Below are positions 1-64,000 of a DNA stretch of 64,000 nucleotides, piece by piece. The notes beneath the pieces are model-generated. The model was given only the letters and a program-made list of their open reading frames with translations, made no database searches and was not told the DNA's origin. Made by a program: the position numbers and the translations under genes. Position 1 is the stretch's first letter. Every line of letters begins with the position of its first letter. The stretch is from Candidatus Brockarchaeota archaeon (GTDB taxonomy: Archaea > Thermoproteota > EX4484-205 > JAAOZP01): contig JAFNIX010000004.1 in the NCBI GenBank assembly GCA_017601225.1, positions 68,507 through 132,506 on the forward strand, written 5' to 3'.

Positions 1-69
1 CTCTCTTTTATAAGACTTTTGCTGTTTAAGATTGTTTCAGCTTGAGAAGAGAAAAGATTAAAGGAAGGC

Positions 70-372
70 TTGAACGAGATACTGTCCGTGAAAAACGTCA
101 AGATACTATTAGACGAGATGTACTCCGGTTTAAAGCCGTTTCTTAAAATACTTGGGTGGGAGGCTCAGACGGTTGACGATGTAGGTTTAAAGGGGGCGGA
201 TGACGAGGCAATAGTTGAACACGCTGCTAGAAACAGCCTCTTAATCATAACGCAGGACCAGATGACAGCCGACTTGGCTAGGCTTAAAGGAGTACCTTGC
301 ATACTGATTGGGCTGGTCGAGATAGCTAGGATAGTCGATAAAGCACTTAGAGACATGAGCCCAGACCCTTAG
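70..372 (+). CDS. PIN-like / Mut7-C-type small domain protein (DUF5615/DUF82-like, possible toxin nuclease)
   Basis: 100-aa ORF with a TTG start. The pattern VKILLDE..GW..Q.V.D.GL.GA.D..I...A.....IIT.D resembles small PIN-like proteins that usually pair with an upstream antitoxin. Any partner would lie off the window edge. Confidence 0.4.
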   Translation: MNEILSVKNVKILLDEMYSGLKPFLKILGWEAQTVDDVGLKGADDEAIVEHAARNSLLIITQDQMTADLARLKGVPCILIGLVEIARIVDKALRDMSPDP

Positions 373-389
373 AGCTTTCCCTGAAATTA

Positions 390-1955
390 TTACCTCCAAC
401 CTGAAACATTTAAAATATGTTTCAGAACCCGGGGGCCGTGCAGCCACCTGTAGTAAGCCAGATAGGCCAGTAATCCTCCTATTCTAATCAATTTTTGAAA
501 ACCCTTACCCCTCCATGTTTTAACATTGTGCCTCCAGCACGTTGAGAAAACGTCCCAGTGGAGCTCTGATAAGCCATGCAGATCGGCATGTTTCTCACTG
601 TTTAGGACACAATCCTCCTCAGACGTAAAGAGCAGGGGTACGAAGAAGACCTTATTGTTCTTCAACCTGTCGAGAAGCTCAAGGGTTGCCACAACATCCT
701 GCTCGTTTTCAGTCGGGAGGCCCACTACGAGTGTTGCTAAAGGATATATCTGATTGTCGTTAAGTATTCCAAGGGCTTGAACCACAATATCTGGCCATTG
801 TTCAGGCGTATATGGCAGCGCCTTCCCCTTCATGTATTTTTCTATCAATCTGACGCTCCCCGTTTCAATACCTATTTCGAAGGTTGCATACTTCTGACCG
901 TTCAAGTAAGTCCATCTGGACTTCTCAACTAGCGTGGCCGCTATTTTTTCAACAAGCCCACGATCATAGACTACGGGTGGAAGAGCCGCGTGCGCCACCT
1001 GAATATACTGGACTCCTTTAACTTTAGCCACTGAGTCAACCAGTTCAAAAACCGCTTCCCCGTTCGGCGTGAAACCAGAATCAGTCTCATAGAGAAAGAT
1101 GTCATCCGTCTGAAGAGTTATCATCTTGGTTCCGCTTCTCGCATTCACGTCAACCTCTTTCAACACGTGTTCCAGTGGAAATGAGTATTTCTGCCTAAGC
1201 GTCGGAGAGCAGAATTGACAACCTCTTCCACATCCCCGCGTGACTTCAACAACACCAAACAGGGATGCTTTCTTAATGCATGGAACTTTTTCAAGCCCAG
1301 GCTTTCTACATACCAGCTGCCTCGGAAGCTCTTCACCGTTCAAGGCTTTTCTGAAGAGTTTTACAGCATCCTCCTCAGCCTCGCCCATCACCACGCTGTC
1401 TATTCCAAGCTCCCTCTGAATCCCTGCCTTGACAACTTGCCAAGCACCGCTTCCACCCAATATTACTCTGGGCCTATACTTCTTGAAAACAGGGTTAGAA
1501 AGAAGGTTTTCAAACTCCACTCTTGTGACAGGCTTACCAGTTAAACCGGTGAGGCTCGTATAGGTTCTGCTTACAAACCCTATCCCCAACGGATCCATTG
1601 AAGAAATACCTATAACCCTTGTTTCCTCTCCAACGAACATTTCAAGCATGGTTGGGTAAACCGTTGCAACATTCTCCTCGCCAAATTCATCTATAAGGAG
1701 GGACTCTATTTTTCTCAAGCCGTAGGGCGCTTGCTTAACAGTTCCATCATCGTTAAACGGTGGTGGAGGATAAAGCCTTTTCCTAAGAAGCTTCTTAGAA
1801 AAAGGCAGTGGGAACCCTGCTGAAAAGGCTAGGAATGGGTTTAGGTTAAAATCACTCATTTCCACTACAGACGCGGTTAACACTATTTTCTTTCCACCAT
1901 CCCGCCTTTTCGAAGATGTTTCTCTTAGCAATTTTCCTTTTCCGTTGGCTTCCAT
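390..1955 (-). CDS. B12-binding-domain-type radical SAM protein
   Basis: 521 aa. The CGRGCQFC (CxxxCxxC) motif sits mid-protein after a Rossmann-like segment (RVILGGSGAWQV). Size and motif position do not fit MoaA. Confidence 0.7.
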   Translation of the reverse strand: MEANGKGKLLRETSSKRRDGGKKIVLTASVVEMSDFNLNPFLAFSAGFPLPFSKKLLRKRLYPPPPFNDDGTVKQAPYGLRKIESLLIDEFGEENVATVYPTMLEMFVGEETRVIGISSMDPLGIGFVSRTYTSLTGLTGKPVTRVEFENLLSNPVFKKYRPRVILGGSGAWQVVKAGIQRELGIDSVVMGEAEEDAVKLFRKALNGEELPRQLVCRKPGLEKVPCIKKASLFGVVEVTRGCGRGCQFCSPTLRQKYSFPLEHVLKEVDVNARSGTKMITLQTDDIFLYETDSGFTPNGEAVFELVDSVAKVKGVQYIQVAHAALPPVVYDRGLVEKIAATLVEKSRWTYLNGQKYATFEIGIETGSVRLIEKYMKGKALPYTPEQWPDIVVQALGILNDNQIYPLATLVVGLPTENEQDVVATLELLDRLKNNKVFFVPLLFTSEEDCVLNSEKHADLHGLSELHWDVFSTCWRHNVKTWRGKGFQKLIRIGGLLAYLAYYRWLHGPRVLKHILNVSGWR

Positions 1956-2066
1956 GCCTCACGGTTAACGGTATATATGCTTTTTTCTCAGCGCTTAACG
2001 TTAAGAAGGACTCGATAAGAGACTTGCAAACCTATTTATTTGAAGCCTTAAATAAAAAGCGTAAAG

Positions 2067-2076
2067 TTTTATATTT
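2067..2076 (+). promoter_or_regulatory. TATA-like box upstream of the GH2 gene
   Basis: TTTTATATTT lies about 27 nt upstream of ATG 2098, the spacing expected for an archaeal leaderless transcript. ATG 2083 is too close to it. Confidence 0.35.
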
Positions 2077-2097
2077 GCGGTAATGTTTAGTACATGC

Positions 2098-4557
2098 ATG
2101 GAAACCATAAGTCTTAACGGGGAATGGTTTTTCAAAGAATGCGGAAAGGAGGAGAAGACACCGCCGAGCTCAGGCCCATGGTTAAAGGCAACGGTGCCGG
2201 GTGTTGTCCATCTTGACCTTTTGAGGAACAGAAAGATTCCTGACCCGTTCTTCAGAATGAACGAGCTTGAGGTGGCTTGGGTGGAGGATAGGGACTGGTG
2301 GTATATGAAAGAGTTTCATTTAGACAAAGAGTTTCTCAACCATGACCGCGTGGAGCTCAAGTTTCACGGCCTAGATACTTTTGCGACGATCTGGGTTAAT
2401 GGTACAGAGATCGGCAGGACGGCGAACATGTTCCATGAGCATGAGTTCAATGTTAAAGGCTTTTTAAAAGAAGGTAAAAACATATTGATGGTTAGGTTTG
2501 ATTCGCCTAAAAGGGTTCTTGAGGAAATGTATAGCAAGGGCAGCGTTAAGCTTGGGGGAGCATTTTACCCCCCGCTTGTCTACGGTAGGAAAGCGCAATA
2601 CTCCTTCGGCTGGGATTGGGGACCTAGGCTTGGAACCTCTGGGATTTGGAGGAGCGTGGAGCTTAAAGCCTACGATGTGTGTAAGATTGAAAGCTTCTAT
2701 TTTTCCAGCGAACTTAGCAGTGACCTTAAAAGCTCGAAGATAAGCGTAAGCGTCTCCATAGAGGCCTTCAAGATGGGGCGTGTGAAGCTGAGGACTCGGG
2801 TGAGCGGTTTCGGCGAACACCAGGTTAAAGAAGAATATGAGGATGTTTCACCAGGATTAAACGTTTTCAAAACAGAGTTTAATATTGAGAACCCTAAGCT
2901 ATGGTGGCCAAACGGTTATGGAGAGCAGAACCTTTACGATTTGGAGATAGTTGTCGAGGGTTCAAACGGTATTTTAGACATGGTTAAAAAGAAGGTTGGA
3001 ATAAGGAAGATTGAGGTAGTGCAGGAGAGGGATGAGGAAGGAAAAACCTTCTTCTTCAGAGTTAACAATGTTCCTGTTTTCTGCAAAGGGGTCAACTGGG
3101 TTCCCGCAGACTCCTTCCTACCCAGGGTCAGCAGACAGGTTTACGATTATCTTCTAAGCAGAGCGAAGGAGGCGCATATGAACATGGTAAGGGTCTGGGG
3201 CGGCGGGGTTTATGAGGATGAGGCTTTCTACGAGCTTTGCGACGAGAAGGGGATACTTGTCTGGCAGGACTTCATGTTCGCATGCGCCGAGTATCCTGAG
3301 GAAGAATGGTTCTTTGAACTAGTTAGAAAGGAAGCGGAGAAAGTGGTGAAGAGGCTCAGGAATCATGCTTGCCTAGCAATATGGTGCGGTAACAACGAGA
3401 ATCACTGGGGGTTCAAGGCGCATTGGTTCGGCATGAAGGACAGGTTCTATGGTGAGACGATCTATCATAAGATACTTCCTGAGGTTTGCTCTGAACTCGA
3501 CCCTCTAACCTTCTACTGGCCGAGTAGCCCCTATGGGGGTGATGATCCTAATTCTCAAAGCGAGGGTGATCGGCATAACTGGGAGGTCTGGTCTATGCTA
3601 AGGGATTACACGGAGTATCTGAATGATAAAGGCAGGTTCATAAGCGAATTCGGCTTTCAGTCGGCGCCCTCAATGGAAACTATTAGAAGGTTTACTATTC
3701 CCGAGGACAGGGATCCGCAGAGCAGGGTCATTGAATTCCATAATAAGCAGACTTTTGGACCTGAGAGACTCTGGTTTTTCATCCTGCTGCATTTCAAGCT
3801 GCCTGTAAACCTTAGCAGGTTTGTCTACCTGACTCAAATAAACCAGGGGGAAGCTATGAAGACCGGTATAGAGCATTGGAGGAGGCGGAAGTTTAAGACG
3901 GGGGGAGCTTTGATATGGCAGCTCAACGACTGTTGGCCGGTGCTCAGCTGGAGCCTTATCGACTACTACGGTGGCCTCAAGGCTTCATACTATTATGTTA
4001 AGAGAGCGTTCGACCCGGTTAACGTTAGTCTGCTTGTCAAGCAGGATAGGGCGGAGGCCTGGGTTTGCAACGATCTTCTTAAGCCGGTGAAGGGCAGGCT
4101 TAGGATCATGTCTTTCGATTTGAAAGGGAAAAGGAAGGGGTTAAGAGAGAAGGATGTTTTTATAGAGGCGAATTCTTCAAAGCCCTGTATGGCGCTAAGC
4201 CTAAGCGAGCTGAACGTGAAAGACAGGTTCAGCAATTTTCTAGTATGCGTTTTTGAACCTGAAGATGCTGAGCCAAAGTATGACGTGTTTTTCCTTGAAA
4301 AAGTAAAGCATATTACGCTTCCTAAGCCTAGAATTAGAATGAAGCTTAGCAGAAAGGACGGTGCAACCTATGAGCTCAGCCTGGTTTCGAACAAAGTTGC
4401 AAAAGCATGTGGAGTAAGTATTAGAGGGGTGAAAGCAGAGTTTAGCGATAATTTCTTCGACCTTCCCCCAGGTGTTGAGAAAAAGATTCTTTTAAAGCTG
4501 GATAAACCGCTTTCAAAACAGGATCTCAGGAAGAGAATAACACTATCGTACTACTAG
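2098..4557 (+). CDS. GH2 family glycosidase, beta-mannosidase-like (exo-beta-D-glucosaminidase not excluded)
   Basis: The ORF opens at 2083, but ATG 2098 (METISLNGEWFFK) is favoured by the TATA spacing. GH2-type segments present: WQDFMFACAEYP, CGNNENHWGF, SEFGFQS. About 820 aa, typical of beta-mannosidases. Confidence 0.75.
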   Translation: METISLNGEWFFKECGKEEKTPPSSGPWLKATVPGVVHLDLLRNRKIPDPFFRMNELEVAWVEDRDWWYMKEFHLDKEFLNHDRVELKFHGLDTFATIWVNGTEIGRTANMFHEHEFNVKGFLKEGKNILMVRFDSPKRVLEEMYSKGSVKLGGAFYPPLVYGRKAQYSFGWDWGPRLGTSGIWRSVELKAYDVCKIESFYFSSELSSDLKSSKISVSVSIEAFKMGRVKLRTRVSGFGEHQVKEEYEDVSPGLNVFKTEFNIENPKLWWPNGYGEQNLYDLEIVVEGSNGILDMVKKKVGIRKIEVVQERDEEGKTFFFRVNNVPVFCKGVNWVPADSFLPRVSRQVYDYLLSRAKEAHMNMVRVWGGGVYEDEAFYELCDEKGILVWQDFMFACAEYPEEEWFFELVRKEAEKVVKRLRNHACLAIWCGNNENHWGFKAHWFGMKDRFYGETIYHKILPEVCSELDPLTFYWPSSPYGGDDPNSQSEGDRHNWEVWSMLRDYTEYLNDKGRFISEFGFQSAPSMETIRRFTIPEDRDPQSRVIEFHNKQTFGPERLWFFILLHFKLPVNLSRFVYLTQINQGEAMKTGIEHWRRRKFKTGGALIWQLNDCWPVLSWSLIDYYGGLKASYYYVKRAFDPVNVSLLVKQDRAEAWVCNDLLKPVKGRLRIMSFDLKGKRKGLREKDVFIEANSSKPCMALSLSELNVKDRFSNFLVCVFEPEDAEPKYDVFFLEKVKHITLPKPRIRMKLSRKDGATYELSLVSNKVAKACGVSIRGVKAEFSDNFFDLPPGVEKKILLKLDKPLSKQDLRKRITLSYY

Positions 4558-4634
4558 TGTAAGCTTAAAAGTTTCAACTAGAAACCTTTTATAACCGGCT
4601 AAATAAATCATATTCGATCGCCGGAGGAAAAATT

Positions 4635-4871
4635 ATGAAGGTTGAAGTAAAATATTATGCTTGGATTAGGGAGGAGATTGGCGAGAAGGAGACGCTGGAG
4701 TTTAACGAGGGAGCAACCGTTAGGGAAATTGTTAAAAAACTCGTGGAGAAGCATACCCATCTAGCGGGGGAGAATTTCCTTATCGCGGTAAACGGGAGGA
4801 CAGTAGACATGGACACCTGTTTAAACGAGGGGGACGTGGTATCAGTGTTCCCTCCAGCAGGAGGCGGTTAG
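4635..4871 (+). CDS. moaD: MoaD/ThiS-family sulfur carrier (molybdopterin synthase small subunit)
   Basis: 78 aa ending in GGG. GGAGG lies 8-9 nt upstream of the ATG. It immediately precedes moaE. Confidence 0.8.
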   Translation: MKVEVKYYAWIREEIGEKETLEFNEGATVREIVKKLVEKHTHLAGENFLIAVNGRTVDMDTCLNEGDVVSVFPPAGGG

Positions 4872-4872
4872 A

Positions 4873-5289
4873 ATGATCCGCGTTACTGAGGATGATTTCT
4901 CGATAGAGGAGGCTGCTTCAATCCTTAGGAGAGTGGAAGTAGGAGCGATAGTGTTTTTCTTAGGTGTTGTCAAAGGATTTAGAGAGGGGGAGGCTGTTAA
5001 CGAAATGATCGTTGAAGCATACAAGGAGGCTGCAGAAGCGGAGCTTGAAAAAATAAGGAGGGAAGCCTTAGAAAGATTCGGAATAATCGACGCGCTCATA
5101 ATCCACAGGGTTGGAAGACTCAAGCCGGCTGAAAACATAGTTCTAGTAGCCGCTTCAGCCGGAAGCCGAGCGGAGGCTTTCAAAGCCTGCAGCTGGATGA
5201 TAGACGAGGTTAAGAAGCGTGCACCCATATGGAAGAAGGAGATTACAGCCAAGGGTGGAAGATGGGTTAAGGAGACGGTTAAACCTTGA
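4873..5289 (+). CDS. moaE: Molybdopterin synthase catalytic subunit MoaE
   Basis: 138 aa with the APIWKKE motif and MoaE-like length. Starts 1 nt after the moaD stop. Confidence 0.8.
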   Translation: MIRVTEDDFSIEEAASILRRVEVGAIVFFLGVVKGFREGEAVNEMIVEAYKEAAEAELEKIRREALERFGIIDALIIHRVGRLKPAENIVLVAASAGSRAEAFKACSWMIDEVKKRAPIWKKEITAKGGRWVKETVKP

Positions 5290-5747
5290 ACGGGAAAGAT
5301 AAGGGGCTGGAGATGGTTGACATAAGTGGGAAGAAGGTTTCCCGGAGGAGGGCTGTGGCGAAAGGTTGGATAAGACTTAGGCGTGAAACCGTGGATGCGA
5401 TAAAAACAGGTAAAGTTGCGAAGGGCGATGTCCTAACAGTTGCAAGGGTTTCAGCGATTCTCGGGGTTAAGAAGACCCCTGAGCTCATACCTGGCTGCCA
5501 TCCTATTCCGCTAACCCATATAGCTGTCGAGTTTCAAATAGGAGATGATGGGGTCTCGGTGGCCTGTAGTGTTGTTTCAGAGTCTAAGACGGGTGTGGAG
5601 ATGGAGGCTTTAACCGGGGTGGCTGCAGCATTGTTGACCATCTGGGACATGGTTAAGGAGATTGAAAAGGATGAGAAGGGCCAGTACCCGTTCACAGCGA
5701 TAGAGAGCATAGTTGTTGAGGAGAAGGTTAAGGATTGGACTATTTAG
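5286..5747 (+). CDS. moaC: Cyclic pyranopterin monophosphate synthase MoaC
   Basis: Typical MoaC segments: MVDISGKKVSRRRAVAKG, GVKKTPELIPGCHPIPL, TGVEMEALTGV. The TTG start overlaps the moaE stop; ATG 5313 is an alternative start. Confidence 0.85.
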   Translation: MNGKDKGLEMVDISGKKVSRRRAVAKGWIRLRRETVDAIKTGKVAKGDVLTVARVSAILGVKKTPELIPGCHPIPLTHIAVEFQIGDDGVSVACSVVSESKTGVEMEALTGVAAALLTIWDMVKEIEKDEKGQYPFTAIESIVVEEKVKDWTI

Positions 5748-6238
5748 AACATAGAAAGGCTTCTCCCAGAAGCCTCCTGTTCGCGTTAGTTACGGTGAGT
5801 GACTCTAGGACTTTTGAAACAGACGAATCCGGTGGGATTGCAGAGGATATTTTGAGAAAGGAGGGTCACGTGGTTTGTAGGAGGCTGATAGTCCGGAACG
5901 ACGAGGGCGAGATAGGGAGGATCATTGGAGAGCTGCTTAACAATGGAGAAATCGACGTCATACTGACTATTGGAGGAACCGGGTTGAGCAAGAGGGACGT
6001 TACGGTTGAGACAGTTTCTAAAACGGTTGAGAAGAGGGTTGAGGGGTTCGGGGAGCTTTTCAGGCTCCTTAGCTATAATGATATAGGTACGGCGGCGATG
6101 CTTACAAGAGCTTTCGCAGGCGTTGCAAGGGGGAAGATACTGATATGTCTACCGGGGTCGAAGAACGCGGTGGAACTAGCTATTAGGAAGCTGATAATTC
6201 CTGAAATCGGCCACATGGTTAGAGAAGCAAGAAGGTGA
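5735..6238 (+). CDS. moaB: MoaB/Mog-type molybdopterin adenylyltransferase-like protein
   Basis: VTVSDSR and TIGGTGLSKRD motifs. 167 aa. Overlaps the moaC end. Confidence 0.8.
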   Translation: MDYLEHRKASPRSLLFALVTVSDSRTFETDESGGIAEDILRKEGHVVCRRLIVRNDEGEIGRIIGELLNNGEIDVILTIGGTGLSKRDVTVETVSKTVEKRVEGFGELFRLLSYNDIGTAAMLTRAFAGVARGKILICLPGSKNAVELAIRKLIIPEIGHMVREARR

Positions 6239-6613
6239 AGACGCTTACTACGCCGGAATACTTAAGCGATATTGAGAGGACGCGTATACGACGTGTCTTA
6301 AGGGGAGCAACACTTCTCAGGAAAAGGAACTCCAGTTATATTGCAATTTAGGAACAGTTTCTCACCCTATTAGCGTGCTACACTCTCGACTTTATTGAAA
6401 CGAATCAAGCAATACGCCGAGTCAATAACTTTATATGTCTTAGAAAACCAAATATTTAGCCATCTTAGGCTAAACGCTTTGCAAGTAGAACTGTTTCTAG
6501 ACGATTGGTAGCAAGATTGGTAACTCGAAAGGATTATTCAACCCTCTTAGGATGAATAGTAAGCACGAGTTTTCTCCATGCACTACGAGAAACTGCTTTT
6601 TGTATTTTAAAAA

Positions 6614-6623
6614 TTTATATTTT
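6614..6623 (+). promoter_or_regulatory. TATA-like box upstream of the YdjC-family gene
   Basis: TTTATATTTT is centred about 26 nt upstream of ATG 6644. Confidence 0.35.
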
Positions 6624-6643
6624 AGCATTTCTAACCCAAAAGT

Positions 6644-7519
6644 ATGCCGTTGACTGGCGGCTTCGACAGAAATGACAAGTTGCTGATTATCCATGCAGAT
6701 GATGTTGGCATGTGTCACACGGAGAATAAGGCAACCTTCCTAGGATTTCAAAATGGCGTAGTTTCAAGCTGCAGCCTTATGATGCCGTGCCCATGGATTC
6801 TTGAGGCAGTAGAGTTTTTCAAGGAGAATCCGGATTACGATCACGGGATACATTCGACGCTGACTAGCGAGTGGAGGCTCTACAGATGGGGCCCGGTTAG
6901 TTCCAAAAGCGAGGTGCCGACGCTCTTGGATGAGCAGGGATACCTGCATAAGGAGGCTAAGGATGCGGCGAAAGCCTCTTGGCAAGAGGTCGATGTCGAG
7001 CTGAGGTCGCAGGTCAAAAAGGCGTTCGACCTTAGCCTACGGCCCTCCCACCTCGATACTCACATGGGTATAGTCTTCTTCAGGCCGGATCTATTAGAGA
7101 CCTATGTGAAGGTTGCTCTTGACAACGGTCTTATCCCGATGTTGATTAAGCCTAGTGACAGTGCCTTTGAGATCGCTAAGCAGATGGGCATAGTAATCTC
7201 CGAGGATCTTGTGAGCAGGATTCTGAAATCCGAAACGCCTATGCTGGATAATTTCATCGGCATTACATTTGGCTCTGACCTGCAGGAAAGAATAAAGTGG
7301 TTTAGAAATGTTTTGAAGAATATAAAGCCGGGAACCCTGACTCTAATGATAGTTCATCTTGGCCTCCCAGATGAGGAGATGAAGGCGATAATACCTGGTC
7401 AGGGTGTGACGAGCCATGTGGACAGGTATCTGGATTACCAGCTGGTGACCTCTAATGAGGCTCGGCAAATAATAGATGAACTGGGCTTTACCCTAGTCGG
7501 CTGGAAGGATCTTAAGTAG
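6644..7519 (+). CDS. YdjC/ChbG-family carbohydrate (chitooligosaccharide-type) deacetylase
   Basis: N-terminal LIIHADDVGMCH motif and a later SHLDTHMG segment, both typical of the YdjC family. 291 aa. Confidence 0.75.
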   Translation: MPLTGGFDRNDKLLIIHADDVGMCHTENKATFLGFQNGVVSSCSLMMPCPWILEAVEFFKENPDYDHGIHSTLTSEWRLYRWGPVSSKSEVPTLLDEQGYLHKEAKDAAKASWQEVDVELRSQVKKAFDLSLRPSHLDTHMGIVFFRPDLLETYVKVALDNGLIPMLIKPSDSAFEIAKQMGIVISEDLVSRILKSETPMLDNFIGITFGSDLQERIKWFRNVLKNIKPGTLTLMIVHLGLPDEEMKAIIPGQGVTSHVDRYLDYQLVTSNEARQIIDELGFTLVGWKDLK

Positions 7520-7530
7520 GGGGATGCAGA

Positions 7531-8832
7531 ATGGCCGGGACCAAAACCTACAGAGTGTCAAGAGGAGCTTGGTACGCTGTATTCGTATTCTTTCTGTTCA
7601 TGGTATTACATAATTCTGACAAGTTCCTAATCTCACCGCTCTTGGCCTCAATAAGAGACGAGTTTAACCTGACTTTTACTCAGCTCGGTGCTATTCAAAC
7701 AGGTGCTTCAATAGTCGCCGTCATATTCATGCCTGTCTGGGGATATCTTTTCGACAAGTATGCTAGGCCTCTTTTAGCAGCCCTTGCAAGCGCGATCTGG
7801 GGCTGTACAACGGTTCTCTCAACATTTTCAAGAAATTTTGTTGAGCTGGCTTTTACAAGGGCGCTGACTGGAATCGATAATGAGGCAACGAGCGGAATAG
7901 TCTCTTTTATCGGCGACAATTTCCCTCCTGAGAAAAGATCCACGGCAATAGGCGTGTTGAACACTTCAGGCGCCCTTGGAGCCTTAATAGGCACCCTTAT
8001 AGGAACCCTCATGGGGACTGCTTTCGGATGGCGCAGCGCCTTCATAGTGACTGGAGTACCCGGCTTGCTTTTAGCAATTCTAATCCTAACCACATTGAAG
8101 GATAAGCCTAGAGGATCAACCGAGCCCGAGTTAATGGCCGTGAAGGATAGGTTGAAAGACACGTTTAGAAAAGATTCCTTGATAAGAGTGCTCAGGAGAA
8201 AATCAATGGTTTTCCTTTTTGTCCAAGGCTTCTTTGGAGTCTTCCCATGGCAGATAATCACATACTGGTTTTTCCTGTACATGACTGAAATCAGAGGTCT
8301 TGATAGCGAGACCCAGCTGCTCGTCATGCTTGTTGCACTCTTGACGATGGTTGTAGGCAACGTGGTTTCAGGCGTTATCAGTGACTGGGCCTTCAGGAAG
8401 ACTTTGAAAGGAAGGGCTGTTTTCGCAGGGATCTCCGTCGCCATAGGACTAGTCTTCTTCGACCTAACAATTTTAACTAGAGAAGGGGTAGAACTATTCC
8501 TCCTTCTTGCAGCCTTAACTGCCTTCTTCATCCCTATGGCCGGCCCTGCGGTTTCAGCATCGATTCAAGATATTGCCCTTCCCGAGGTCAGAAGCACAAC
8601 GCTTTCGGTACAAGTTTTCGTTGAAAACTCTGGCTCAGCTTTCGCACCACTGATCACCGGCTACTTGGCGGACATAATAGGTTTAGAGTTGGGCATGGTG
8701 ATCATAATAACCATAACTTGGGCTATTTGTGCCGTTGTTCTTACAGCCGCCTCACTAACCCTTCCGAAAGATATAGAGTGGAAGCGCGGGGAACTAGCTG
8801 AAAGAGCAAAGAAACTGGCTTCACAAGGATGA
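7531..8832 (+). CDS. MFS transporter
   Basis: 433 aa with about 12 predicted hydrophobic helices and a central charged loop (KDKPRGSTEPE...RRKS). The antisense ORF 7695..8531 is judged spurious. Confidence 0.8.
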   Translation: MAGTKTYRVSRGAWYAVFVFFLFMVLHNSDKFLISPLLASIRDEFNLTFTQLGAIQTGASIVAVIFMPVWGYLFDKYARPLLAALASAIWGCTTVLSTFSRNFVELAFTRALTGIDNEATSGIVSFIGDNFPPEKRSTAIGVLNTSGALGALIGTLIGTLMGTAFGWRSAFIVTGVPGLLLAILILTTLKDKPRGSTEPELMAVKDRLKDTFRKDSLIRVLRRKSMVFLFVQGFFGVFPWQIITYWFFLYMTEIRGLDSETQLLVMLVALLTMVVGNVVSGVISDWAFRKTLKGRAVFAGISVAIGLVFFDLTILTREGVELFLLLAALTAFFIPMAGPAVSASIQDIALPEVRSTTLSVQVFVENSGSAFAPLITGYLADIIGLELGMVIIITITWAICAVVLTAASLTLPKDIEWKRGELAERAKKLASQG

Positions 8833-8897
8833 TTTAAGCGGTTAATTAACCGATTTCAAAAAACCTAAATATTTGAACCCTCGTATATCTAACTGAC

Positions 8898-9974
8898 ATG
8901 CGTCGATTCGAATCAACCAAAGAGGAAATCGTTAAAGACCTAGTGAAAATGGGTGTTGAAAGGGGAGACGTACTTCTTGTCCACAGTTCTTTAAGCAGCA
9001 TCGGATACGTTCCGGGTGGTGCAGAAACATTGATAGATGCTCTTCTTGAAAGCGTTGGGGAAGATGGCACGATAGTTGTCCCGACAATAACCGGCCAGAT
9101 TTTTGATTCTCCAGAGAACCCTCCGAGTTATTCTAAGGATAAACCTTGCTGGACCGGGGTGGTTCCTGAAACCTTGAGAAAAAGAGGGGAAGCATGTAGG
9201 AGTAGGCATCCAACTCATTCTGTTGCTGCCATAGGCAAAATGGCTAGAAGAATAATTGAGGGGCATGAGGATGCTGAGACTCCATGTGGAAGGGGTACTC
9301 CATACTTGAAGATAGCTGAGATCGGCGGTAAGATACTGTTTATCGGCGCCTCGTTGGAAAGCAACACTAGCTTCCACACCGTTGAGGAGCTGGCTAAGAT
9401 TTATTACCATTTGCAGCCTGAGCCCACGTGCTGCAGGATCGAGATAAATGGGGATGTTATTGAAAAAAGATGTTTTCTACACGCCTACGGTACTCCGAGA
9501 GCATTTGAAGAAAAAGAGAAGGAGCTTGTAGAACAGGGAGTAGCTAGAATCGGATACATCGGCAGGGCGAGAAGCATCCTTATGGGCGCTAAGAAAATGA
9601 TTGAGTTCACACTGGGTAGAATCGAGAATGACCGACTTTATTTGGTGCGTAAAGACCATGTTGATCATTGGTGTGTTTCTTCAAGCATCAGCTTAATACG
9701 GGAGAATAAGTTTGACTCTGTAAAAATAAGCCTGTACGTTCCTAAAAACGCTAGCATAAAGTTTTTCGAAAATTACATGGTTGTGAGAGGCGTGAGGATG
9801 AAAATGTCCGGCTTAAACCTTACGGAAGGAGTTTTAGAAACCCCGTTGAAAACAGTTAGGAAACTGGAGCTTCAAGGAGGTTACAATTACTGGCTGAGCT
9901 TTAAAAAAGCAGGGAATGAGATTGGAATAGAAGTGCTCGATTTTAAAGAGTCTGATTCCTTCTTCAACCTTTAA
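8898..9974 (+). CDS. AAC(3)-family N-acetyltransferase-like protein with a C-terminal extension of about 100 aa
   Basis: GDVLLVHSSLSSIGYVPGGAETLIDALLESVGEDGTIVVPT and HPTHSVAA are characteristic of the aminoglycoside 3-N-acetyltransferase fold. I did not recognise the extra C-terminal domain. Confidence 0.6.
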   Translation: MRRFESTKEEIVKDLVKMGVERGDVLLVHSSLSSIGYVPGGAETLIDALLESVGEDGTIVVPTITGQIFDSPENPPSYSKDKPCWTGVVPETLRKRGEACRSRHPTHSVAAIGKMARRIIEGHEDAETPCGRGTPYLKIAEIGGKILFIGASLESNTSFHTVEELAKIYYHLQPEPTCCRIEINGDVIEKRCFLHAYGTPRAFEEKEKELVEQGVARIGYIGRARSILMGAKKMIEFTLGRIENDRLYLVRKDHVDHWCVSSSISLIRENKFDSVKISLYVPKNASIKFFENYMVVRGVRMKMSGLNLTEGVLETPLKTVRKLELQGGYNYWLSFKKAGNEIGIEVLDFKESDSFFNL

Positions 9975-10033
9975 AGACCTGCTGGGTTCACGTAAAGCAA
10001 GGTTTAATAGTCCAATGGTTCAGAACAGATCGA

Positions 10034-11173
10034 ATGCTGATTAAAAACGCTAGGATAGTTAACCCTTGGGGGGAAACGTTTGGAGATGTTTTAATCGACC
10101 GTGGGAGGATAAGGAAGATCGGTAAACCAATCTACGGTTATATGGAGGGCGAGAGTATTGATCTGGAGGGAGACTTTTTGTTCCCCGGCTTTATAGATGT
10201 TCACATTCAGGGTGCGGGAGGAGCCGACATTCTTGACGAAGAGGAGGAAGCGATTAAAGTTATATCGGAAACATGTGCTAAGTGCGGGGTCACCAGTTTT
10301 CTTGCAACCACCGTTTATAAGCCGGGTTTGGAAAACAAGCATTTAGAGGCTGCGTTGAACGGGGTCTCGAGGGGCTTAAACGGCGCTAGGTTTCTAGGAT
10401 TCCATTTGGAGGGCCCGTTCATCTCCAAGGAGAAAAGAGGGATGATTCAAGAATCCTCGGTCTGCGAGCCTTCGGTTAAAGTCTTGTCTGAAATAATGGA
10501 TAAGTGTAAGGGCTGGCTCAAGATGATGACTCTGGCTCCGGAGCTTGATGGTGCGGAGAAGATTATAAGGCTCCTTATTAAAAACAGGGTGATAGTGTCC
10601 TTCGGCCATTCTTCAGCAGACTATGAGCAGACCCTGAAAGCCATAAGAATTGGCGTTAAACATGTCACTCATTTTTTCAACACTATGCAGCCTATTCACC
10701 ATAGGGCTCCGGGACCAGCGATAGCCGTATTCGAGTCTAAGGATGTGACTGTTCAGATAATATCCGATGGGGTTCATATTCACCCATCCATTGTCAGGTT
10801 CGCAACAAGGGTTTTGGGCGACGACCGAATCGTGCTGATAACGGATGGGGTTAGGTCAACCGGTTTACCTGATGGCAAGTATGTCTACGACGGTGTCGAA
10901 TTCATTTCTTCAAACGGTACCGCGAAATATCCGAACGGCACACTAATTGGAACATCCGCAGGCATGAACGAACTGGCTAAGCGTTTTATAAGGTTCACTG
11001 ACATGCCTTTAACCACCGTGGCCAAGGTGGCATCCTATAACCCGGCTAAACTCCTAGGCATTGAAGAATGTAAAGGAAGCATAGAGGAGGGAAAGGATGC
11101 AGACATGGTGGTGATGAAGAATGATTTCAGTGTACGAATGTCTTTCATAGGAGGAAGCCTCTTTGAAAGATAG
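10034..11173 (+). CDS. nagA: N-acetylglucosamine-6-phosphate deacetylase
   Basis: NagA hallmarks: GFIDVHIQG, HLEGPFISKEKRG, THFFNTM, ISDGVH, GKDADMVV. Confidence 0.85.
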   Translation: MLIKNARIVNPWGETFGDVLIDRGRIRKIGKPIYGYMEGESIDLEGDFLFPGFIDVHIQGAGGADILDEEEEAIKVISETCAKCGVTSFLATTVYKPGLENKHLEAALNGVSRGLNGARFLGFHLEGPFISKEKRGMIQESSVCEPSVKVLSEIMDKCKGWLKMMTLAPELDGAEKIIRLLIKNRVIVSFGHSSADYEQTLKAIRIGVKHVTHFFNTMQPIHHRAPGPAIAVFESKDVTVQIISDGVHIHPSIVRFATRVLGDDRIVLITDGVRSTGLPDGKYVYDGVEFISSNGTAKYPNGTLIGTSAGMNELAKRFIRFTDMPLTTVAKVASYNPAKLLGIEECKGSIEEGKDADMVVMKNDFSVRMSFIGGSLFER

Positions 11174-11180
11174 CGCCATC

Positions 11181-12548
11181 CTAAATCTCTAGCACCGTGG
11201 AAGGATTTAGAATATTATTTGGGTCGAAAAGCCTTTTAACCCCTTTCATAAGCTCAATTTTCTTCGGATGCGTAAAGCGGTAAAGCTCTTTCACCCGTAT
11301 TTTTCCAACACCATGTTCACCAGTAATTGTTCCTCCAAGGCTTATCGTAGTCTCATATATTTCTCTTTTAATCGCTTCGTATTTCTCAGCATCCCTCTTC
11401 ATAATGTGGGAGTGAACATTTCCGTCTGCAGCATGACCGTAAACAGGAATGTATGCGCCATGTTTCTCAGCAATAGTGTCGATAGCGTCCGCTAACCTTC
11501 CGATCGCAGATGGAGGAACCGTCGTGTCGAGAATATCCATGGAGTCACGTTTAAGAGCAGTGTAAATATTGCTTCTTATTCGCAGAATGGATTCCTGCTC
11601 GTCCCTCCTCTCCGCAACCGATGGCTCAAGCCCGTTGTTCTCAACACATATCTGGGAAAGCTTTTCAGCCTCAGAGTAGACTACGTTCTCCTCCCCAGCC
11701 AGTATTGCTATGAGAAAGACTTCCCCCTCGAAAACCCATTTCTCACCCAAGTGTTCAGCAGACAGCTCCATCAGCTCTTTCTCGACGTACTCCAAGGCGA
11801 GGGGAGTAACCCCGGAGCGCAGTATTCTTGGAACCGTATTAAGCGCGTCATGCCTCGAATTGAAGGGAAGCAACAGGGTGAGGGAGTATGGTGTCTTAGG
11901 ATTAAGCCTTAAAACAACTTTGGTTATTATCCCGAGCGTGCCCTCACTGCCTATGATCAGATGCATCAAGTTATAACCCATGTTGTCTTTCAGAAGCTTG
12001 CCTCCGAAAGTTAAGATTTCTCCGGTTGGCAGAACAACCTCCAAACCTCTAACGAAGCTTCTCATGACACCATGCTTAACCGCCCTAGCCCCGCCAGCGT
12101 TGCAGGCCACTAAGCCGCCTATCTGAGCACCCTCGTCACCGGGGTGCGGTGGGAAGGAGAAGCCTGCCTCCTCAACAGCCTTAAGAAGACCTCCTAGAGT
12201 CGCCCCAGCTTCAGCGACAGCCATCAGGTTTTCCCCGTCTATCTCAATCCGATTCATCTTCTCTAAAGAAACGATGATTCCGCTTCTAGCTGGCACAGCC
12301 CCTCCGACAAGGCCTGTCCCACCTCCCCTCGGGTATACGGGAATCTTATTTTCATTAGCCAGCCTAAGGATTCTCGAGACCTCCATGCTGTTCGCAGGCT
12401 TAACCAGCACGCAGTCTGGGACGGCAGAAGGTCTAACCGGGATGCATGTTTCGTCAAACAGGTAGCTCTCCATCTTATCTTTACCACGCACCACCGACTC
12501 CCTGCCGACGATACCCTCAAGCTGCTCCACTAAACCCTCCATCAGCAT
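11181..12548 (-). CDS. FAD-linked oxidase (GlcD / D-lactate dehydrogenase family)
   Basis: YPRGGGTGLVGGAVP FAD-binding motif and a C-terminal GEHGVGK...FDPNNILNP. 455 aa. Overlaps the etfA stop. Confidence 0.8.
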   Translation of the reverse strand: MLMEGLVEQLEGIVGRESVVRGKDKMESYLFDETCIPVRPSAVPDCVLVKPANSMEVSRILRLANENKIPVYPRGGGTGLVGGAVPARSGIIVSLEKMNRIEIDGENLMAVAEAGATLGGLLKAVEEAGFSFPPHPGDEGAQIGGLVACNAGGARAVKHGVMRSFVRGLEVVLPTGEILTFGGKLLKDNMGYNLMHLIIGSEGTLGIITKVVLRLNPKTPYSLTLLLPFNSRHDALNTVPRILRSGVTPLALEYVEKELMELSAEHLGEKWVFEGEVFLIAILAGEENVVYSEAEKLSQICVENNGLEPSVAERRDEQESILRIRSNIYTALKRDSMDILDTTVPPSAIGRLADAIDTIAEKHGAYIPVYGHAADGNVHSHIMKRDAEKYEAIKREIYETTISLGGTITGEHGVGKIRVKELYRFTHPKKIELMKGVKRLFDPNNILNPSTVLEI

Positions 12549-13546
12549 TTTATACCCCTCCTAGCTTTTATCTCTTTTATCAAAAGAGGTATGACTTGAT
12601 AAAGATCCCCGACAATACCGTAGTCCGCAACCCTGAATATGGGTGCTGAAGGGTCGCTGTTAATAGCGACAATGGTTTCAGCATCCTTCATGCCGAACAA
12701 GTGTTGCGGCGAGCCGGAGATTCCGCACGCAAAATACAGCCTTGGCTTAACGATGCTCCCGCTGTAGCCGACTTGATGCTCCTTCCTTATCCAGCCATCA
12801 TCCACAGGCGGCCTGCTTGAGCCAACCACTCCCCCAAGCAGACTGGCAAGCTCCTCCAGCAGCCTGAATCCTTCTGGCGACCCGAGACCCCTGCCGCCTG
12901 AAACTATGATTTCAGCATCAGCTATGTTAAGCTTCTTAGGAATTGCCCCCCCAACAAGCCTAATGCTCCCGTAAGGTGGAGCCTCAGCATTTTTTTCAAC
13001 GATCAGCCCGCTTCTACCCTTATCCCTATCCCTCGCCCTCATAACCTTGTACCGGACAGTAGACATCACAGGTTTAGTCCTAGTCTTAATATGCGCAAGA
13101 ATGTTGCCTACGAATGCCGGCCGAATCTGTATTAGCTCACCTTTCTCGTCCATCCTTAAATCTATGCAGTCTGCGGTTAAACCTGTTTTAAGCGCCGCTG
13201 CAACCCTTGGACCAAGAGACCTTCCGAAGCAGGTTGCACCCAGCAGGACGATGTCCGGCTTCTCCTCTTTACAAAGCTTTACAAGGTTGTGTGCATAAAC
13301 CATCGTGTTTAAACCGGAAAACACTGGATCGTTGAACAGGAAAACCTTGTCTGCGCCATACTCTATGAGTTCTGAAGCCTTAGTCTTATTTACGTTGCAT
13401 CCGAAAACCACACTGCAAACCTCACCGCCAATATGCTCCACTATCTCCCTTCCTTTTCCGAGAAGCTCTAAAGTAACAGGGTGTATCGCATCCCCCTTGA
13501 GTTCTGCGACCACAAGTATTTTTCTAAACGAGCCTCCATCCCCCAT
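12542..13546 (-). CDS. etfA: Electron transfer flavoprotein alpha subunit
   Basis: C-terminal FAD domain: SGGRGLG, RPPVDDGW, QVGYSGSIVKP, AINSDPSAPIF. There is no N-terminal ferredoxin domain. Confidence 0.85.
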   Translation of the reverse strand: MGDGGSFRKILVVAELKGDAIHPVTLELLGKGREIVEHIGGEVCSVVFGCNVNKTKASELIEYGADKVFLFNDPVFSGLNTMVYAHNLVKLCKEEKPDIVLLGATCFGRSLGPRVAAALKTGLTADCIDLRMDEKGELIQIRPAFVGNILAHIKTRTKPVMSTVRYKVMRARDRDKGRSGLIVEKNAEAPPYGSIRLVGGAIPKKLNIADAEIIVSGGRGLGSPEGFRLLEELASLLGGVVGSSRPPVDDGWIRKEHQVGYSGSIVKPRLYFACGISGSPQHLFGMKDAETIVAINSDPSAPIFRVADYGIVGDLYQVIPLLIKEIKARRGIKC

Positions 13547-13547
13547 T

Positions 13548-14342
13548 TTAAATCAACCCTTTAGACTCGAAGAGGCGTATCAATTCCGCAAGCCCCTCTT
13601 CAACCTGCCTGTAAACTCTTCCCTGCCTAGTCTTCTCCCCCTGGACAACAACCTTCTGAACGGATGTGGGAGAACCGGCGTAACCAGTCTTATCCGGCTC
13701 GAGAAACCCGCTCAAGTCCTCAGCATGCCATATTTTAACCTGGCTCTTCATCGCTTTCATCTTGCTCTTCAATGTTGGCAGCCTCGGCTTGTTAACATCC
13801 CTGGTGACACTGACCAGAACCGGGAAATCCGATTCCAAAACGTAGGAAGCATCCTCCGTCTCGGAGACAACGGTAATAGATTTTTCAGAAACGTTAACAA
13901 TCCTTGAAACATAATAGATATGGGGGATTTCGAGAAGCTCAGCAACCTCTGCGCCAACCTGCCCAGTGTCGCCGTCGACGGTCTTCTCTCCGCAGAGAAT
14001 AATATCGTATGACCCTATCTTTCTAATAGCTGCGGCGAGAGTGTGGGAAGTAGCCAAGGTATCGGCTCCGGCGAACCTCCTGTCCTCGAGAAGGATTGCG
14101 TCGTCAGCACCCCTAGCCATAGCGTCCCTGAGAGAATTTACAGCCTGCATTGGACCCATGCTTAAAGCAGTTATGAAACCTCCAAGCTTCTCCTTAATCT
14201 GTAAAGCCGCCTCTAGAGCGTTCAGGTCAAACGGGTTTATCTCTGCCGGCGCTGAACTCCTATCTATTCTCCCTGTTTCCATGTCGAACCTTACTTTTTC
14301 AATATCCGGAACCTGTTTTACGAGAACAATTATGTTCAGCAA
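13548..14342 (-). CDS. etfB: Electron transfer flavoprotein beta subunit (bifurcating-type motif)
   Basis: VKQVPD start. LCGEKTVDGDTGQVG (13953-13976 encodes DGDTGQVG) matches the CG.Q.IDGDTAQVGP signature of Acidaminococcus-type bifurcating Etf. Confidence 0.85.
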   Translation of the reverse strand: MLNIIVLVKQVPDIEKVRFDMETGRIDRSSAPAEINPFDLNALEAALQIKEKLGGFITALSMGPMQAVNSLRDAMARGADDAILLEDRRFAGADTLATSHTLAAAIRKIGSYDIILCGEKTVDGDTGQVGAEVAELLEIPHIYYVSRIVNVSEKSITVVSETEDASYVLESDFPVLVSVTRDVNKPRLPTLKSKMKAMKSQVKIWHAEDLSGFLEPDKTGYAGSPTSVQKVVVQGEKTRQGRVYRQVEEGLAELIRLFESKGLI

Positions 14343-14452
14343 CCGTTTTTACCGAACGGAGGCTTTTAAAGAGGCTTTTAAACCTTCCATTTGAATCACC
14401 TTTAAAAGCGGCAGAGAATTGACAGAAGATAAAAAACGGGGAAGACGTTTCG

Positions 14453-17440
14453 CTAAAGGTTTTTCTCGTAAATAACTATTTCCGCCTTCTCCAGTCCAAA
14501 CGGTTTTAAAACGTACTCGTCAGTCCAGTGTCTCTCATCCTCGAAAGTCTCCGGCCCTATGTAGAGAGGATCTCCCCCAGCATAGTGCAACGGCCCGAAA
14601 GCATTTCTCAGCGTCCCAATAATCCTCACTTTAAGCTCGTTAACCCCCTTTCTCACCAGTCTTGTCACGTCAAGAGTGAAAGGATGCATGAAGACCCTGC
14701 CGGCCTCCTGACCGTTTATATAGACTAAGGCGAGCGAAGCCTTTAAGCCATCCAGCCTTAGGACAACTGTCTTACTGCCAGGGTCTTCACCGTATTGAAA
14801 CTCGTTTCTCAGCTCGAAAGAGCCGACGTAAAACGGGTAGCCCTGTTTAGTCAGATCACCAGTTTCAACCCGAGTAGGTTCCTCAACGATCACTGGGTTT
14901 TTCCCGGAGGAGAGCTCAACCCCAAACTCCCCGATGAGAAAAATGTTCTCCATTTCAGGCTCGATTCCGACGATCCCTTCAAGCTCAATCTCGTTCCTAC
15001 CCTCCTTCAAATATTCGGTCACGCTCATCACCCTGAGGCAGTCGTCAACCCAGTGTCCTTCATCCCTCCAGAGAGCGTCTTTCCCGTTTATCCTAATCTT
15101 GAACAGGCGGGGTGTCTCCATGACCAGCTTAATCCTCTTCCCTAGAGGAGTGGTTTTCAACTCGAAATCGAATTTTAAAGTAAACCTTGTTCTAACACCT
15201 TCTGCAACTATCTGTTTTCTCGCCCTGCAAAGAGGCATTTTTTCACTCCACTCGCCACCCGTCCTATATCTACAATAGTCTAAAACCAGCACGTTAGGAT
15301 CGACCCGTTTAACATTCCAGTCTGAAGAAAGAGGTATTAGCGTGCATGCTCTTTCCCTAGGCTTGACGAGCATGCTCCTCGGCTTTCCCGGTGAGAAAGC
15401 AAGCAGGAGAGAGGAAACAGGCTCAAAAACATGCTCGAGATACGTCCAGCCGTTTTCAACATATCCTTCAAACTCAGATGCTGAGCCGCTTAGAGTATCC
15501 AGCAGTTTAATGCTGAAAGAGCCGGGAAGCCCGATTCTAGCGTTCACAGCCTTATCCCTGCTCGCGTTGAAAACGAATAGAAACATGTCGCCAGAATCGC
15601 CTCTCCTCAAATGGTATAGGAGATTACCCTCTTCATCGCCGTCTATTTTCAAAGTTTTACAGCGATCTGGCAAAACATCGCTCAAGGATTTCGTGCTGTA
15701 ATCCTCTTTAACTGTACACCTGTTGATGAGCTCAGCTAGCTCTACGCTCGGCTTTCCATCAATCAAGCTGGGAAGCGGTTTAACGAACACTAACTCGCCA
15801 CCTGAATCTTTAAACTTCTTTAAAAGCTTAACCGTGCTTCCAGCTAGCGTTAAGCAAGGCGGCACTACTACGATATCATAGAAAGCGTTCCCCACCCTAA
15901 GCCTAGAGCCTTCCACACTGGCGTGTTTCTCCATAAGCATCTCGTCGCCAAGATCGAAGTCAATGTGCAGCTTCAGTAGTGACATTAACAACCCTTTAAG
16001 CTGACTGTCCAGAATCTTTACAGTGGAATCGTTCAGAGGAGAGTAGCTTGCCCAAGCGCTTCCAATCGAATGGATAACAAGCACGTTTACGACCCTCCTC
16101 CCGCTGGAAAGCACGTAGCAAAGTCTTGAGAAGTGGTCCTCTATGTACTCGTTGTAATCCCACCATGGTTGACCCCAGTGGAAGTTCAACCCGTAGTCCC
16201 TTTTCCTCCTACCCCTCATCGAGTAGGGAACCAGATGGTGGCACATCAAGTTCACGCCCATTGTTATAAGCCAGTCGCCAATCCACTTCCTGTCCTCGAA
16301 AGTCGGGTAGTTACCGGTGCAACCGTAGACTTCGCAGAGAACCCTTTCCTTCCCAAGCTGGTTCGCCGCAGAGGAAACCTGTTTAGCAGTTAGCAGGCTC
16401 CTCCAGACATGCATGCCCAAGTGGTCTATTCCAGGAACATGCTGATACTCGTAATGAGGCATCGCTGCGCCTATGCGGATTGTTTGACCTAGAAGATCGT
16501 CCTCGCTCAAATAGTGGCCGGTAAACTTCAAATTGTTCTTATCACACCACTCGTATATCTGTTTTGAGAAAGACTCTAGGAAGAGAATGGTAACAGTCCT
16601 CCAGAAGTCATACCGCACTTTCATATAGTCGTCAAGATCGAAGAAAAGCTTCGGAAGATGATCTGTCAAATCATACCCGTTTAACTGCTTGAACTTCTCC
16701 GGAAGCCCATCTGTCCATGGGACTGAGAACGGGGGGATTCTCGGCCCTCTGGGGGGCATAGCTTGCCTAGGGGGCGGTCTGCTTGACGAGAAGTTAGGCT
16801 CATCCGTGAAAACCCCTGGGACAGTTCTTCCAATATCATTCTTAAAAAGGTCGACGTAAGGCTTGTAGGCAAGGTTTAAGAATTGTCTGACTGTTTCGTA
16901 ATCAAGAAGGTCAACGTAGCACGAGCTGTTGTACCAGGCCTCGCCGACTGGTGCCACGTATTTCATGAAGGTTAGATAGAGCTTCTCCGAATCCGCCTCC
17001 TCTCCAGTAACCCTCTTAAATCCCCTTGGAATACCGTTTTCATCTGTAACGCATTCGAAGCTTGCTATGACGTCTTCACCCTTGTAGTTTCTCGTATCAA
17101 CCATCATGACAAGTGCTTTAGCCCTATTTTTTGAGCTTGAAAAAGGGACAAGACCTCCTGCGAAGCCTGAGGGCCACCAGAGCTCATCGTAAATCCAGAT
17201 GAACATGTCGTTTTTCCCAGCTTCTTCAACTGCAGCTCTGAAAGCGTCGAACCACTCCTTGCTGAGGAAAGGGGTTACGAGGCCTTCTCTAGCGTGGAAA
17301 AATGCGCCGCCGTATCCAGCCCTGTTCAGGCATTGAACCTCCTTCCTAACCTTATCCTCAGTTAACAGATCGTTTATCGACCAGAACGGAGCGCCTTTAA
17401 AGATTGAAACAGGTTTTCTAAATTTATTTTCTTCTATCAT
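14453..17440 (-). CDS. Large uncharacterised glycoside-hydrolase-like protein
   Basis: 995 aa with no signal peptide. The N-terminal FWSINDLLTEDKVRKEVQCLNRAGYGGAFFHAREGL resembles a family usually annotated only as glycosyl hydrolase. The C-terminus looks like beta-sandwich, galactose-binding-type domains. The family assignment is uncertain. Confidence 0.45.
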   Translation of the reverse strand: MIEENKFRKPVSIFKGAPFWSINDLLTEDKVRKEVQCLNRAGYGGAFFHAREGLVTPFLSKEWFDAFRAAVEEAGKNDMFIWIYDELWWPSGFAGGLVPFSSSKNRAKALVMMVDTRNYKGEDVIASFECVTDENGIPRGFKRVTGEEADSEKLYLTFMKYVAPVGEAWYNSSCYVDLLDYETVRQFLNLAYKPYVDLFKNDIGRTVPGVFTDEPNFSSSRPPPRQAMPPRGPRIPPFSVPWTDGLPEKFKQLNGYDLTDHLPKLFFDLDDYMKVRYDFWRTVTILFLESFSKQIYEWCDKNNLKFTGHYLSEDDLLGQTIRIGAAMPHYEYQHVPGIDHLGMHVWRSLLTAKQVSSAANQLGKERVLCEVYGCTGNYPTFEDRKWIGDWLITMGVNLMCHHLVPYSMRGRRKRDYGLNFHWGQPWWDYNEYIEDHFSRLCYVLSSGRRVVNVLVIHSIGSAWASYSPLNDSTVKILDSQLKGLLMSLLKLHIDFDLGDEMLMEKHASVEGSRLRVGNAFYDIVVVPPCLTLAGSTVKLLKKFKDSGGELVFVKPLPSLIDGKPSVELAELINRCTVKEDYSTKSLSDVLPDRCKTLKIDGDEEGNLLYHLRRGDSGDMFLFVFNASRDKAVNARIGLPGSFSIKLLDTLSGSASEFEGYVENGWTYLEHVFEPVSSLLLAFSPGKPRSMLVKPRERACTLIPLSSDWNVKRVDPNVLVLDYCRYRTGGEWSEKMPLCRARKQIVAEGVRTRFTLKFDFELKTTPLGKRIKLVMETPRLFKIRINGKDALWRDEGHWVDDCLRVMSVTEYLKEGRNEIELEGIVGIEPEMENIFLIGEFGVELSSGKNPVIVEEPTRVETGDLTKQGYPFYVGSFELRNEFQYGEDPGSKTVVLRLDGLKASLALVYINGQEAGRVFMHPFTLDVTRLVRKGVNELKVRIIGTLRNAFGPLHYAGGDPLYIGPETFEDERHWTDEYVLKPFGLEKAEIVIYEKNL

Positions 17441-17591
17441 TTTAGCTGGATGAGTTGTTGAAGGAGTTATTTAACTTTTTCAAGACATAGAAGCAGATGC
17501 AGCAAGAAGGGGTTTAGAGAGTAGATGAACCTATCGTCTTTTAAGATGGAAACGTTTATATCTTGGGAAATAGTTTTTAGGGCGAAAAGGT

Positions 17592-20189
17592 TTGAATAGA
17601 ACAAGTATAACATTGGGCTTTTTAACAATCTTAATAATATGCTCGGCGACACCATGTGTCGTTACGAGGATAGCCGGTGACGACGTACCTCTGTACACCA
17701 GACAGTTTTCCCCGACAGGCGACGCTTTAGTTGCAGGAGGAACTTATAGTGGTAATAATTATGGTTCGCTTACTCGCATAGGAGTCAGCGCTGGTTCAAG
17801 CGAGTCTCAAGTTTGGCGCTCCTTCATAAAGTTTGATCTGAACACGATTCCTCCTGGCTCAGTAATCGTTTCAGCTAACCTAATGCTATTCATGTACCAG
17901 GCTCCTGTTTCAATCAGAACGCTAGTATGTAATCTTGTTAATGCAGATGGTTGGGACGAGGGAACAATCACTTGGAACAATCAACCACCCGCCACAGTTT
18001 CAGTATCATCCGCAACAGTCGGCACTACTTCAAACGTTTGGCTTAGCGTAGATGTGAAAAGTTCGGTTGAAAAGTTTGCATCAAAGGATGTTGCTGGCGC
18101 GATGCCGAACTTCGGCTGGAGGCTGAAGGACAGCACGGAATCAGCTGCCATTCAAACCTATTGCTATATGTATTCTAAGGAACATAGCGATTCGAGTAAG
18201 CGTCCATACCTCGAGGTCAAGTATTATCCTCCCCACCTTGAGCTTAGCCTCGCAAACAGCTCTATTCAGGCGGGAAACTGGGTTAAAATGACTGTTACCA
18301 GGAAAACCTATAACGGTGAGCCAGTAACCCGTGGAGATTTAAAGGTTAAGCTCAGCTCAACCTCAACCTCAGTCAACAGGAAATTCTCTCTAACAAAGGG
18401 CGGGTCAGCTATAACTGAGCTGACAATATCCGAATCCGATGGCAACTCTAAAGAGTTCTGGTATTATGATGATAAGGTGGGAACATGGGATATTCATATC
18501 TGGACAGACGATTACATGTATATTACTTGGAGCGGTGGCTTCATAATTTTCGCGCCTAATTACGGTGACGATATTAAACAGTTGACCGTCAAGCCTGGGC
18601 CGCTTGACCGTTTCACTTTCGACACCATATCTTCGCCAAAACAGGTTGCAGTACCATTCTCAATAACTATTACTGCTTACGATGAATATGGCAACGTTAA
18701 GACCGACTACACGGGGACAAACTCCCTCTCAGACACTACTGGAACCATAGAGCCCAAGTTAACCGGCGCCTTCGTAAATGGTAGGTGGACAGGCATGGTG
18801 ACTATAAGCAGAATAGGGGACAATGTTAAGATTACTACAAGCGGCGCGGGTAAGAGTGGCGAGAGCAACCCCTTCAACGTTAAGGCAGGGCCTCCAGAAA
18901 AGCTTGCATTAACGCCTCCAAGCTTCACTATGGCAGCTGGAGTAACATATTCACATCTTAACATCTCTATCAAGGATGCTAACGGCTATGAAACCGTCAG
19001 TTCCACGCCCATAATCGTAAGCCTTTCAACGACATCGCCTGAGGGAGAGTTCAGACAATCCGGTACCGCGAGCAGGATAACCAGCATAATCATTCCAGCG
19101 GGCTCAAGCATGGTTAAGGTGGACTATTATGACGTGAAAGGGGGAACATGGATCTTAACAGCATCAGCCGCAGGCCTAACACTCAGCACAGCAACAGTCA
19201 CGGTAATTCCTGACACAAAGCCTCCAGTAACAACCATAAACTATGATCCTAAGCATTCGAGTGATGCAACAACTTATGTTTCAGGCTCCACCTTGTTCAA
19301 GCTTTCAGCGACAGACGATGCGAGCGGGGTCAAACAGACCAAGTATAGGATTGACGGTGGCTCTTGGAACACTTACACAGCAGGCTTTACCCTCTCCACT
19401 CTTTCAGACGGCCCCCATACGATAGGATACTACAGCACTGACAAGGCTGATAATAATGAGGCTGAAAAAACGTTGACCGTCGTGTTGGATAAGACTCCTC
19501 CAGCGATAAGTGGTGCGTCACCCACCGGAAGCATAGTCATGGGCTCAACGTCTATAAAGTTCACAGTCAGAGTTGAGGATTCAGGCTCAGGTGTTAAAGA
19601 GGTTAGGCTTACTGTCGACGGAATCCCGCAGGGAACCATGACCGGTGGCAGCGACTATTCTAAAACAATAACCCTTACGGAGGGAAGCCACAATTGGAGC
19701 GTTGAAGCGATTGACAACCTTGATAATGCAGCATCCTGGAATGGGGTTTTCACGCTTACAGTCGACACTGCTCCCCCCACGGTCTCGGGCTTAACGGCAC
19801 CGTCCAACCCCGTCTTCGGAGAACATACCGTAATAACATGCCAGGTTTCAGACCTGCTTTCAGGAGTCAAGGATGTCAGCCTATACTACTCGATAGACGG
19901 AGGCTCGTCTTGGACAAGGGTAACCATGGTTCTTCAGGAGGGTGGCTACACGGGCTCCATACCCTCCCAAATGTTCTTCAAAGAGGTCCAGTACTATGTT
20001 GAAGCAGTGGACAACGTTGGCAATGAGACCAGGACACCCGTGTCGAAATACACTGTAGGCATACCTATTTGGCTATACGCAACCCTCTTAGCTCTAATTC
20101 TCGTCATAATCGCCATACTCCTGCTGAGGAGAAGGAAGCCTTCCTACGTCCAACCACTCCCTCCGCCGCCTCCACCCCCTCCATGTTAG
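17592..20189 (+). CDS. Secreted, C-terminally membrane-anchored surface protein with a DNRLRE-like domain and Ig-like repeats
   Basis: TTG start followed by a signal-like N-terminus. GNNYGSLTRIGV...WRSFIKFDLNTIPPGSVIVSANLMLF is a DNRLRE-type pattern. Three tandem modules of about 90 aa begin D(T/K)xPP and contain SGVK. The C-terminus is a TM helix, then RRRK, then a poly-Pro tail ending in Cys. Confidence 0.6.
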   Translation: MNRTSITLGFLTILIICSATPCVVTRIAGDDVPLYTRQFSPTGDALVAGGTYSGNNYGSLTRIGVSAGSSESQVWRSFIKFDLNTIPPGSVIVSANLMLFMYQAPVSIRTLVCNLVNADGWDEGTITWNNQPPATVSVSSATVGTTSNVWLSVDVKSSVEKFASKDVAGAMPNFGWRLKDSTESAAIQTYCYMYSKEHSDSSKRPYLEVKYYPPHLELSLANSSIQAGNWVKMTVTRKTYNGEPVTRGDLKVKLSSTSTSVNRKFSLTKGGSAITELTISESDGNSKEFWYYDDKVGTWDIHIWTDDYMYITWSGGFIIFAPNYGDDIKQLTVKPGPLDRFTFDTISSPKQVAVPFSITITAYDEYGNVKTDYTGTNSLSDTTGTIEPKLTGAFVNGRWTGMVTISRIGDNVKITTSGAGKSGESNPFNVKAGPPEKLALTPPSFTMAAGVTYSHLNISIKDANGYETVSSTPIIVSLSTTSPEGEFRQSGTASRITSIIIPAGSSMVKVDYYDVKGGTWILTASAAGLTLSTATVTVIPDTKPPVTTINYDPKHSSDATTYVSGSTLFKLSATDDASGVKQTKYRIDGGSWNTYTAGFTLSTLSDGPHTIGYYSTDKADNNEAEKTLTVVLDKTPPAISGASPTGSIVMGSTSIKFTVRVEDSGSGVKEVRLTVDGIPQGTMTGGSDYSKTITLTEGSHNWSVEAIDNLDNAASWNGVFTLTVDTAPPTVSGLTAPSNPVFGEHTVITCQVSDLLSGVKDVSLYYSIDGGSSWTRVTMVLQEGGYTGSIPSQMFFKEVQYYVEAVDNVGNETRTPVSKYTVGIPIWLYATLLALILVIIAILLLRRRKPSYVQPLPPPPPPPPC

Positions 20190-20298
20190 TGGCAAAACAA
20201 GCATTTAGGGCGAAAGGCAGCGTTCCCTCAGGGTTAACCCTAATAATACTGAAAAAGGAAGCTTAATATATGTTTTAACAAGACAAAATAATGTAAAG

Positions 20299-21102
20299 AT
20301 GGATGTGGATAGGATTGGCGGAATAGCACTAGGCTTGGTGATGATTCTAGCAATATTCCTACTGCCTTTCGGCTCCTTTCTGCTTCCCTCAGGCAAGACT
20401 GGAGAAACAACCTTATTTAGCATTATAGTCCAATTCATTGAAAACATAGTCAGCGGCACGCAGCAGCCAATGAACCTTCTAATATACGGGATCATAATTC
20501 TAGCATCATTCATAATTCTGATCGCCGCTGGAGCACTAGGTCTATACCCATTGCGCTCCGGTGCCATAGGTATTCTTGGAATGATACTTATAACCACAGT
20601 AACAGTCTTCAACCCTGTACTCGGCTTCAACATACCGAGCTACGGGGCCGGCTATTTCATTGTCTGGGGAGCCTCCGTGGCAGCAATCGTGATAGGCAAG
20701 TTTAGACCCAATGCCAGGAGGAAGGTTGTCTCAGCGGTTTCACAACCTCCTGTGGAGGAAGTTGTGGAAACATCCAGCCCACCTATGGATCTCTTTAAAC
20801 CGTTATCAGGCACGGAAGAGCAGGCTCAAACCTCTTCGGCTGAGCCCTCTTCAATATCCGAGTCAGCAGAACCAGCATCTTCCCTATCCATCGGTCTTAA
20901 TGTTATAGAAGAGGAGATTACGAGAATCAGGGCTTTTCTAGTTGTTCTGGAGGATGAGAAGAAGGATAACATAATATCTGGCGAAGCGTACAATAGGCTG
21001 AGCGCAAGACTTCGAAAAATGCTGGACGAGCTGGAGGCTGAAAGGAAAACCGTATTGAACAGGTTGACAGAGAAAGATCTTTCCAAACAGAGTTCACTCT
21101 AA
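20299..21102 (+). CDS. Membrane protein with a Ser/Pro-rich linker and a C-terminal helical (SHOCT-like?) tail
   Basis: 267 aa. There are 4-5 hydrophobic helices, then an acidic Ser/Pro linker, then IISGEAYNRLSARLRKMLDELE. No confident family. Confidence 0.4.
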   Translation: MDVDRIGGIALGLVMILAIFLLPFGSFLLPSGKTGETTLFSIIVQFIENIVSGTQQPMNLLIYGIIILASFIILIAAGALGLYPLRSGAIGILGMILITTVTVFNPVLGFNIPSYGAGYFIVWGASVAAIVIGKFRPNARRKVVSAVSQPPVEEVVETSSPPMDLFKPLSGTEEQAQTSSAEPSSISESAEPASSLSIGLNVIEEEITRIRAFLVVLEDEKKDNIISGEAYNRLSARLRKMLDELEAERKTVLNRLTEKDLSKQSSL

Positions 21103-21265
21103 ACTGTAAAAAAGGAGCCTTACAGCAGCCCAGTTAGGTGGACATGGAAAACGGTTGTTGGAGCAGGTAAGAATCTTACCTGCCCATTTGTTAGCGACCT
21201 TGCCCGGCGGCAGCCAGTAATCATTAAACCATTAATAATCCTTTCATAGTATAAGCGACAGGGAT

Positions 21266-22267
21266 ATGGGACACAGGCAAGCCACAAGGAAGATTTGTTT
21301 AGTGACCGGGCAGTTAGCATTAGGTGTACTTATTCTGGTAATCCTGATTCAGCAGGCAGATGTTGAAGACACGTTTAAAACCCTGCTTAAAGCGGACGCC
21401 AAATACGTTTTATTCGGTTCCCTCCTGATAGTGGCTGCTTCAACAATGATCGCGTTATCCTTCTACTCTATCCTTTCAACATTAAGATACAAGGTTGGAC
21501 TATCAAGCTGTATTCAGGCCAACTTTGCAGGCCAGTTGGCTAGTGACCTTACACCCGGGCGTGCAGGATACTTCATAACTCCATTCGTAATGGAGGCGCT
21601 GAGTGAAACACCTTTCGAAGCATGCTTGGTGGCAACAGTCCTATCAGGCATGGTTGACTTCCTTATAAGGGCTTTACTGACAATAGTTTCAGCAGCCTAT
21701 TTAATTGGTCCCGTTGAATCAATTTCAGGAGCCCAATGGATTGTTGTTTTAAGCGCCTTTATTCTGGCAACCAGCGCCCTATTTTTCGCAGCAATCCTTT
21801 GGACCGATAAGCCCAAGAAACTCGTGGTGAGGCTAAGCTCGTTCAGGAGGATAGGCAAAGTTTTAAACCCTTTCTTGGAGAGAATCGAAAACTTTCAGAG
21901 GGAGGGTGTTAAAGCCAAGAGGGCTCTGGGCCCGGTTGTTCTATCAATGTTGTCAACATCCATCCTAGACTCGATAGCCCTCTACTTTTTCGCCCTCTCC
22001 GTCGGGGTTGAGTTGAACCCTGTGTTATTCGTATTCATATACTCGCTTGTTTCAAGCTTCACTTACCTACCTTTAACCCTAGCGGGACTAGGCGTGCAGG
22101 AAGGTGTTTTAGCAGCATTGCTACAGATGTTTGGCACACCTCTCCCGTATGGTGTGGCCGTATCGCTTCTCTTCCGGTTCTTCTACACGGTGACTGATAT
22201 AATAGGGCTGCCGGCCCTTATGAAGACAGGCTTTACTAAGGTTTTCAACAAGAGTAAGAAACCGTAA
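21266..22267 (+). CDS. Flippase-like / lysylphosphatidylglycerol-synthase-TM-region family (UPF0104) membrane protein
   Basis: 333 aa, polytopic. The LTPGRAGYF segment is typical of the family. Confidence 0.5.
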   Translation: MGHRQATRKICLVTGQLALGVLILVILIQQADVEDTFKTLLKADAKYVLFGSLLIVAASTMIALSFYSILSTLRYKVGLSSCIQANFAGQLASDLTPGRAGYFITPFVMEALSETPFEACLVATVLSGMVDFLIRALLTIVSAAYLIGPVESISGAQWIVVLSAFILATSALFFAAILWTDKPKKLVVRLSSFRRIGKVLNPFLERIENFQREGVKAKRALGPVVLSMLSTSILDSIALYFFALSVGVELNPVLFVFIYSLVSSFTYLPLTLAGLGVQEGVLAALLQMFGTPLPYGVAVSLLFRFFYTVTDIIGLPALMKTGFTKVFNKSKKP

Positions 22268-22354
22268 AACTACTTATTAAAAATATTTTTAGTGCATCAT
22301 TAAGAAGTAAAACTCGAAAAAACTTAAATCGAACCATCGTAAGGTCAAGGCAGC

Positions 22355-23299
22355 ATGTTACAGTTCAACCCGCGAGAATTCATCGATGAAAAAATAAGTC
22401 TTTTAAAAAGGGAGATCGGTGGAGAGACGGCTATTGTTGCTCTGTCTGGGGGAGTAGACAGCTCCGTAACGGCTGTACTTGGTTTCAAGGCGATCGGCAA
22501 AAAACTGAGGGCAGTTTTCCTCGAAGACGGCTTTATGAGAATAGGAGAGGCGGAGAAGATTAGCAGGGTTTTCGAAAAACTGGGAATCAGCGTGAATGTG
22601 TATAATGTTCAAAGAGAGTTTTTAACAGCTTTAAAGGGCATTAGGGACGCTGAGGAGAAGAGGAGAGCCTTCAGAGAAACATTCTACGAAACGTTTTCAA
22701 GGATTGCAAAAGAGGCGGGTGCTAAGATAGTTCTGCAGGGGACGATAGCGGCGGACATTGTTGAGACTGCTGGAGGAGTGAAGACGCAACATAATGTGCT
22801 GGAGCAGATAGGCATAAACCCGCTTGAAAAGTACGGGTTTAAGATAGTTGAACCGTTGAAAGAGCTTTATAAGAAACAGGTTAGGATGGTTGCAAGGGAG
22901 CTTGGGCTTCCCGATGAGATAGTTAATCGAAGACCCTTCCCCGGGCCGGGGCTGGCAATAAGGATACTTGGTGAAGTTACTGAAGAGAAGCTTTCAATAA
23001 TAAAGAAGGCAACAGCCATAGTTGAAGAGGAACTTGCAGACGTAGAGTGTTTTCAGGCCTTTCCAGTCCTTCTAGAGGGCAGGGCTACAGGAGTAGACAG
23101 GGAGTCCAATAGGAAATATGGATACATGGTTGCCCTGAGAATCGTTGAATCTGAAGACGCTATTACTGCAAGGTACGTTAGGCTCGATTGGGCTAAGCTT
23201 GATAGGGTAAGGGACATGATAATAATGAATATTCCTGAAGTATGCAGGGTGCTTTACGATGTTTCTGACAAGCCTCCTGCAACAATAGAGTTCGAGTGA
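22355..23299 (+). CDS. guaA: GMP synthase (glutamine-hydrolysing) subunit B, ATP-pyrophosphatase subunit
   Basis: ALSGGVDSSV PP-loop, RRPFPGPGLAIR, and C-terminal KPPATIEFE. The 314-aa stand-alone subunit is the typical archaeal split form. Confidence 0.85.
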   Translation: MLQFNPREFIDEKISLLKREIGGETAIVALSGGVDSSVTAVLGFKAIGKKLRAVFLEDGFMRIGEAEKISRVFEKLGISVNVYNVQREFLTALKGIRDAEEKRRAFRETFYETFSRIAKEAGAKIVLQGTIAADIVETAGGVKTQHNVLEQIGINPLEKYGFKIVEPLKELYKKQVRMVARELGLPDEIVNRRPFPGPGLAIRILGEVTEEKLSIIKKATAIVEEELADVECFQAFPVLLEGRATGVDRESNRKYGYMVALRIVESEDAITARYVRLDWAKLDRVRDMIIMNIPEVCRVLYDVSDKPPATIEFE

Positions 23300-23384
23300 A
23301 CCCGCAGGGGTAGGCTTTCTTAAAACATGTGTATTTTATAAAATTTATAAATTATGAACAGTGTTAAAACCAGATTCCAGGAAA

Positions 23385-24155
23385 ATGGAGGAGGCACCAG
23401 TATTTGTAAACGTCTCGGGGGAGAGAATACATGGAGTCATACATATTCCCGAAGAAACGCCTGCGCCAACGGTAGTATTCTGCCACGGTTTCACTGGAAA
23501 CAGGATTGAAGCCCATAGGCTGTTTGTGCGTGCCGCTAGGAAAATGAGCATGAAGGGGTTCGTTGCCGTCAGGTTTGACTTCAGAGGATCCGGCGAGAGC
23601 GAGGGCGAGTTTGAAAACATGACTGTCTCCTCAGAGATAATTGACCTTAACACTGTTCTAAGCTTCCTATGCGAAAGGAGCGAGGTTGATTGTGATAAAA
23701 TCGGTTTGGTTGGGTTAAGCCTAGGGGGTGCGGTCTCTATTTTAACTGCTGCAAGAAACCATAAAGTAAAGGCGGTATGCACATGGTCCTCTCCCGCTGA
23801 ATTCAGAATAATTTCGGACGGTGTGAAAGCTTTCGGAATGGATTTGAAAAAAATTCTGGAAAAAGGCTACCTAGATCTGCCGAGCGGCTACAGGGTGGGC
23901 AGAGATTTCTTCACAGACATTTTAAAACACGATATACTGGATAGTTGTTCAAAGATTTCTCCAAGGCCACTGCTTATTATACATGGCTTGGAAGACTCTG
24001 TCATCCCAGTTGAACACGCGCATATGCTATACGAGAGGGCCGGGGAGCCTAAGAAGCTAATAATAATAGATGGAGCGGATCATACTTTCAGTCGGAGGGA
24101 CTGGGAGGACAGAGTCATAGAGATCACAACGGAATGGTTCAAGAAAAGCCTTTAA
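23385..24155 (+). CDS. Alpha/beta hydrolase
   Basis: GLSLGG nucleophile elbow and IIHGLEDSVIP...DH late motifs. The ORF opens at 23361 (TTG); ATG 23385 is preferred. Confidence 0.65.
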   Translation: MEEAPVFVNVSGERIHGVIHIPEETPAPTVVFCHGFTGNRIEAHRLFVRAARKMSMKGFVAVRFDFRGSGESEGEFENMTVSSEIIDLNTVLSFLCERSEVDCDKIGLVGLSLGGAVSILTAARNHKVKAVCTWSSPAEFRIISDGVKAFGMDLKKILEKGYLDLPSGYRVGRDFFTDILKHDILDSCSKISPRPLLIIHGLEDSVIPVEHAHMLYERAGEPKKLIIIDGADHTFSRRDWEDRVIEITTEWFKKSL

Positions 24156-24883
24156 ACAGTGAAGGTTGACAGTAAGGATACTGCTATCGGCAGAAGCAAA
24201 TTATCCTCAATAGTATAGGCTTCAACAATCGCCGCTGTGATAGAGAGTATGAATGAACCCAATGGGGAAACACCTATTAAAAGCAAAGCGGTGAAAAAAC
24301 TTACGAAGCCTGAAACGCTACCTTCAAAAGTCTTACTGGATAACGGGAGCCTGTGAACACCCGCTAGACCACCCACTAGGGTTGCTACAGCATCAGTCGT
24401 CGCCAGCGAAACGACACCGTAGAACGCGTAACCCTCAAACAGGAAGTATGAAATTGTTACTCCAAGTATCCCATAGGTTAAACCTATATAACCACCCCTC
24501 TTCTCATAGTCCCTCTCAACAGTTGACAACTGGTAGTCTATAAGGTCCTCTATACCCCGGATCCTCTCCTCAACCCTGTCTATAACTTGAGCCGTAACCC
24601 TGCCTCTCAAAGGCAAGTAGTTTCTAATATCGGTGAAAAATTTCTCCCTCTTCTCTCTCATGAAGCTCTTAACCTCATTCCTTAAGAGAGGCCTCTTAAT
24701 CTGGATTGCGTTCAGCGTTAGGGCCACGATGCTTAAAACGGAGTAGAAAACCTTGGCATCTAAAACTATTTCGAAGCGGTTTAACAAGAAGGGTAAAAGA
24801 AGTATTAGTGAGAGGAAGAAGTGTAAACTCTTTCTCACGAGCTCGCTGTAATTCAAGGCTTCACACGTATTGCCAGGCTTCAT
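24152..24883 (-). CDS. Polyprenol/dolichol kinase-like or cytidylyltransferase-family membrane protein
   Basis: Polytopic. TTDAVATLVGGLAGVHRLPLSSKTFEGSVSGF resembles the D..A..vG...G....KT.EGS motif of the CTP-transferase-1 / dolichol kinase superfamily. Confidence 0.45.
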   Translation of the reverse strand: MKPGNTCEALNYSELVRKSLHFFLSLILLLPFLLNRFEIVLDAKVFYSVLSIVALTLNAIQIKRPLLRNEVKSFMREKREKFFTDIRNYLPLRGRVTAQVIDRVEERIRGIEDLIDYQLSTVERDYEKRGGYIGLTYGILGVTISYFLFEGYAFYGVVSLATTDAVATLVGGLAGVHRLPLSSKTFEGSVSGFVSFFTALLLIGVSPLGSFILSITAAIVEAYTIEDNLLLPIAVSLLSTFTV

Positions 24884-24894
24884 GGTTAAAAGCT

Positions 24895-25875
24895 TTAAGC
24901 CGCCGTCTCAGAGTCGCCGAGCACCTTAAAGGCCTTCTCACCCTTCTTGTAAGAATATATGAATGGAATGGCGAAGTCTACTTTCCCATTCTTCTGGAAC
25001 TCTTCAAATATTTTCTTGTTTATTTCATGCGCTATCCTAGGGCGGTCAACAGCCAGAGTCATATACCTGAGCCTAAGGTATACACCGTAATCGTAGAAAT
25101 CAGACCTAACATAGGGCTCAACACCAGTCTCCTTTATTATATCCATAGTCACCTCCGTTGCAACCTTCTTCATTATTCTCTCCGCCTCCTCCCAGTCTGA
25201 ATCGTAAGTTATCCTAACGACGACCTCATCCAGTATGTATGGTTGAGTAGTCTTAATCTCGCTCGTATAGTTTATTATAACGTTTGAGAATAGTATTGCG
25301 TTAGGGATCAGAATCCTCCTCCCGGAGGGCTCCTCGCTTCCTATTGTGCCGCCAACTTGGTTCAGTGTCGTATACATCATGCCGACGTCTAAGACGTCGC
25401 CTATCAGCCCCCACGCGGGCAGGAAAATACGGTCGCCAACTTTAAACGGACGCCTTATGTTTATCAGGAACCATGCTGCAAGCCCGGTGACCGGTTGCTG
25501 CAGCGACCATCCTAGAAACATTCCTCCAAAGGCGCCTAGGGCAGTGGCAAATGTTAACCCACCTCCGGTGAATATGCTTATGATCAACAAGACTCCGACG
25601 AAAAAAATGATTGAACGCAGAAAGTTGGTCAGCATCTTCACGTCCCCACGCTTCCCACCAGCGCGTACTACTGTGGTTGAAATCATATAGGATATTATCA
25701 CATACATTATGTAGAGGCCTGCTGCAACCAGCATGGCCTGAATAAGATTTGCTGGCTCAATTTCAATAGTGAAAATCGGGGGTAGGAAAGGTATTACTGT
25801 CCTGCCGTAGACCATGAACAATAATAGAATAACAAGTATGGCAACGATTAGCCCAACCGTTTTAAGGCTTCTCAT
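24895..25875 (-). CDS. Small-conductance mechanosensitive channel (MscS family)
   Basis: N-terminal TM helices followed by RPFKVGDRI and a beta-domain pattern. 326 aa. Confidence 0.75.
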   Translation of the reverse strand: MRSLKTVGLIVAILVILLLFMVYGRTVIPFLPPIFTIEIEPANLIQAMLVAAGLYIMYVIISYMISTTVVRAGGKRGDVKMLTNFLRSIIFFVGVLLIISIFTGGGLTFATALGAFGGMFLGWSLQQPVTGLAAWFLINIRRPFKVGDRIFLPAWGLIGDVLDVGMMYTTLNQVGGTIGSEEPSGRRILIPNAILFSNVIINYTSEIKTTQPYILDEVVVRITYDSDWEEAERIMKKVATEVTMDIIKETGVEPYVRSDFYDYGVYLRLRYMTLAVDRPRIAHEINKKIFEEFQKNGKVDFAIPFIYSYKKGEKAFKVLGDSETAA

Positions 25876-26000
25876 ACAGGTAGTACTTTCCCCCGCGTTA
25901 TTTAAGTATTCGCAAGAAACCGCATGCGGCGGATAGGGTTTTACATTGTTAAATCAAAAATCCTTAAATACAGAGTCGCGTCCAACGGTCACTTTTAAAA

Positions 26001-28175
26001 ATGGAGATCGATGAAACAAGCAGAGCCATTCTTGAGAAACTGGGGGAAGACGAAAAGAAGTTGGTAGAGAAGGAGTTGAAGCCCGGAGAATTAATTTTGT
26101 CGATCGCAACGGGTGATTTGAGCGAGGACGGCAATTACTCTAAATACTTATTCATAGTTACAAATACAAGGGTGTTGAAGATCAGTGGGGAAGGAGTCAA
26201 GCATTTTGAATTAGAAATCGAGAAGGCTACACAAGCAATTTTCAACGATTATCTTGGAAACAGTGAGCTCATCCTAGTTGTCGGAGGCAAAGAAATACCT
26301 GTAGCAAGGTTTTCAAGAGACAAAATAAGCGAGTTCAGGCATGCGACAGGCGTGATAAACGCGCTTCTCCAGTATAAAGACCCTAAGGAGATAGAGTTCA
26401 AGCTATACCTTGAAAACAATGGGAAAAGCAGGAAGAGCGCAATAATTTGGCTAATATCCTATCTTAAGCCTCACTGGTACTTGGTCTTATCTGGCTTAAC
26501 CCTGTCAGTCGTGATAACTGGCCTAAACCTAGTGCCCCCCTCCCTGCTTAGGACGCTCATAGACCAGATAGCAACTCAGAAACAGGAGGCCACGTTGCTA
26601 AACCTGACTATCCTTCTAATAACCATTTACGCATTGAACACTCTGCTCGGAATACTTCAAAACTATTCGCTTTCACTGCTAAGCCAGAAACTGGTTTACA
26701 GCATGAGGAGAGACCTGTACAGCCACGTGCAGGAGCTCTCGATGTCATTCTACGATAAGATGAGCACTGGCAGGGTTATTTCAAGGATTACTGACGATAT
26801 TGGGAGAGTCCAATGGTTTCTAGTATGGGGTATACCAAGCTTAATCATCAACATTCTCTCAATAATTGGGATAGGCATAATAATATTCACGATGGACTAT
26901 AGGTTGTCTCTTTTCGCACTACTGCCTTTCCCGCTCATAATTCTTGGACTACCACGATTCAGGTCTAAAGCCAGGCTTGTCTACCATAAGGCTTGGAGGA
27001 AATGGGCTGACGTTAGCTCTCTACTAGTGGACACGATACCCGGAATATCTGTTGTGAAGTCTTTCGCCAGGGAAAAAGGCGAGGTTAACAGGTTTACTGA
27101 AAGGATGAATGAAGTGGTGAAGGCAAACCTCGACATAACTAGGTTACATCTCGGCTTTTTTCCAATCCTCGGCTTTGTAAGCTCCGCTGGAGCTGCGATA
27201 GTGTGGTACGTCGGTGGATTACACGTCATCAGTGGAGACATATCTCCAGGCACTCTGGTAGCATTCGTCAGCTACATGTGGATGTTCTACGGTCCAATTC
27301 AAACAGTGACAAACCTTGCTGAGCCACTGCAGCAGGCAATAACCTCGGGAGAACGGATTCTCGAAATACTCAGGATTGATCCGGCGGTTAAAGACGCCCC
27401 TGACGCTAAGGATTTCGAGATAATGGGGGACATAAAGTTTGAAAACGTTACATTCGGGTATGAGCCCTTCATCCCTGTTTTGAAAAACATAAATCTTGAA
27501 ATCAGAAAAGGAGAGATGGTTGGAATAGTTGGGCAAAGCGGCTCGGGTAAGACGACTTTGACAAAACTGCTGTTAAGGTTTTACGATGTGAATGAGGGCA
27601 GGATTCTGATAGATGGTGTCGACATAAGGAAAATCAAGTTGGAAAGGTTAAGGAAGAGCATAGGGATAGTTGCTCAAGACCCGTTCCTCTTCGACAACTC
27701 CGTGTTGTTCAACATAACATACGGTCTTGATAAAGTAGATTTGAAGAAGGTGATAGCTGCAGCCAAGGCTGCGAATATTCATGAGACAATAATGAACCTC
27801 CCCCTAGCGTACGATTCGCCTGTTGGAGAGAGGGGCTCAAGGCTATCAGGAGGAGAGAGGCAGAGGGTTGCGATAGCTAGGGCGATAATCCTTGAGCCCA
27901 AGATCCTAATAATGGATGAGGCAACGTCTTCGGTGGATACGCTGGCGGAGAGGCAGATACAACAGGCCTTAGACAATATCTCTAAAGAGAGAACCACGAT
28001 AGTGATTGCGCACAGGCTCTCAACCCTTCAAAGATCGAACAAGATAGTGGTGATGGATAAGGGCAAGATTGTTGAAATCGGAACTCACGACGAGCTTTTG
28101 AGGCTTAACGGGTTATATGCTAAAATATATAAAGCACAGTTTGCGGAGGCTGAGAAACAAGTTGCCGTTGCTTGA
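26001..28175 (+). CDS. ABC exporter (fused TMD-NBD) with an extra N-terminal PH-like domain of about 140 aa
   Basis: Walker A GQSGSGKTT, signature LSGGERQRV, Walker B ILIMDEATS. Six TM helices. The N-terminal GELILSIATGDL...LFIVTNTRVLKI looks like a bacterial-PH-type domain. Confidence 0.8.
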   Translation: MEIDETSRAILEKLGEDEKKLVEKELKPGELILSIATGDLSEDGNYSKYLFIVTNTRVLKISGEGVKHFELEIEKATQAIFNDYLGNSELILVVGGKEIPVARFSRDKISEFRHATGVINALLQYKDPKEIEFKLYLENNGKSRKSAIIWLISYLKPHWYLVLSGLTLSVVITGLNLVPPSLLRTLIDQIATQKQEATLLNLTILLITIYALNTLLGILQNYSLSLLSQKLVYSMRRDLYSHVQELSMSFYDKMSTGRVISRITDDIGRVQWFLVWGIPSLIINILSIIGIGIIIFTMDYRLSLFALLPFPLIILGLPRFRSKARLVYHKAWRKWADVSSLLVDTIPGISVVKSFAREKGEVNRFTERMNEVVKANLDITRLHLGFFPILGFVSSAGAAIVWYVGGLHVISGDISPGTLVAFVSYMWMFYGPIQTVTNLAEPLQQAITSGERILEILRIDPAVKDAPDAKDFEIMGDIKFENVTFGYEPFIPVLKNINLEIRKGEMVGIVGQSGSGKTTLTKLLLRFYDVNEGRILIDGVDIRKIKLERLRKSIGIVAQDPFLFDNSVLFNITYGLDKVDLKKVIAAAKAANIHETIMNLPLAYDSPVGERGSRLSGGERQRVAIARAIILEPKILIMDEATSSVDTLAERQIQQALDNISKERTTIVIAHRLSTLQRSNKIVVMDKGKIVEIGTHDELLRLNGLYAKIYKAQFAEAEKQVAVA

Positions 28176-28665
28176 AGACTTCCTGAGCAAGACATGGATT
28201 GTAGATCCAAGTAAGATAAGGATACTTAAGGGCGAGAAGCCCAGTACAGTGAAGATTGTGGGAAGTAATGGGGAAATTCTTGAGGTCATTCCTAAGAAGC
28301 CCTTCCCCATAAGCAATCCTTATTTCCTGATATTTACGGATTTTCATGGAAACGAAGTATGCATAATTGAAGACTACAGGAAGACGGATGACGAGTCGAG
28401 GAAAAACCTTGAAGAAACCCTAGGAAAACTCTATTTTATGCCAAGAATTAGAAGCGTGAGAAAGCTGGAGACTAGTGGAGACGAGTTCATATGGCATGTG
28501 GAGACGGATAGAGGGTTGAAGGAGTTCAGAACAAGGGGGAGGAGGAGTGTTAGTAGATCAGGGGAGAAGATCGTGATCATCGATACTAATGATAATGTTT
28601 ACATAGTTGAGGATATTAGTAGAGTTGATGAACGGAGCAGGGTGCTTCTTGAGGCAGTGACTTAA
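28117..28665 (+). CDS. DUF1854-like protein (ABC-exporter-associated)
   Basis: PKKPFPISNPYFLIFTDFHGNEVCIIEDYRKTDDESRKNLEETL..YFMPRIRSVRKL......WHVETDRGLKEFRTRG matches my memory of the DUF1854 pattern. The ORF overlaps the upstream ABC gene by 59 nt; the true start is probably TTG 28162 or 28168. Confidence 0.55.
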   Translation: MLKYIKHSLRRLRNKLPLLEDFLSKTWIVDPSKIRILKGEKPSTVKIVGSNGEILEVIPKKPFPISNPYFLIFTDFHGNEVCIIEDYRKTDDESRKNLEETLGKLYFMPRIRSVRKLETSGDEFIWHVETDRGLKEFRTRGRRSVSRSGEKIVIIDTNDNVYIVEDISRVDERSRVLLEAVT

Positions 28666-28783
28666 ACCCTTTAAAACCCTCGTCCAATGGCTCACATTCT
28701 AATCAAAACATATTAAGTTTAGAGTGAATACAAAATATATCTTCAGCAACTTTTAAATAGTGTTGCGGGAAGTGGTTTCAAAA

Positions 28784-30532
28784 ATGCCAAGCAGTAATAA
28801 ACACCCCTTCCTGAGGATTCTAGGATACGTTAAGCAGGAAAAAACCCTGCTACCATTAACATTAATCATGATCATTCTGGGAGCCTTGGTGAACATAGTT
28901 AGTCCAATCATCGCGGGGAGAGTTATCGACATAACAATCGTGAAAGCATTGTCAGAACTATGGTTTTATGCGGCGGCAATAATGATCCTAACGCTTTTAG
29001 CAGGAGGGATATCGTTTCTAAATGAGTATTTAAGCGAATCCTTGGCACAGAAAATAGTCTACAGGATTAGAATAAGCATTTACCGCCATCTTCAGGATTT
29101 ATCGTACAGCTTCTACGACAGGGTTGACTCCGGCCAGATTATAACGAGGGTGACTAGGGACACGGAGAACATAGGTAGACTACTCGGTTTCGCGCTTCCA
29201 AACATTATAGGCTCTGTAGCAATTCTGATAATAGTTGTTGCAATCCTTTTAACAACCAACTTTAGCCTAGCCTTAATAGCACTGGCAATAACACCTTTCA
29301 TAGGTATTGTTTCCCTATCTTTCAACCGCTTTGTAAGACCCCTGTTCGAAAGGATTTGGATGGAGACAAGCGGGATGAGCGCGATGATTCAGGAGACCGT
29401 TTCAGGCTTTAAGGTTTTGAAGACTCTTGGCGCCGAAGAAGAGATGTTTAAAAGGTTTGAGGCGAAAAACAGGGAGATATACAGCATAGGCATGAGAAGC
29501 GTCTTCCTTAGCTCGTTAACATGGCCTTCGCTCGGGTTAATAATCGGAGTCGGCTCGGCAATCGTATACTGGTATGGCGGCTTCCAGGCTATTAGGGGAG
29601 AGATCAGCCTGGGGCAACTCGTCACCTTCACGATGTACCTTGGCATGCTCATCTGGCCGATAATGTCGATAGGGTTCGTATTGTCAAGATATGCGGAGGC
29701 AATGGTGTCAGCGCGAAGAATATTCGAAGTCCTAGATACTGAGCCCGAGGTTAAGGAGAAGCCTGGTGCCATAGAGCTGAAAAACGTTAGGGGAGAAGTA
29801 TGTTTTAAGGATGTGGTGTTCGGCTACGATATGGATAAGCCGATACTTAAAGGGATGAGTTTTACGGTGAAGCCTGGGGAGAAAGTGGCTTTAGTGGGAG
29901 CAACCGGCTCTGGGAAAAGCACTGTGATCAAGCTAATACCGAGGTTTTATGACCCTCAGGAGGGCTGCATCCTGATAGATGGCGTGGATATTAGAGACGT
30001 AAAGATAAGCTCGCTTAGGAGAAACATAGGCATAGTTCATCAAGACGTTTTTCTATTCCCCACAACTATAAGGGAGAATATTGCTTACGGTAAGCCTAAC
30101 GCTACGCAGGAGGAAATAGAGAGGGCAGCTAAGGCGGCGAGAATACATGACTTCATAACTAGTCTTCCGAAAGGGTATGATACAGTTATAGGCGAGAGAG
30201 GGGTTACTCTTTCAGGTGGACAGAGACAGAGGCTGGCTATTGCCCGAGCCCTCCTCGTAAACCCCGCAATACTGATTCTGGACGATTCGACTTCAAGCGT
30301 GGATGCTGAAACAGAGAAGGAAATATATGAATCCTTGAGGGAACTTGTTAAGAACAAGACTGTCTTTATAGTCACACAGAGGCTTTCAACGCTTAAACTT
30401 AGTGAAAGAATAATTGTTATTGAAGACGGCAAGGTGGTTGAGGATGGGACGCATGAGGAACTCATGAGTAGAGGAGGAGTCTATGCTAAATTGTATGTTT
30501 CACAGTATGCTTTTCAGGAGGTGAAGCCGTAG
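28784..30532 (+). CDS. ABC exporter half-transporter (TMD-NBD)
   Basis: GATGSGKST, LSGGQRQRLA, ILILDDSTS. The ORF opens at GTG 28760; ATG 28784 is preferred. Confidence 0.85.
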   Translation: MPSSNKHPFLRILGYVKQEKTLLPLTLIMIILGALVNIVSPIIAGRVIDITIVKALSELWFYAAAIMILTLLAGGISFLNEYLSESLAQKIVYRIRISIYRHLQDLSYSFYDRVDSGQIITRVTRDTENIGRLLGFALPNIIGSVAILIIVVAILLTTNFSLALIALAITPFIGIVSLSFNRFVRPLFERIWMETSGMSAMIQETVSGFKVLKTLGAEEEMFKRFEAKNREIYSIGMRSVFLSSLTWPSLGLIIGVGSAIVYWYGGFQAIRGEISLGQLVTFTMYLGMLIWPIMSIGFVLSRYAEAMVSARRIFEVLDTEPEVKEKPGAIELKNVRGEVCFKDVVFGYDMDKPILKGMSFTVKPGEKVALVGATGSGKSTVIKLIPRFYDPQEGCILIDGVDIRDVKISSLRRNIGIVHQDVFLFPTTIRENIAYGKPNATQEEIERAAKAARIHDFITSLPKGYDTVIGERGVTLSGGQRQRLAIARALLVNPAILILDDSTSSVDAETEKEIYESLRELVKNKTVFIVTQRLSTLKLSERIIVIEDGKVVEDGTHEELMSRGGVYAKLYVSQYAFQEVKP

Positions 30533-30533
30533 G

Positions 30534-32336
30534 ATGGGGTGGCATTTCCGCCAGGCTGCTGAGGCCGAGGGGAAGCCTAGGGAAGTAGCGTCAAGAACTC
30601 TAATCGCGTGGCTCCTACGATGGTTAACCCCTATGAGGCTCCATGTAATCATTCTTGTGTTCGTAGCGCTGGCCTCAATAGGGGTCAACGTAGTAAGCCC
30701 ATACGTTACCAGGCTTCTGATAGACGAGGGCATTATGCAGGGTAATCCAGATGCCTTGGTGAAATATGTCCTAGTTCTATTGGTAATTGCTGCAGGAGGA
30801 TGGTTTTTAGGTTTCGCCAGAGGCAACTTGACTGGCAGGATAAACCAGAGGCTTCTTTACAGCATGAGAAGCACCGTTTTTAAACATATGGAGGAAATGG
30901 ATATCGCGCATGTTAACGTTGAGAGAACCGGTAAAATCATTTCGCTGATAATAAACGATATAAGTTCTATTGGAGAAGTAACAACCTCCGGAACGATAGA
31001 GGCAATGATAGGCTCGGCAACACTCCTCGGCTCACTGTACGTCATGTTCACCCTACACGTGGGGCTAAGCCTAGCAACACTCACCGTAGTACCTTTAATG
31101 CTTTTTCTCTCAAGGTATTTCGCAATTAAAACAAGACAGGCATACAGGCAAAGCAGGGAAAAGCTTAGCGAGTTGACGAGCAGTGTTGAGCAAAGCGTCT
31201 CTGGTTCAAGGGTTTCCCAATCATTCGCAGAGAGGAGAAACGTCGACATTGCTTCCTTCGACAGGCTTAGTGCTGAAACGATGAGGACAAACCTTAGGGC
31301 GAGGATAGTTTTCGCGATGATTAGGCCTTCGCTCGACGCTGTTAGAACGCTTTCCTACGTGATACTGATACTTTACGGGGGCAGCCTAGTGGTCTCGGGA
31401 GAAATCAGCATCGGCATTCTAATCGCATTCTACGGGTATGCTGAAATGTTCTACAGGCCCATAATCACTTTAACCACCTTCTACAGCACGTTGCAGGCTG
31501 CCTTGGCGGCGGCAGAAAGAGTCTATCTTTTCCTACAGGTGAAGCCCAGTGTTGTAGAGTCTAAAGAAGCGAGATGGATCGAGATAAAAACCGGTAAAAT
31601 AGAGTTGAAGAATGTTCATTTCGACTACGATGGGAACACTGTTTTCCAAGGGTTGAGCTTACAAGTTAAACCGGGCGAGATAGTTGCTATAGTTGGCCCG
31701 ACAGGAGCAGGTAAAACAACTCTAACTAACCTCATACTGAGGCTTTACGACCCCAAGGCAGGCGAGGTTCTGATAGACGACCATAATGTTAAGGAATTCT
31801 CCTTTAAATCGCTCAGGAAACAGGTGGCTTTGGTGCCTCAGGAACCAGTCCTGTTTAACGGCACGATTCTGGAGAACATAAGGCTGGGCAACATGGAGGC
31901 TGCTGATGAAGACGTTAAGAGAGTGGCTTCAGAACTTGGCTTAGACGAATTGATAAGCAGGATGCCGCAGAAATATGAGACAATAGTGTCCCCCGGAGGT
32001 GGAAACCTTTCGCTTGGAGAAAGACAGCTCATAAGCTTTGCAAGAGCCATGCTTAAGGATCCGAAGATCCTCATACTGGATGAGGCGACAAGCAGCTTGG
32101 ACTCTTACACCGAGGCGCTTCTCCAGAAGGCAATGGTGAAGCTTATGAAGGGAAGAACATGCATAATAATTGCCCACAGGCTTTCCACAGTGAAGCTTGC
32201 AAATAGGATATTGTTCTTAGAGAATGGGAGGGTAATTGAGGAAGGGACTCATGAGGAACTTTTGAAGAAGGGTGGTGCGTATGCTAAGCTATACGAGCTT
32301 CAGTTCGGTGCAGCTCCTGAAATAAAAGCGAAATAA
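30534..32336 (+). CDS. ABC exporter half-transporter (TMD-NBD), probable heterodimer partner
   Basis: GPTGAGKTT, LSLGERQLIS (a degenerate-looking signature), ILILDEATS. Starts 1 nt after the upstream stop. Confidence 0.85.
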   Translation: MGWHFRQAAEAEGKPREVASRTLIAWLLRWLTPMRLHVIILVFVALASIGVNVVSPYVTRLLIDEGIMQGNPDALVKYVLVLLVIAAGGWFLGFARGNLTGRINQRLLYSMRSTVFKHMEEMDIAHVNVERTGKIISLIINDISSIGEVTTSGTIEAMIGSATLLGSLYVMFTLHVGLSLATLTVVPLMLFLSRYFAIKTRQAYRQSREKLSELTSSVEQSVSGSRVSQSFAERRNVDIASFDRLSAETMRTNLRARIVFAMIRPSLDAVRTLSYVILILYGGSLVVSGEISIGILIAFYGYAEMFYRPIITLTTFYSTLQAALAAAERVYLFLQVKPSVVESKEARWIEIKTGKIELKNVHFDYDGNTVFQGLSLQVKPGEIVAIVGPTGAGKTTLTNLILRLYDPKAGEVLIDDHNVKEFSFKSLRKQVALVPQEPVLFNGTILENIRLGNMEAADEDVKRVASELGLDELISRMPQKYETIVSPGGGNLSLGERQLISFARAMLKDPKILILDEATSSLDSYTEALLQKAMVKLMKGRTCIIIAHRLSTVKLANRILFLENGRVIEEGTHEELLKKGGAYAKLYELQFGAAPEIKAK

Positions 32337-32424
32337 CCAAGCTCTCCTTTAAGCTTTTAAAAATCTTTAAAAACTGAAGAAGAATTTACCGTATGAAGCA
32401 TTTTTCACACCGCTCCGTTTACGC

Positions 32425-33540
32425 TCACAGCAAGTTTTCCGCCTCAACCACCAGCTTTTTAGCTTCTGCTTCGCTAATACAGAAAGTCTGGATTAATACT
32501 TTCTTAGAGCCAAGCATCTTAAGCATCGGAATCACCTTTTCCCTAGGCATGTATAACACAAGAAGTTTCCCGGCTTCCAAGATCTTGTTGTAAAGAGGTA
32601 TCCATTTTGGCGATCCACAGTCGTTTCCCTGCAGCTCTTCTCCAGCACCCGGTACCCACTGGATGCCGTCCAGCCTCTCAACCTTAAGCAGCGAGTTTAA
32701 ATGCGGTATTTCCCCCGGCCCGTCGAGATGATATATTGTCCGGTCAAGCCTTTCACACTGCTCTTTAACGTGAGGCAACACAAACTCGTCGAAAAGCTTC
32801 GGAGAAAGCATGAAGGCGAAATCGCACTGAATGGGATACCATCTTTCAGGACACCATATGCCCATCCAGGCGGAAGTACCCTCTATTCTCCTTCTTATAA
32901 TCTTATCCAACTCGTCATAGCACATATGCCAGTAGTCCATGATTTTTGAAGACAAGTATTTAACGTCCTGAGGATTCCTAGCAAGGTCGACAACCAAGTT
33001 TTTAGGGCCTCGCAACGATGCTGCGACGTCTAGTATTCCGCCCAGATCAGTCATGCCGACAATGCCGTATCCCGCCAAGGTTTCAGAAGCAGCTTCAGTT
33101 ATTCTTTTCGTAAACATCCACCATTCATTACTGGGGTCAAACTCTAAGCGCCGCAACTCCTCCCAGCTTTTCCCAAGCGCATTATTTCTTTGCGCTCCAA
33201 ACCATACTGTTTCACTCTCCAGAACTGGTTCTGCACCCAAGTATGCTCCGAGGACACCGGCACCCAAGTTTACCCAAAGGTTCGGATAGGCTTCTCCACC
33301 ATAATATGTTTCCGCGCACTGCCTCCGAAAACCCTTTATGTTTCTATCTATAGCGGCAGGATTCTTAATTGCTCTTGGAAAACCCCAGTGATCATAGTTG
33401 AACTTCAAATCCTCTTCTGAAACATACTTTGGGCTGCTTCGAGGCGCGTAAACTTGTATAAGTGGTCTGTCTAATGCATCTTTCTCCCACCAGGCTGATA
33501 GCCGCTCCTTAGCCTCGGCCCAATCCTCTTTAAAGAACAT
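32425..33540 (-). CDS. URO-D / MtaA-like family protein (tentative methylcorrinoid methyltransferase)
   Basis: QCDFAFMLSPKLFDEFVLPHVKE and IYHLDGPG..HL......LDGIQW resemble the uroporphyrinogen-decarboxylase fold. The ORF opens at 33612; ATG 33540 (MFFKEDW) lies about 27 nt after a TTTTATTTG box. Confidence 0.45.
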   Translation of the reverse strand: MFFKEDWAEAKERLSAWWEKDALDRPLIQVYAPRSSPKYVSEEDLKFNYDHWGFPRAIKNPAAIDRNIKGFRRQCAETYYGGEAYPNLWVNLGAGVLGAYLGAEPVLESETVWFGAQRNNALGKSWEELRRLEFDPSNEWWMFTKRITEAASETLAGYGIVGMTDLGGILDVAASLRGPKNLVVDLARNPQDVKYLSSKIMDYWHMCYDELDKIIRRRIEGTSAWMGIWCPERWYPIQCDFAFMLSPKLFDEFVLPHVKEQCERLDRTIYHLDGPGEIPHLNSLLKVERLDGIQWVPGAGEELQGNDCGSPKWIPLYNKILEAGKLLVLYMPREKVIPMLKMLGSKKVLIQTFCISEAEAKKLVVEAENLL

Positions 33541-33650
33541 GAAGGCTGGTTTAAAGTAATCAAATAAAAGTTTTTCGCTGAACAAGATAGTCGCACTATT
33601 AAGGCTAAACATTTTTTAAAGTTTATTTACTATTTATTGGAGCTGCACAC

Positions 33651-35498
33651 ATGCCCCTGGTAACTGTTCAACCCGAAGGTGTTAGAGTTCAGGCTCCCTA
33701 TGGGGCAAATCTATTAGCTGTGCTTAAAGAAGCAGGTGTTAACATTGAAAGCGTTTGCGGAGGGCGTGGAGTTTGTAAAAAATGCGTCGTCGAAGTTGTC
33801 AGCGGCGGGTTGACTGAGCCAACCTCGATGGAAGCAGAGGTAAGAAGCCTTTCGGAATCGTTCAGACTAGCCTGCCAGGCGCGAATCATTGGTGATATCA
33901 CTCTCAAGGTTCCTCAAACCTCTAGACAAACCAGGGGGAAGATACTGGAATGGGGGCGTGTTAAAGATTTCGGGTTTTACCCTGCAACAAGAAGCGTGAA
34001 CATTAAGATAGATGCCCCATCGCTCACCGACCAGAGGTCCGATGCTGAACGCCTCCTGCAAGCATTGAATGCGAAATCTATTGACAGGCTGCTCCTTAAG
34101 AAGCTGCCCGGTAAACTGCGTGAATTAAAATGGTACTTGGAGGCGATTCTGCATGAGGATGAAATCCTGGATGTTAGACCGCAGCGTGACCAGGACCTTT
34201 ACGGTGTTGCTGTAGACGTGGGCACCACCACGGTTGTCGCCTACCTGGTCAGCCTGAAAACCGGGCGAATCGTCTCCGTAAAATCGGATTACAATGGTCA
34301 GATAGCTTATGGTGACGACGTGATATCTAGGATAACCTACGCTGTGAAAGGAGGCAAGAACCTAGAGGAGCTTCAAAGCAAAATAGTGGCGACGATAAAC
34401 AAATTGATTCAGGATGCGGCTGATGAAGCTAAATGCTCTCCCTTCGACGTTTACGAATTATCCTTCGCTGGAAACACAGTTATGACTAGTCTCCTATATG
34501 GAGCGGAGGTTTCGGCGATAGCAGCAGCCCCCTATGTGCCACCTTTCAGGTCCAGCCTATGCTTCAAGGCTAGAGAAATAGGTCTTAGAGTTAATGATTC
34601 TGCGATTGGTTACACTTTTCCGTTAATCAGCGGCTATGTTGGGGGAGACGTGGTTGCGGACATACTTGTTTCAGGAATGCACGAGCAGGATGAGAAATCC
34701 CTCCTCATAGACCTTGGAACCAACGGTGAAGTCGTCTTGAAAGCGGGGGATCTGATGCTCGCGTCCTCCACAGCTGCGGGACCAGCTATTGAAGGAGCCG
34801 GGCTTTCAAACGGAATGAGAGGGATGGATGGTGCGATAGAATCGGTTTCGATTAACGTGGAGAACTTCGACGTTTACTATAAGACGATAGGCGACACGGA
34901 TCCGAGAGGAATATGTGGCTCCGGAGTTGTTGACGCAGTAGCATGGATGCTTATAGCCGGAGTTTTAGACCAGAAGGGAAGGATTGTTGACTTAAATATT
35001 CCGAGGATTGTGAATACGGGTGGAGATAAGGCCTTCGTGTTAGCGGTTAATAAGGAGGGTCGAAGAATCTGCATAACGCAGACAGACATCAGGAGTTTTC
35101 AACTTGCTAAGGCAGCCATATTTACTGCATGCCTACTACTTCTAAGGATTGGAGGGGTAAGTTTGAGCGAGATATCTAAAGTATACATTGCAGGAGCCTT
35201 TGGAAACTATATTGATCCAAGGTCTGCAATGATAGTTGGCATGATCCCTGAGCTTCCTTTAAGCAAAATTGTACAGATAGGAAATGGTTCAGGCCAAGGT
35301 GCAGTAATGAGCCTTCTTTCCAGAAAAGCGAGGGAAGAGGCTGAAATCGTGGCTAGGAAAGTGAGGGCTATCGATTTAAATACGCTCCGCGAGTTTCAAA
35401 GCGAATTCATTGATGCAACACTATTCCCCCATAAGAAAACGGGCATGTTTCCGAGAGTGATGAAGGCTATAAGTATGAAGACTCCTTTGCTGGATTAA
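33651..35498 (+). CDS. Corrinoid reductive activase (RACo/AcsV-like: 2Fe-2S ferredoxin plus ASKHA ATPase)
   Basis: N-terminal CGGRGVCKKC...LACQ plant-type ferredoxin motif. The rest is actin-like ATPase (VAVDVGTTT, LIDLGTNGE, GICGSG). 615 aa. Confidence 0.75.
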   Translation: MPLVTVQPEGVRVQAPYGANLLAVLKEAGVNIESVCGGRGVCKKCVVEVVSGGLTEPTSMEAEVRSLSESFRLACQARIIGDITLKVPQTSRQTRGKILEWGRVKDFGFYPATRSVNIKIDAPSLTDQRSDAERLLQALNAKSIDRLLLKKLPGKLRELKWYLEAILHEDEILDVRPQRDQDLYGVAVDVGTTTVVAYLVSLKTGRIVSVKSDYNGQIAYGDDVISRITYAVKGGKNLEELQSKIVATINKLIQDAADEAKCSPFDVYELSFAGNTVMTSLLYGAEVSAIAAAPYVPPFRSSLCFKAREIGLRVNDSAIGYTFPLISGYVGGDVVADILVSGMHEQDEKSLLIDLGTNGEVVLKAGDLMLASSTAAGPAIEGAGLSNGMRGMDGAIESVSINVENFDVYYKTIGDTDPRGICGSGVVDAVAWMLIAGVLDQKGRIVDLNIPRIVNTGGDKAFVLAVNKEGRRICITQTDIRSFQLAKAAIFTACLLLLRIGGVSLSEISKVYIAGAFGNYIDPRSAMIVGMIPELPLSKIVQIGNGSGQGAVMSLLSRKAREEAEIVARKVRAIDLNTLREFQSEFIDATLFPHKKTGMFPRVMKAISMKTPLLD

Positions 35499-36862
35499 GG
35501 CCAATAATCCTTTTCTCTGAAGGTTGGCACCTTCTCAGTAAAAGTCCTACACATCTGTTCTCTGAACGTTTCCATTTCATCCGGAAGAGAATTAATAATC
35601 CTCTTAACGCGAGATAGGAAACGGGCCTCGGGAGGGTTTATTTTTAGGAATGACGAAGCCTCAAGAAGCTCAACCGTTTTTCTGCATGCAGAAACGACTC
35701 TTCTATAGTAATCACCATGCTCGGAGACTATAGCGTTTGCAATCTCGATAGCTACATCTGGAGAGAGAACCAGCGCTTGAGGGTCGCCAAACTTATCCGA
35801 TAGGACAAACATATCTCTGAGCTCCAAAGCTTTACCAAGCATTATTGCTTCATTCATCAGCTTGCAATCGTAATATAGTATTTCTAGGAAAACCTGTGGC
35901 GCTGATCCTCCGAAAAGCCTTATGTTTTCAACCTGCTCGTTTGACCATAGATCGCAGCATGCGGAAGCAATATTCCCTACCAGACTGGAATGCGCGCAAG
36001 CACTGCTTTTTCCCTCCATCGACATTGGGACCCCAGTTACTGCTTTCAGAATCACGTTTTCATAGCCGCAGTCCTTCCCCGGGCCTGTTGCCCCTTGTTC
36101 ATAGGCAACTAGAGATCTGGCTGCCGACATGGCTCTCACTATTGCGGCAAGTGTGTGAGGCAGAGACATTGATTTAACACCGCCTGCAAGCTTCATCGCT
36201 GTGTTTGCGATAGCGCAAGCAGTATCCCCGCCCGCTATACAACCGTTTCTCCTTGCAACCTTAACGATATCATTCCAAAGAAAGCCCATGTCTAAAGATG
36301 CTAATAGGATTGAAAAGACTATTCCTTCAATATCCTGTCTAATTATGCTGTGGTTAAAAATGTCTTTACCTCCTTCTGATTCTATCGACAGAACGTCTGC
36401 ACCATTGGAAGAAACAGCGTCAAAAGTGTCCATCATGAGATTATAGTTTGCGGTTGTTCTTAAGCCTTCTCGGAAATCCCTTATGTCGGCAACCGTAACC
36501 CTGAACCCCAGTTTTATACCATGTTCGTCGAAATATTTTTCCATCAACGCTTTTTGAAGACTTGCTATTTCAGCAGCAAGCATAGGGTTCTTAGTTTCCA
36601 TGAATGTCAGCTCAGTCTCTATTTGAAGAGATGGAATGCCGAGTTCAACAGCCCTTTCAAGTATCTCTCTCGTTATAGTTTGAACCTCAGTTTTAAACCC
36701 GATGGGATTATTACCTGAAAAAACCCTTGGGAAAAATTTCACTTCTGGAATTACCTCTCCTTTTCCAACATTAAGCCCGAGACCATAATTCAAAGGATGT
36801 TTAGCCGACCCGAATATTAATTCGGAAGGCTTTTCTATCTCTAATTTACTGAATAAAACCAT
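35495..36862 (-). CDS. mtaB: MtaB-family methanol(-like substrate):corrinoid methyltransferase
   Basis: 455 aa. The N-terminal third (FGSAKHPLNYGLGLNVGKGEVIPEVKF...LQIETELTF...EKYFDEHGIKLGFRVTVADIRDF) parallels methanogen MtaB as I remember it. It lies directly upstream of a corrinoid protein gene. Confidence 0.6.
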   Translation of the reverse strand: MVLFSKLEIEKPSELIFGSAKHPLNYGLGLNVGKGEVIPEVKFFPRVFSGNNPIGFKTEVQTITREILERAVELGIPSLQIETELTFMETKNPMLAAEIASLQKALMEKYFDEHGIKLGFRVTVADIRDFREGLRTTANYNLMMDTFDAVSSNGADVLSIESEGGKDIFNHSIIRQDIEGIVFSILLASLDMGFLWNDIVKVARRNGCIAGGDTACAIANTAMKLAGGVKSMSLPHTLAAIVRAMSAARSLVAYEQGATGPGKDCGYENVILKAVTGVPMSMEGKSSACAHSSLVGNIASACCDLWSNEQVENIRLFGGSAPQVFLEILYYDCKLMNEAIMLGKALELRDMFVLSDKFGDPQALVLSPDVAIEIANAIVSEHGDYYRRVVSACRKTVELLEASSFLKINPPEARFLSRVKRIINSLPDEMETFREQMCRTFTEKVPTFREKDYWP

Positions 36863-36896
36863 TACGCTTGCCCTCTGATTTAACAGCCCTTATTTT

Positions 36897-37544
36897 TTAC
36901 TTCTTGCCTACCCAAGCCTTGCAAATATCTACCCCGACTACAGCATCCTTACCATAACCGTCGGCACCTATCCTCTTAGCATACTCCTCTGTTATCGGAG
37001 CCCCGCCTATTATTACTTTAACCTTTTCCCGTACGCCAGCTTTCTCAAGCTCTTTTATCACGTTCTCCATTTCGACCATCGTAACAGTGAGGAGTGCCGA
37101 CATACCCACAATGTCAGGCTTATGGTTCTTCACAGCCTCTACAAAAGCTTCAGCCGGAACATCGTTACCAAGATCTATGACTTCAAACCCGGCTGCTTCA
37201 AGCATCATTCCGAAAATATTCTTACCGATATCGTGAAGATCACCCTTAACGGTTCCTATTACAACCTTGCCTATCTTCTTAATTTCCGAGCCCTTCATGT
37301 AGGGCTGCAACATTTGGGATATTTCCTTGCCTATTTCACCCGCAACAATCAGCTCTGACAGAAAGTATTCCGATGCCTCGAACTTTCTCCCAACCTCCTC
37401 CATGGCGGAGCTTATTGCTTTAGTAATGATCTCGTTAGGCGGTATCCCTTTCGCAACAGCCTCCTGTGCTAGACGCTTAGAGCCGTCGAAATCCAGGTTA
37501 ACTATAGCATCTTTAAGTCTCGTAAGTAGACCTACCTCGGACAT
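36897..37544 (-). CDS. mtaC: Cobalamin-binding corrinoid protein (MtaC-like)
   Basis: GDLHDIGKNI (DxHxxG), MSALLTVTM (SxL) and VIIGGAPI (GG) B12-binding motifs after a helical cap domain. 215 aa. Confidence 0.85.
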   Translation of the reverse strand: MSEVGLLTRLKDAIVNLDFDGSKRLAQEAVAKGIPPNEIITKAISSAMEEVGRKFEASEYFLSELIVAGEIGKEISQMLQPYMKGSEIKKIGKVVIGTVKGDLHDIGKNIFGMMLEAAGFEVIDLGNDVPAEAFVEAVKNHKPDIVGMSALLTVTMVEMENVIKELEKAGVREKVKVIIGGAPITEEYAKRIGADGYGKDAVVGVDICKAWVGKK

Positions 37545-37734
37545 GTTTCTTCAAGGCTGGCATAGGCTTCTTCTTGATAAATCTTTCGCTTAGAGAACCT
37601 AACGTTTCCAAGCTCGCCGAGAAGCTGGCTCAAGCCCTATGAGGTTTCAGATGGAGGGTTAACGGAAAGTTTTGCAATCTTTGAAAATGTAAGATTTTTA
37701 TACTTGTTTTAAGCCCCCTCAACGGTGCGGTAGA

Positions 37735-38877
37735 TTGGAGAAAATTAACATTTCCTTAATTGGTTGTGGAGGCATGATGGGGGCACACGTAAACGGGCTT
37801 AGGCAGTTGTATTCAAGAGGACTAAGGGTTTTTGAAGTGAAGGCTGTTTGCGACGTGAAGGAGTCTCTTGCAAGGGAGAAGGCTAAGCTGGTTGCAGAGT
37901 TCCAAGACTCAGAGCCAAAGGTTTACACGAATGTTGAAGAGATGCTAAGGCACGAAAGCCTCGACGCTGTAGACATAGCTCTGCCTCACAACGTGCACCA
38001 CACGGTTGCAAATACTTGTCTGGAACAAGGGCTGGATGTGATCATAGAAAAGCCATTGGGAATAACAATGAGGGCTGCGAGGAGTATCTTGGAGAAAGCG
38101 AGGAAGAATAATAGGGTACTTGCTGTTGCCGAGAACTATAGGCGGACCCCTGAGAACAGAGCAATTTACTGGGCTCTGGAGCAGGGTTTGATAGGTGAGC
38201 CGAGGATGATTGTCTGGATCTCTGCAGGATGGAACCCTGGAGCCTGGGGCTGGAGGGAGGATAAGTATGCTGCAGGAGGAAGCTGGGTTTTCGACGGCGG
38301 AGTCCACCTGGCGGATTTGGACAGGTACCACCTTAGAAAGGAAGCAGTAGAAGTATACGCTGTCCAAAAGACCTTTGAACCTGTTAGAGACGGGGTTAAA
38401 GTTACTGTTGACGACATGACGATGGCAATAATCATCTACGATGGAGAAGTTTATGCACAGTGGCTATGGACAAGAGCCGCTCCAGGAAAAGCTATAAACC
38501 TAAGGACGATATACGGTTCTAAAGGCGCCGTAGGAAACGATGGCCTTTTCATTCAGAGGGAAAACTTTATTGAAACCCAGAGCATGAACACGCTTGTAAG
38601 TAGAATGTTTGAAAGACTCCAGCCTGAAGAAAAAGCAAAATGGTTCCCGAAGGATATAACTGACACTATTGCCACGGAGCTCTATGATTTTTACGATTCT
38701 GTCATGAACCATCGGCCCCCGGAGGTTGATGGCGTCGAGGCTTACAGGGATATGGCAATACCCTTAGGATTTTACGAATCAGCCCTTCTTAAAAAACCAG
38801 TGAGCGTCAGAGACGTGGAGGAACTCCGGATTGAAGAATATCAGAAAGAAATAAACGAGAAGCTTGGAATCTCTTAA
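37735..38877 (+). CDS. Gfo/Idh/MocA-family oxidoreductase
   Basis: ISLIGCGGMMGAHV Rossmann N-terminus and the EKPLG motif. TTG start. Confidence 0.8.
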   Translation: MEKINISLIGCGGMMGAHVNGLRQLYSRGLRVFEVKAVCDVKESLAREKAKLVAEFQDSEPKVYTNVEEMLRHESLDAVDIALPHNVHHTVANTCLEQGLDVIIEKPLGITMRAARSILEKARKNNRVLAVAENYRRTPENRAIYWALEQGLIGEPRMIVWISAGWNPGAWGWREDKYAAGGSWVFDGGVHLADLDRYHLRKEAVEVYAVQKTFEPVRDGVKVTVDDMTMAIIIYDGEVYAQWLWTRAAPGKAINLRTIYGSKGAVGNDGLFIQRENFIETQSMNTLVSRMFERLQPEEKAKWFPKDITDTIATELYDFYDSVMNHRPPEVDGVEAYRDMAIPLGFYESALLKKPVSVRDVEELRIEEYQKEINEKLGIS

Positions 38878-38973
38878 ACAATACGCTAGGAACCAGTGAC
38901 ACAGTTTAGTAGGTTGCGTAAAAATGCTTGCTATTAGAAAATGTTTAATACTGCTTGCCACCCGTCCCTCGTC

Positions 38974-39909
38974 ATGACCAGGATGCAGGCCCAGAACCCT
39001 TTGAGAAGCTATTGTCTAATCCCGGCGACTCTAACACCTATGACGAAGGATTTCGAGGTTGATTATGATCAGCTTGAGGATTACGTGAGGTGGCTGGTGA
39101 AACACGGTATTGGAGGGGTTGCTGTCAACGTTGACACTGGAGAGGGACCTCATCTTTACCCTGAGGAACGTGTAAATATTCTGAAAGCCTTCTCCAAGAT
39201 TGTAGCGGGAAGAATACCTGTAATCGCCGGGCTACATGCTCGAAACACCATGGAAGCGGTTAGACTAGGATTGGAAGCCAAGGAGGCCGGTGCAGACGGA
39301 TTGCTCGTCTTCCCGCATCCAGCTTTTGCAGGCGAGCCTAATGACATCGTAATCTACAACTATCACTTGGAAATATCTGAGAAAGTCGGTTTACCAATGA
39401 TCCTTTTCCAACTGCAACAGGCTTTAGGCGGCGTAGACTTCACGCCTGAAACACTGTTAAAACTCGCAAGTATTAAGAATGTGATAGCGATTAAGGAGGC
39501 TTCTTTCGACGCCAGGAAGTTCGTCAACGTTGTTCACACTTTGAAGAAAGCAGACAGGAAGATAATGATCCTCACGGGTAATGATAACTTCATATACGAG
39601 TCTCTGGTGCTTGGTGCGGAAGGCGGCCTACTGGGCTTCGGGACAATAGCTGTAGAGCAGCAGGTTGAAATGTTCAACCTTTTCGCTAAAGGCAGGCTAA
39701 CTGAGGCTAGAGAAATATGGGAGGAGCTAATACCCTTGGAAGAAGTCATTTTCGCTCAGCCAGTTAGAGACTATAGGGCGCGCCTCAAGGAGGCTCTTGT
39801 AATGATGGGAGTATTGAAAACATCTTACGTTAGGCCACCTTTGCAGCCAGTGTCCGAGAAGGATAAGGAAGCCATAAAACAGGCTTTGAAAAGCCTGAAG
39901 CTACTCTAG
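38974..39909 (+). CDS. DapA / N-acetylneuraminate-lyase-family class I aldolase
   Basis: LIPATLTPMTKDFEVDYDQL, GIGGVAVNV.TGEG, IAIKEAS (Schiff-base Lys context). The ORF opens at 38941; ATG 38974 or 38983 is more likely. Confidence 0.7.
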   Translation: MTRMQAQNPLRSYCLIPATLTPMTKDFEVDYDQLEDYVRWLVKHGIGGVAVNVDTGEGPHLYPEERVNILKAFSKIVAGRIPVIAGLHARNTMEAVRLGLEAKEAGADGLLVFPHPAFAGEPNDIVIYNYHLEISEKVGLPMILFQLQQALGGVDFTPETLLKLASIKNVIAIKEASFDARKFVNVVHTLKKADRKIMILTGNDNFIYESLVLGAEGGLLGFGTIAVEQQVEMFNLFAKGRLTEAREIWEELIPLEEVIFAQPVRDYRARLKEALVMMGVLKTSYVRPPLQPVSEKDKEAIKQALKSLKLL

Positions 39910-39913
39910 GGAA

Positions 39914-41113
39914 ATGGCCGGAATAGACCTGTCCGTAAACATATCTGGGGTTGAGTTTACGAACCCTCTGATCGTGGCCTCCGGGCCTCCCACGCTTTCC
40001 CCACAACAAGTTTTAAAATGTATAAGAGCGGGCGCCGCGGGAGCTGTTACTAAAACCATAACTTACGATGTGAAGCAGCAGGTTCAGCCTAAGCCGAGGA
40101 TGCTCGTAGTAAACCCGGAGGATGCTTTGAGAAACAGGTTTTACTCTTTCTACTCTATAGACTTGATGTCAGAGCATAAGCCTGAACTCTGGCTCAGGCA
40201 ACTCAGGGAAGTCAAAAAAGAGGCCAAGGCCTACGGGGGCGTGATAATAGCAAGTATTGCTGGCAGAACGTTCGAGGAATGGGAGAAACTGGCCAGGCTT
40301 GTTGAGGAAGCCGGTGTAGACATGGTTGAGCTTAACCTTTCATGTCCACATTTAGAAAAGGGCGAATTAATGGGGAGAGCCATAACCTCCAGTCCCGAGA
40401 AGGTTTCGGAAGTAGTTAAGACGGTTAGGCGAGCCACGTCACTACCTGTAATAGGCAAGTTGACCCCCCAGGGCGCGAACCCTGTTGAACTAGCGAAGAC
40501 CATGGTTTCCTCAGGAGTGAATGCTCTTGTTTCAACAGCCAGGTTTCAAGGCCTGATCGTCGACCTGGAGACCATGCAGCCTGTCTCATGGGGTGGGTTT
40601 GGAGGATATGGGGGGCCTTGGCAAATACCCATTAGCGTCGGCTGGACTGCACACATAGCCATGGAGAAGCTGGGCGTGCCAATAATAGGCTCCGGCGGAG
40701 TTTCAAAGTGGGAGGATGCGGCACAGCTTATTCTCGTAGGCGCGTCAGCGGTTCAGATCTGCACGGCGATCATGATAAACGGGTTAAAGATTATTCAGGA
40801 GATACTGGGCGGCATTGAGAAATGGATGGTCAGCAAAGGCTTTCAGAGCATTGCTGACTTCTCCGGAATCACTTTAGGCAAAATCGTGCCCCTAGAGAAG
40901 CTTGAGAGAAGAAAACGGTTCCAGCTTCACATCGATTCTGAGAAATGCGTAAAATGCGGCCTCTGCATAAGGGTCTGCCCCTACAATGCTTTAAACGCTG
41001 AAAACGCTTCAAGCATCCCAGAACCGGATCAGGAGAGATGTGACAACTGCGGCCTCTGCCTATCCATATGTCCGAGAAGAGCGATCCGCTTCGAAGAGGG
41101 CAGTGGGGAATGA
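39914..41113 (+). CDS. Dihydroorotate/dihydropyrimidine dehydrogenase-like flavoprotein with C-terminal 2x[4Fe-4S] ferredoxin (PreA-like)
   Basis: FTNPLIVASGP and ELNLSCPH motifs, plus CVKCGLCIRVCP and CDNCGLCLSICP. Confidence 0.7.
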   Translation: MAGIDLSVNISGVEFTNPLIVASGPPTLSPQQVLKCIRAGAAGAVTKTITYDVKQQVQPKPRMLVVNPEDALRNRFYSFYSIDLMSEHKPELWLRQLREVKKEAKAYGGVIIASIAGRTFEEWEKLARLVEEAGVDMVELNLSCPHLEKGELMGRAITSSPEKVSEVVKTVRRATSLPVIGKLTPQGANPVELAKTMVSSGVNALVSTARFQGLIVDLETMQPVSWGGFGGYGGPWQIPISVGWTAHIAMEKLGVPIIGSGGVSKWEDAAQLILVGASAVQICTAIMINGLKIIQEILGGIEKWMVSKGFQSIADFSGITLGKIVPLEKLERRKRFQLHIDSEKCVKCGLCIRVCPYNALNAENASSIPEPDQERCDNCGLCLSICPRRAIRFEEGSGE

Positions 41114-42183
41114 ACGATTCCTCTGGAAACGGCCGTTGGATTCATCCGCTTTGCCACCCGCTTGAGGCAAGCAAGAACGGACCCTTTATCACCCTCGACG
41201 ACGACACTTTAATGACTATAGATAGTGAAGGATTAAAGATAAGCAGTGATGAGGGGAGAACATGGTCTCCACCATTATCTACTCTTCCGGGGATAAAGAG
41301 CGAAGAACCCGGTTCACACTATATTCTGCAGACTAGGAACAAGACTATCGTAACTATCTACTTGGATTTCACAACCTACAGGTTTAGCTGGAACGATGAA
41401 AAAAGTGAACCTGGCGACGACTGTAAGCTTGAACTTTGGGCAGCCCGCAGCCTAGACGGTGGCAAGACTTGGATTGATAAGCAAAAGCTTTTAGAGGGTT
41501 TTAATGCCAATTTCTTCGGATTCATCCAGACTAGGAGCGGGAGGATCGTAGCCACGGTTGAACACTTAGCTAGAAACCCTGGGCGCCTAGTAGCCTGCTC
41601 CCTGATTTCAGATGACGAAGGAAAAACGTGGAGAAGAAGTAACTTCATCGATCTCGGCGGGCGAGGCCACCATGATGGGGCTATGGAGCCTACTGTAGCA
41701 GAGTTGAGCGATGGACGTTTACTCATGCTCATAAGAACAACCCTGGACCGCTTCTGGGAGGCTATTTCAGAGGACGGAGGAGAATATTGGCGTATCATCA
41801 AGCCCAGCCGGATAGATGCGAGTAACTCTCCGGGATACTTGCTGAGGCTTAAGAGTAACCGTCTGGTTCTCGTTTGGAACCGTCTAAACCCTGAGGGAAG
41901 AGTATGGGAGAAGGCTAAACCTGGACCGGCTTCAGAGAGACCAGTGTCCTGGCACAGGGAGGAGCTCTCAATAGCTTTCTCTGAGGATGATGGTGAAAAG
42001 TGGACTAAACCAGTGGTTATAGCAAGGCAGAAGGATGGACAGTTAAGCTATCCCTTCGTGTTTGAGCGTCGCCCCGGTGAGCTCTGGATTACTGCAGGCT
42101 TTGCCTTTAAAAAAGGATGGTGGGAGCCGCTGCCACTTAGGCTTAAGCTGTTCGAGGATGAATTTTTAAGGGGAGCATTGTAA
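41110..42183 (+). CDS. BNR-repeat beta-propeller (sialidase/GH33-like fold; catalytic identity unproven)
   Basis: Five SxDxGxTW-type repeats: SSDEGRTWS, SLDGGKTWI, SDDEGKTWR, SEDGGEYWR, SEDDGEKWT. ATG 41110 overlaps the upstream TGA (ATGA). No signal peptide, and I saw no RIP motif. Confidence 0.6.
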   Translation: MNDSSGNGRWIHPLCHPLEASKNGPFITLDDDTLMTIDSEGLKISSDEGRTWSPPLSTLPGIKSEEPGSHYILQTRNKTIVTIYLDFTTYRFSWNDEKSEPGDDCKLELWAARSLDGGKTWIDKQKLLEGFNANFFGFIQTRSGRIVATVEHLARNPGRLVACSLISDDEGKTWRRSNFIDLGGRGHHDGAMEPTVAELSDGRLLMLIRTTLDRFWEAISEDGGEYWRIIKPSRIDASNSPGYLLRLKSNRLVLVWNRLNPEGRVWEKAKPGPASERPVSWHREELSIAFSEDDGEKWTKPVVIARQKDGQLSYPFVFERRPGELWITAGFAFKKGWWEPLPLRLKLFEDEFLRGAL

Positions 42184-42285
42184 AACATACCCTATAATCA
42201 ACCCACTGGCAGTCATTCCACCTTGTGCCTTTGGTCAAGCAGAAAAAGTTAATAGAAGCAGAAACATGAATCTGTTCGATGGGAA

Positions 42286-43773
42286 ATGAAGAGCACTAAA
42301 ATAGGTTTGACAATGCTTCTAGACGAGAGGAAACACGTTTACCCAAATTACTATGAGAAATGCTACAGGGTTGTTGAAAACTGGGCGAGGTTCATCAGAG
42401 ACTCGATAAAGTTTTCAGACGGCGGCTCCCCGGAGACAGTGGTTTCATCAGAACTCGTAAACTCGATAAATTCCGCAAGGAGGGTTGGAGAGGAATTTCT
42501 AAGCAAGGGGGTTAGACAGGTCATCCTAGTATTTAACGTTTGGGATTTTCCATACCTGGTTTGGCCTTTCGTCAACACTTTGGGGAAGGATAAGCCAATA
42601 CTCAGCCTATCGAACAATGAGGGCAAGTACCCTGGCAACGTTGGCCTTCTCGCCACAGACGGTGCGCTTAGGCAGGCTGGTTTCAGAACGCACAGGATTG
42701 TTGGGGATCCTGAAGACCCTGCAGTGAAGGAGAAGGTGAAGAGGTGGGTTATGGCAGCAATAGCTGCAACAAACATTAGGAACGAGGTTTACGGCATGTA
42801 CGGCGGGCATTCAATGGGGATGGAGACAGGCTACTTCCACCTAGTCCCAATACAGAGGTATTTCGGAACCACTGTGAGCCAGGTGGACCAGTTACTCCTC
42901 GTTGAGAAAATGAGGGAGATAGAGGAGCAGGAGGTGGAGAAAGGCTTGAGATGGATGGAGGATATGATTGGAGAAATAAAGTATGACGGTAAAATGCTTA
43001 CGAGGGAAACGCTTGGGAAACAGATAAGAATGTATCTTGCCGTAAGGAGGATAAACGAGGAGATGGGGTTCGACTTCTGCGGTATAAAGGGGCAGAGAGA
43101 GCTTTCAGAACACGTGGTGATTCCCGACGTCGCCGAGATGCTGCTTAACGACCCTTATGACTGGAACGGATTGAAGGAGCCAACGGTATGTGCCACTGAA
43201 GCCGATTCTTTCGCCGCGTTAACCATGCAGATACTGAAATATGTTAGCGGTGGGCTGCCTGTCCTCTTTATGGATGTTCGGCTCTACCATCCTGAGTTAA
43301 ACGTGTGGGATTTCTGTAACTCGGGGAACCATGCGAGCTGGTATGCTTCAAGAAGCTTCAACCCGAAGGATAATCTGAGAAAAGTTACGCTCTACCCCGC
43401 ACTAGAACTCTACTTTAAGGCTGGAGGTGCCTCCGTCTCGTTCGACGCTGGCCCGGGTGAGCTGACTTTCGCTAGGCTGGGTTTATTTAACGATAAGATT
43501 TACATGATAATAGTTAAGGGCGAGAGCATAGAGCTTGACGAGGAAACAAGACGGAGGATAAACTCGGAAACCGATCCCACATGGCCCCATGTACATGCTA
43601 GGCTGAAATGTTCGTATGAAGAGTTCATAGAAATGTTCCCAGCTAACCATATTCACGCCGTGGCAGGGGATCGTGTTCAAGAATTAAAGTACTTCTGCGA
43701 AATAACTGGCGTAACACCAATAATCCTAGGGGAGGAAAAAATTTCAAGACCTATATGGGACATCCTTAAGTAG
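42286..43773 (+). CDS. L-fucose/L-arabinose isomerase-family protein
   Basis: 495 aa. The overall pattern, including FMDVRLYHPELNVWDFCNSGNH, resembles FucI-like sugar isomerases. Confidence 0.55.
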   Translation: MKSTKIGLTMLLDERKHVYPNYYEKCYRVVENWARFIRDSIKFSDGGSPETVVSSELVNSINSARRVGEEFLSKGVRQVILVFNVWDFPYLVWPFVNTLGKDKPILSLSNNEGKYPGNVGLLATDGALRQAGFRTHRIVGDPEDPAVKEKVKRWVMAAIAATNIRNEVYGMYGGHSMGMETGYFHLVPIQRYFGTTVSQVDQLLLVEKMREIEEQEVEKGLRWMEDMIGEIKYDGKMLTRETLGKQIRMYLAVRRINEEMGFDFCGIKGQRELSEHVVIPDVAEMLLNDPYDWNGLKEPTVCATEADSFAALTMQILKYVSGGLPVLFMDVRLYHPELNVWDFCNSGNHASWYASRSFNPKDNLRKVTLYPALELYFKAGGASVSFDAGPGELTFARLGLFNDKIYMIIVKGESIELDEETRRRINSETDPTWPHVHARLKCSYEEFIEMFPANHIHAVAGDRVQELKYFCEITGVTPIILGEEKISRPIWDILK

Positions 43774-44882
43774 TGAATAAGTCTTCTTTCTCCAGTTATT
43801 TTTATAAACAGGCAGGGATATCTACAATTATGAAGGCCGAGTACGACCCTTTAAAAATATTTTTAGAAAAGTATGAGAAAGAGAATAGGATTTTCTCCTT
43901 TGATGCCAAAGATCTTTCAGATTGGAAGTCTTGGCGCCTAGGCTTCAGAAGGAAGCTTACTGAGCTTATCGGGCTTGACTTCTTCGAACACGCAGAGATT
44001 TCGCCCAAAACAGTATACAGAAAGCATTATAACGGCTATGTTAGGGAAAAAGTAATCTTGAGAAGCGACCCCTACACCCTAATACCGGCATACGTGCTGT
44101 TTCCAGAGAATTGTGAAGAACCCCTTTCCGCGGTAGTGGCTATGCATGGACATGGTTACGGCAAGGATGACCTAGTCGGCATTTGGGAGGATGGAACCGA
44201 TCGTTTAAACCCATCATCCAGAGGATACCAGAAGGATTTCGCGCTGGAACTGGTTAAACGCGGGCTGCTTGTAGTAGTCCCAGAGCAAAGCGGTTTTGGA
44301 GAGCGCAGAAATAAGGAAGACATTGCAAGGGGGAGTGATCAGAGCTCATGTAAACTGCTTTCCCTATGGGCGTTAATGATGGGGACGACAACCATAGGTC
44401 GAAGAGTATGGGACGCTATTAGAGTGGTGGACTATCTTTTCACCAGGGGTGATGTTGACCATTCAAAGATAGGCATGATGGGAATATCTGGAGGAGGGGC
44501 TACGACGCTTTTCACAGCAGCGCTGGACGATAGGGTTAAAGTCGTGGTGATAAGCGGTTACGTGAACACCTTCAGGAGCAGCATACTGGCAGTTGACCAT
44601 TGCATAGACAACTATGTGCCGGGAATACTTCGGTATGGAGAGATGTATGATGTGGCAGCTCTAATCGCACCAAGACCCTTGCTAGTGGAAAGTGGTTCTA
44701 AAGACCCGATATTCCCGGTGGAAGCTGCTAAATATGCTTACGAGCAAATACGCAGAGCCTACGCCTTGCTTAAGGCAGAGGACAGGCTTGAAGCAGACTT
44801 CTTCGAGGGAAGGCATGAGATAAGTGGAAGAAAATCGTACGAATTCATGGTTAAATGGCTGAATGAAACCCTGATTACATAA
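43773..44882 (+). CDS. Alpha/beta hydrolase (acetyl-esterase / dienelactone-hydrolase-like)
   Basis: GISGGG nucleophile elbow, an AMHGHG segment and a C-terminal SGSKDPIFP. The GTG start overlaps the upstream stop by 1 nt; ATG 43830 is an alternative. Confidence 0.55.
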   Translation: MNKSSFSSYFYKQAGISTIMKAEYDPLKIFLEKYEKENRIFSFDAKDLSDWKSWRLGFRRKLTELIGLDFFEHAEISPKTVYRKHYNGYVREKVILRSDPYTLIPAYVLFPENCEEPLSAVVAMHGHGYGKDDLVGIWEDGTDRLNPSSRGYQKDFALELVKRGLLVVVPEQSGFGERRNKEDIARGSDQSSCKLLSLWALMMGTTTIGRRVWDAIRVVDYLFTRGDVDHSKIGMMGISGGGATTLFTAALDDRVKVVVISGYVNTFRSSILAVDHCIDNYVPGILRYGEMYDVAALIAPRPLLVESGSKDPIFPVEAAKYAYEQIRRAYALLKAEDRLEADFFEGRHEISGRKSYEFMVKWLNETLIT

Positions 44883-44986
44883 TGCTAAGCTGCTGGTTTC
44901 AACGAGTAGCATACCCTCTGGCCTCATTGTTTCCAGCAAAAAATTAATTACTTCATTCAGCTATTTACCAAAGGGTGAAGAATAGT

Positions 44987-45781
44987 ATGAAGGTATGGAT
45001 TATGACGGATCTTGAAGGAGTTGCAGGGGTTTTCAGCTTCGACGAGCACGCGAGTCCCAAGGGCAGATGGTACGATCTCTCCAGAAAACTCTTGACTCAA
45101 GAGGTAAATGCTGCTGTCGAGGGTGCATTGGAACAGGGGGCTAAAGAGGTGCTGGTGGTCGACGGCCACGGTTGGGGTGGGGTGAACATAGAGGAGTTAA
45201 ACCCGGAGGTGAGGCTTCTTTCAGGCAGACCCCTATTACTACCATGGGGCTTGGATAAGGGTTTTGACGCAGCCTTCATGATTGGGCAACACGCCATGGC
45301 GGGCGTGGAGAATGCGCATTTGAGCCACACGGAGAGCCATACTGCTATTCAAAACGTTTGGATAAATGGGGTTAAGGCTGGCGAGATAGCGATAGTTGCC
45401 GCGGTAGCAGGGTATTTCGATGTTCCACTGGTTTTAGTCACTGGGGATAAAGCTGCATGCCTGGAGGCGGAGTCGCTGGTACCCGGGTTGGAAACAGTGG
45501 CTGTGAAAGAAGGGTTGAGCCACGGGGCGGCGGTAAGCGTCACACCGGTTAAAGCGAGGATAATGATCAAGAAGGGGGCTATGAATGCTCTGGCTAGGGC
45601 TAGCAGCATACCACCATACAAGGTGAAAAAGCCTGTCGAGTTAGTTGTCGAGTTTACGGAGGAAAGTAAGAGCTCTGCTGAAATGCTGTCTAGAAGAAAG
45701 GGCGTAAAAAGAATCGACACTAGGACAATAAAAATTGAGGAGAACGATCTGCTTGAAGCCCTTAAAAAATGGTGGATGTGA
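44987..45781 (+). CDS. M55-family (DppA-like) D-aminopeptidase
   Basis: MKVWIMTDLEGVAGV start, VVDGHG, and GQHAMAG....LSHT. The ORF opens at GTG 44975. Confidence 0.7.
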   Translation: MKVWIMTDLEGVAGVFSFDEHASPKGRWYDLSRKLLTQEVNAAVEGALEQGAKEVLVVDGHGWGGVNIEELNPEVRLLSGRPLLLPWGLDKGFDAAFMIGQHAMAGVENAHLSHTESHTAIQNVWINGVKAGEIAIVAAVAGYFDVPLVLVTGDKAACLEAESLVPGLETVAVKEGLSHGAAVSVTPVKARIMIKKGAMNALARASSIPPYKVKKPVELVVEFTEESKSSAEMLSRRKGVKRIDTRTIKIEENDLLEALKKWWM

Positions 45782-45822
45782 ACATTGCAGCGAGTAAAAA
45801 AGCCATCATCAAAAGCCTTAAT

Positions 45823-46467
45823 TCAAAGATCCTGACGCATTGCTGTTAGAAACGGATTTGTTTTCTTCTCCCTCGCGATCGTTGACGATGGGCCGTGACC
45901 CGGGTATATCTTTGTATCATCAGGAAGAACCATGAGTCTTCTCCGGATGGAGCCCATGAGTTTCTCGAACGAGCCGCCAGGCAAGTCGGTCCTTCCAACT
46001 GAACCCGCGAAAAGAGTATCTCCCGTAAAGACGGCAAGCTGGTCGATCAGCGATATGCTTCCCTCCGTATGACCGGGCGTATGCATAACCTTAAGACGAA
46101 TCTTCCCGAAAACTATCGTGTACCCATCTGTTAAAGTTACGTCAGGGGTAATGGGTTTAAGTTGAAAGTCGAATAGTGCCCCGAGTCCCCGCGGGTTCAT
46201 TAGCATGTGAGCATCATCCTTATGAATTAAGACTAACGCGCCGGTCTCCCTCTTAAGCCATTCATTCCCCGAAGTATGGTCCGGATGCCAATGCGTGTTT
46301 ACAATATACTTGATTTTTGCACCATGCTTATCTGCTTCACTCATAATCGTCTGAAGCTCCTTTTCGGAAGCAAACCCGGGATCTATTACAAGGGCTTGCC
46401 GTGTTTCCCGGCAAATGAGAAGGTAACAGTTGGTTTGCAACCGTCCGACTACAAATCTCTTAATCAT
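45823..46467 (-). CDS. MBL-fold metallo-hydrolase (glyoxalase II-like)
   Basis: NTHWHPDH motif, HTPGHTEG, and GDTLFAGSVGRTD. Confidence 0.8.
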   Translation of the reverse strand: MIKRFVVGRLQTNCYLLICRETRQALVIDPGFASEKELQTIMSEADKHGAKIKYIVNTHWHPDHTSGNEWLKRETGALVLIHKDDAHMLMNPRGLGALFDFQLKPITPDVTLTDGYTIVFGKIRLKVMHTPGHTEGSISLIDQLAVFTGDTLFAGSVGRTDLPGGSFEKLMGSIRRRLMVLPDDTKIYPGHGPSSTIAREKKTNPFLTAMRQDL

Positions 46468-46588
46468 GTTGTAGAGAGAAGAATTCTTTGTTTTAAAACA
46501 TATTGTGATACACCATCCGTGAAGGAACAGGTAGACTAAAATGAGGGTTTAAAGCAATGCCGCCCTTCAGAAACTGGAATCCGCGATT

Positions 46589-47551
46589 CTAATAAACGTT
46601 TTTAACCTCTTTTTTCCTACCTATTTTCATAAGATGCTCGACCTCTGAAAGGCATTCTGGAACACTCATCGGACCCATTCTAGTTACTTTGAGAGCACCA
46701 GCAGCATTAGCGAATTCGAGAAGCTCCCTCAGCCTCCAATTCTTCAAGTAGCCGTATATTGCTGCAGCATCGAAAGCGTCTCCAGCTCCCGTGGGGTCAA
46801 CCTCTGGAACAATATATGCAGGCTCAAAAACAGTCTCCTGTCTACTTATACCTATAGAACCTATCTCACCGGTTTTCACTATCAAAAGTTTAACCCCGTA
46901 CTTGAATATTTCTTTTGAAGCCTCATCCAGATTCCTCTTACCGGTTAAGTCAAACAGTTCAGCCTTAGAAGGCATAACGATCTCAGCAGCCTCCAAAACT
47001 TTCTTAGATATTTTACTTATCATCGAAGGCTCTATCAGCTCAGCTCTAAGATTCGGATCGTAAGTAATTATAATGCCCGCCTTATTCGCTATCTCAACAG
47101 CCTTATAGCAGGATTCCCTTATTTCCTCCCCCATGGAGAGTGTGGAACCCATGATGTGTAGAACCTTAAACATTTTCACAAAATCCTCGTCTACATCCTC
47201 CGGCTTTATTCTAGCGGCTGCAGAATGCTTTAGATTGAACACGAACCTCCTACTACCGTCGGAAAAGTATGTTACAAAGGCTATTCCAGTAGTGTATTCA
47301 TCACGGGTAAACACGTGCGTAATGTCAACATTATCGGTAACCAGCCTTTTCCTTAAAAGACTCCCGAAATCATCGTTTCCAACAGCACCTATTATGGCTG
47401 ATTTCAAGCCGAACCTGGAGGCAGCATCCACGAAGATCGCGGGAGCACCGCTTGGATACGGACCAGCATATTCACCGGTCTCATAGTGAGGCATATCTCT
47501 TCCCTTCCTTACGAATTCGACAAGCATCTCGCCGATAGTCAGAACATCCAT
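46589..47551 (-). CDS. PfkB-family sugar kinase (2-keto-3-deoxygluconate-kinase-like)
   Basis: DPTGAGDAF motif and an N-terminal GE.LVEF pattern. 320 aa. Confidence 0.8.
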   Translation of the reverse strand: MDVLTIGEMLVEFVRKGRDMPHYETGEYAGPYPSGAPAIFVDAASRFGLKSAIIGAVGNDDFGSLLRKRLVTDNVDITHVFTRDEYTTGIAFVTYFSDGSRRFVFNLKHSAAARIKPEDVDEDFVKMFKVLHIMGSTLSMGEEIRESCYKAVEIANKAGIIITYDPNLRAELIEPSMISKISKKVLEAAEIVMPSKAELFDLTGKRNLDEASKEIFKYGVKLLIVKTGEIGSIGISRQETVFEPAYIVPEVDPTGAGDAFDAAAIYGYLKNWRLRELLEFANAAGALKVTRMGPMSVPECLSEVEHLMKIGRKKEVKNVY

Positions 47552-47656
47552 CTCAGATTGTTCTTGTTTAATGAGAAGCTATAATATTTTTCCTTCAAGG
47601 GTTAAGGCATAGAATTACAGTTTGGTCCTTGAAAAAAAGGATTTGTAAAGGCTTAA

Positions 47657-48901
47657 ATGATAGCATTAAGCAACAGTATTAAAATGTCCGGCTCGATTCA
47701 AGAGGAGAAGGATACTGTTGAAAAGCGAATGTCATGGTGGGTTGAAGCGAGATTCGGCATGTTCATCCACTGGGGGCTCTACGCTATCCCCGCCCGTGGA
47801 GAATGGGTCATGTACTGTGAACGCATACCTAAGAACGAGTATGCTCATCTAGCTCAAAAGTTTAACCCTAAAAGGTTTGACGCAGACAAATGGGTTGCAC
47901 TAGCTAAACAGGCTGGAGCCAAGTATATGGTTTTAACAACGAGGCATCACGACGGCTTCTGCCTGTGGGACAGCAGTGTATCCGACTTCACGTCTGTTAA
48001 GACTGCTGCGAGAAGGGATTTCGTAGCGGAGTATGTTGAGGCCTGTCGGAAAGCAGGCATGCGCATCGGCTTCTACTATTCCTTGCTGGACTGGCGTTGG
48101 CCAGCCTATTGGGATGGGCCTGAGAAAAATCCGGAGGCCTGGAAAGAGTTTCGGAACTATGTTCACGCCCAAGTGAGAGAGCTTATGACTAACTACGGGA
48201 AGATAGACATACTGTGGTACGACGGCGGATGGCCTCACAGCCCGGATGCATGGGGATCCGAACAGCTTAACGCGATGGTTCGCAGTCTCCAACCGGAAAT
48301 CATAATAAACAACAGGTCGGGATTACCGGGGGATTTCGACACTCCGGAACAACGCATAGAAGGCTCCCACAGGCCTTGGGAAGCCTGCATGACCATAGAC
48401 GACCTTTGGTGGGGGTATCATCCAGGCGATCCGAATCTAAAATCGCCGATGCAGCTTGTGAGGAACCTGGTTAAATGCGTTTCGGGAAACGGGAATTTTC
48501 TGCTCAACGTTGGGCCTAAGGCAGATGGCACTATTCCGCCGGAGCAGGCGGTTAGAATGAGAGCCGTTGGAAGATGGTTGCGGCGAAACGGGGAGTCCAT
48601 ATATGGTGCTGGAGCTGCCCCCTTCCCCCAGCCTCATCTGGGTCAGGTAACTATGAAGGGTAGCAAGGTGTATGTCCACATCATGTTCTGGCCTGGAAGA
48701 GAAACGTGCATAGCTGGGATTAAGAACAGGGTTTTGAAGGCTTACATGCTGGTGAGCGGAAGAAAGCTTCCGTTTGAGCAGAAGGAAGACCGCCTGTTCA
48801 TTCGTGGACTACCTTTACGTGCACCAGACCCGATAGACACCGTGGTCGTCTTAGAAATAGAAGGGAAGCCGGAGGCCGTTCCCCCATCCTTCTGGAAGTA
48901 G
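47657..48901 (+). CDS. GH29 alpha-L-fucosidase
   Basis: WWVEARFGMFIHWGLYA, TRHHDGFCLWDS, and ILWYDGGW. Confidence 0.85.
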   Translation: MIALSNSIKMSGSIQEEKDTVEKRMSWWVEARFGMFIHWGLYAIPARGEWVMYCERIPKNEYAHLAQKFNPKRFDADKWVALAKQAGAKYMVLTTRHHDGFCLWDSSVSDFTSVKTAARRDFVAEYVEACRKAGMRIGFYYSLLDWRWPAYWDGPEKNPEAWKEFRNYVHAQVRELMTNYGKIDILWYDGGWPHSPDAWGSEQLNAMVRSLQPEIIINNRSGLPGDFDTPEQRIEGSHRPWEACMTIDDLWWGYHPGDPNLKSPMQLVRNLVKCVSGNGNFLLNVGPKADGTIPPEQAVRMRAVGRWLRRNGESIYGAGAAPFPQPHLGQVTMKGSKVYVHIMFWPGRETCIAGIKNRVLKAYMLVSGRKLPFEQKEDRLFIRGLPLRAPDPIDTVVVLEIEGKPEAVPPSFWK

Positions 48902-48912
48902 AGAACAATAGT

Positions 48913-49665
48913 TTAGAAAACTAGTTCCAGCCTTTTTCTTTCACCAATTATGTGCCCAGCCACCTCCACTACGGGAGCAACCCATATCTCGCCACGATGC
49001 TTATCCAAGAATTTTAAAAAACCCGAGAGGTCTTCGCTGGAAACAGGCAGGTGCCCCTCGTTAATACCGTGAAAAGTGAATATGGCCCACCTACCCTCGT
49101 AAACAGTCTTAATTGTTAAGCCTATCATCTCTTCACACCTCATCCGGTCGGCAGACCATGACCATAACTCGTGCAGGTCGCAGGCAAGCGGCGAGTTGGA
49201 ATAGCCCTTTTCGCCAGAAGCCCTAGCGGCCAAGAAGAGTTCAGCCACGATCGGCACGTAGCTCCTCTTATTCAAGCCTCTGCCGACACTGGTTTGGTAA
49301 CACGGGTATGCGAATGTCCGGCTACCATCCGGTATGAACCGCCTAATCCTTTCGTGAGCCTCAACTATGTCTAGGCGAATATCCTCCAGAGTCATGTTCT
49401 CCAACCCTCTGCAACAAGGGTCTCCTGAAAAATTGCATGAACAGGGATGTGTAACACTGTGGTTACCGATTTCATGGCCACGCTCAGCAACCTTCCTCCA
49501 TTTTTTCAAAATATTTTCATAGTTATCACCAGGATTTACATAAAATGTGGCCTTAAAGCCGAATTCCTCGAGAAGTGGTAAACCCAGATCCAGTTGCGAA
49601 GGCAAACCATCGTCGAAAGTCAGTGAAACAGCGCCTTTAAAGCCATTCGGCCAATTAAACCTCAT
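48913..49665 (-). CDS. Polysaccharide deacetylase (CE4-like)
   Basis: AVSLTFDDG and GHEIGNHSVTH motifs. Confidence 0.7.
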   Translation of the reverse strand: MRFNWPNGFKGAVSLTFDDGLPSQLDLGLPLLEEFGFKATFYVNPGDNYENILKKWRKVAERGHEIGNHSVTHPCSCNFSGDPCCRGLENMTLEDIRLDIVEAHERIRRFIPDGSRTFAYPCYQTSVGRGLNKRSYVPIVAELFLAARASGEKGYSNSPLACDLHELWSWSADRMRCEEMIGLTIKTVYEGRWAIFTFHGINEGHLPVSSEDLSGFLKFLDKHRGEIWVAPVVEVAGHIIGERKRLELVF

Positions 49666-49888
49666 CGCTAAAAATTTTCAAACATGCTTTAAAAACCTAT
49701 CTCAAAAGCTTTCAGAATATTTCCAAGACCTTAAAAACACCTTTGGTTTCACAAGTCCCAACCGCTTCTTATCGAAAAAACTACCGTAGCTATGAACAGG
49801 CCTCGGAATAGTTATGGTTTGAAATGATTGGGCGTCGTAAATTAGCCCTAATAGCCTGCAACGTTTAGGCACCTACAGGATACCATAG

Positions 49889-49911
49889 TTTTTGCGTAAA
49901 GTATGCAAAAA
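49889..49911. promoter_or_regulatory. Near-perfect palindrome TTTTTGCGTA-AAG-TATGCAAAAA
   Basis: Read directly from the sequence: 10-nt arms with one mismatch and a 3-nt spacer. It sits in the 370-bp intergenic region upstream of the FtsX-domain gene. Confidence 0.3.
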
Positions 49912-49949
49912 CAAGCCCTAATAGTGCTTTTCACTTGCCCTCAGAGGGT

Positions 49950-49972
49950 TTGACAGGCGTCTCTTGACAGGC
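49950..49972 (+). promoter_or_regulatory. Tandem TTGACAGGC x2 (14-nt period)
   Basis: TTGACAGGC occurs at 49950-49958 and 49964-49972. A separate 11-nt repeat, AGCCCTAATAG, occurs at 49844-49854 and 49914-49924. A TTTATAA box lies at 50001-50007. Confidence 0.3.
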
Positions 49973-50035
49973 ACTTAGATGCTTGATGTTTTCAACAACA
50001 TTTATAACAAGGTTTTTCCATTAACCGTCAGCATT

Positions 50036-53000
50036 ATGAGGCATCGGGGAAACCGTGAAAAGATTTTAGTTATCCTATTATGGGCGCTAGCTTTCCTAAT
50101 ACTTCCTCTTGAAACCAGTTTCACGGAGCCGCATAATCTGAACGCTGGCCATGCATCGTTTCTAACAGGTTCGGTTATTAATGCTGCGGCTTCCCCAACG
50201 GTTTCAATGCATATAAAAGTTTTGAATGCTTTAACTGGTGAAGCGATTCCGAACGCTACTTTAATAATTCTAGACTTAAGGGAACCCAGAAAACCCGAGG
50301 TGGGGCGTGGCGTCTACTTTACTAATGAGGAAGGAGAGTATAATGTTTCTGAGGAAATGTTAAAACCCGGTAGAATCTATTGGATTTACGCATACAAGGG
50401 AAACCTTAAAGAAAAGAGGATGGATTTCGCCCCCGTCAAAAAAGAGATACGCGTTGGAGAAACAGGGAGTTTTAATGTGAACCTCTCACTTGTCCCGGGT
50501 GCACTAGTTGAATTAGAAAGCATTCCGTATATCGTTCAAGCGTCAAGCCTTCAGGAGGGCAACATGATAATCAGGGTTATATTGAAACAGAAGGATTTTA
50601 ATTTCCCATTAATCACAGAGTACGGTGATGCAATAGACGTTTTCTATCTAGGACTAGACAGGAAAACGATTCCGGTTCCATCCGAGACTCCTTTCGACTT
50701 GGAGGTTAGTGTTTCGCTCGTATTAAGAGAGCGTGAGCGAGTATCAGAGGTATTCTACATTATGAATGGTACTAGACCCTTCATAATGCCTCAGGGAGGT
50801 TACGCGTCTGTTAAAATTTCAGAGTACAGCCTCAGGAGGGGTTTGGAATATGTGAAATCAGCACTTGTAGGAGTTTCCTCGATAGTTGACGAGGCCCAAG
50901 AAATCGGGTTCACAGTTTTCGAAGAGAGGCGTATACTGCAGCGTGCCAACCAGAAGCTGATTGAAGCCAATGTTCTACTGTCAAATGCGCAAACAGAAGA
51001 AGACTTTGAAAAAACATGGTTCACGCTTCGCGAAATACTTGGGGAAATAAATTTTGTAGCTATGACGATAGAAAATAAGTATTTGGTTGGAAAGACCAAC
51101 GCAATTTACCTTTCAGCAGTTATTGTAGTATTCAGCACTGTGCTCGCGTTCTTCTTCTTCGAAAAACCCGGGAAAAAGGTTCTTTCATTACCCATCATCT
51201 ACGTAGCATTATTGGGAATCATGTATTTCATAAACCCAGGCACTCACATAGTAATCAATGAAAACCTTCCTCTTTTCTCGTTGACGGCTGCTGTTTCCTT
51301 CATTATAACCTCGGTTATCGTCTTCGGCATTCCACGCATCTGGAAGGAAAGAAATATTGAGGGGGAGGTTCAATGGAGAAGTGCGATCTCAGTGATATTC
51401 TCAATGAGCAAACGTCAAATAAAACGCAAGAAGATACGCGGCTTTTTCACAATATTTTCAATATGTATGCTTATATTAGCATTCACCGCGCTCACCACCT
51501 TTGGAACAGCCTTCGGAATAATTTCAAGAAGAATAGACGGAACCCCCTCTTCAGACGGGTTACTCATAAAACGAATGGTCAACGGCTCATCCTTCGTCTT
51601 CTCCCCCCTAGGACCAGGGGATGCGGAAGTCCTCTTAAAGATAGTCCCCGCGATTAACGTTGCGTCAAGGATGAAAAATGTTCCACGGTATGACCCTGTT
51701 GCCAGACTCGTAAACCCCGCCACCGGCGGCAGCCATCCCATTTACGGTGTGCTAGCCATATCGCCTAGAAACGAATCCATCTACACGTTGCTCGACGAGG
51801 TGGTTGAAGGCAGTTACTTAAGCGACAAAGCATATGGTGAAGCAATCCTAGGGTTCGGAACGTTGAGCAGACTAGGCTTGAAGATAGGAAGCAACATTAC
51901 GTTAGAAATACCGGGTACAACGATAACAGAAACAATTATGGTCAAGGGTTTCATTAGGGACGAAGAATACGCGAGTCTCACGGATGTTGACGGCAGTCCT
52001 CTTGGTCCTGCACGCCTGCTTCAAGACGGTTCAGTAAGAAGGTGTAACGGTTCCGAGATAATAGTTATTAATATTGAGACCGCGAAGAGGATTCAGGAGA
52101 AGATTAACAGCCTTTACGGTATAAATGCTCCACAGCTCGTCGTCCCCTCCGAGATCCTTTTCAGCCTGAGGGATTTAGAAGACATTGAAGCCGTTGTTAG
52201 AAGCATAATTTTCTTTTTCAACTACGATGTCTTCGCATCTTCTAAAGGCGTTGTAAACTACTACTATATTGGTTCATACATAGAGTTCGGAGGAGCTGCG
52301 GAGCTTCTGATTCCACTGGTGATTGTCGTCTTAAGCATAGGCATGGTTATGGTTAACAGTGTCTATGAGCGTGAGAGAGAAATAAAGATTCTTTCAACAC
52401 TGGGGTTAAACCCGACACATATAGGGTTAATGTTCGTAGCTGAAGCAATCATAATGGGAATGGTTGGTGGAAGCATCGGATACTTAACAGGTCTGGGCTT
52501 CTACAGAACCATGGTTTTCATTGGGCAGAATCTTTTAGAAAACCTCATGGTTAGGGAAAAGCTGGAATGGTGGTGGAGCGCACTCGGATTCCTCTTCGCA
52601 ATAGCGGTCTCAGTATTCTCAGCCGCTAGGCCCGCGGCGCTAGCTATCCAAACGTACACACCCTCCATGGTAAAGAGGGTTAGAAGAACCGAGGAGCAGC
52701 GGAAGGAGCGGAAGGAGAAAATATTCAAGGTTTACCAGGCTAGAAGCATCAGCATGCCCGTGAAAATACTTGCTAACGAGAAGGATTTCTTCATGGGTTT
52801 CCTTATCGACCATTTAAACCAGTTGAGAACAGGCTATAAGGAGAGGATTGAAAACGTTGAGGATGTTCCAGAAACGGTTGATTCTAAAGGCATTATAACG
52901 AAAACAGTAAAGTTCAATTATTATTTTGGGCCGATTGGGAGCAAGAATGGAACGAAGAACAGCCTAGTTTTAACCAAGACTCCCAGCGAAGACTACTACA

Positions 53001-53131
53001 GGGTTACACTTATCAGTGAGCCAACCGCCCCTGGGATTCCGGAGAACATGATAGACAGGACTGTGGACTATGTGCACTGGATTCTTATGCTCTGGGTTAA
53101 GGAAAAGAAGCGGATAATGGGTATGGTTTAA
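50036..53131 (+). CDS. Giant membrane protein with a FtsX/MacB-type permease domain and large extracytoplasmic regions
   Basis: The ORF opens at 49979, but ATG 50036 (MRHRGNREK plus a TM helix) follows a TATA-like box. Domain order: a carboxypeptidase-regulatory-like beta-sandwich segment (KVLNALTGEAIPNATLIILD), multiple TM helices, a FtsX-type segment (VNSVYEREREIKILSTLGLNP), then an unassigned cytosolic tail of about 165 aa. Confidence 0.55.
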   Translation: MRHRGNREKILVILLWALAFLILPLETSFTEPHNLNAGHASFLTGSVINAAASPTVSMHIKVLNALTGEAIPNATLIILDLREPRKPEVGRGVYFTNEEGEYNVSEEMLKPGRIYWIYAYKGNLKEKRMDFAPVKKEIRVGETGSFNVNLSLVPGALVELESIPYIVQASSLQEGNMIIRVILKQKDFNFPLITEYGDAIDVFYLGLDRKTIPVPSETPFDLEVSVSLVLRERERVSEVFYIMNGTRPFIMPQGGYASVKISEYSLRRGLEYVKSALVGVSSIVDEAQEIGFTVFEERRILQRANQKLIEANVLLSNAQTEEDFEKTWFTLREILGEINFVAMTIENKYLVGKTNAIYLSAVIVVFSTVLAFFFFEKPGKKVLSLPIIYVALLGIMYFINPGTHIVINENLPLFSLTAAVSFIITSVIVFGIPRIWKERNIEGEVQWRSAISVIFSMSKRQIKRKKIRGFFTIFSICMLILAFTALTTFGTAFGIISRRIDGTPSSDGLLIKRMVNGSSFVFSPLGPGDAEVLLKIVPAINVASRMKNVPRYDPVARLVNPATGGSHPIYGVLAISPRNESIYTLLDEVVEGSYLSDKAYGEAILGFGTLSRLGLKIGSNITLEIPGTTITETIMVKGFIRDEEYASLTDVDGSPLGPARLLQDGSVRRCNGSEIIVINIETAKRIQEKINSLYGINAPQLVVPSEILFSLRDLEDIEAVVRSIIFFFNYDVFASSKGVVNYYYIGSYIEFGGAAELLIPLVIVVLSIGMVMVNSVYEREREIKILSTLGLNPTHIGLMFVAEAIIMGMVGGSIGYLTGLGFYRTMVFIGQNLLENLMVREKLEWWWSALGFLFAIAVSVFSAARPAALAIQTYTPSMVKRVRRTEEQRKERKEKIFKVYQARSISMPVKILANEKDFFMGFLIDHLNQLRTGYKERIENVEDVPETVDSKGIITKTVKFNYYFGPIGSKNGTKNSLVLTKTPSEDYYRVTLISEPTAPGIPENMIDRTVDYVHWILMLWVKEKKRIMGMV

Positions 53132-53247
53132 GCCCTGAGGATAAAAAAGCACGATAGGTGCCCCTTAACCAGCTTCGCGGTTCCACGACCAAACTGCTAG
53201 ACAACGGAGGAATTAAGACATAAATTTGAGCAGGAGAGTAGACTCGT

Positions 53248-54774
53248 GTGGAAGCTGGAGCCACATTCATTCTTGGCGTAGACCTTGGAACCTCAGCCTG
53301 TAAGACGGTCGTCTTCACTTTAGACGGAAGAAGGGTTGCTTCAGCCTCTAGGGAATACCCGGTTATTCAGCCCCAGCCAAGGTGGGCGGAGCAGAATCCA
53401 CTTGAATGGTGGAGGGCAGCCGTCGAAACCATAAGGGAGAGTCTCGCTAAAAGACGGATAGAGGGCAGCCGGATAGTCGGATTAGCCGTAGACTCTCAGC
53501 GGGAGGCGGTGGTGCCGGTTGGAGCCAACGGTGAAGTACTCTATAATAGCATAATATGGCTTGACAGGAGGACTGAGGAGCAGACTGAGAGGATGAGGAG
53601 CCTGCTGGATGAGAGCATGGTTCTCCGCACAACGGGTGTTGGAATAAACCCTGTCTTCTCAGCGTCGAAAATCCTCTGGCTTAAGGAGAACTTTCCAAAT
53701 ATATTTTCTAAGACTAAAGTCTTCCTTTTCGCGAAGGATTTCATTATTTACAAGCTAACTGGGGAGAAGATAACCGATTACTCCATGGCGTCGAGAACAA
53801 TGCTTTTCGACATAAGAAGGAGAAAATGGGCTGAAGAAATATGCTCCACACTCGGCATACCTGTTGACAAACTCCCGCCACCCTGTGAATCAAGCATCAT
53901 TGTTGGAGAAGTATCCTCTAATGCTTCTGTTGAAACATCTTTACCTAGGGGCCTACCGGTTGTAAACGGGGGAGGAGACAGGCCATGCGAGTGCCTGGGA
54001 GCAGGAGTGATTAAGGAGGGGGCAGTCAACATAGGAACTGGGACAGGATCCACTTTCGAAGCCCCATTGAGCAGGCCGAACCCTGATTTAAGAGGAAGGG
54101 TTAACTGTTGTTGCCACGTGATTCCGGGTGCATGGGAGTATGAAGCATCAATCTCGACAACAGGCGGAGCCCTACGCTGGTTCAAGAATGTTTTCGGGGA
54201 AAGAGAGTCTAAGGAGGCGGAGGAAACCGGCGGAGACCCGTATGATTTAATAATCCGAGGCGCTCTCGAGACAAATCTTGGCGCAGACGGTCTTTTGTTC
54301 TATCCTTATTTAGCCGGAGCTTTCCCACCTAGGGTGGATGGGAAGGCACGCGCCGTATTCTTCGGAATCAACCTATCCCACTCTAAGGGCCATTTTGTCA
54401 GAGCAATACTGGAGGGGGTTGCTTTCCACTATCTCACGGTGCTTGAACTCCTGAGGGAGCTTGGCTTAGAGATAGCTGAAGTAAGCATGGTTGGCGGCGA
54501 GACGAGGAGCGATTTCTGGAACCAGCTTAAGGCAGACGTAACCGGTAGAAGAATAAGGATCCCGGAGGTTGAGGATGCAGCCGCTATGGGGGCAGCCATT
54601 CTAGCGGGAATCGGCACAGGCCAGTATACGAGCGTGCAGAAGGCTGTTGAATCAACGGTTAGAACAAGAAGGGTATACGTGCCTAATGCTGAGAACCACT
54701 CGGCTTACTTAAAGCTGTATGAAAAATATGAAGCAATATACGCGTTAATCTCAAAGGCGTATGATGTTTACTAA
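53248..54774 (+). CDS. FGGY-family carbohydrate kinase (xylulokinase-like)
   Basis: ILGVDLGTSACK start (GTG), NIGTGTGS, MVGGETRS, and AAAMGAAILAG. Confidence 0.85.
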   Translation: MEAGATFILGVDLGTSACKTVVFTLDGRRVASASREYPVIQPQPRWAEQNPLEWWRAAVETIRESLAKRRIEGSRIVGLAVDSQREAVVPVGANGEVLYNSIIWLDRRTEEQTERMRSLLDESMVLRTTGVGINPVFSASKILWLKENFPNIFSKTKVFLFAKDFIIYKLTGEKITDYSMASRTMLFDIRRRKWAEEICSTLGIPVDKLPPPCESSIIVGEVSSNASVETSLPRGLPVVNGGGDRPCECLGAGVIKEGAVNIGTGTGSTFEAPLSRPNPDLRGRVNCCCHVIPGAWEYEASISTTGGALRWFKNVFGERESKEAEETGGDPYDLIIRGALETNLGADGLLFYPYLAGAFPPRVDGKARAVFFGINLSHSKGHFVRAILEGVAFHYLTVLELLRELGLEIAEVSMVGGETRSDFWNQLKADVTGRRIRIPEVEDAAAMGAAILAGIGTGQYTSVQKAVESTVRTRRVYVPNAENHSAYLKLYEKYEAIYALISKAYDVY

Positions 54775-54791
54775 CAACCACGCTTCCAAGA

Positions 54792-55982
54792 CTACTGTGA
54801 TGGCTGAAAATAGTTTGCGAGCTCAACCCATGCTCGTGAAGAGTCCAAACAGACATCGGCGAAGACGAGTACCCCTGAAGCCCCCGCTCTCATTGCCCCT
54901 TTGACGGAGTCAACCCACTCCCAGCCAGGCATGTTCCCAGTTGTTGACAACGAGCCGCCGACGCAAGGCATAACCAGCACACTACTATTACTCTTCTCAA
55001 CCTGCTCAACTATACTCCTAGCAGTATCCTCAACCCATTTAACAGGCATACTGTTATCCCTATGGTAAAGCATTGGGCAAACAACGTCGACGAGACCCTG
55101 CCGCACCCACTCGCTCCAATCAACACCCATAGCCTGCCTATTCCAATTCGAATCGTAGGAAACATCTGCTGATAAAACTATGTCCGGGTTAATCTGTTTC
55201 ACAGCACTCCTAATTTCCCTCAGGAAATCCGTTACGATCTGCGCCCTCCAGCCTATCCACTCGCTCCTTAGGCTTCCCCCAGCCAGCACGTCTTGAGGCC
55301 AGTTCTGCACCTTCCTACCGAGGAACGATTCGAAAGACCTTCTCGCGTTCTCGCTGAAGTCAGCCTCAATGCCTGGCGGAAAGCCGAAATCATCCTCTAT
55401 GTTTATACCGTCAACACCATACTCCTGCACCAGCTCAACGATGTAGGACTTTATATAGTTCCTAGCACCCTCACTTGCCGGGGACAAGTAGTACCAGCCC
55501 CATTGATGGAAGGACCCGTGTGAAAGCTGGTCCTCACCCTTCTCGTTAACTATCCCCCAGTCAGGATGTTGAAGAAGCACCGACCTGCTCGTCCTGAATC
55601 CCACAACCCACGCCCATACCTTCAGGCCGTTTCTATGGCTTTCCTCAACAACTATTTTCAAAGGATCCTCGTCGCTTTTAAAATTACCGAGGTAATCCAT
55701 GTCAACTGGAACTATTTTACTCCTGTAGTCAGGCAAACCCCCCGCGTGGACTACGAAGGGCAGCACAATGTTGAACCCGCTGCTCTTGATTTTACCTATA
55801 TAGAACGTGAAATTCCTCGAAACAGACCTGTCGGGAAACTCATACATGTATAGGAAAACTCCTCTTAACTCCGGCTTCGGAGGCTCTTCAATCCTCATTA
55901 TCCTGTTCAACAAGAAGTATGAAGCCACTATCAGAAGCAATACCAGAACTGGAAAAACAAGCATTGTGCTTCTCTTAGACAC
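54792..55982 (-). CDS. GHL10-like (glycosyl-hydrolase-like family 10 / YngK-like) membrane-anchored protein
   Basis: N-terminal TM anchor with TIM-barrel-like segments (VDGINIEDDFGFP, GLVDVVCPMLY). Paralogous to 56271..57494. Confidence 0.5.
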   Translation of the reverse strand: MSKRSTMLVFPVLVLLLIVASYFLLNRIMRIEEPPKPELRGVFLYMYEFPDRSVSRNFTFYIGKIKSSGFNIVLPFVVHAGGLPDYRSKIVPVDMDYLGNFKSDEDPLKIVVEESHRNGLKVWAWVVGFRTSRSVLLQHPDWGIVNEKGEDQLSHGSFHQWGWYYLSPASEGARNYIKSYIVELVQEYGVDGINIEDDFGFPPGIEADFSENARRSFESFLGRKVQNWPQDVLAGGSLRSEWIGWRAQIVTDFLREIRSAVKQINPDIVLSADVSYDSNWNRQAMGVDWSEWVRQGLVDVVCPMLYHRDNSMPVKWVEDTARSIVEQVEKSNSSVLVMPCVGGSLSTTGNMPGWEWVDSVKGAMRAGASGVLVFADVCLDSSRAWVELANYFQPSQ

Positions 55983-56270
55983 GTAATCTTAGTAGGAAAA
56001 GCGTTTAAAAAGCTTAACAGTTGGCCAACGTGAAAAAACACCTATAACTCTGAGGACAATGTCAGACACCTACCAAGGTGAATCACAGCCACTGGGCTTG
56101 GGATAGCCCGGGGCTCGAGGATCTTCAGAGTCTTGCTTTAGAAGAAAACAATTGAGAAGCAGAGGAACGAATGTTAACAGCATGAGAGGCCGCTCCCCGT
56201 TTGGAACAATGCTTTTTCACACCATATTTGACCACGGTTTTGAAACTCAATTTTAAATAGGACTGTTGGT

Positions 56271-57494
56271 ATGTGCTTCCCGAGGAAAGTGTCGAGGATC
56301 AGCATTTTTATACTCTTGCCGATGCTCCTGACTTCAACGATGCGGATTACGCCGAATGCTTCAACCTCTTCTGTGAAAAAGGATTTCTTCGTAGGAGTCT
56401 GGCTGGGAATGTATAGCGACTATTGGCCCAGTGAGAAAACAGAATGGTTGAGAAAGGTCGACGAATCCTTCATGTCCCTCAGGGAGGCAGGAGTCGACGC
56501 CATCTACTTTCTAGCTAAAGACCCTTGGGGATATGTTTACTATGAATCCAAGTATGCTCCATTATCCGAGAAATACAGTTGGGATCCTTTGAGAGAGGTT
56601 GTGGCGAAAGCTAGGGAACACGGGCTTCAAATATATCCGTATGTAAACGCACTGGCTGAAGGAGAAAGTCAGCCGAACTTCTATCTGAAAGAGCATCCTG
56701 AGTTAGCGGTTTCGCCAGCAAACGGTGAAAACGGTTGGGTCGACCCGTCTAGCGAAGAATATGTTGATAGACTGCTATCCATCATTGAAGAAATCGTTTC
56801 AAACTATGATGTTGACGGAGTACAGTTGGACAGGATAAGAATGCCAAGCCCAGTAATCAGGGCGAAAGCCAGTGAAAAACTCTATATGGAGACAACCGGC
56901 CTCTCACCAGGCAGCGACGAAAAAAAGTGGCAGGAATTCGTTAAAAGCCAGGTTTCTAAAGTTGTGCAGAAAGTATGCGAAAAAGTTAAGTCGATAGACA
57001 GGGGCCTGAAGTTTTCTGCCGCGGTTTTCCCCTCTCCTTCGAACGCGGCTGTAAACCAGCTTCAAGACTGGAGGAAGTGGGTTGAAGAAGGATGGGTTGA
57101 CTACGTGTGCACCATGGCTTACGCACAAGGGTTCTACGTCTTCAAGTCTTACGTTGATGAGGAGAAGATGGCTTGCGAGCCTGAAAAACTATACGTGGGG
57201 ATAGGTGCATGGCAATTGTCACCCTCTGAACTGAAAAAACAGATAAAGTATGTTGCAGTGGACTCAGGGCTGCCCGGGGTGCTCTTGTTCAACGCGGATT
57301 CTCTACTCAGCAACAGGGAGCTTCTTAACGCTGTAAGGGAAGCAAAAGACGGAAAGTTTGAAGAAGACTCATCATTCTTCACAAATCTGTTTAGCACAGC
57401 CTCGGTAATAATATTGTTCTGTGCAACACTGTCCTTGTTCTACCAGCTTAGGAAGAAGCCTGGGAAAAACGTTTCTCAGAAGAAAGCTTATTAG
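56271..57494 (+). CDS. GHL10-like protein with a signal/anchor and a C-terminal TM helix
   Basis: VDGVQLDRIRMPSP and GWVDYVCTMAY parallel the divergent neighbour. The C-terminus carries a hydrophobic helix followed by a basic tail. Confidence 0.5.
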   Translation: MCFPRKVSRISIFILLPMLLTSTMRITPNASTSSVKKDFFVGVWLGMYSDYWPSEKTEWLRKVDESFMSLREAGVDAIYFLAKDPWGYVYYESKYAPLSEKYSWDPLREVVAKAREHGLQIYPYVNALAEGESQPNFYLKEHPELAVSPANGENGWVDPSSEEYVDRLLSIIEEIVSNYDVDGVQLDRIRMPSPVIRAKASEKLYMETTGLSPGSDEKKWQEFVKSQVSKVVQKVCEKVKSIDRGLKFSAAVFPSPSNAAVNQLQDWRKWVEEGWVDYVCTMAYAQGFYVFKSYVDEEKMACEPEKLYVGIGAWQLSPSELKKQIKYVAVDSGLPGVLLFNADSLLSNRELLNAVREAKDGKFEEDSSFFTNLFSTASVIILFCATLSLFYQLRKKPGKNVSQKKAY

Positions 57495-57516
57495 ACTAAT
57501 AGGCTTTCAAAGAGTA

Positions 57517-59472
57517 ATGCTCAGGATAAAGGTGAACTCTAAGCTTCTAGAGGCCGGCGACAAGATTAAACTGACGATTAGACCAGGAAGGAAGGCTCCG
57601 GGAAAGATAAGGCTTTTGAAACCCGGCGGTGAACCCTTAGAGGTTGAAACAAGACTAGGGGGAAACGTTGCTACAGTCACCTACTCAGACACAGATAGGA
57701 AGGGTCTTTACGTGTTCAACATTAAGACGAATAGCAAGACGTACAAGAAATGGGTGATGGTTGGGAGCATGATGCTGGACTGGTATAGTGTTTCTGAGGA
57801 AAATGGCCGAGAAGACGTTATAAAATATCTCGATTCCTTCTCACACATCGGGAACGTGATTGTACTACACAACATAACTGGGCCTATGAAAACACTATAC
57901 CCTAGTAGAAGGTTTCCAGTCGCCAGTAAGCAGGATCCAGATTTCTTCGACTTTTTCTTGAAGGAGACCGCTAGAAGAGGCTGCGCAGTCCTTTTCTCAT
58001 ACCATTGGGTTCCAGAGACCCATGTTGACATGTGGAGGTTTCCATCCAGAGAGCAGACCTCTCAGGCCAAGATGGTGATAAGAGAACTGTATCAGCTCTA
58101 TTCCAACTATGACTCTATGGCTGGGTTCTACTCATACTGGGAGCCGGGAGACACTGCCGAACTTCCTTACTACAAAGAAACCCTAGACTATGTTAAGAAG
58201 CTGGACGACGGGCTTTTCACTGCAGCAGCACCATACTTGTTCTCAACCGAGAAATACCATGGAGGCTCATTACCATTAATGTTTTCAGCTTTATCAACTG
58301 TTGGAAGCCTGGATTGCTTAATACCTCAGTCCAGTGTGGCAGTATACCCTTATCCTTTGAACAAGACTAAGGATCATGCCGCTCTAGCCGTAGGCTCCTC
58401 AACCCCCCTAGGGAAAATCGTGCTTGGCCATGTTGAAACGTTCGCAAGGGTTTTCGTGGAAAACGAGAGGGCTCCTCCTGTAGAATTCATCAAGGGCCAG
58501 GTTTTAAGCGCATCGTTCACGAGAGGTGCTCACGGAGCTTCAACATTCATCTACTCGTTATTGTTCAAAAGGGATGAGAATACTGTTCGCTCTTTCGAAG
58601 AGGCTGTCAGGTGGCTTAAGGAAATCAGCATGTTTCGAAGAAAGCTGAGCCCAGTTGGGATCTACGCACCCTTAGACCCTGATCATTGGCCAACTGTTCT
58701 GAGTCCATTCCTGAGGAAGCTCCGGACGCTCGGTTTGGACGCTAGTGTATTGCAGCCGCCGCTCTGCAAGAATGAAAAATGGGAGAGGTTTGTTGAAGAC
58801 AATATTAGGGTAATAGTATTGCCAGATCCTCCAGAGTTAAACGAGTCTGAAACGAGGTTTTTGGGAAATTATTTGAAGAAAGGAGGGTCGATCATTGTCC
58901 TAGGCTACCCGCCTAAGGGTCTTAGACGCCTCCTAGGGGTGGAGAGCAGGAACATTGGTAAATATGGGGGTTTGAAACTGTTGGAAAAGATGGCTGACAG
59001 GGTTCCCGCAGGCACCCTCAAAAGGTTTGGTTTTGAACTCGTGTACTGCGTGACTCCGACAGAGGCAAAGCCCATAGGGGTCTATGAGTCAATACCCTCC
59101 GGGTTCCAGCCTGGCGCATACGGGATCACGAGGATGGAGAGCAGGGGAGGATGCAGGGTATTCATAGGAATACCCTCTGCAGTGGTTCTGGAAAAAGTAC
59201 CGGAACTGCTTTTAGACGCGGTTGATTCAGTGCTTTCCAGATCTGGCCTAAGGATCCCGTGGGAGATTCATGGATTGACTGAGGATTGCGACTCACTCGT
59301 TGGAGAAGACTTCATCCTGGTGGTGAACCTTTCCGAAGGAGAAATAAAGGTGACAGCCAAGCACAGGGGTGAGAACCCGCCAGCCTCCTTCGAGCTAATG
59401 GGCAGCCACCAAGGACACGTGAAGCTCGACAGGGACCGTTTAAAATTACCCTTAAGCCGTTCGAACCCATAG
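57517..59472 (+). CDS. DUF4434-like glycoside-hydrolase-type TIM-barrel protein with a C-terminal GATase1-like domain (tentative)
   Basis: The ORF opens at 57421 inside the upstream gene; ATG 57517 removes the overlap. The SMAGFYSYWEPGD segment and a later VIVLPDPPELNESE...GGSIIVLG segment are suggestive only. Confidence 0.4.
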   Translation: MLRIKVNSKLLEAGDKIKLTIRPGRKAPGKIRLLKPGGEPLEVETRLGGNVATVTYSDTDRKGLYVFNIKTNSKTYKKWVMVGSMMLDWYSVSEENGREDVIKYLDSFSHIGNVIVLHNITGPMKTLYPSRRFPVASKQDPDFFDFFLKETARRGCAVLFSYHWVPETHVDMWRFPSREQTSQAKMVIRELYQLYSNYDSMAGFYSYWEPGDTAELPYYKETLDYVKKLDDGLFTAAAPYLFSTEKYHGGSLPLMFSALSTVGSLDCLIPQSSVAVYPYPLNKTKDHAALAVGSSTPLGKIVLGHVETFARVFVENERAPPVEFIKGQVLSASFTRGAHGASTFIYSLLFKRDENTVRSFEEAVRWLKEISMFRRKLSPVGIYAPLDPDHWPTVLSPFLRKLRTLGLDASVLQPPLCKNEKWERFVEDNIRVIVLPDPPELNESETRFLGNYLKKGGSIIVLGYPPKGLRRLLGVESRNIGKYGGLKLLEKMADRVPAGTLKRFGFELVYCVTPTEAKPIGVYESIPSGFQPGAYGITRMESRGGCRVFIGIPSAVVLEKVPELLLDAVDSVLSRSGLRIPWEIHGLTEDCDSLVGEDFILVVNLSEGEIKVTAKHRGENPPASFELMGSHQGHVKLDRDRLKLPLSRSNP

Positions 59473-59527
59473 GTGTGAAGCTGGTTTTTTAACAGTTTCT
59501 TCCTAAAAATAAGTCTTATAGAAAGAA

Positions 59528-59675
59528 CTAGCGCATGCTTCACGTTTCTTATCCTTATTTTCGGCACGATCCGACCCGCCCCATTCCTAGTCCTCTTGCT
59601 GACAGCGTCTACGGATCGAAGCATCTTAAGGACCATGCTTCCAGCACGATGTTTTTTCCCAGAATCTCTCCCCGC
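59528..59675 (-). pseudogene. Relic 3' end of a TldD/PmbA-family gene (left direct repeat)
   Basis: The minus-strand translation VLKMLRSVDAVSKRTRNGAGRIVPKIRIRNVK aligns ungapped, 22/32 identical, with the C-terminus of the intact gene at 63634+. There is no upstream gene body. A 1-nt indel removes the stop, producing the read-through ORF 59268..59636. Confidence 0.6.
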
Positions 59676-59774
59676 TCAGCTACTAGCTTTTCGACTCCTA
59701 GTGTATACTGATAAGCTGACAAGAATCCTTTAATTTTTTATAATAATATATTTTATATATGCCTAAAAATTAAG

Positions 59775-59782
59775 TTTAAATA
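59775..59782 (+). promoter_or_regulatory. TATA-like box TTTAAATA (a second, TTTTATATAT, lies at 59751-59760)
   Basis: It lies within an extremely AT-rich stretch (59730-59790), with its 3' end 23 nt upstream of ATG 59805. Confidence 0.4.
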
Positions 59783-59804
59783 TTGCCATACGAAGACCTA
59801 TTGG

Positions 59805-59963
59805 ATGCTCAGCATACGTGCTATAGAGAAAGCACCCCAAGAAAGTTATGAGGCTCCTAAAGTGTTTTCACCCCTGCCAGGAGAACCAGTAGAACCATGT
59901 GGACACGCGCATGCCCATCTCAAGTATGTTGCAGATGCAGACTACGATACCTCCCCAACATAA
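59805..59963 (+). CDS. Candidate RiPP precursor peptide (52 aa, not in the ORF track)
   Basis: My own translation: MLSIRAIEKAPQESYEAPKVFSPLPGEPVEPCGHAHAHLKYVADADYDTSPT. It uses the first ATG after the in-frame stop at 59712-59714 and ends 9-12 nt before the maturase start on the same strand. Confidence 0.4.
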   Translation: MLSIRAIEKAPQESYEAPKVFSPLPGEPVEPCGHAHAHLKYVADADYDTSPT

Positions 59964-59975
59964 GATTGTATATTG

Positions 59976-61343
59976 ATGACAGGAATTTCAACAGATGATG
60001 TTTTTTCTCCAAGCCTTGGAACAAAATTACTCCAAAAAAGAGGAATTAAATATTTCTTGCTAATCAATCCAAACCTATTTTCTTGTGCAAGAATTAACCA
60101 GACCGCACGCGAGATATTTGAACTTTGTAATGGAACAAATAGCTTAGAAGACATTTCGAAAATTCTCTCCAATAAATACGGTATTGATCTTGAAAGATTG
60201 AGAAAAGATGTGGTTCAAACTACTGAGTTGCTCTATTCCTATGGTTTGCTAGTACGTCCTAATGATCCTAATCCGATTCCTCAAGACATGTTTCGAGTAG
60301 GTAACTTGGAAGAAGTCTGGATAAATGTAACCAATAAATGTAACCTGCATTGCCTGACATGTTTCAAAAATGCTGGAACCAAGTATCCAAGAGAATTAAC
60401 GGTTGAAGAAATCGAAAGTCTTGTTAAAGAAATTTCATCGAATTTTCATCATCTGACTGTAATAATTAGCGGAGGCGAGCCTACTCTAAGAGAAGACCTG
60501 ATTCATATTTTAAAAGTGATAAAGGATAACATGTTAAAGGTACATTTAATTACCAATGGCACACTGTTGACCAGGAGCATGATAAGTGAATGGAAAAGTA
60601 TTGGGGTTGATTTCGTGCAAGTTAGTTTGGACGGAAGTAAACCCGAAGTTAACGATGTCATAAGGGGGGAAGGCATTTTTCAACAAGTAGTAAACAACGT
60701 AAAGTTATTAAAGGAATTTGATCTTCGGTTCAGTTTATATCCAACAATTTGCAAACTCAATTTGGAGGACGTGCCAAACATGATAAAACTTTTTAGCGAA
60801 ATAACTGGTAGATCGCGGTTTAGCGCAGCGTTTTTTGCTCCTGTTGGAAGAGGTTCAATTAACGAAGGAGATCTCGCAGTGAGTTCAGATGATTATATCG
60901 AGTTGTTTAAGAGAATAATTAAAGACAAAAGATTAAGCCCCATGATGAGAAATTTAGAAGGTTTTGAGTCCCAAATAGATAGAGTCCCACCTAATTTGAC
61001 GAGAAAATTGAATTGTGGTCTTGGAACAGCTACCATAAGCATAGATGCAGATGGCTCAGTTTATCCCTGCCATTGGTTACATTTACCTCAATATAAGGCA
61101 GGAAACATAAGAGAAAGACGGTTCTCCGAGCTCTATTTTAAATCTGAAGTCTTACAAAGACTTCGAGGAATACGTGTGGATAAACTTGAAAATTGTGCAG
61201 AGTGTGAGATACGCTATCTCTGCGGAGGTGGTTGCAGAGCTCTTGCACTCATTAAGAATGGTTCCCTAGAAGCCAGATTTCCTTATTGTGATTTCTTTAA
61301 ATTCTATTTTGACCATGCATTATGGGGAGTGTGGGACCTGTAA
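59976..61343 (+). CDS. Radical SAM / SPASM peptide maturase with an N-terminal PqqD-like RRE domain
   Basis: The N-terminal ~95 aa (INQTAREIFELCNGTNSLEDISKILSNKYGIDLERLRKDVVQTTELLYSYGLLV) are PqqD-like. CNLHCLTC is the CxxxCxxC motif, with SGGEPTL nearby. C-terminal SPASM: CGLGTATISIDADGSVYPCH...CAECEIRYLCGGGCRA. TTG 59973 is an alternative start. Confidence 0.85.
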   Translation: MTGISTDDVFSPSLGTKLLQKRGIKYFLLINPNLFSCARINQTAREIFELCNGTNSLEDISKILSNKYGIDLERLRKDVVQTTELLYSYGLLVRPNDPNPIPQDMFRVGNLEEVWINVTNKCNLHCLTCFKNAGTKYPRELTVEEIESLVKEISSNFHHLTVIISGGEPTLREDLIHILKVIKDNMLKVHLITNGTLLTRSMISEWKSIGVDFVQVSLDGSKPEVNDVIRGEGIFQQVVNNVKLLKEFDLRFSLYPTICKLNLEDVPNMIKLFSEITGRSRFSAAFFAPVGRGSINEGDLAVSSDDYIELFKRIIKDKRLSPMMRNLEGFESQIDRVPPNLTRKLNCGLGTATISIDADGSVYPCHWLHLPQYKAGNIRERRFSELYFKSEVLQRLRGIRVDKLENCAECEIRYLCGGGCRALALIKNGSLEARFPYCDFFKFYFDHALWGVWDL

Positions 61344-61344
61344 A

Positions 61345-62427
61345 ATGAATGCTATAGAAACCCAAAACCTCACAAGAGTGTTTGAAAGATATAACTATAC
61401 TGACACGCAGGTAAGTATGGATAGAGAGGATAATCCGGGCGGCCTATTTTTGTCGCTTTATAACAGATACTTCAATAAAAATGTCAAAAAAGAGACGATC
61501 TATGCGGTTAATGAAGTAAGTATCAAAGTGAAAAAAGGTCAGTTAGTTTGCATTCTAGGGCCAAATGGATGTGGAAAAACAACCTTGTTAAGAGTCCTTG
61601 CGACCCTATTGAAGCCAACTCAAGGAACTGCCTACATCATGGGTCATGATGTCGTTAAAGAAGAAAAAGTGATCTGGAGATATGTAACCTATGTGGCCGG
61701 ATTGCTTACCGGGGGGGCTTGGATGGATTTCCGCCTTACGCCAAAGGATATTCTCACGATTCAAGCGAGGCTGTATGGTTTTCCGGAAGAAAGGATCAGA
61801 GACGCGCTTGAACTTTCAAGACTTATAGATGTCGCAAATGTTAGGGTCTCCACATTTTCCACAGGCATGCTTGCTAGGCTCTCCGTCGCAATAGGTTTGC
61901 TGAGGGACTCGCCGGTCTACCTTTTAGATGAACCTATGGTTGGAATTTCAAAGGATGTTACTGAAGAGTTATATTCTTACGTGAAAAATAATATTCAAAA
62001 AAGGGCAGGAGCCACATTCTTATATGCGACAAATAACGTACTTGAAGCTCAACGTCTAGCTGATGAGATCATAATGATGTATAGGGGTAAGGTTATTGCC
62101 CAAGGAAAGGTAGATGAACTCATTACAAAGTTCTTTAAAGAACAAGCGATCGATATCGAAATTTCCAATTGTTCGTCCGATATCTTAAAGTCGATAGATA
62201 GTCTACCGAAAGTCTCAAAGATAATAAATCTTACAAGCAAAAACGAATCTGATATTACTTTAGTGATATACACTGCATCCCCCAGAGAGATTTTACCAAT
62301 CCTAATTCGAGAGATTTTAGAAAAGAATGGAGAGATCAGATACATAAAAGTTCGCGAGCCCACTTTAGAAGATGTCTTTATCAAAGTTATGAAAGAAAAA
62401 TCGAAGGAGGGTGAAGTTGCAAGTTGA
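61345..62427 (+). CDS. ABC transporter ATP-binding protein (ABC-2 type) with a C-terminal accessory domain
   Basis: GPNGCGKTT Walker A, FSTGMLARLS signature variant, VYLLDEP Walker B. ATG 61345 starts 1 nt after the maturase stop. The track ORF opens at 61288 inside the maturase gene. Confidence 0.8.
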   Translation: MNAIETQNLTRVFERYNYTDTQVSMDREDNPGGLFLSLYNRYFNKNVKKETIYAVNEVSIKVKKGQLVCILGPNGCGKTTLLRVLATLLKPTQGTAYIMGHDVVKEEKVIWRYVTYVAGLLTGGAWMDFRLTPKDILTIQARLYGFPEERIRDALELSRLIDVANVRVSTFSTGMLARLSVAIGLLRDSPVYLLDEPMVGISKDVTEELYSYVKNNIQKRAGATFLYATNNVLEAQRLADEIIMMYRGKVIAQGKVDELITKFFKEQAIDIEISNCSSDILKSIDSLPKVSKIINLTSKNESDITLVIYTASPREILPILIREILEKNGEIRYIKVREPTLEDVFIKVMKEKSKEGEVAS

Positions 62428-63293
62428 GATTTCAGCAACTATGTACAAAGATCCGATTTTACATGCATCACTTCTTCAGATTCTTTATCTTTAATCTATT
62501 AATGCGGTATTATTGGATGGAGTGGATGTTGCCTTTCCACATCGTTAATCTGATTATCGGAGTATCCACATGGATATTCTTCGCCAACACCTTTGGAAGT
62601 TCCAGTCCATTTCTTCAAAATTATGGTAATGATTTCATCTCGTTTTTAATTTTGGGTTTAATGTTTAATAGCCTGTTTGCCTATACTCTAGATGGCTTTC
62701 GCATTTCGACACTTCTTTTCTTGAGGGGAAGGATTGGGAGCATGGGACAGCATTTAAGCATGTACGATTATGTAAAACTTTGTGGAATACCGGTCTCCGT
62801 GCCAATTCTCGCATGGTTAATTGACGGCTATATAGAGACATCTATAACTTTACTTGTTTACCTTATCGCCGGCATTATCTTCGGTCTAAATATTGGTTCT
62901 GGTAATTATCTTGTAGCGCTTGTCGGCATATTGATTGGATTGTTTGCAGTGGCAGGAATTGGACTACTTTCAGCAAGCATGATAACGATTGCTGGAGCTT
63001 GGAAAGGAATCGAACCTATAAGTTGGCTCGTCAAATTGTTAGTTGGCTTACTGGCAGGCGTGTATTTTCCGACAGAAGCACTTCCAGATAGTCTGCAACT
63101 TATTTCTCTACTATTACCACATACCTATGCACTTAAGATAGCACGAATGGCCCTCTTGACGGGTTTCGGTTTTGAAAGCTTGATCTCAGAGTTTCTAGCA
63201 GTTTCATTAATGAGTTTGATTCTTTTTCCACTTGGGATAATAGTATACAGGTACTCGATCGCTCTGATAAAGATAAAGACGCTCGTTGAATAG
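62424..63293 (+). CDS. ABC-2-type transporter permease
   Basis: 289 aa with about 6 hydrophobic helices. The TTG start overlaps the ATPase TGA (TTGA); ATG 62463 is an alternative. Confidence 0.65.
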   Translation: MRFQQLCTKIRFYMHHFFRFFIFNLLMRYYWMEWMLPFHIVNLIIGVSTWIFFANTFGSSSPFLQNYGNDFISFLILGLMFNSLFAYTLDGFRISTLLFLRGRIGSMGQHLSMYDYVKLCGIPVSVPILAWLIDGYIETSITLLVYLIAGIIFGLNIGSGNYLVALVGILIGLFAVAGIGLLSASMITIAGAWKGIEPISWLVKLLVGLLAGVYFPTEALPDSLQLISLLLPHTYALKIARMALLTGFGFESLISEFLAVSLMSLILFPLGIIVYRYSIALIKIKTLVE

Positions 63294-63310
63294 TTCACTT
63301 CAAGAAACGC

Positions 63311-63326
63311 TTTTTGGCGTTCAAAA
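63311..63326 (+). terminator. Small hairpin with a T-run just after the permease stop
   Basis: AACGC-TTTTTG-GCGTT starts 18 nt after TAG 63291-63293. The stem is weak (5 bp). Confidence 0.25.
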
Positions 63327-63633
63327 CGGACAATATCCTTCTGAAGTAGCAGTTGCGCCATTCGGTTAAGGCCTGTCTCTTAAGGGCGATGAGAGCCAGC
63401 GGGGGCATTCCAATACTGATATGCGAGGGAAGACGACATAGGCTTGGCGCGTTTGTTGACTCCGGGATAGATGCGGCAAAAGTTTAAATTGTTCCAACTG
63501 GAGTATAGCGCGCGCTAGTGTTTTCTAGCGATTGAGGCGTGTGAACAAACTGGCATAGGGTGCTCGGAATCCGGTTTGCGGAGAGGCACTGGGGACTTCG
63601 ATGAGCGCGCGCCATTCAACCATTTTTCGTATC

Positions 63634-63790
63634 CTAACCGCTTACCTTCACTTTTCCTATCCTTATTTTCGGCGCGACCCGCCCCGCCTCGTTCCTAGTC
63701 CTCCTGCCAACAGCGTCCACAGATTGAAGCATTTCAAAAACGGTGCTTCCAACCATAGCGTTCTTCACAGGATGCTTCACCTCCCCGTTT
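63634..63790 (-). repeat. Right direct repeat (3' end of the intact TldD/PmbA gene)
   Basis: It shares the identical 16-mer tatccttattttcggc (63658-63673 versus 59550-59565, 4108 bp apart). By eye, identity is about three quarters over roughly 110-150 nt. Confidence 0.6.
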
Positions 63791-64000
63791 TCAACAAGGA
63801 ACCCGTGGTCGATGAGGCTTGAGATATTAGTTGACCCCCCGACTGGTCCTAATGAACTGTCGTAAACATATATTCCCCGCTTCACGTCTTTAAAGAGCTC
63901 ATCGTCTCCATAATCCCCCGAAGCTATCTGGAGATTAGTTAGGCTGGGCACAGGCTTCTCGGCTAAACTGGGCCTAGCTGCATGCCCATTGTTCTCAATA
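63634..64000 (-). CDS. TldD/PmbA-family metalloprotease, C-terminal part (gene continues beyond the window)
   Basis: LTNLQIASGDYGDDELFKDVKRGIYVYDS..G......NISSLIDHGFLVENGEVKHPVKNAMVGSTVFEMLQSVDAVG......GRVAPKIRIGKVKVSG is a typical TldD/PmbA C-terminus. The frame stays open to position 64000; the M at 63951 in the track is an internal GTG. Confidence 0.75.
   Translation of the reverse strand, partial: IENNGHAARPSLAEKPVPSLTNLQIASGDYGDDELFKDVKRGIYVYDSSLGPVGGSTNISSLIDHGFLVENGEVKHPVKNAMVGSTVFEMLQSVDAVGRRTRNEAGRVAPKIRIGKVKVSG

Follow-up and report, generated by a model that had tools for sequence, protein, structure and literature searches.

Gene organization of the locus

The window analyzed here is a stretch of 64,000 nucleotides from contig JAFNIX010000004.1 of a Candidatus Brockarchaeota archaeon, and it carries an operon of four genes on the forward strand. 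These genes encode a small precursor peptide of 52 amino acids (59805–59963; MLSIRAIEKAPQESYEAPKVFSPLPGEPVEPCGHAHAHLKYVADADYDTSPT), a radical SAM maturase of 455 amino acids (59976–61343), and a two-part ABC exporter, composed of a DrrA-like ATP-binding subunit of 360 amino acids (61345–62427) and an ABC-2-type permease of 289 amino acids when read from its TTG codon (62424–63293). Operons of this kind are familiar, and it is highly probable that this one is a RiPP operon with the logic of precursor, maturase and exporter. The window shares 99.7% identity with a 235-kb contig from a sister genome, GCA_038827035.1, labelled Thermoproteota archaeon, and its archaeal context rests on this match. 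Scans of the whole window for tRNAs and Rfam families gave zero matches, and so no integration target and no independent marker of taxonomy.

The genes are tightly packed, with exactly the spacing that the initial annotation had reported. The stop codon of the precursor (59961–59963) is followed by a gap of 9 nt if the maturase starts at TTG (59973), or of 12 nt if it starts at ATG (59976), and both genes share a reading frame, with TAA and four codons between them. The TAA of the maturase ends at 61343, leaving a gap of 1 nt before the ATPase ATG at 61345, while the ATPase TGA (62425–62427) overlaps the permease TTG (62424) as TTGA. The maturase frame, previously given as 59973–61343, is present on the forward strand; its ATG yields 455 amino acids and the TTG one codon upstream yields 456. 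The NCBI protein P0001, with 99% identity to the maturase, is annotated from ATG with 455 amino acids. The earlier proposal that precursor, maturase and exporter form one unit is supported by conserved synteny: a related small open reading frame adjoins the maturase wherever a homologous locus has sequence on that side, and the same ATPase and permease follow in the loci L002, L004, L031 and L033.

Upstream of the operon, an AT-rich stretch on the forward strand (59725–59790), in which GC content drops to about 0.4, may represent the promoter region, as judged from a box resembling TTTATATA that precedes the precursor ATG by about 45 nt. A promoter scan with a consensus of the bacterial type produced one match (59716–59744). 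No leader peptidase is encoded within the operon. The adjacent PmbA/TldD protein was considered for this role and set aside, as no other locus carries one nearby.

The cluster is located in a 3.6-kb island of low GC content. Its left edge is marked by a relic on the reverse strand (59538–59665) that derives from the 3′ terminus of a PmbA/TldD gene and is a 128-nt direct repeat of positions 63646–63773 with 77% identity in a DNA alignment; in tblastn, the relic matches the last 40 amino acids of the neighbouring PmbA protein (E 1e-13 at 68% identity). At the right edge, the intact PmbA/TldD gene reaches into the window with its 3′ end (63634–64000, reverse strand); this gene is convergent with the operon, and GC content returns here to about 0.5. 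In the sister genome, this protein has 444 amino acids, and the PmbA_TldD domains of Pfam are found on the sister contig. The low-GC island, together with the adjacent pmbA 3′ relic, suggests that the cluster was horizontally acquired.

The ABC exporter

The ATP-binding subunit contains the Pfam domains ABC_tran and DrrA1-3_C and scores 193 bits against the NCBIfam drrA subfamily model, which is below the cutoff. The permease shows a weak drrB match. Both subunits are co-conserved downstream of the maturase in the four syntenic loci listed above, at 37–65% identity for the ATPase and 36–63% for the permease. The permease start is uncertain, since the sister genome annotates proteins of 258 (L029) and 255 (L030) amino acids, whereas the alignment of a Fervidicoccus homologue begins at residue 1 of the 289-residue form. 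An ABC exporter joins precursor and maturase in most loci. In archaea it is of the ABC-2 type, and bacterial loci carry non-orthologous transporters (an ABC_membrane exporter or MacB/HlyD). The ABC-2 pair is missing at three loci, namely L003, the L005/L006/L008 type and L032.

The maturase

The maturase combines an RRE (approximately residues 17–88; 60024–60239), a radical SAM core (approximately residues 116–272; 60321–60791) and a SPASM domain (C347–C438; 61014–61289), all on the forward strand. The initial annotation had read these three elements from the sequence and proposed an HMM search and a structure prediction of the RRE as checks. All three domains lie above their Pfam gathering scores in the 456-residue numbering: PqqD at residues 40–93 (38.3 bits vs. 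23.4), Radical_SAM at 117–273 (106.6 vs. 29.5) and SPASM at 348–412 (38.1 vs. 21.5). In 60 homologues, and in the 455-residue numbering, the invariant positions include the CxxxCxxC cluster motif C122/C126/C129 (CNLHCLTC), the nearby G166-G167-E168-P169 (SGGEP), and the full set of seven SPASM cysteines, C347, C365, C407, C410, C416, C420 and C438, which align to the cluster cysteines of CteB and anSME. The AlphaFold model of the maturase has a pLDDT of 96.2, and its N-terminal domain does show the RRE fold, with β-β-β-α-α-α topology across residues 17–88 (strands 17–20, 27–31 and 36–40; helices 42–50, 57–68 and 72–88; pLDDT above 95).

Comparison with solved structures identifies CteB, the SCIFF thioether maturase of Clostridium thermocellum (PDB 5WGG), as the best match; it likewise possesses an N-terminal RRE, a radical SAM barrel and a two-cluster SPASM domain. 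In a search with the family profile, CteB is the best match (E 9e-38), aligned over positions 40–452 and therefore including part of the RRE, while anSME follows at 3e-28. Foldseek with the maturase model also places CteB, SkfB and SuiB, all peptide maturases with an RRE, ahead of other structures, with CteB on top (E 3e-21, 475 aligned columns). Non-peptide SPASM enzymes, named earlier as the best matches to be expected if the enzyme did not act on a peptide, thus do not lead in either search. Moreover, the family has seven SPASM cysteines and lacks the extra cysteine that completes auxiliary cluster I in anSME, in which it is like CteB; the ligand assignment of this cluster is the one we take from the anSME and CteB structures. 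The resemblance has clear limits, because identity to CteB is only about 18–20%, the SCIFF model TIGR03974 scores 93 bits against a cutoff of 425, and the substrate of CteB is a six-cysteine peptide, whereas the precursor described here has no conserved cysteine and conserves histidine and aspartate instead.

None of the curated NCBIfam models claims the maturase or the precursor. The matches of the maturase are spread evenly over several families, among them WgkB, NirJ2, StsB, AhbD and MftC, and each falls far short of its cutoff; for instance, StsB reaches 162 against 625. Similarity that is even over many SPASM families means that homology points to no single reaction. A WgkB- or streptide-type RaS-RiPP maturase was rejected, as WgkB, despite being the top NCBIfam match, scores 169 bits against 650 and tryptophan is not conserved among the precursors. 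In effect, these data support the assignment of the protein as an RRE-dependent radical SAM/SPASM RiPP maturase, with leader binding predicted for its RRE.

The precursor peptide

The 52-residue open reading frame is a genuine precursor gene, as it is found repeatedly beside homologues of the maturase and purifying selection on it is strong (pS 0.66–1.0 vs. pN 0.05–0.26). The peptide has zero matches to Pfam or NCBIfam families. Its leader comprises approximately residues 1–33 and bears the conserved motif YExPxVFxPLP, and its core begins at H34 (59904) with H34-x-H36-x-H38, followed by LKYVA and then by D44-x-D46-x-D48. Across the family the core takes the form [H/C]xHxH, 4–8 residues, DxDx[D/E], and an alignment of family precursors shows P18, H36, H38, D44, D46 and D48 to be invariant. 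This HxHxH…DxDxD region is, with good confidence, the part that becomes modified. The conserved core is an informative feature of the locus that was absent from the earlier sequence-only reading.

Variation within the family is as instructive as conservation. The loop between the triads can have any length between 4 and 8 residues, whereas both triads keep a fixed i, i+2, i+4 spacing, as expected for two β-strands. WOR-3-type precursors replace the first histidine with cysteine (CLHWH, CMHWH), acidobacterial precursors extend the histidine series to HxHxHxC, and the L036 precursor extends the aspartate series at the mirror position to ExDxDxD. Archaeal and acidobacterial precursors have unrelated leaders, though H36, H38, D44, D46 and D48 are invariant in both. 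HxH and HxK triplets occur in the precursors, and H-[LWI]-K stands directly after the histidine triad in the window precursor and its closest relatives. The single cysteine, C32, is missing in the homologues L001, L002, L004 and P0131. A sacti- or ranthipeptide (thioether) reading was therefore rejected, and the thioether types that the initial annotation had offered as analogues do not apply.

AlphaFold predicts strands at residues 34–39 and 43–48 of the precursor alone, with pLDDT of 73–79 in this part, in a model of low overall confidence (pLDDT 67, built on 8 sequences). The strand register used below was deduced from the strand limits of this model and not from its coordinates.

Extent and distribution of the family

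The precursor is found next to maturase homologues of 35–60% identity at about 13 loci from archaea and bacteria, which span Thermoproteota, WOR-3, Acidobacteriota and Thermoanaerobaculia. Homologous small open reading frames adjoin the maturase in L001–L006, L008 and L032–L036, and a related one is present in every homologous locus for which sequence is available on that side. When 1.84 billion proteins were searched exhaustively with a profile, seven precursors were recovered; the ankyrin-repeat protein P0130 and P0133 were discarded as false positives of the precursor profile. Scans of maturase loci at about 30% identity (L007, L009–L011, L015 and L016) revealed no recognizable precursor. 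The family boundary was set with L037, in which a scan found no precursor, and L038, which has an unrelated 98-residue precursor rich in cysteine and aromatic residues. The family is small and sharply bounded, as any two of its maturases share at least about 35% identity, while the next-nearest enzymes (31–33%) lack an HxHxH…DxDxD precursor. No description of the maturase or precursor family was found in the open-access literature searched.

Proposed modification and product

The precursor motif HxHxH…DxDxD matches no described family, and thus the chemistry of the maturase is probably new. The reading that we prefer is an exported RiPP whose HxHxH…DxDxD core is cross-linked by the maturase, a proposal that stands slightly short of an even chance. 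According to this model, the leader, through YExPxVFxPLP, would bind the N-terminal RRE, and the C-terminal core would fold as a β-hairpin in which the [H/C]xHxH strand lies opposite the DxDx[D/E] strand. Three donor–acceptor pairs would then face each other, namely H38–D44, H36–D46 and H34–D48. The radical SAM cluster would generate 5′-deoxyadenosyl radicals that abstract hydrogen from aspartate at Cβ or Cα. The histidine imidazole, or cysteine in some relatives, would probably dock on auxiliary cluster I at its open iron site, in the manner of the substrate cysteine in CteB, and couple to the carbon radical. Repeated rounds could staple the hairpin with as many as three nested cross-links, and the DrrAB-like ABC-2 transporter would export the product, protect the producer, or both.

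The separate elements of this proposal differ in strength. The domains of the maturase, the conserved precursor with its motif and the co-conserved exporter are demonstrated, whereas the register of the hairpin, the roles of donor and acceptor, the bond type and the export of the product are inferred. That the modification is intramolecular cross-linking is held tentatively, at nearly even probability, and that the links join histidine (or cysteine) specifically to aspartate is doubtful. Points against the preferred reading are that the paired HxHxH/DxDxD motif might just as well bind a metal and stay unmodified, that the operon has no leader peptidase, and that three loci lack the ABC-2 pair. 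The boldest formulation is equally speculative: a new class of RiPP made by thermophilic archaea, Acidobacteriota and WOR-3 and spread by horizontal transfer, whose β-hairpin would be stapled by three or, in some members, four nested cross-links from imidazole or thiol to aspartate.

Known systems provide partial precedents. In the subtilosin A system (sboA-albABCDEFG), a small precursor is accompanied by the RRE-radical SAM-SPASM enzyme AlbA and by an ABC ATPase and permease, and by description the operon studied here follows the same gene logic. Subtilosin also carries three nested bridges on a hairpin, like the topology proposed here. However, its donors are the thiols of cysteines spaced i, i+3/i+6 along a helical hairpin, whereas here they would be histidines with the i, i+2, i+4 spacing of a β-strand. 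In addition, the window contains no M16 peptidases of the AlbE/F type, although the WOR-3 locus L003 does have a single M16 peptidase upstream. Aspartate serves as acceptor in the PapB ranthipeptides, its side-chain carbons being competent radical acceptors, but the donors there are cysteines in CX3D, unlike those of the present precursor, and the PapB model scores 117 on the maturase against a cutoff of 340. Similarly, dynobactin holds a His-N-to-Cβ link made by the radical SAM/SPASM enzyme DynA, without an HxHxH…DxDxD precursor motif, and DynA scores 91 against 450. The radical SAM/SPASM enzymes HaaB, HtkB and YhhB functionalize the histidine imidazole at C2 with a Cβ radical, and such His-C2-to-Cβ links, formed on precursors with several Hxx motifs, are a precedent for imidazole as a partner (PMC11499958). 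Their rings are local (Ω1-X2-X3), and as far as their descriptions go, the motifs have no invariant aspartate triad.

Alternative explanations

These local rings point to a different reading of the same core, in which triceptide-like three-residue cyclophanes, linking an aromatic Ω1 to Cβ of X3, form within the histidine strand, for example at H34-A-H36, H36-A-H38 or H38-L-K40, and the aspartate triad serves recognition, solubility or metal binding. Radical SAM/SPASM cyclophane synthases have been proven to act on the His-containing Ω1-X2-X3 motifs HAA, HNR and HTK, and there are precursor families with several Hxx motifs (PMC11499958). The window and its closest relatives have H-[LWI]-K behind the triad. 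However, H-x-K is missing from the WOR-3, L033 and acidobacterial precursors, whereas the aspartate triad is invariant. This reading also leaves unexplained the DxDxD invariance, the HxHxHxC and ExDxDxD mirror extensions and the exchange of cysteine for histidine, and no triceptide synthase model is found among the best 25 of 98 NCBIfam matches. It is accordingly considered unlikely. Both triads are, on the other hand, classic metal ligands. In a further reading, three histidines and three aspartates on one face form a secreted metal-binding peptide, to which the enzyme adds a non-cross-linking change, such as Cα epimerization or another side-chain modification. The conserved exporters fit such a role, and radical SAM epimerases with auxiliary clusters exist, EpeE being in the Foldseek list (E ~1e-11). 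Yet EpeE/YydG-type matches are far weaker than those to CteB, SkfB and SuiB, the island has no uptake system or metal-regulated gene, and an RRE together with a full two-cluster SPASM domain is most often linked to cross-linking, which makes this reading quite unlikely.

A precursor of an intracellular redox cofactor, as in PqqA/PqqE or MftA/MftC, would agree with the PqqD-type RRE and with the presence of MftC (E 1e-41) and PqqE (E 3e-35) among the NCBIfam matches, but the scores are far under the cutoffs (TIGR03962, 140 bits vs. 265; TIGR02109, 121.9 vs. 381). The precursor has neither the E-x3-Y motif of the PqqA type nor a C-terminal GVY, ending instead in DTSPT; pqqB/C- or mftD/E/F-like genes are absent, and the conserved neighbours are ABC transporter genes rather than tailoring enzymes. 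Both PqqE and MftC were thus rejected, and a cofactor pathway is very improbable. Least credible, and nearly negligible, is a non-RiPP SPASM enzyme, either an anaerobic sulfatase maturase or a haem enzyme of the NirJ/AhbD type, beside a spurious upstream reading frame. It draws on a single-sequence PDB search in which anSME is nominally first (1.4e-19 vs. 2e-18 for CteB) and on the high NCBIfam ranks of NirJ2 and AhbD. Against this, CteB leads by 10 orders of magnitude with the family profile, an RRE is present, purifying selection acts on the conserved small reading frame, the surroundings contain neither a sulfatase nor a haem gene, and the NCBIfam scores remain far below their cutoffs. The sulfatase-maturating enzyme itself was rejected on these grounds, with TIGR03942 at 95.9 bits against 349 and the extra cysteine after the first SPASM cysteine missing.

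Significance

Operons encoding RRE-radical SAM-SPASM enzymes are a proven source of peptide chemistry and antibiotics, including darobactin, dynobactin and sactipeptides. The HxHxH…DxDxD substrate motif is unlike that of any described class, and it is kept across the divide between archaea and bacteria. The 52-residue peptide and its one enzyme constitute a directly testable pair for heterologous co-expression. To our knowledge, a His–Asp bond has so far been unreported for radical SAM enzymes, and if the proposed cross-strand His–Asp links are true, they would represent a new bond type for radical SAM enzymology. Additionally, archaeal RiPPs for which the precursor is defined are still few, and the family would add to them.

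The maturase and its nearest relatives

The maturase gene lies on the + strand and runs from TTG 59973 or ATG 59976 to 61343, as the initial annotation had placed it. An NCBI protein 99% identical to it, named 'PqqD family peptide modification chaperone [Thermoproteota archaeon]', starts at the ATG and has 455 aa. The three domains previously read from the sequence are borne out by Pfam, with PqqD (38.3 bits), Radical_SAM (106.6 bits) and SPASM (38.1 bits) each exceeding the gathering score. The CxxxCxxC cysteines (C122, C126 and C129), the SGGEP motif (residues 165-169) and seven SPASM cysteines (C347, C365, C407, C410, C416, C420 and C438) do not vary in an alignment of 60 homologues, nor among the 11 closest.

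AlphaFold2, run on the alignment of 60 sequences, gives a model of very high confidence (pLDDT 96.2, pTM 0.92), whose residues 17-88 form the β-β-β-α-α-α topology of an RRE. Foldseek matches of this model in the PDB appear in the order CteB (5WGG; E 3e-21, 475 columns), SkfB, SuiB, anSME, TigE and PqqE. In single-sequence comparison, anSME (1.4e-19) and CteB (2e-18) tie. The family profile puts CteB clearly ahead (9e-38, positions 40-452, versus 3e-28 for anSME). The RRE fold is thus present and the best profile match is a peptide maturase; neither of the two outcomes that would have told against the initial reading was seen, and a SPASM enzyme acting on something other than a peptide is effectively excluded. 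Moreover, anSME carries an additional Cys after the first SPASM Cys, whereas the maturase family and CteB both lack it in the family-profile alignment. Read against the anSME and CteB structures, this absence implies that only three Cys hold auxiliary cluster I, leaving one iron site open.

Every NCBIfam match of the maturase falls far under its cutoff, among them WgkB (169 bits, cutoff 650), NirJ2 (163, 500), StsB (162, 625), MftC (140, 265), PqqE (122, 381), PapB (117, 340), anSME (96, 349) and SCIFF maturase (93, 425).

A conserved precursor peptide

The 52-aa precursor gene (59805-59963, +) has no match in Pfam or NCBIfam. Wherever a homologous locus has sequence on the relevant side, a small ORF sharing this core adjoins the maturase. 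The core reads …YEAPKVFSPLPGEPVEPCG-HAHAH-LKYVA-DADYD-TSPT in the window, HGHAH-LKYVA-DADYD in L004, HLHAH-LKYVA-DLDTD in L001, HAHIH-WKYVA-DADYD in L002, HTHAH-IKYVA-DADSD in L034 and L035, and HGHLH-IGGLL-DADFD in L033. Further forms are CLHWH-ILWTLF-DTDAD (L003, WOR-3), CMHWH-ILFNLF-DTDAE (protein P0132, WOR-3 type), HSHTH-TCSVFGVI-DADTD and variants (L005, L006 and L008, Acidobacteriota/Thermoanaerobaculia), HSHSH-FCSPIAEG-DGDSD (L036) and HSHWH-FKPF-DCDSD (L032, with the precursor downstream of the maturase). In L032 (388-1451 and 2941-3207), the precursor also overlaps the maturase and bears a 25-aa Pro-rich C-terminal tail.

P18, H36, H38, D44, D46 and D48 never vary and H34 hardly does; C32, the sole Cys of the window precursor, is not conserved. 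In comparisons of the four archaeal precursor genes closest to one another, pS is 0.66-1.0 (synonymous sites saturated) and pN is 0.05-0.26, which makes the ORF a coding gene under purifying selection.

Close maturase homologues are few, with P0002-P0011 at 43-60% identity and P0012-P0020 at 35-40%. The HxHxH…DxDxD precursor is absent at the next-nearest maturases (31-33% identity). When 1.84 billion representative proteins were searched exhaustively with an HMM profile of the precursor, only seven true members emerged, and a word-indexed search of 5.8 billion proteins yielded nine precursors, all unnamed or 'hypothetical'. Judged by these searches, the family is small and sharply limited.

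Operon organization and export

The gene spacings reported initially are right: 9 or 12 nt upstream of the maturase, 1 nt to the ATPase (61345-62427) and a TTGA overlap with the permease (62424-63293). Precursor and maturase also share a reading frame (59805-61343), separated only by TAA and four codons (DCIL), and stop-codon readthrough would join them into one fusion. The shared frame is probably incidental, since it is absent in L001.

A DrrA-like ATPase and an ABC-2 permease lie downstream of the maturase in L002, L004, L031 and L033 (36-65% identity). Acidobacterial loci have a fused ABC_membrane/ABC_tran exporter downstream instead; L006 has in addition a HlyD-ABC-MacB set in divergent orientation, and in L036 there is a permease of MacB type. 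The partner function that is conserved is thus export, performed by non-orthologous systems. No peptidase occurs within the gene set conserved across loci.

A low-GC island, probably acquired horizontally

Contig JAWBNZ010000001.1 of GCA_038827035.1, an assembly that carries the label Thermoproteota archaeon, matches the window at 99.7% identity. GC content drops from ~0.49 to ~0.37 over roughly 59700-63300, the island holding the operon. An imperfect direct repeat of 128 nt flanks it (59538-59665 and 63646-63773, 77% identity, both read on the - strand). The right copy forms the 3' end of an intact PmbA/TldD gene; in the left copy, the last 40 codons of that gene survive as a relic that has lost the stop codon (68% aa identity, E 1e-13). 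The island looks like an insertion into, or beside, the 3' end of pmbA; no integrase lies inside it. In L029, a stretch of the sister genome, two PmbA/TldD paralogues (13659-14993 and 18976-20358) lie ~4 kb apart just past the window's right end, with four unannotated genes between them, one with a weak HTH_3 match; the relic matches the nearer paralogue only.

Elsewhere, the cluster directly follows an FGGY kinase (L004), adjoins DDE transposase genes (HTH_29/DDE_3) directly upstream of the maturase (L032) or has toxin-antitoxin genes nearby (L034). The low-GC island, its flanking repeat, the unrelated contexts and the archaeal and bacterial distribution together indicate horizontal transfer.

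Within the window, an FGGY sugar kinase (53248-54774), as directly upstream of the L004 cluster, adjoins divergent GHL10-family (glycosyl hydrolase-like 10) paralogues (54792-55982, -; 56271-57494, +). A 683-aa ORF (57421-59472, +), matched by nothing in Pfam or NCBIfam, overlaps the latter's end and is annotated in the sister genome as two genes (133 and 458 aa). A run of large ABC genes (26001-28175, 28760-30532 and 30534-32336, +) begins with two MsbA/HlyB-like fused permease-ATPase exporters. The ORF at 33651-35498 (+) has a match, below the cutoff, to AcsV, a corrinoid activation/regeneration protein (484 bits, cutoff 800), a hint that this archaeon may have a corrinoid-dependent methyl-transfer metabolism.

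Proposed chemistry

Both triads, His and Asp, keep strict i, i+2, i+4 spacing, and the segment joining them varies from 4 to 8 residues, as a two-strand β-hairpin would produce. AlphaFold places strands at 34-39 and 43-48 of the precursor alone (pLDDT 67 overall, 73-79 in the strand region). A three-residue turn would then pair H38-D44, H36-D46 and H34-D48 across the strands. WOR-3-type precursors carry Cys in place of the first His, acidobacterial ones lengthen the donor strand to HxHxHxC, and L036 lengthens the acidic strand to ExDxDxD at the mirror position; such changes fit a ladder of donors and acceptors. Asp serves as acceptor with PapB, and dynobactin contains a His-N link. Together with the presumed CteB-like open site, these features suggest nested His(Cys)-to-Asp cross-links that would staple the hairpin. 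HaaB, HtkB and YhhB offer a further precedent, making His-C2-to-Cβ links (PMC11499958).

Nested cross-linking is the best-supported specific proposal, even so a rather doubtful one, while cross-linking of some kind by the maturase falls slightly short of an even chance. Competing readings are triceptide-type cyclophanes formed locally at His, and a metal-binding peptide carrying a non-cross-linking modification. The peptide could also be the precursor of a cofactor, but the conserved export speaks for secretion of the product and against a cofactor used inside the cell. The RiPP operon logic of the cluster is itself highly probable.

Significance

The initial observation is confirmed, and its reading as a peptide-maturase operon is supported. 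The RRE-radical SAM-SPASM architecture is ordinary in RiPP biology, and automatic annotation had already recorded it. The novelty lies in the precursor class and in the maturase clade tied to it; a description of neither was found in curated models or the searchable literature. The locus is a good, directly testable lead for genome mining, and confirmation of the predicted chemistry would raise its otherwise moderate significance.
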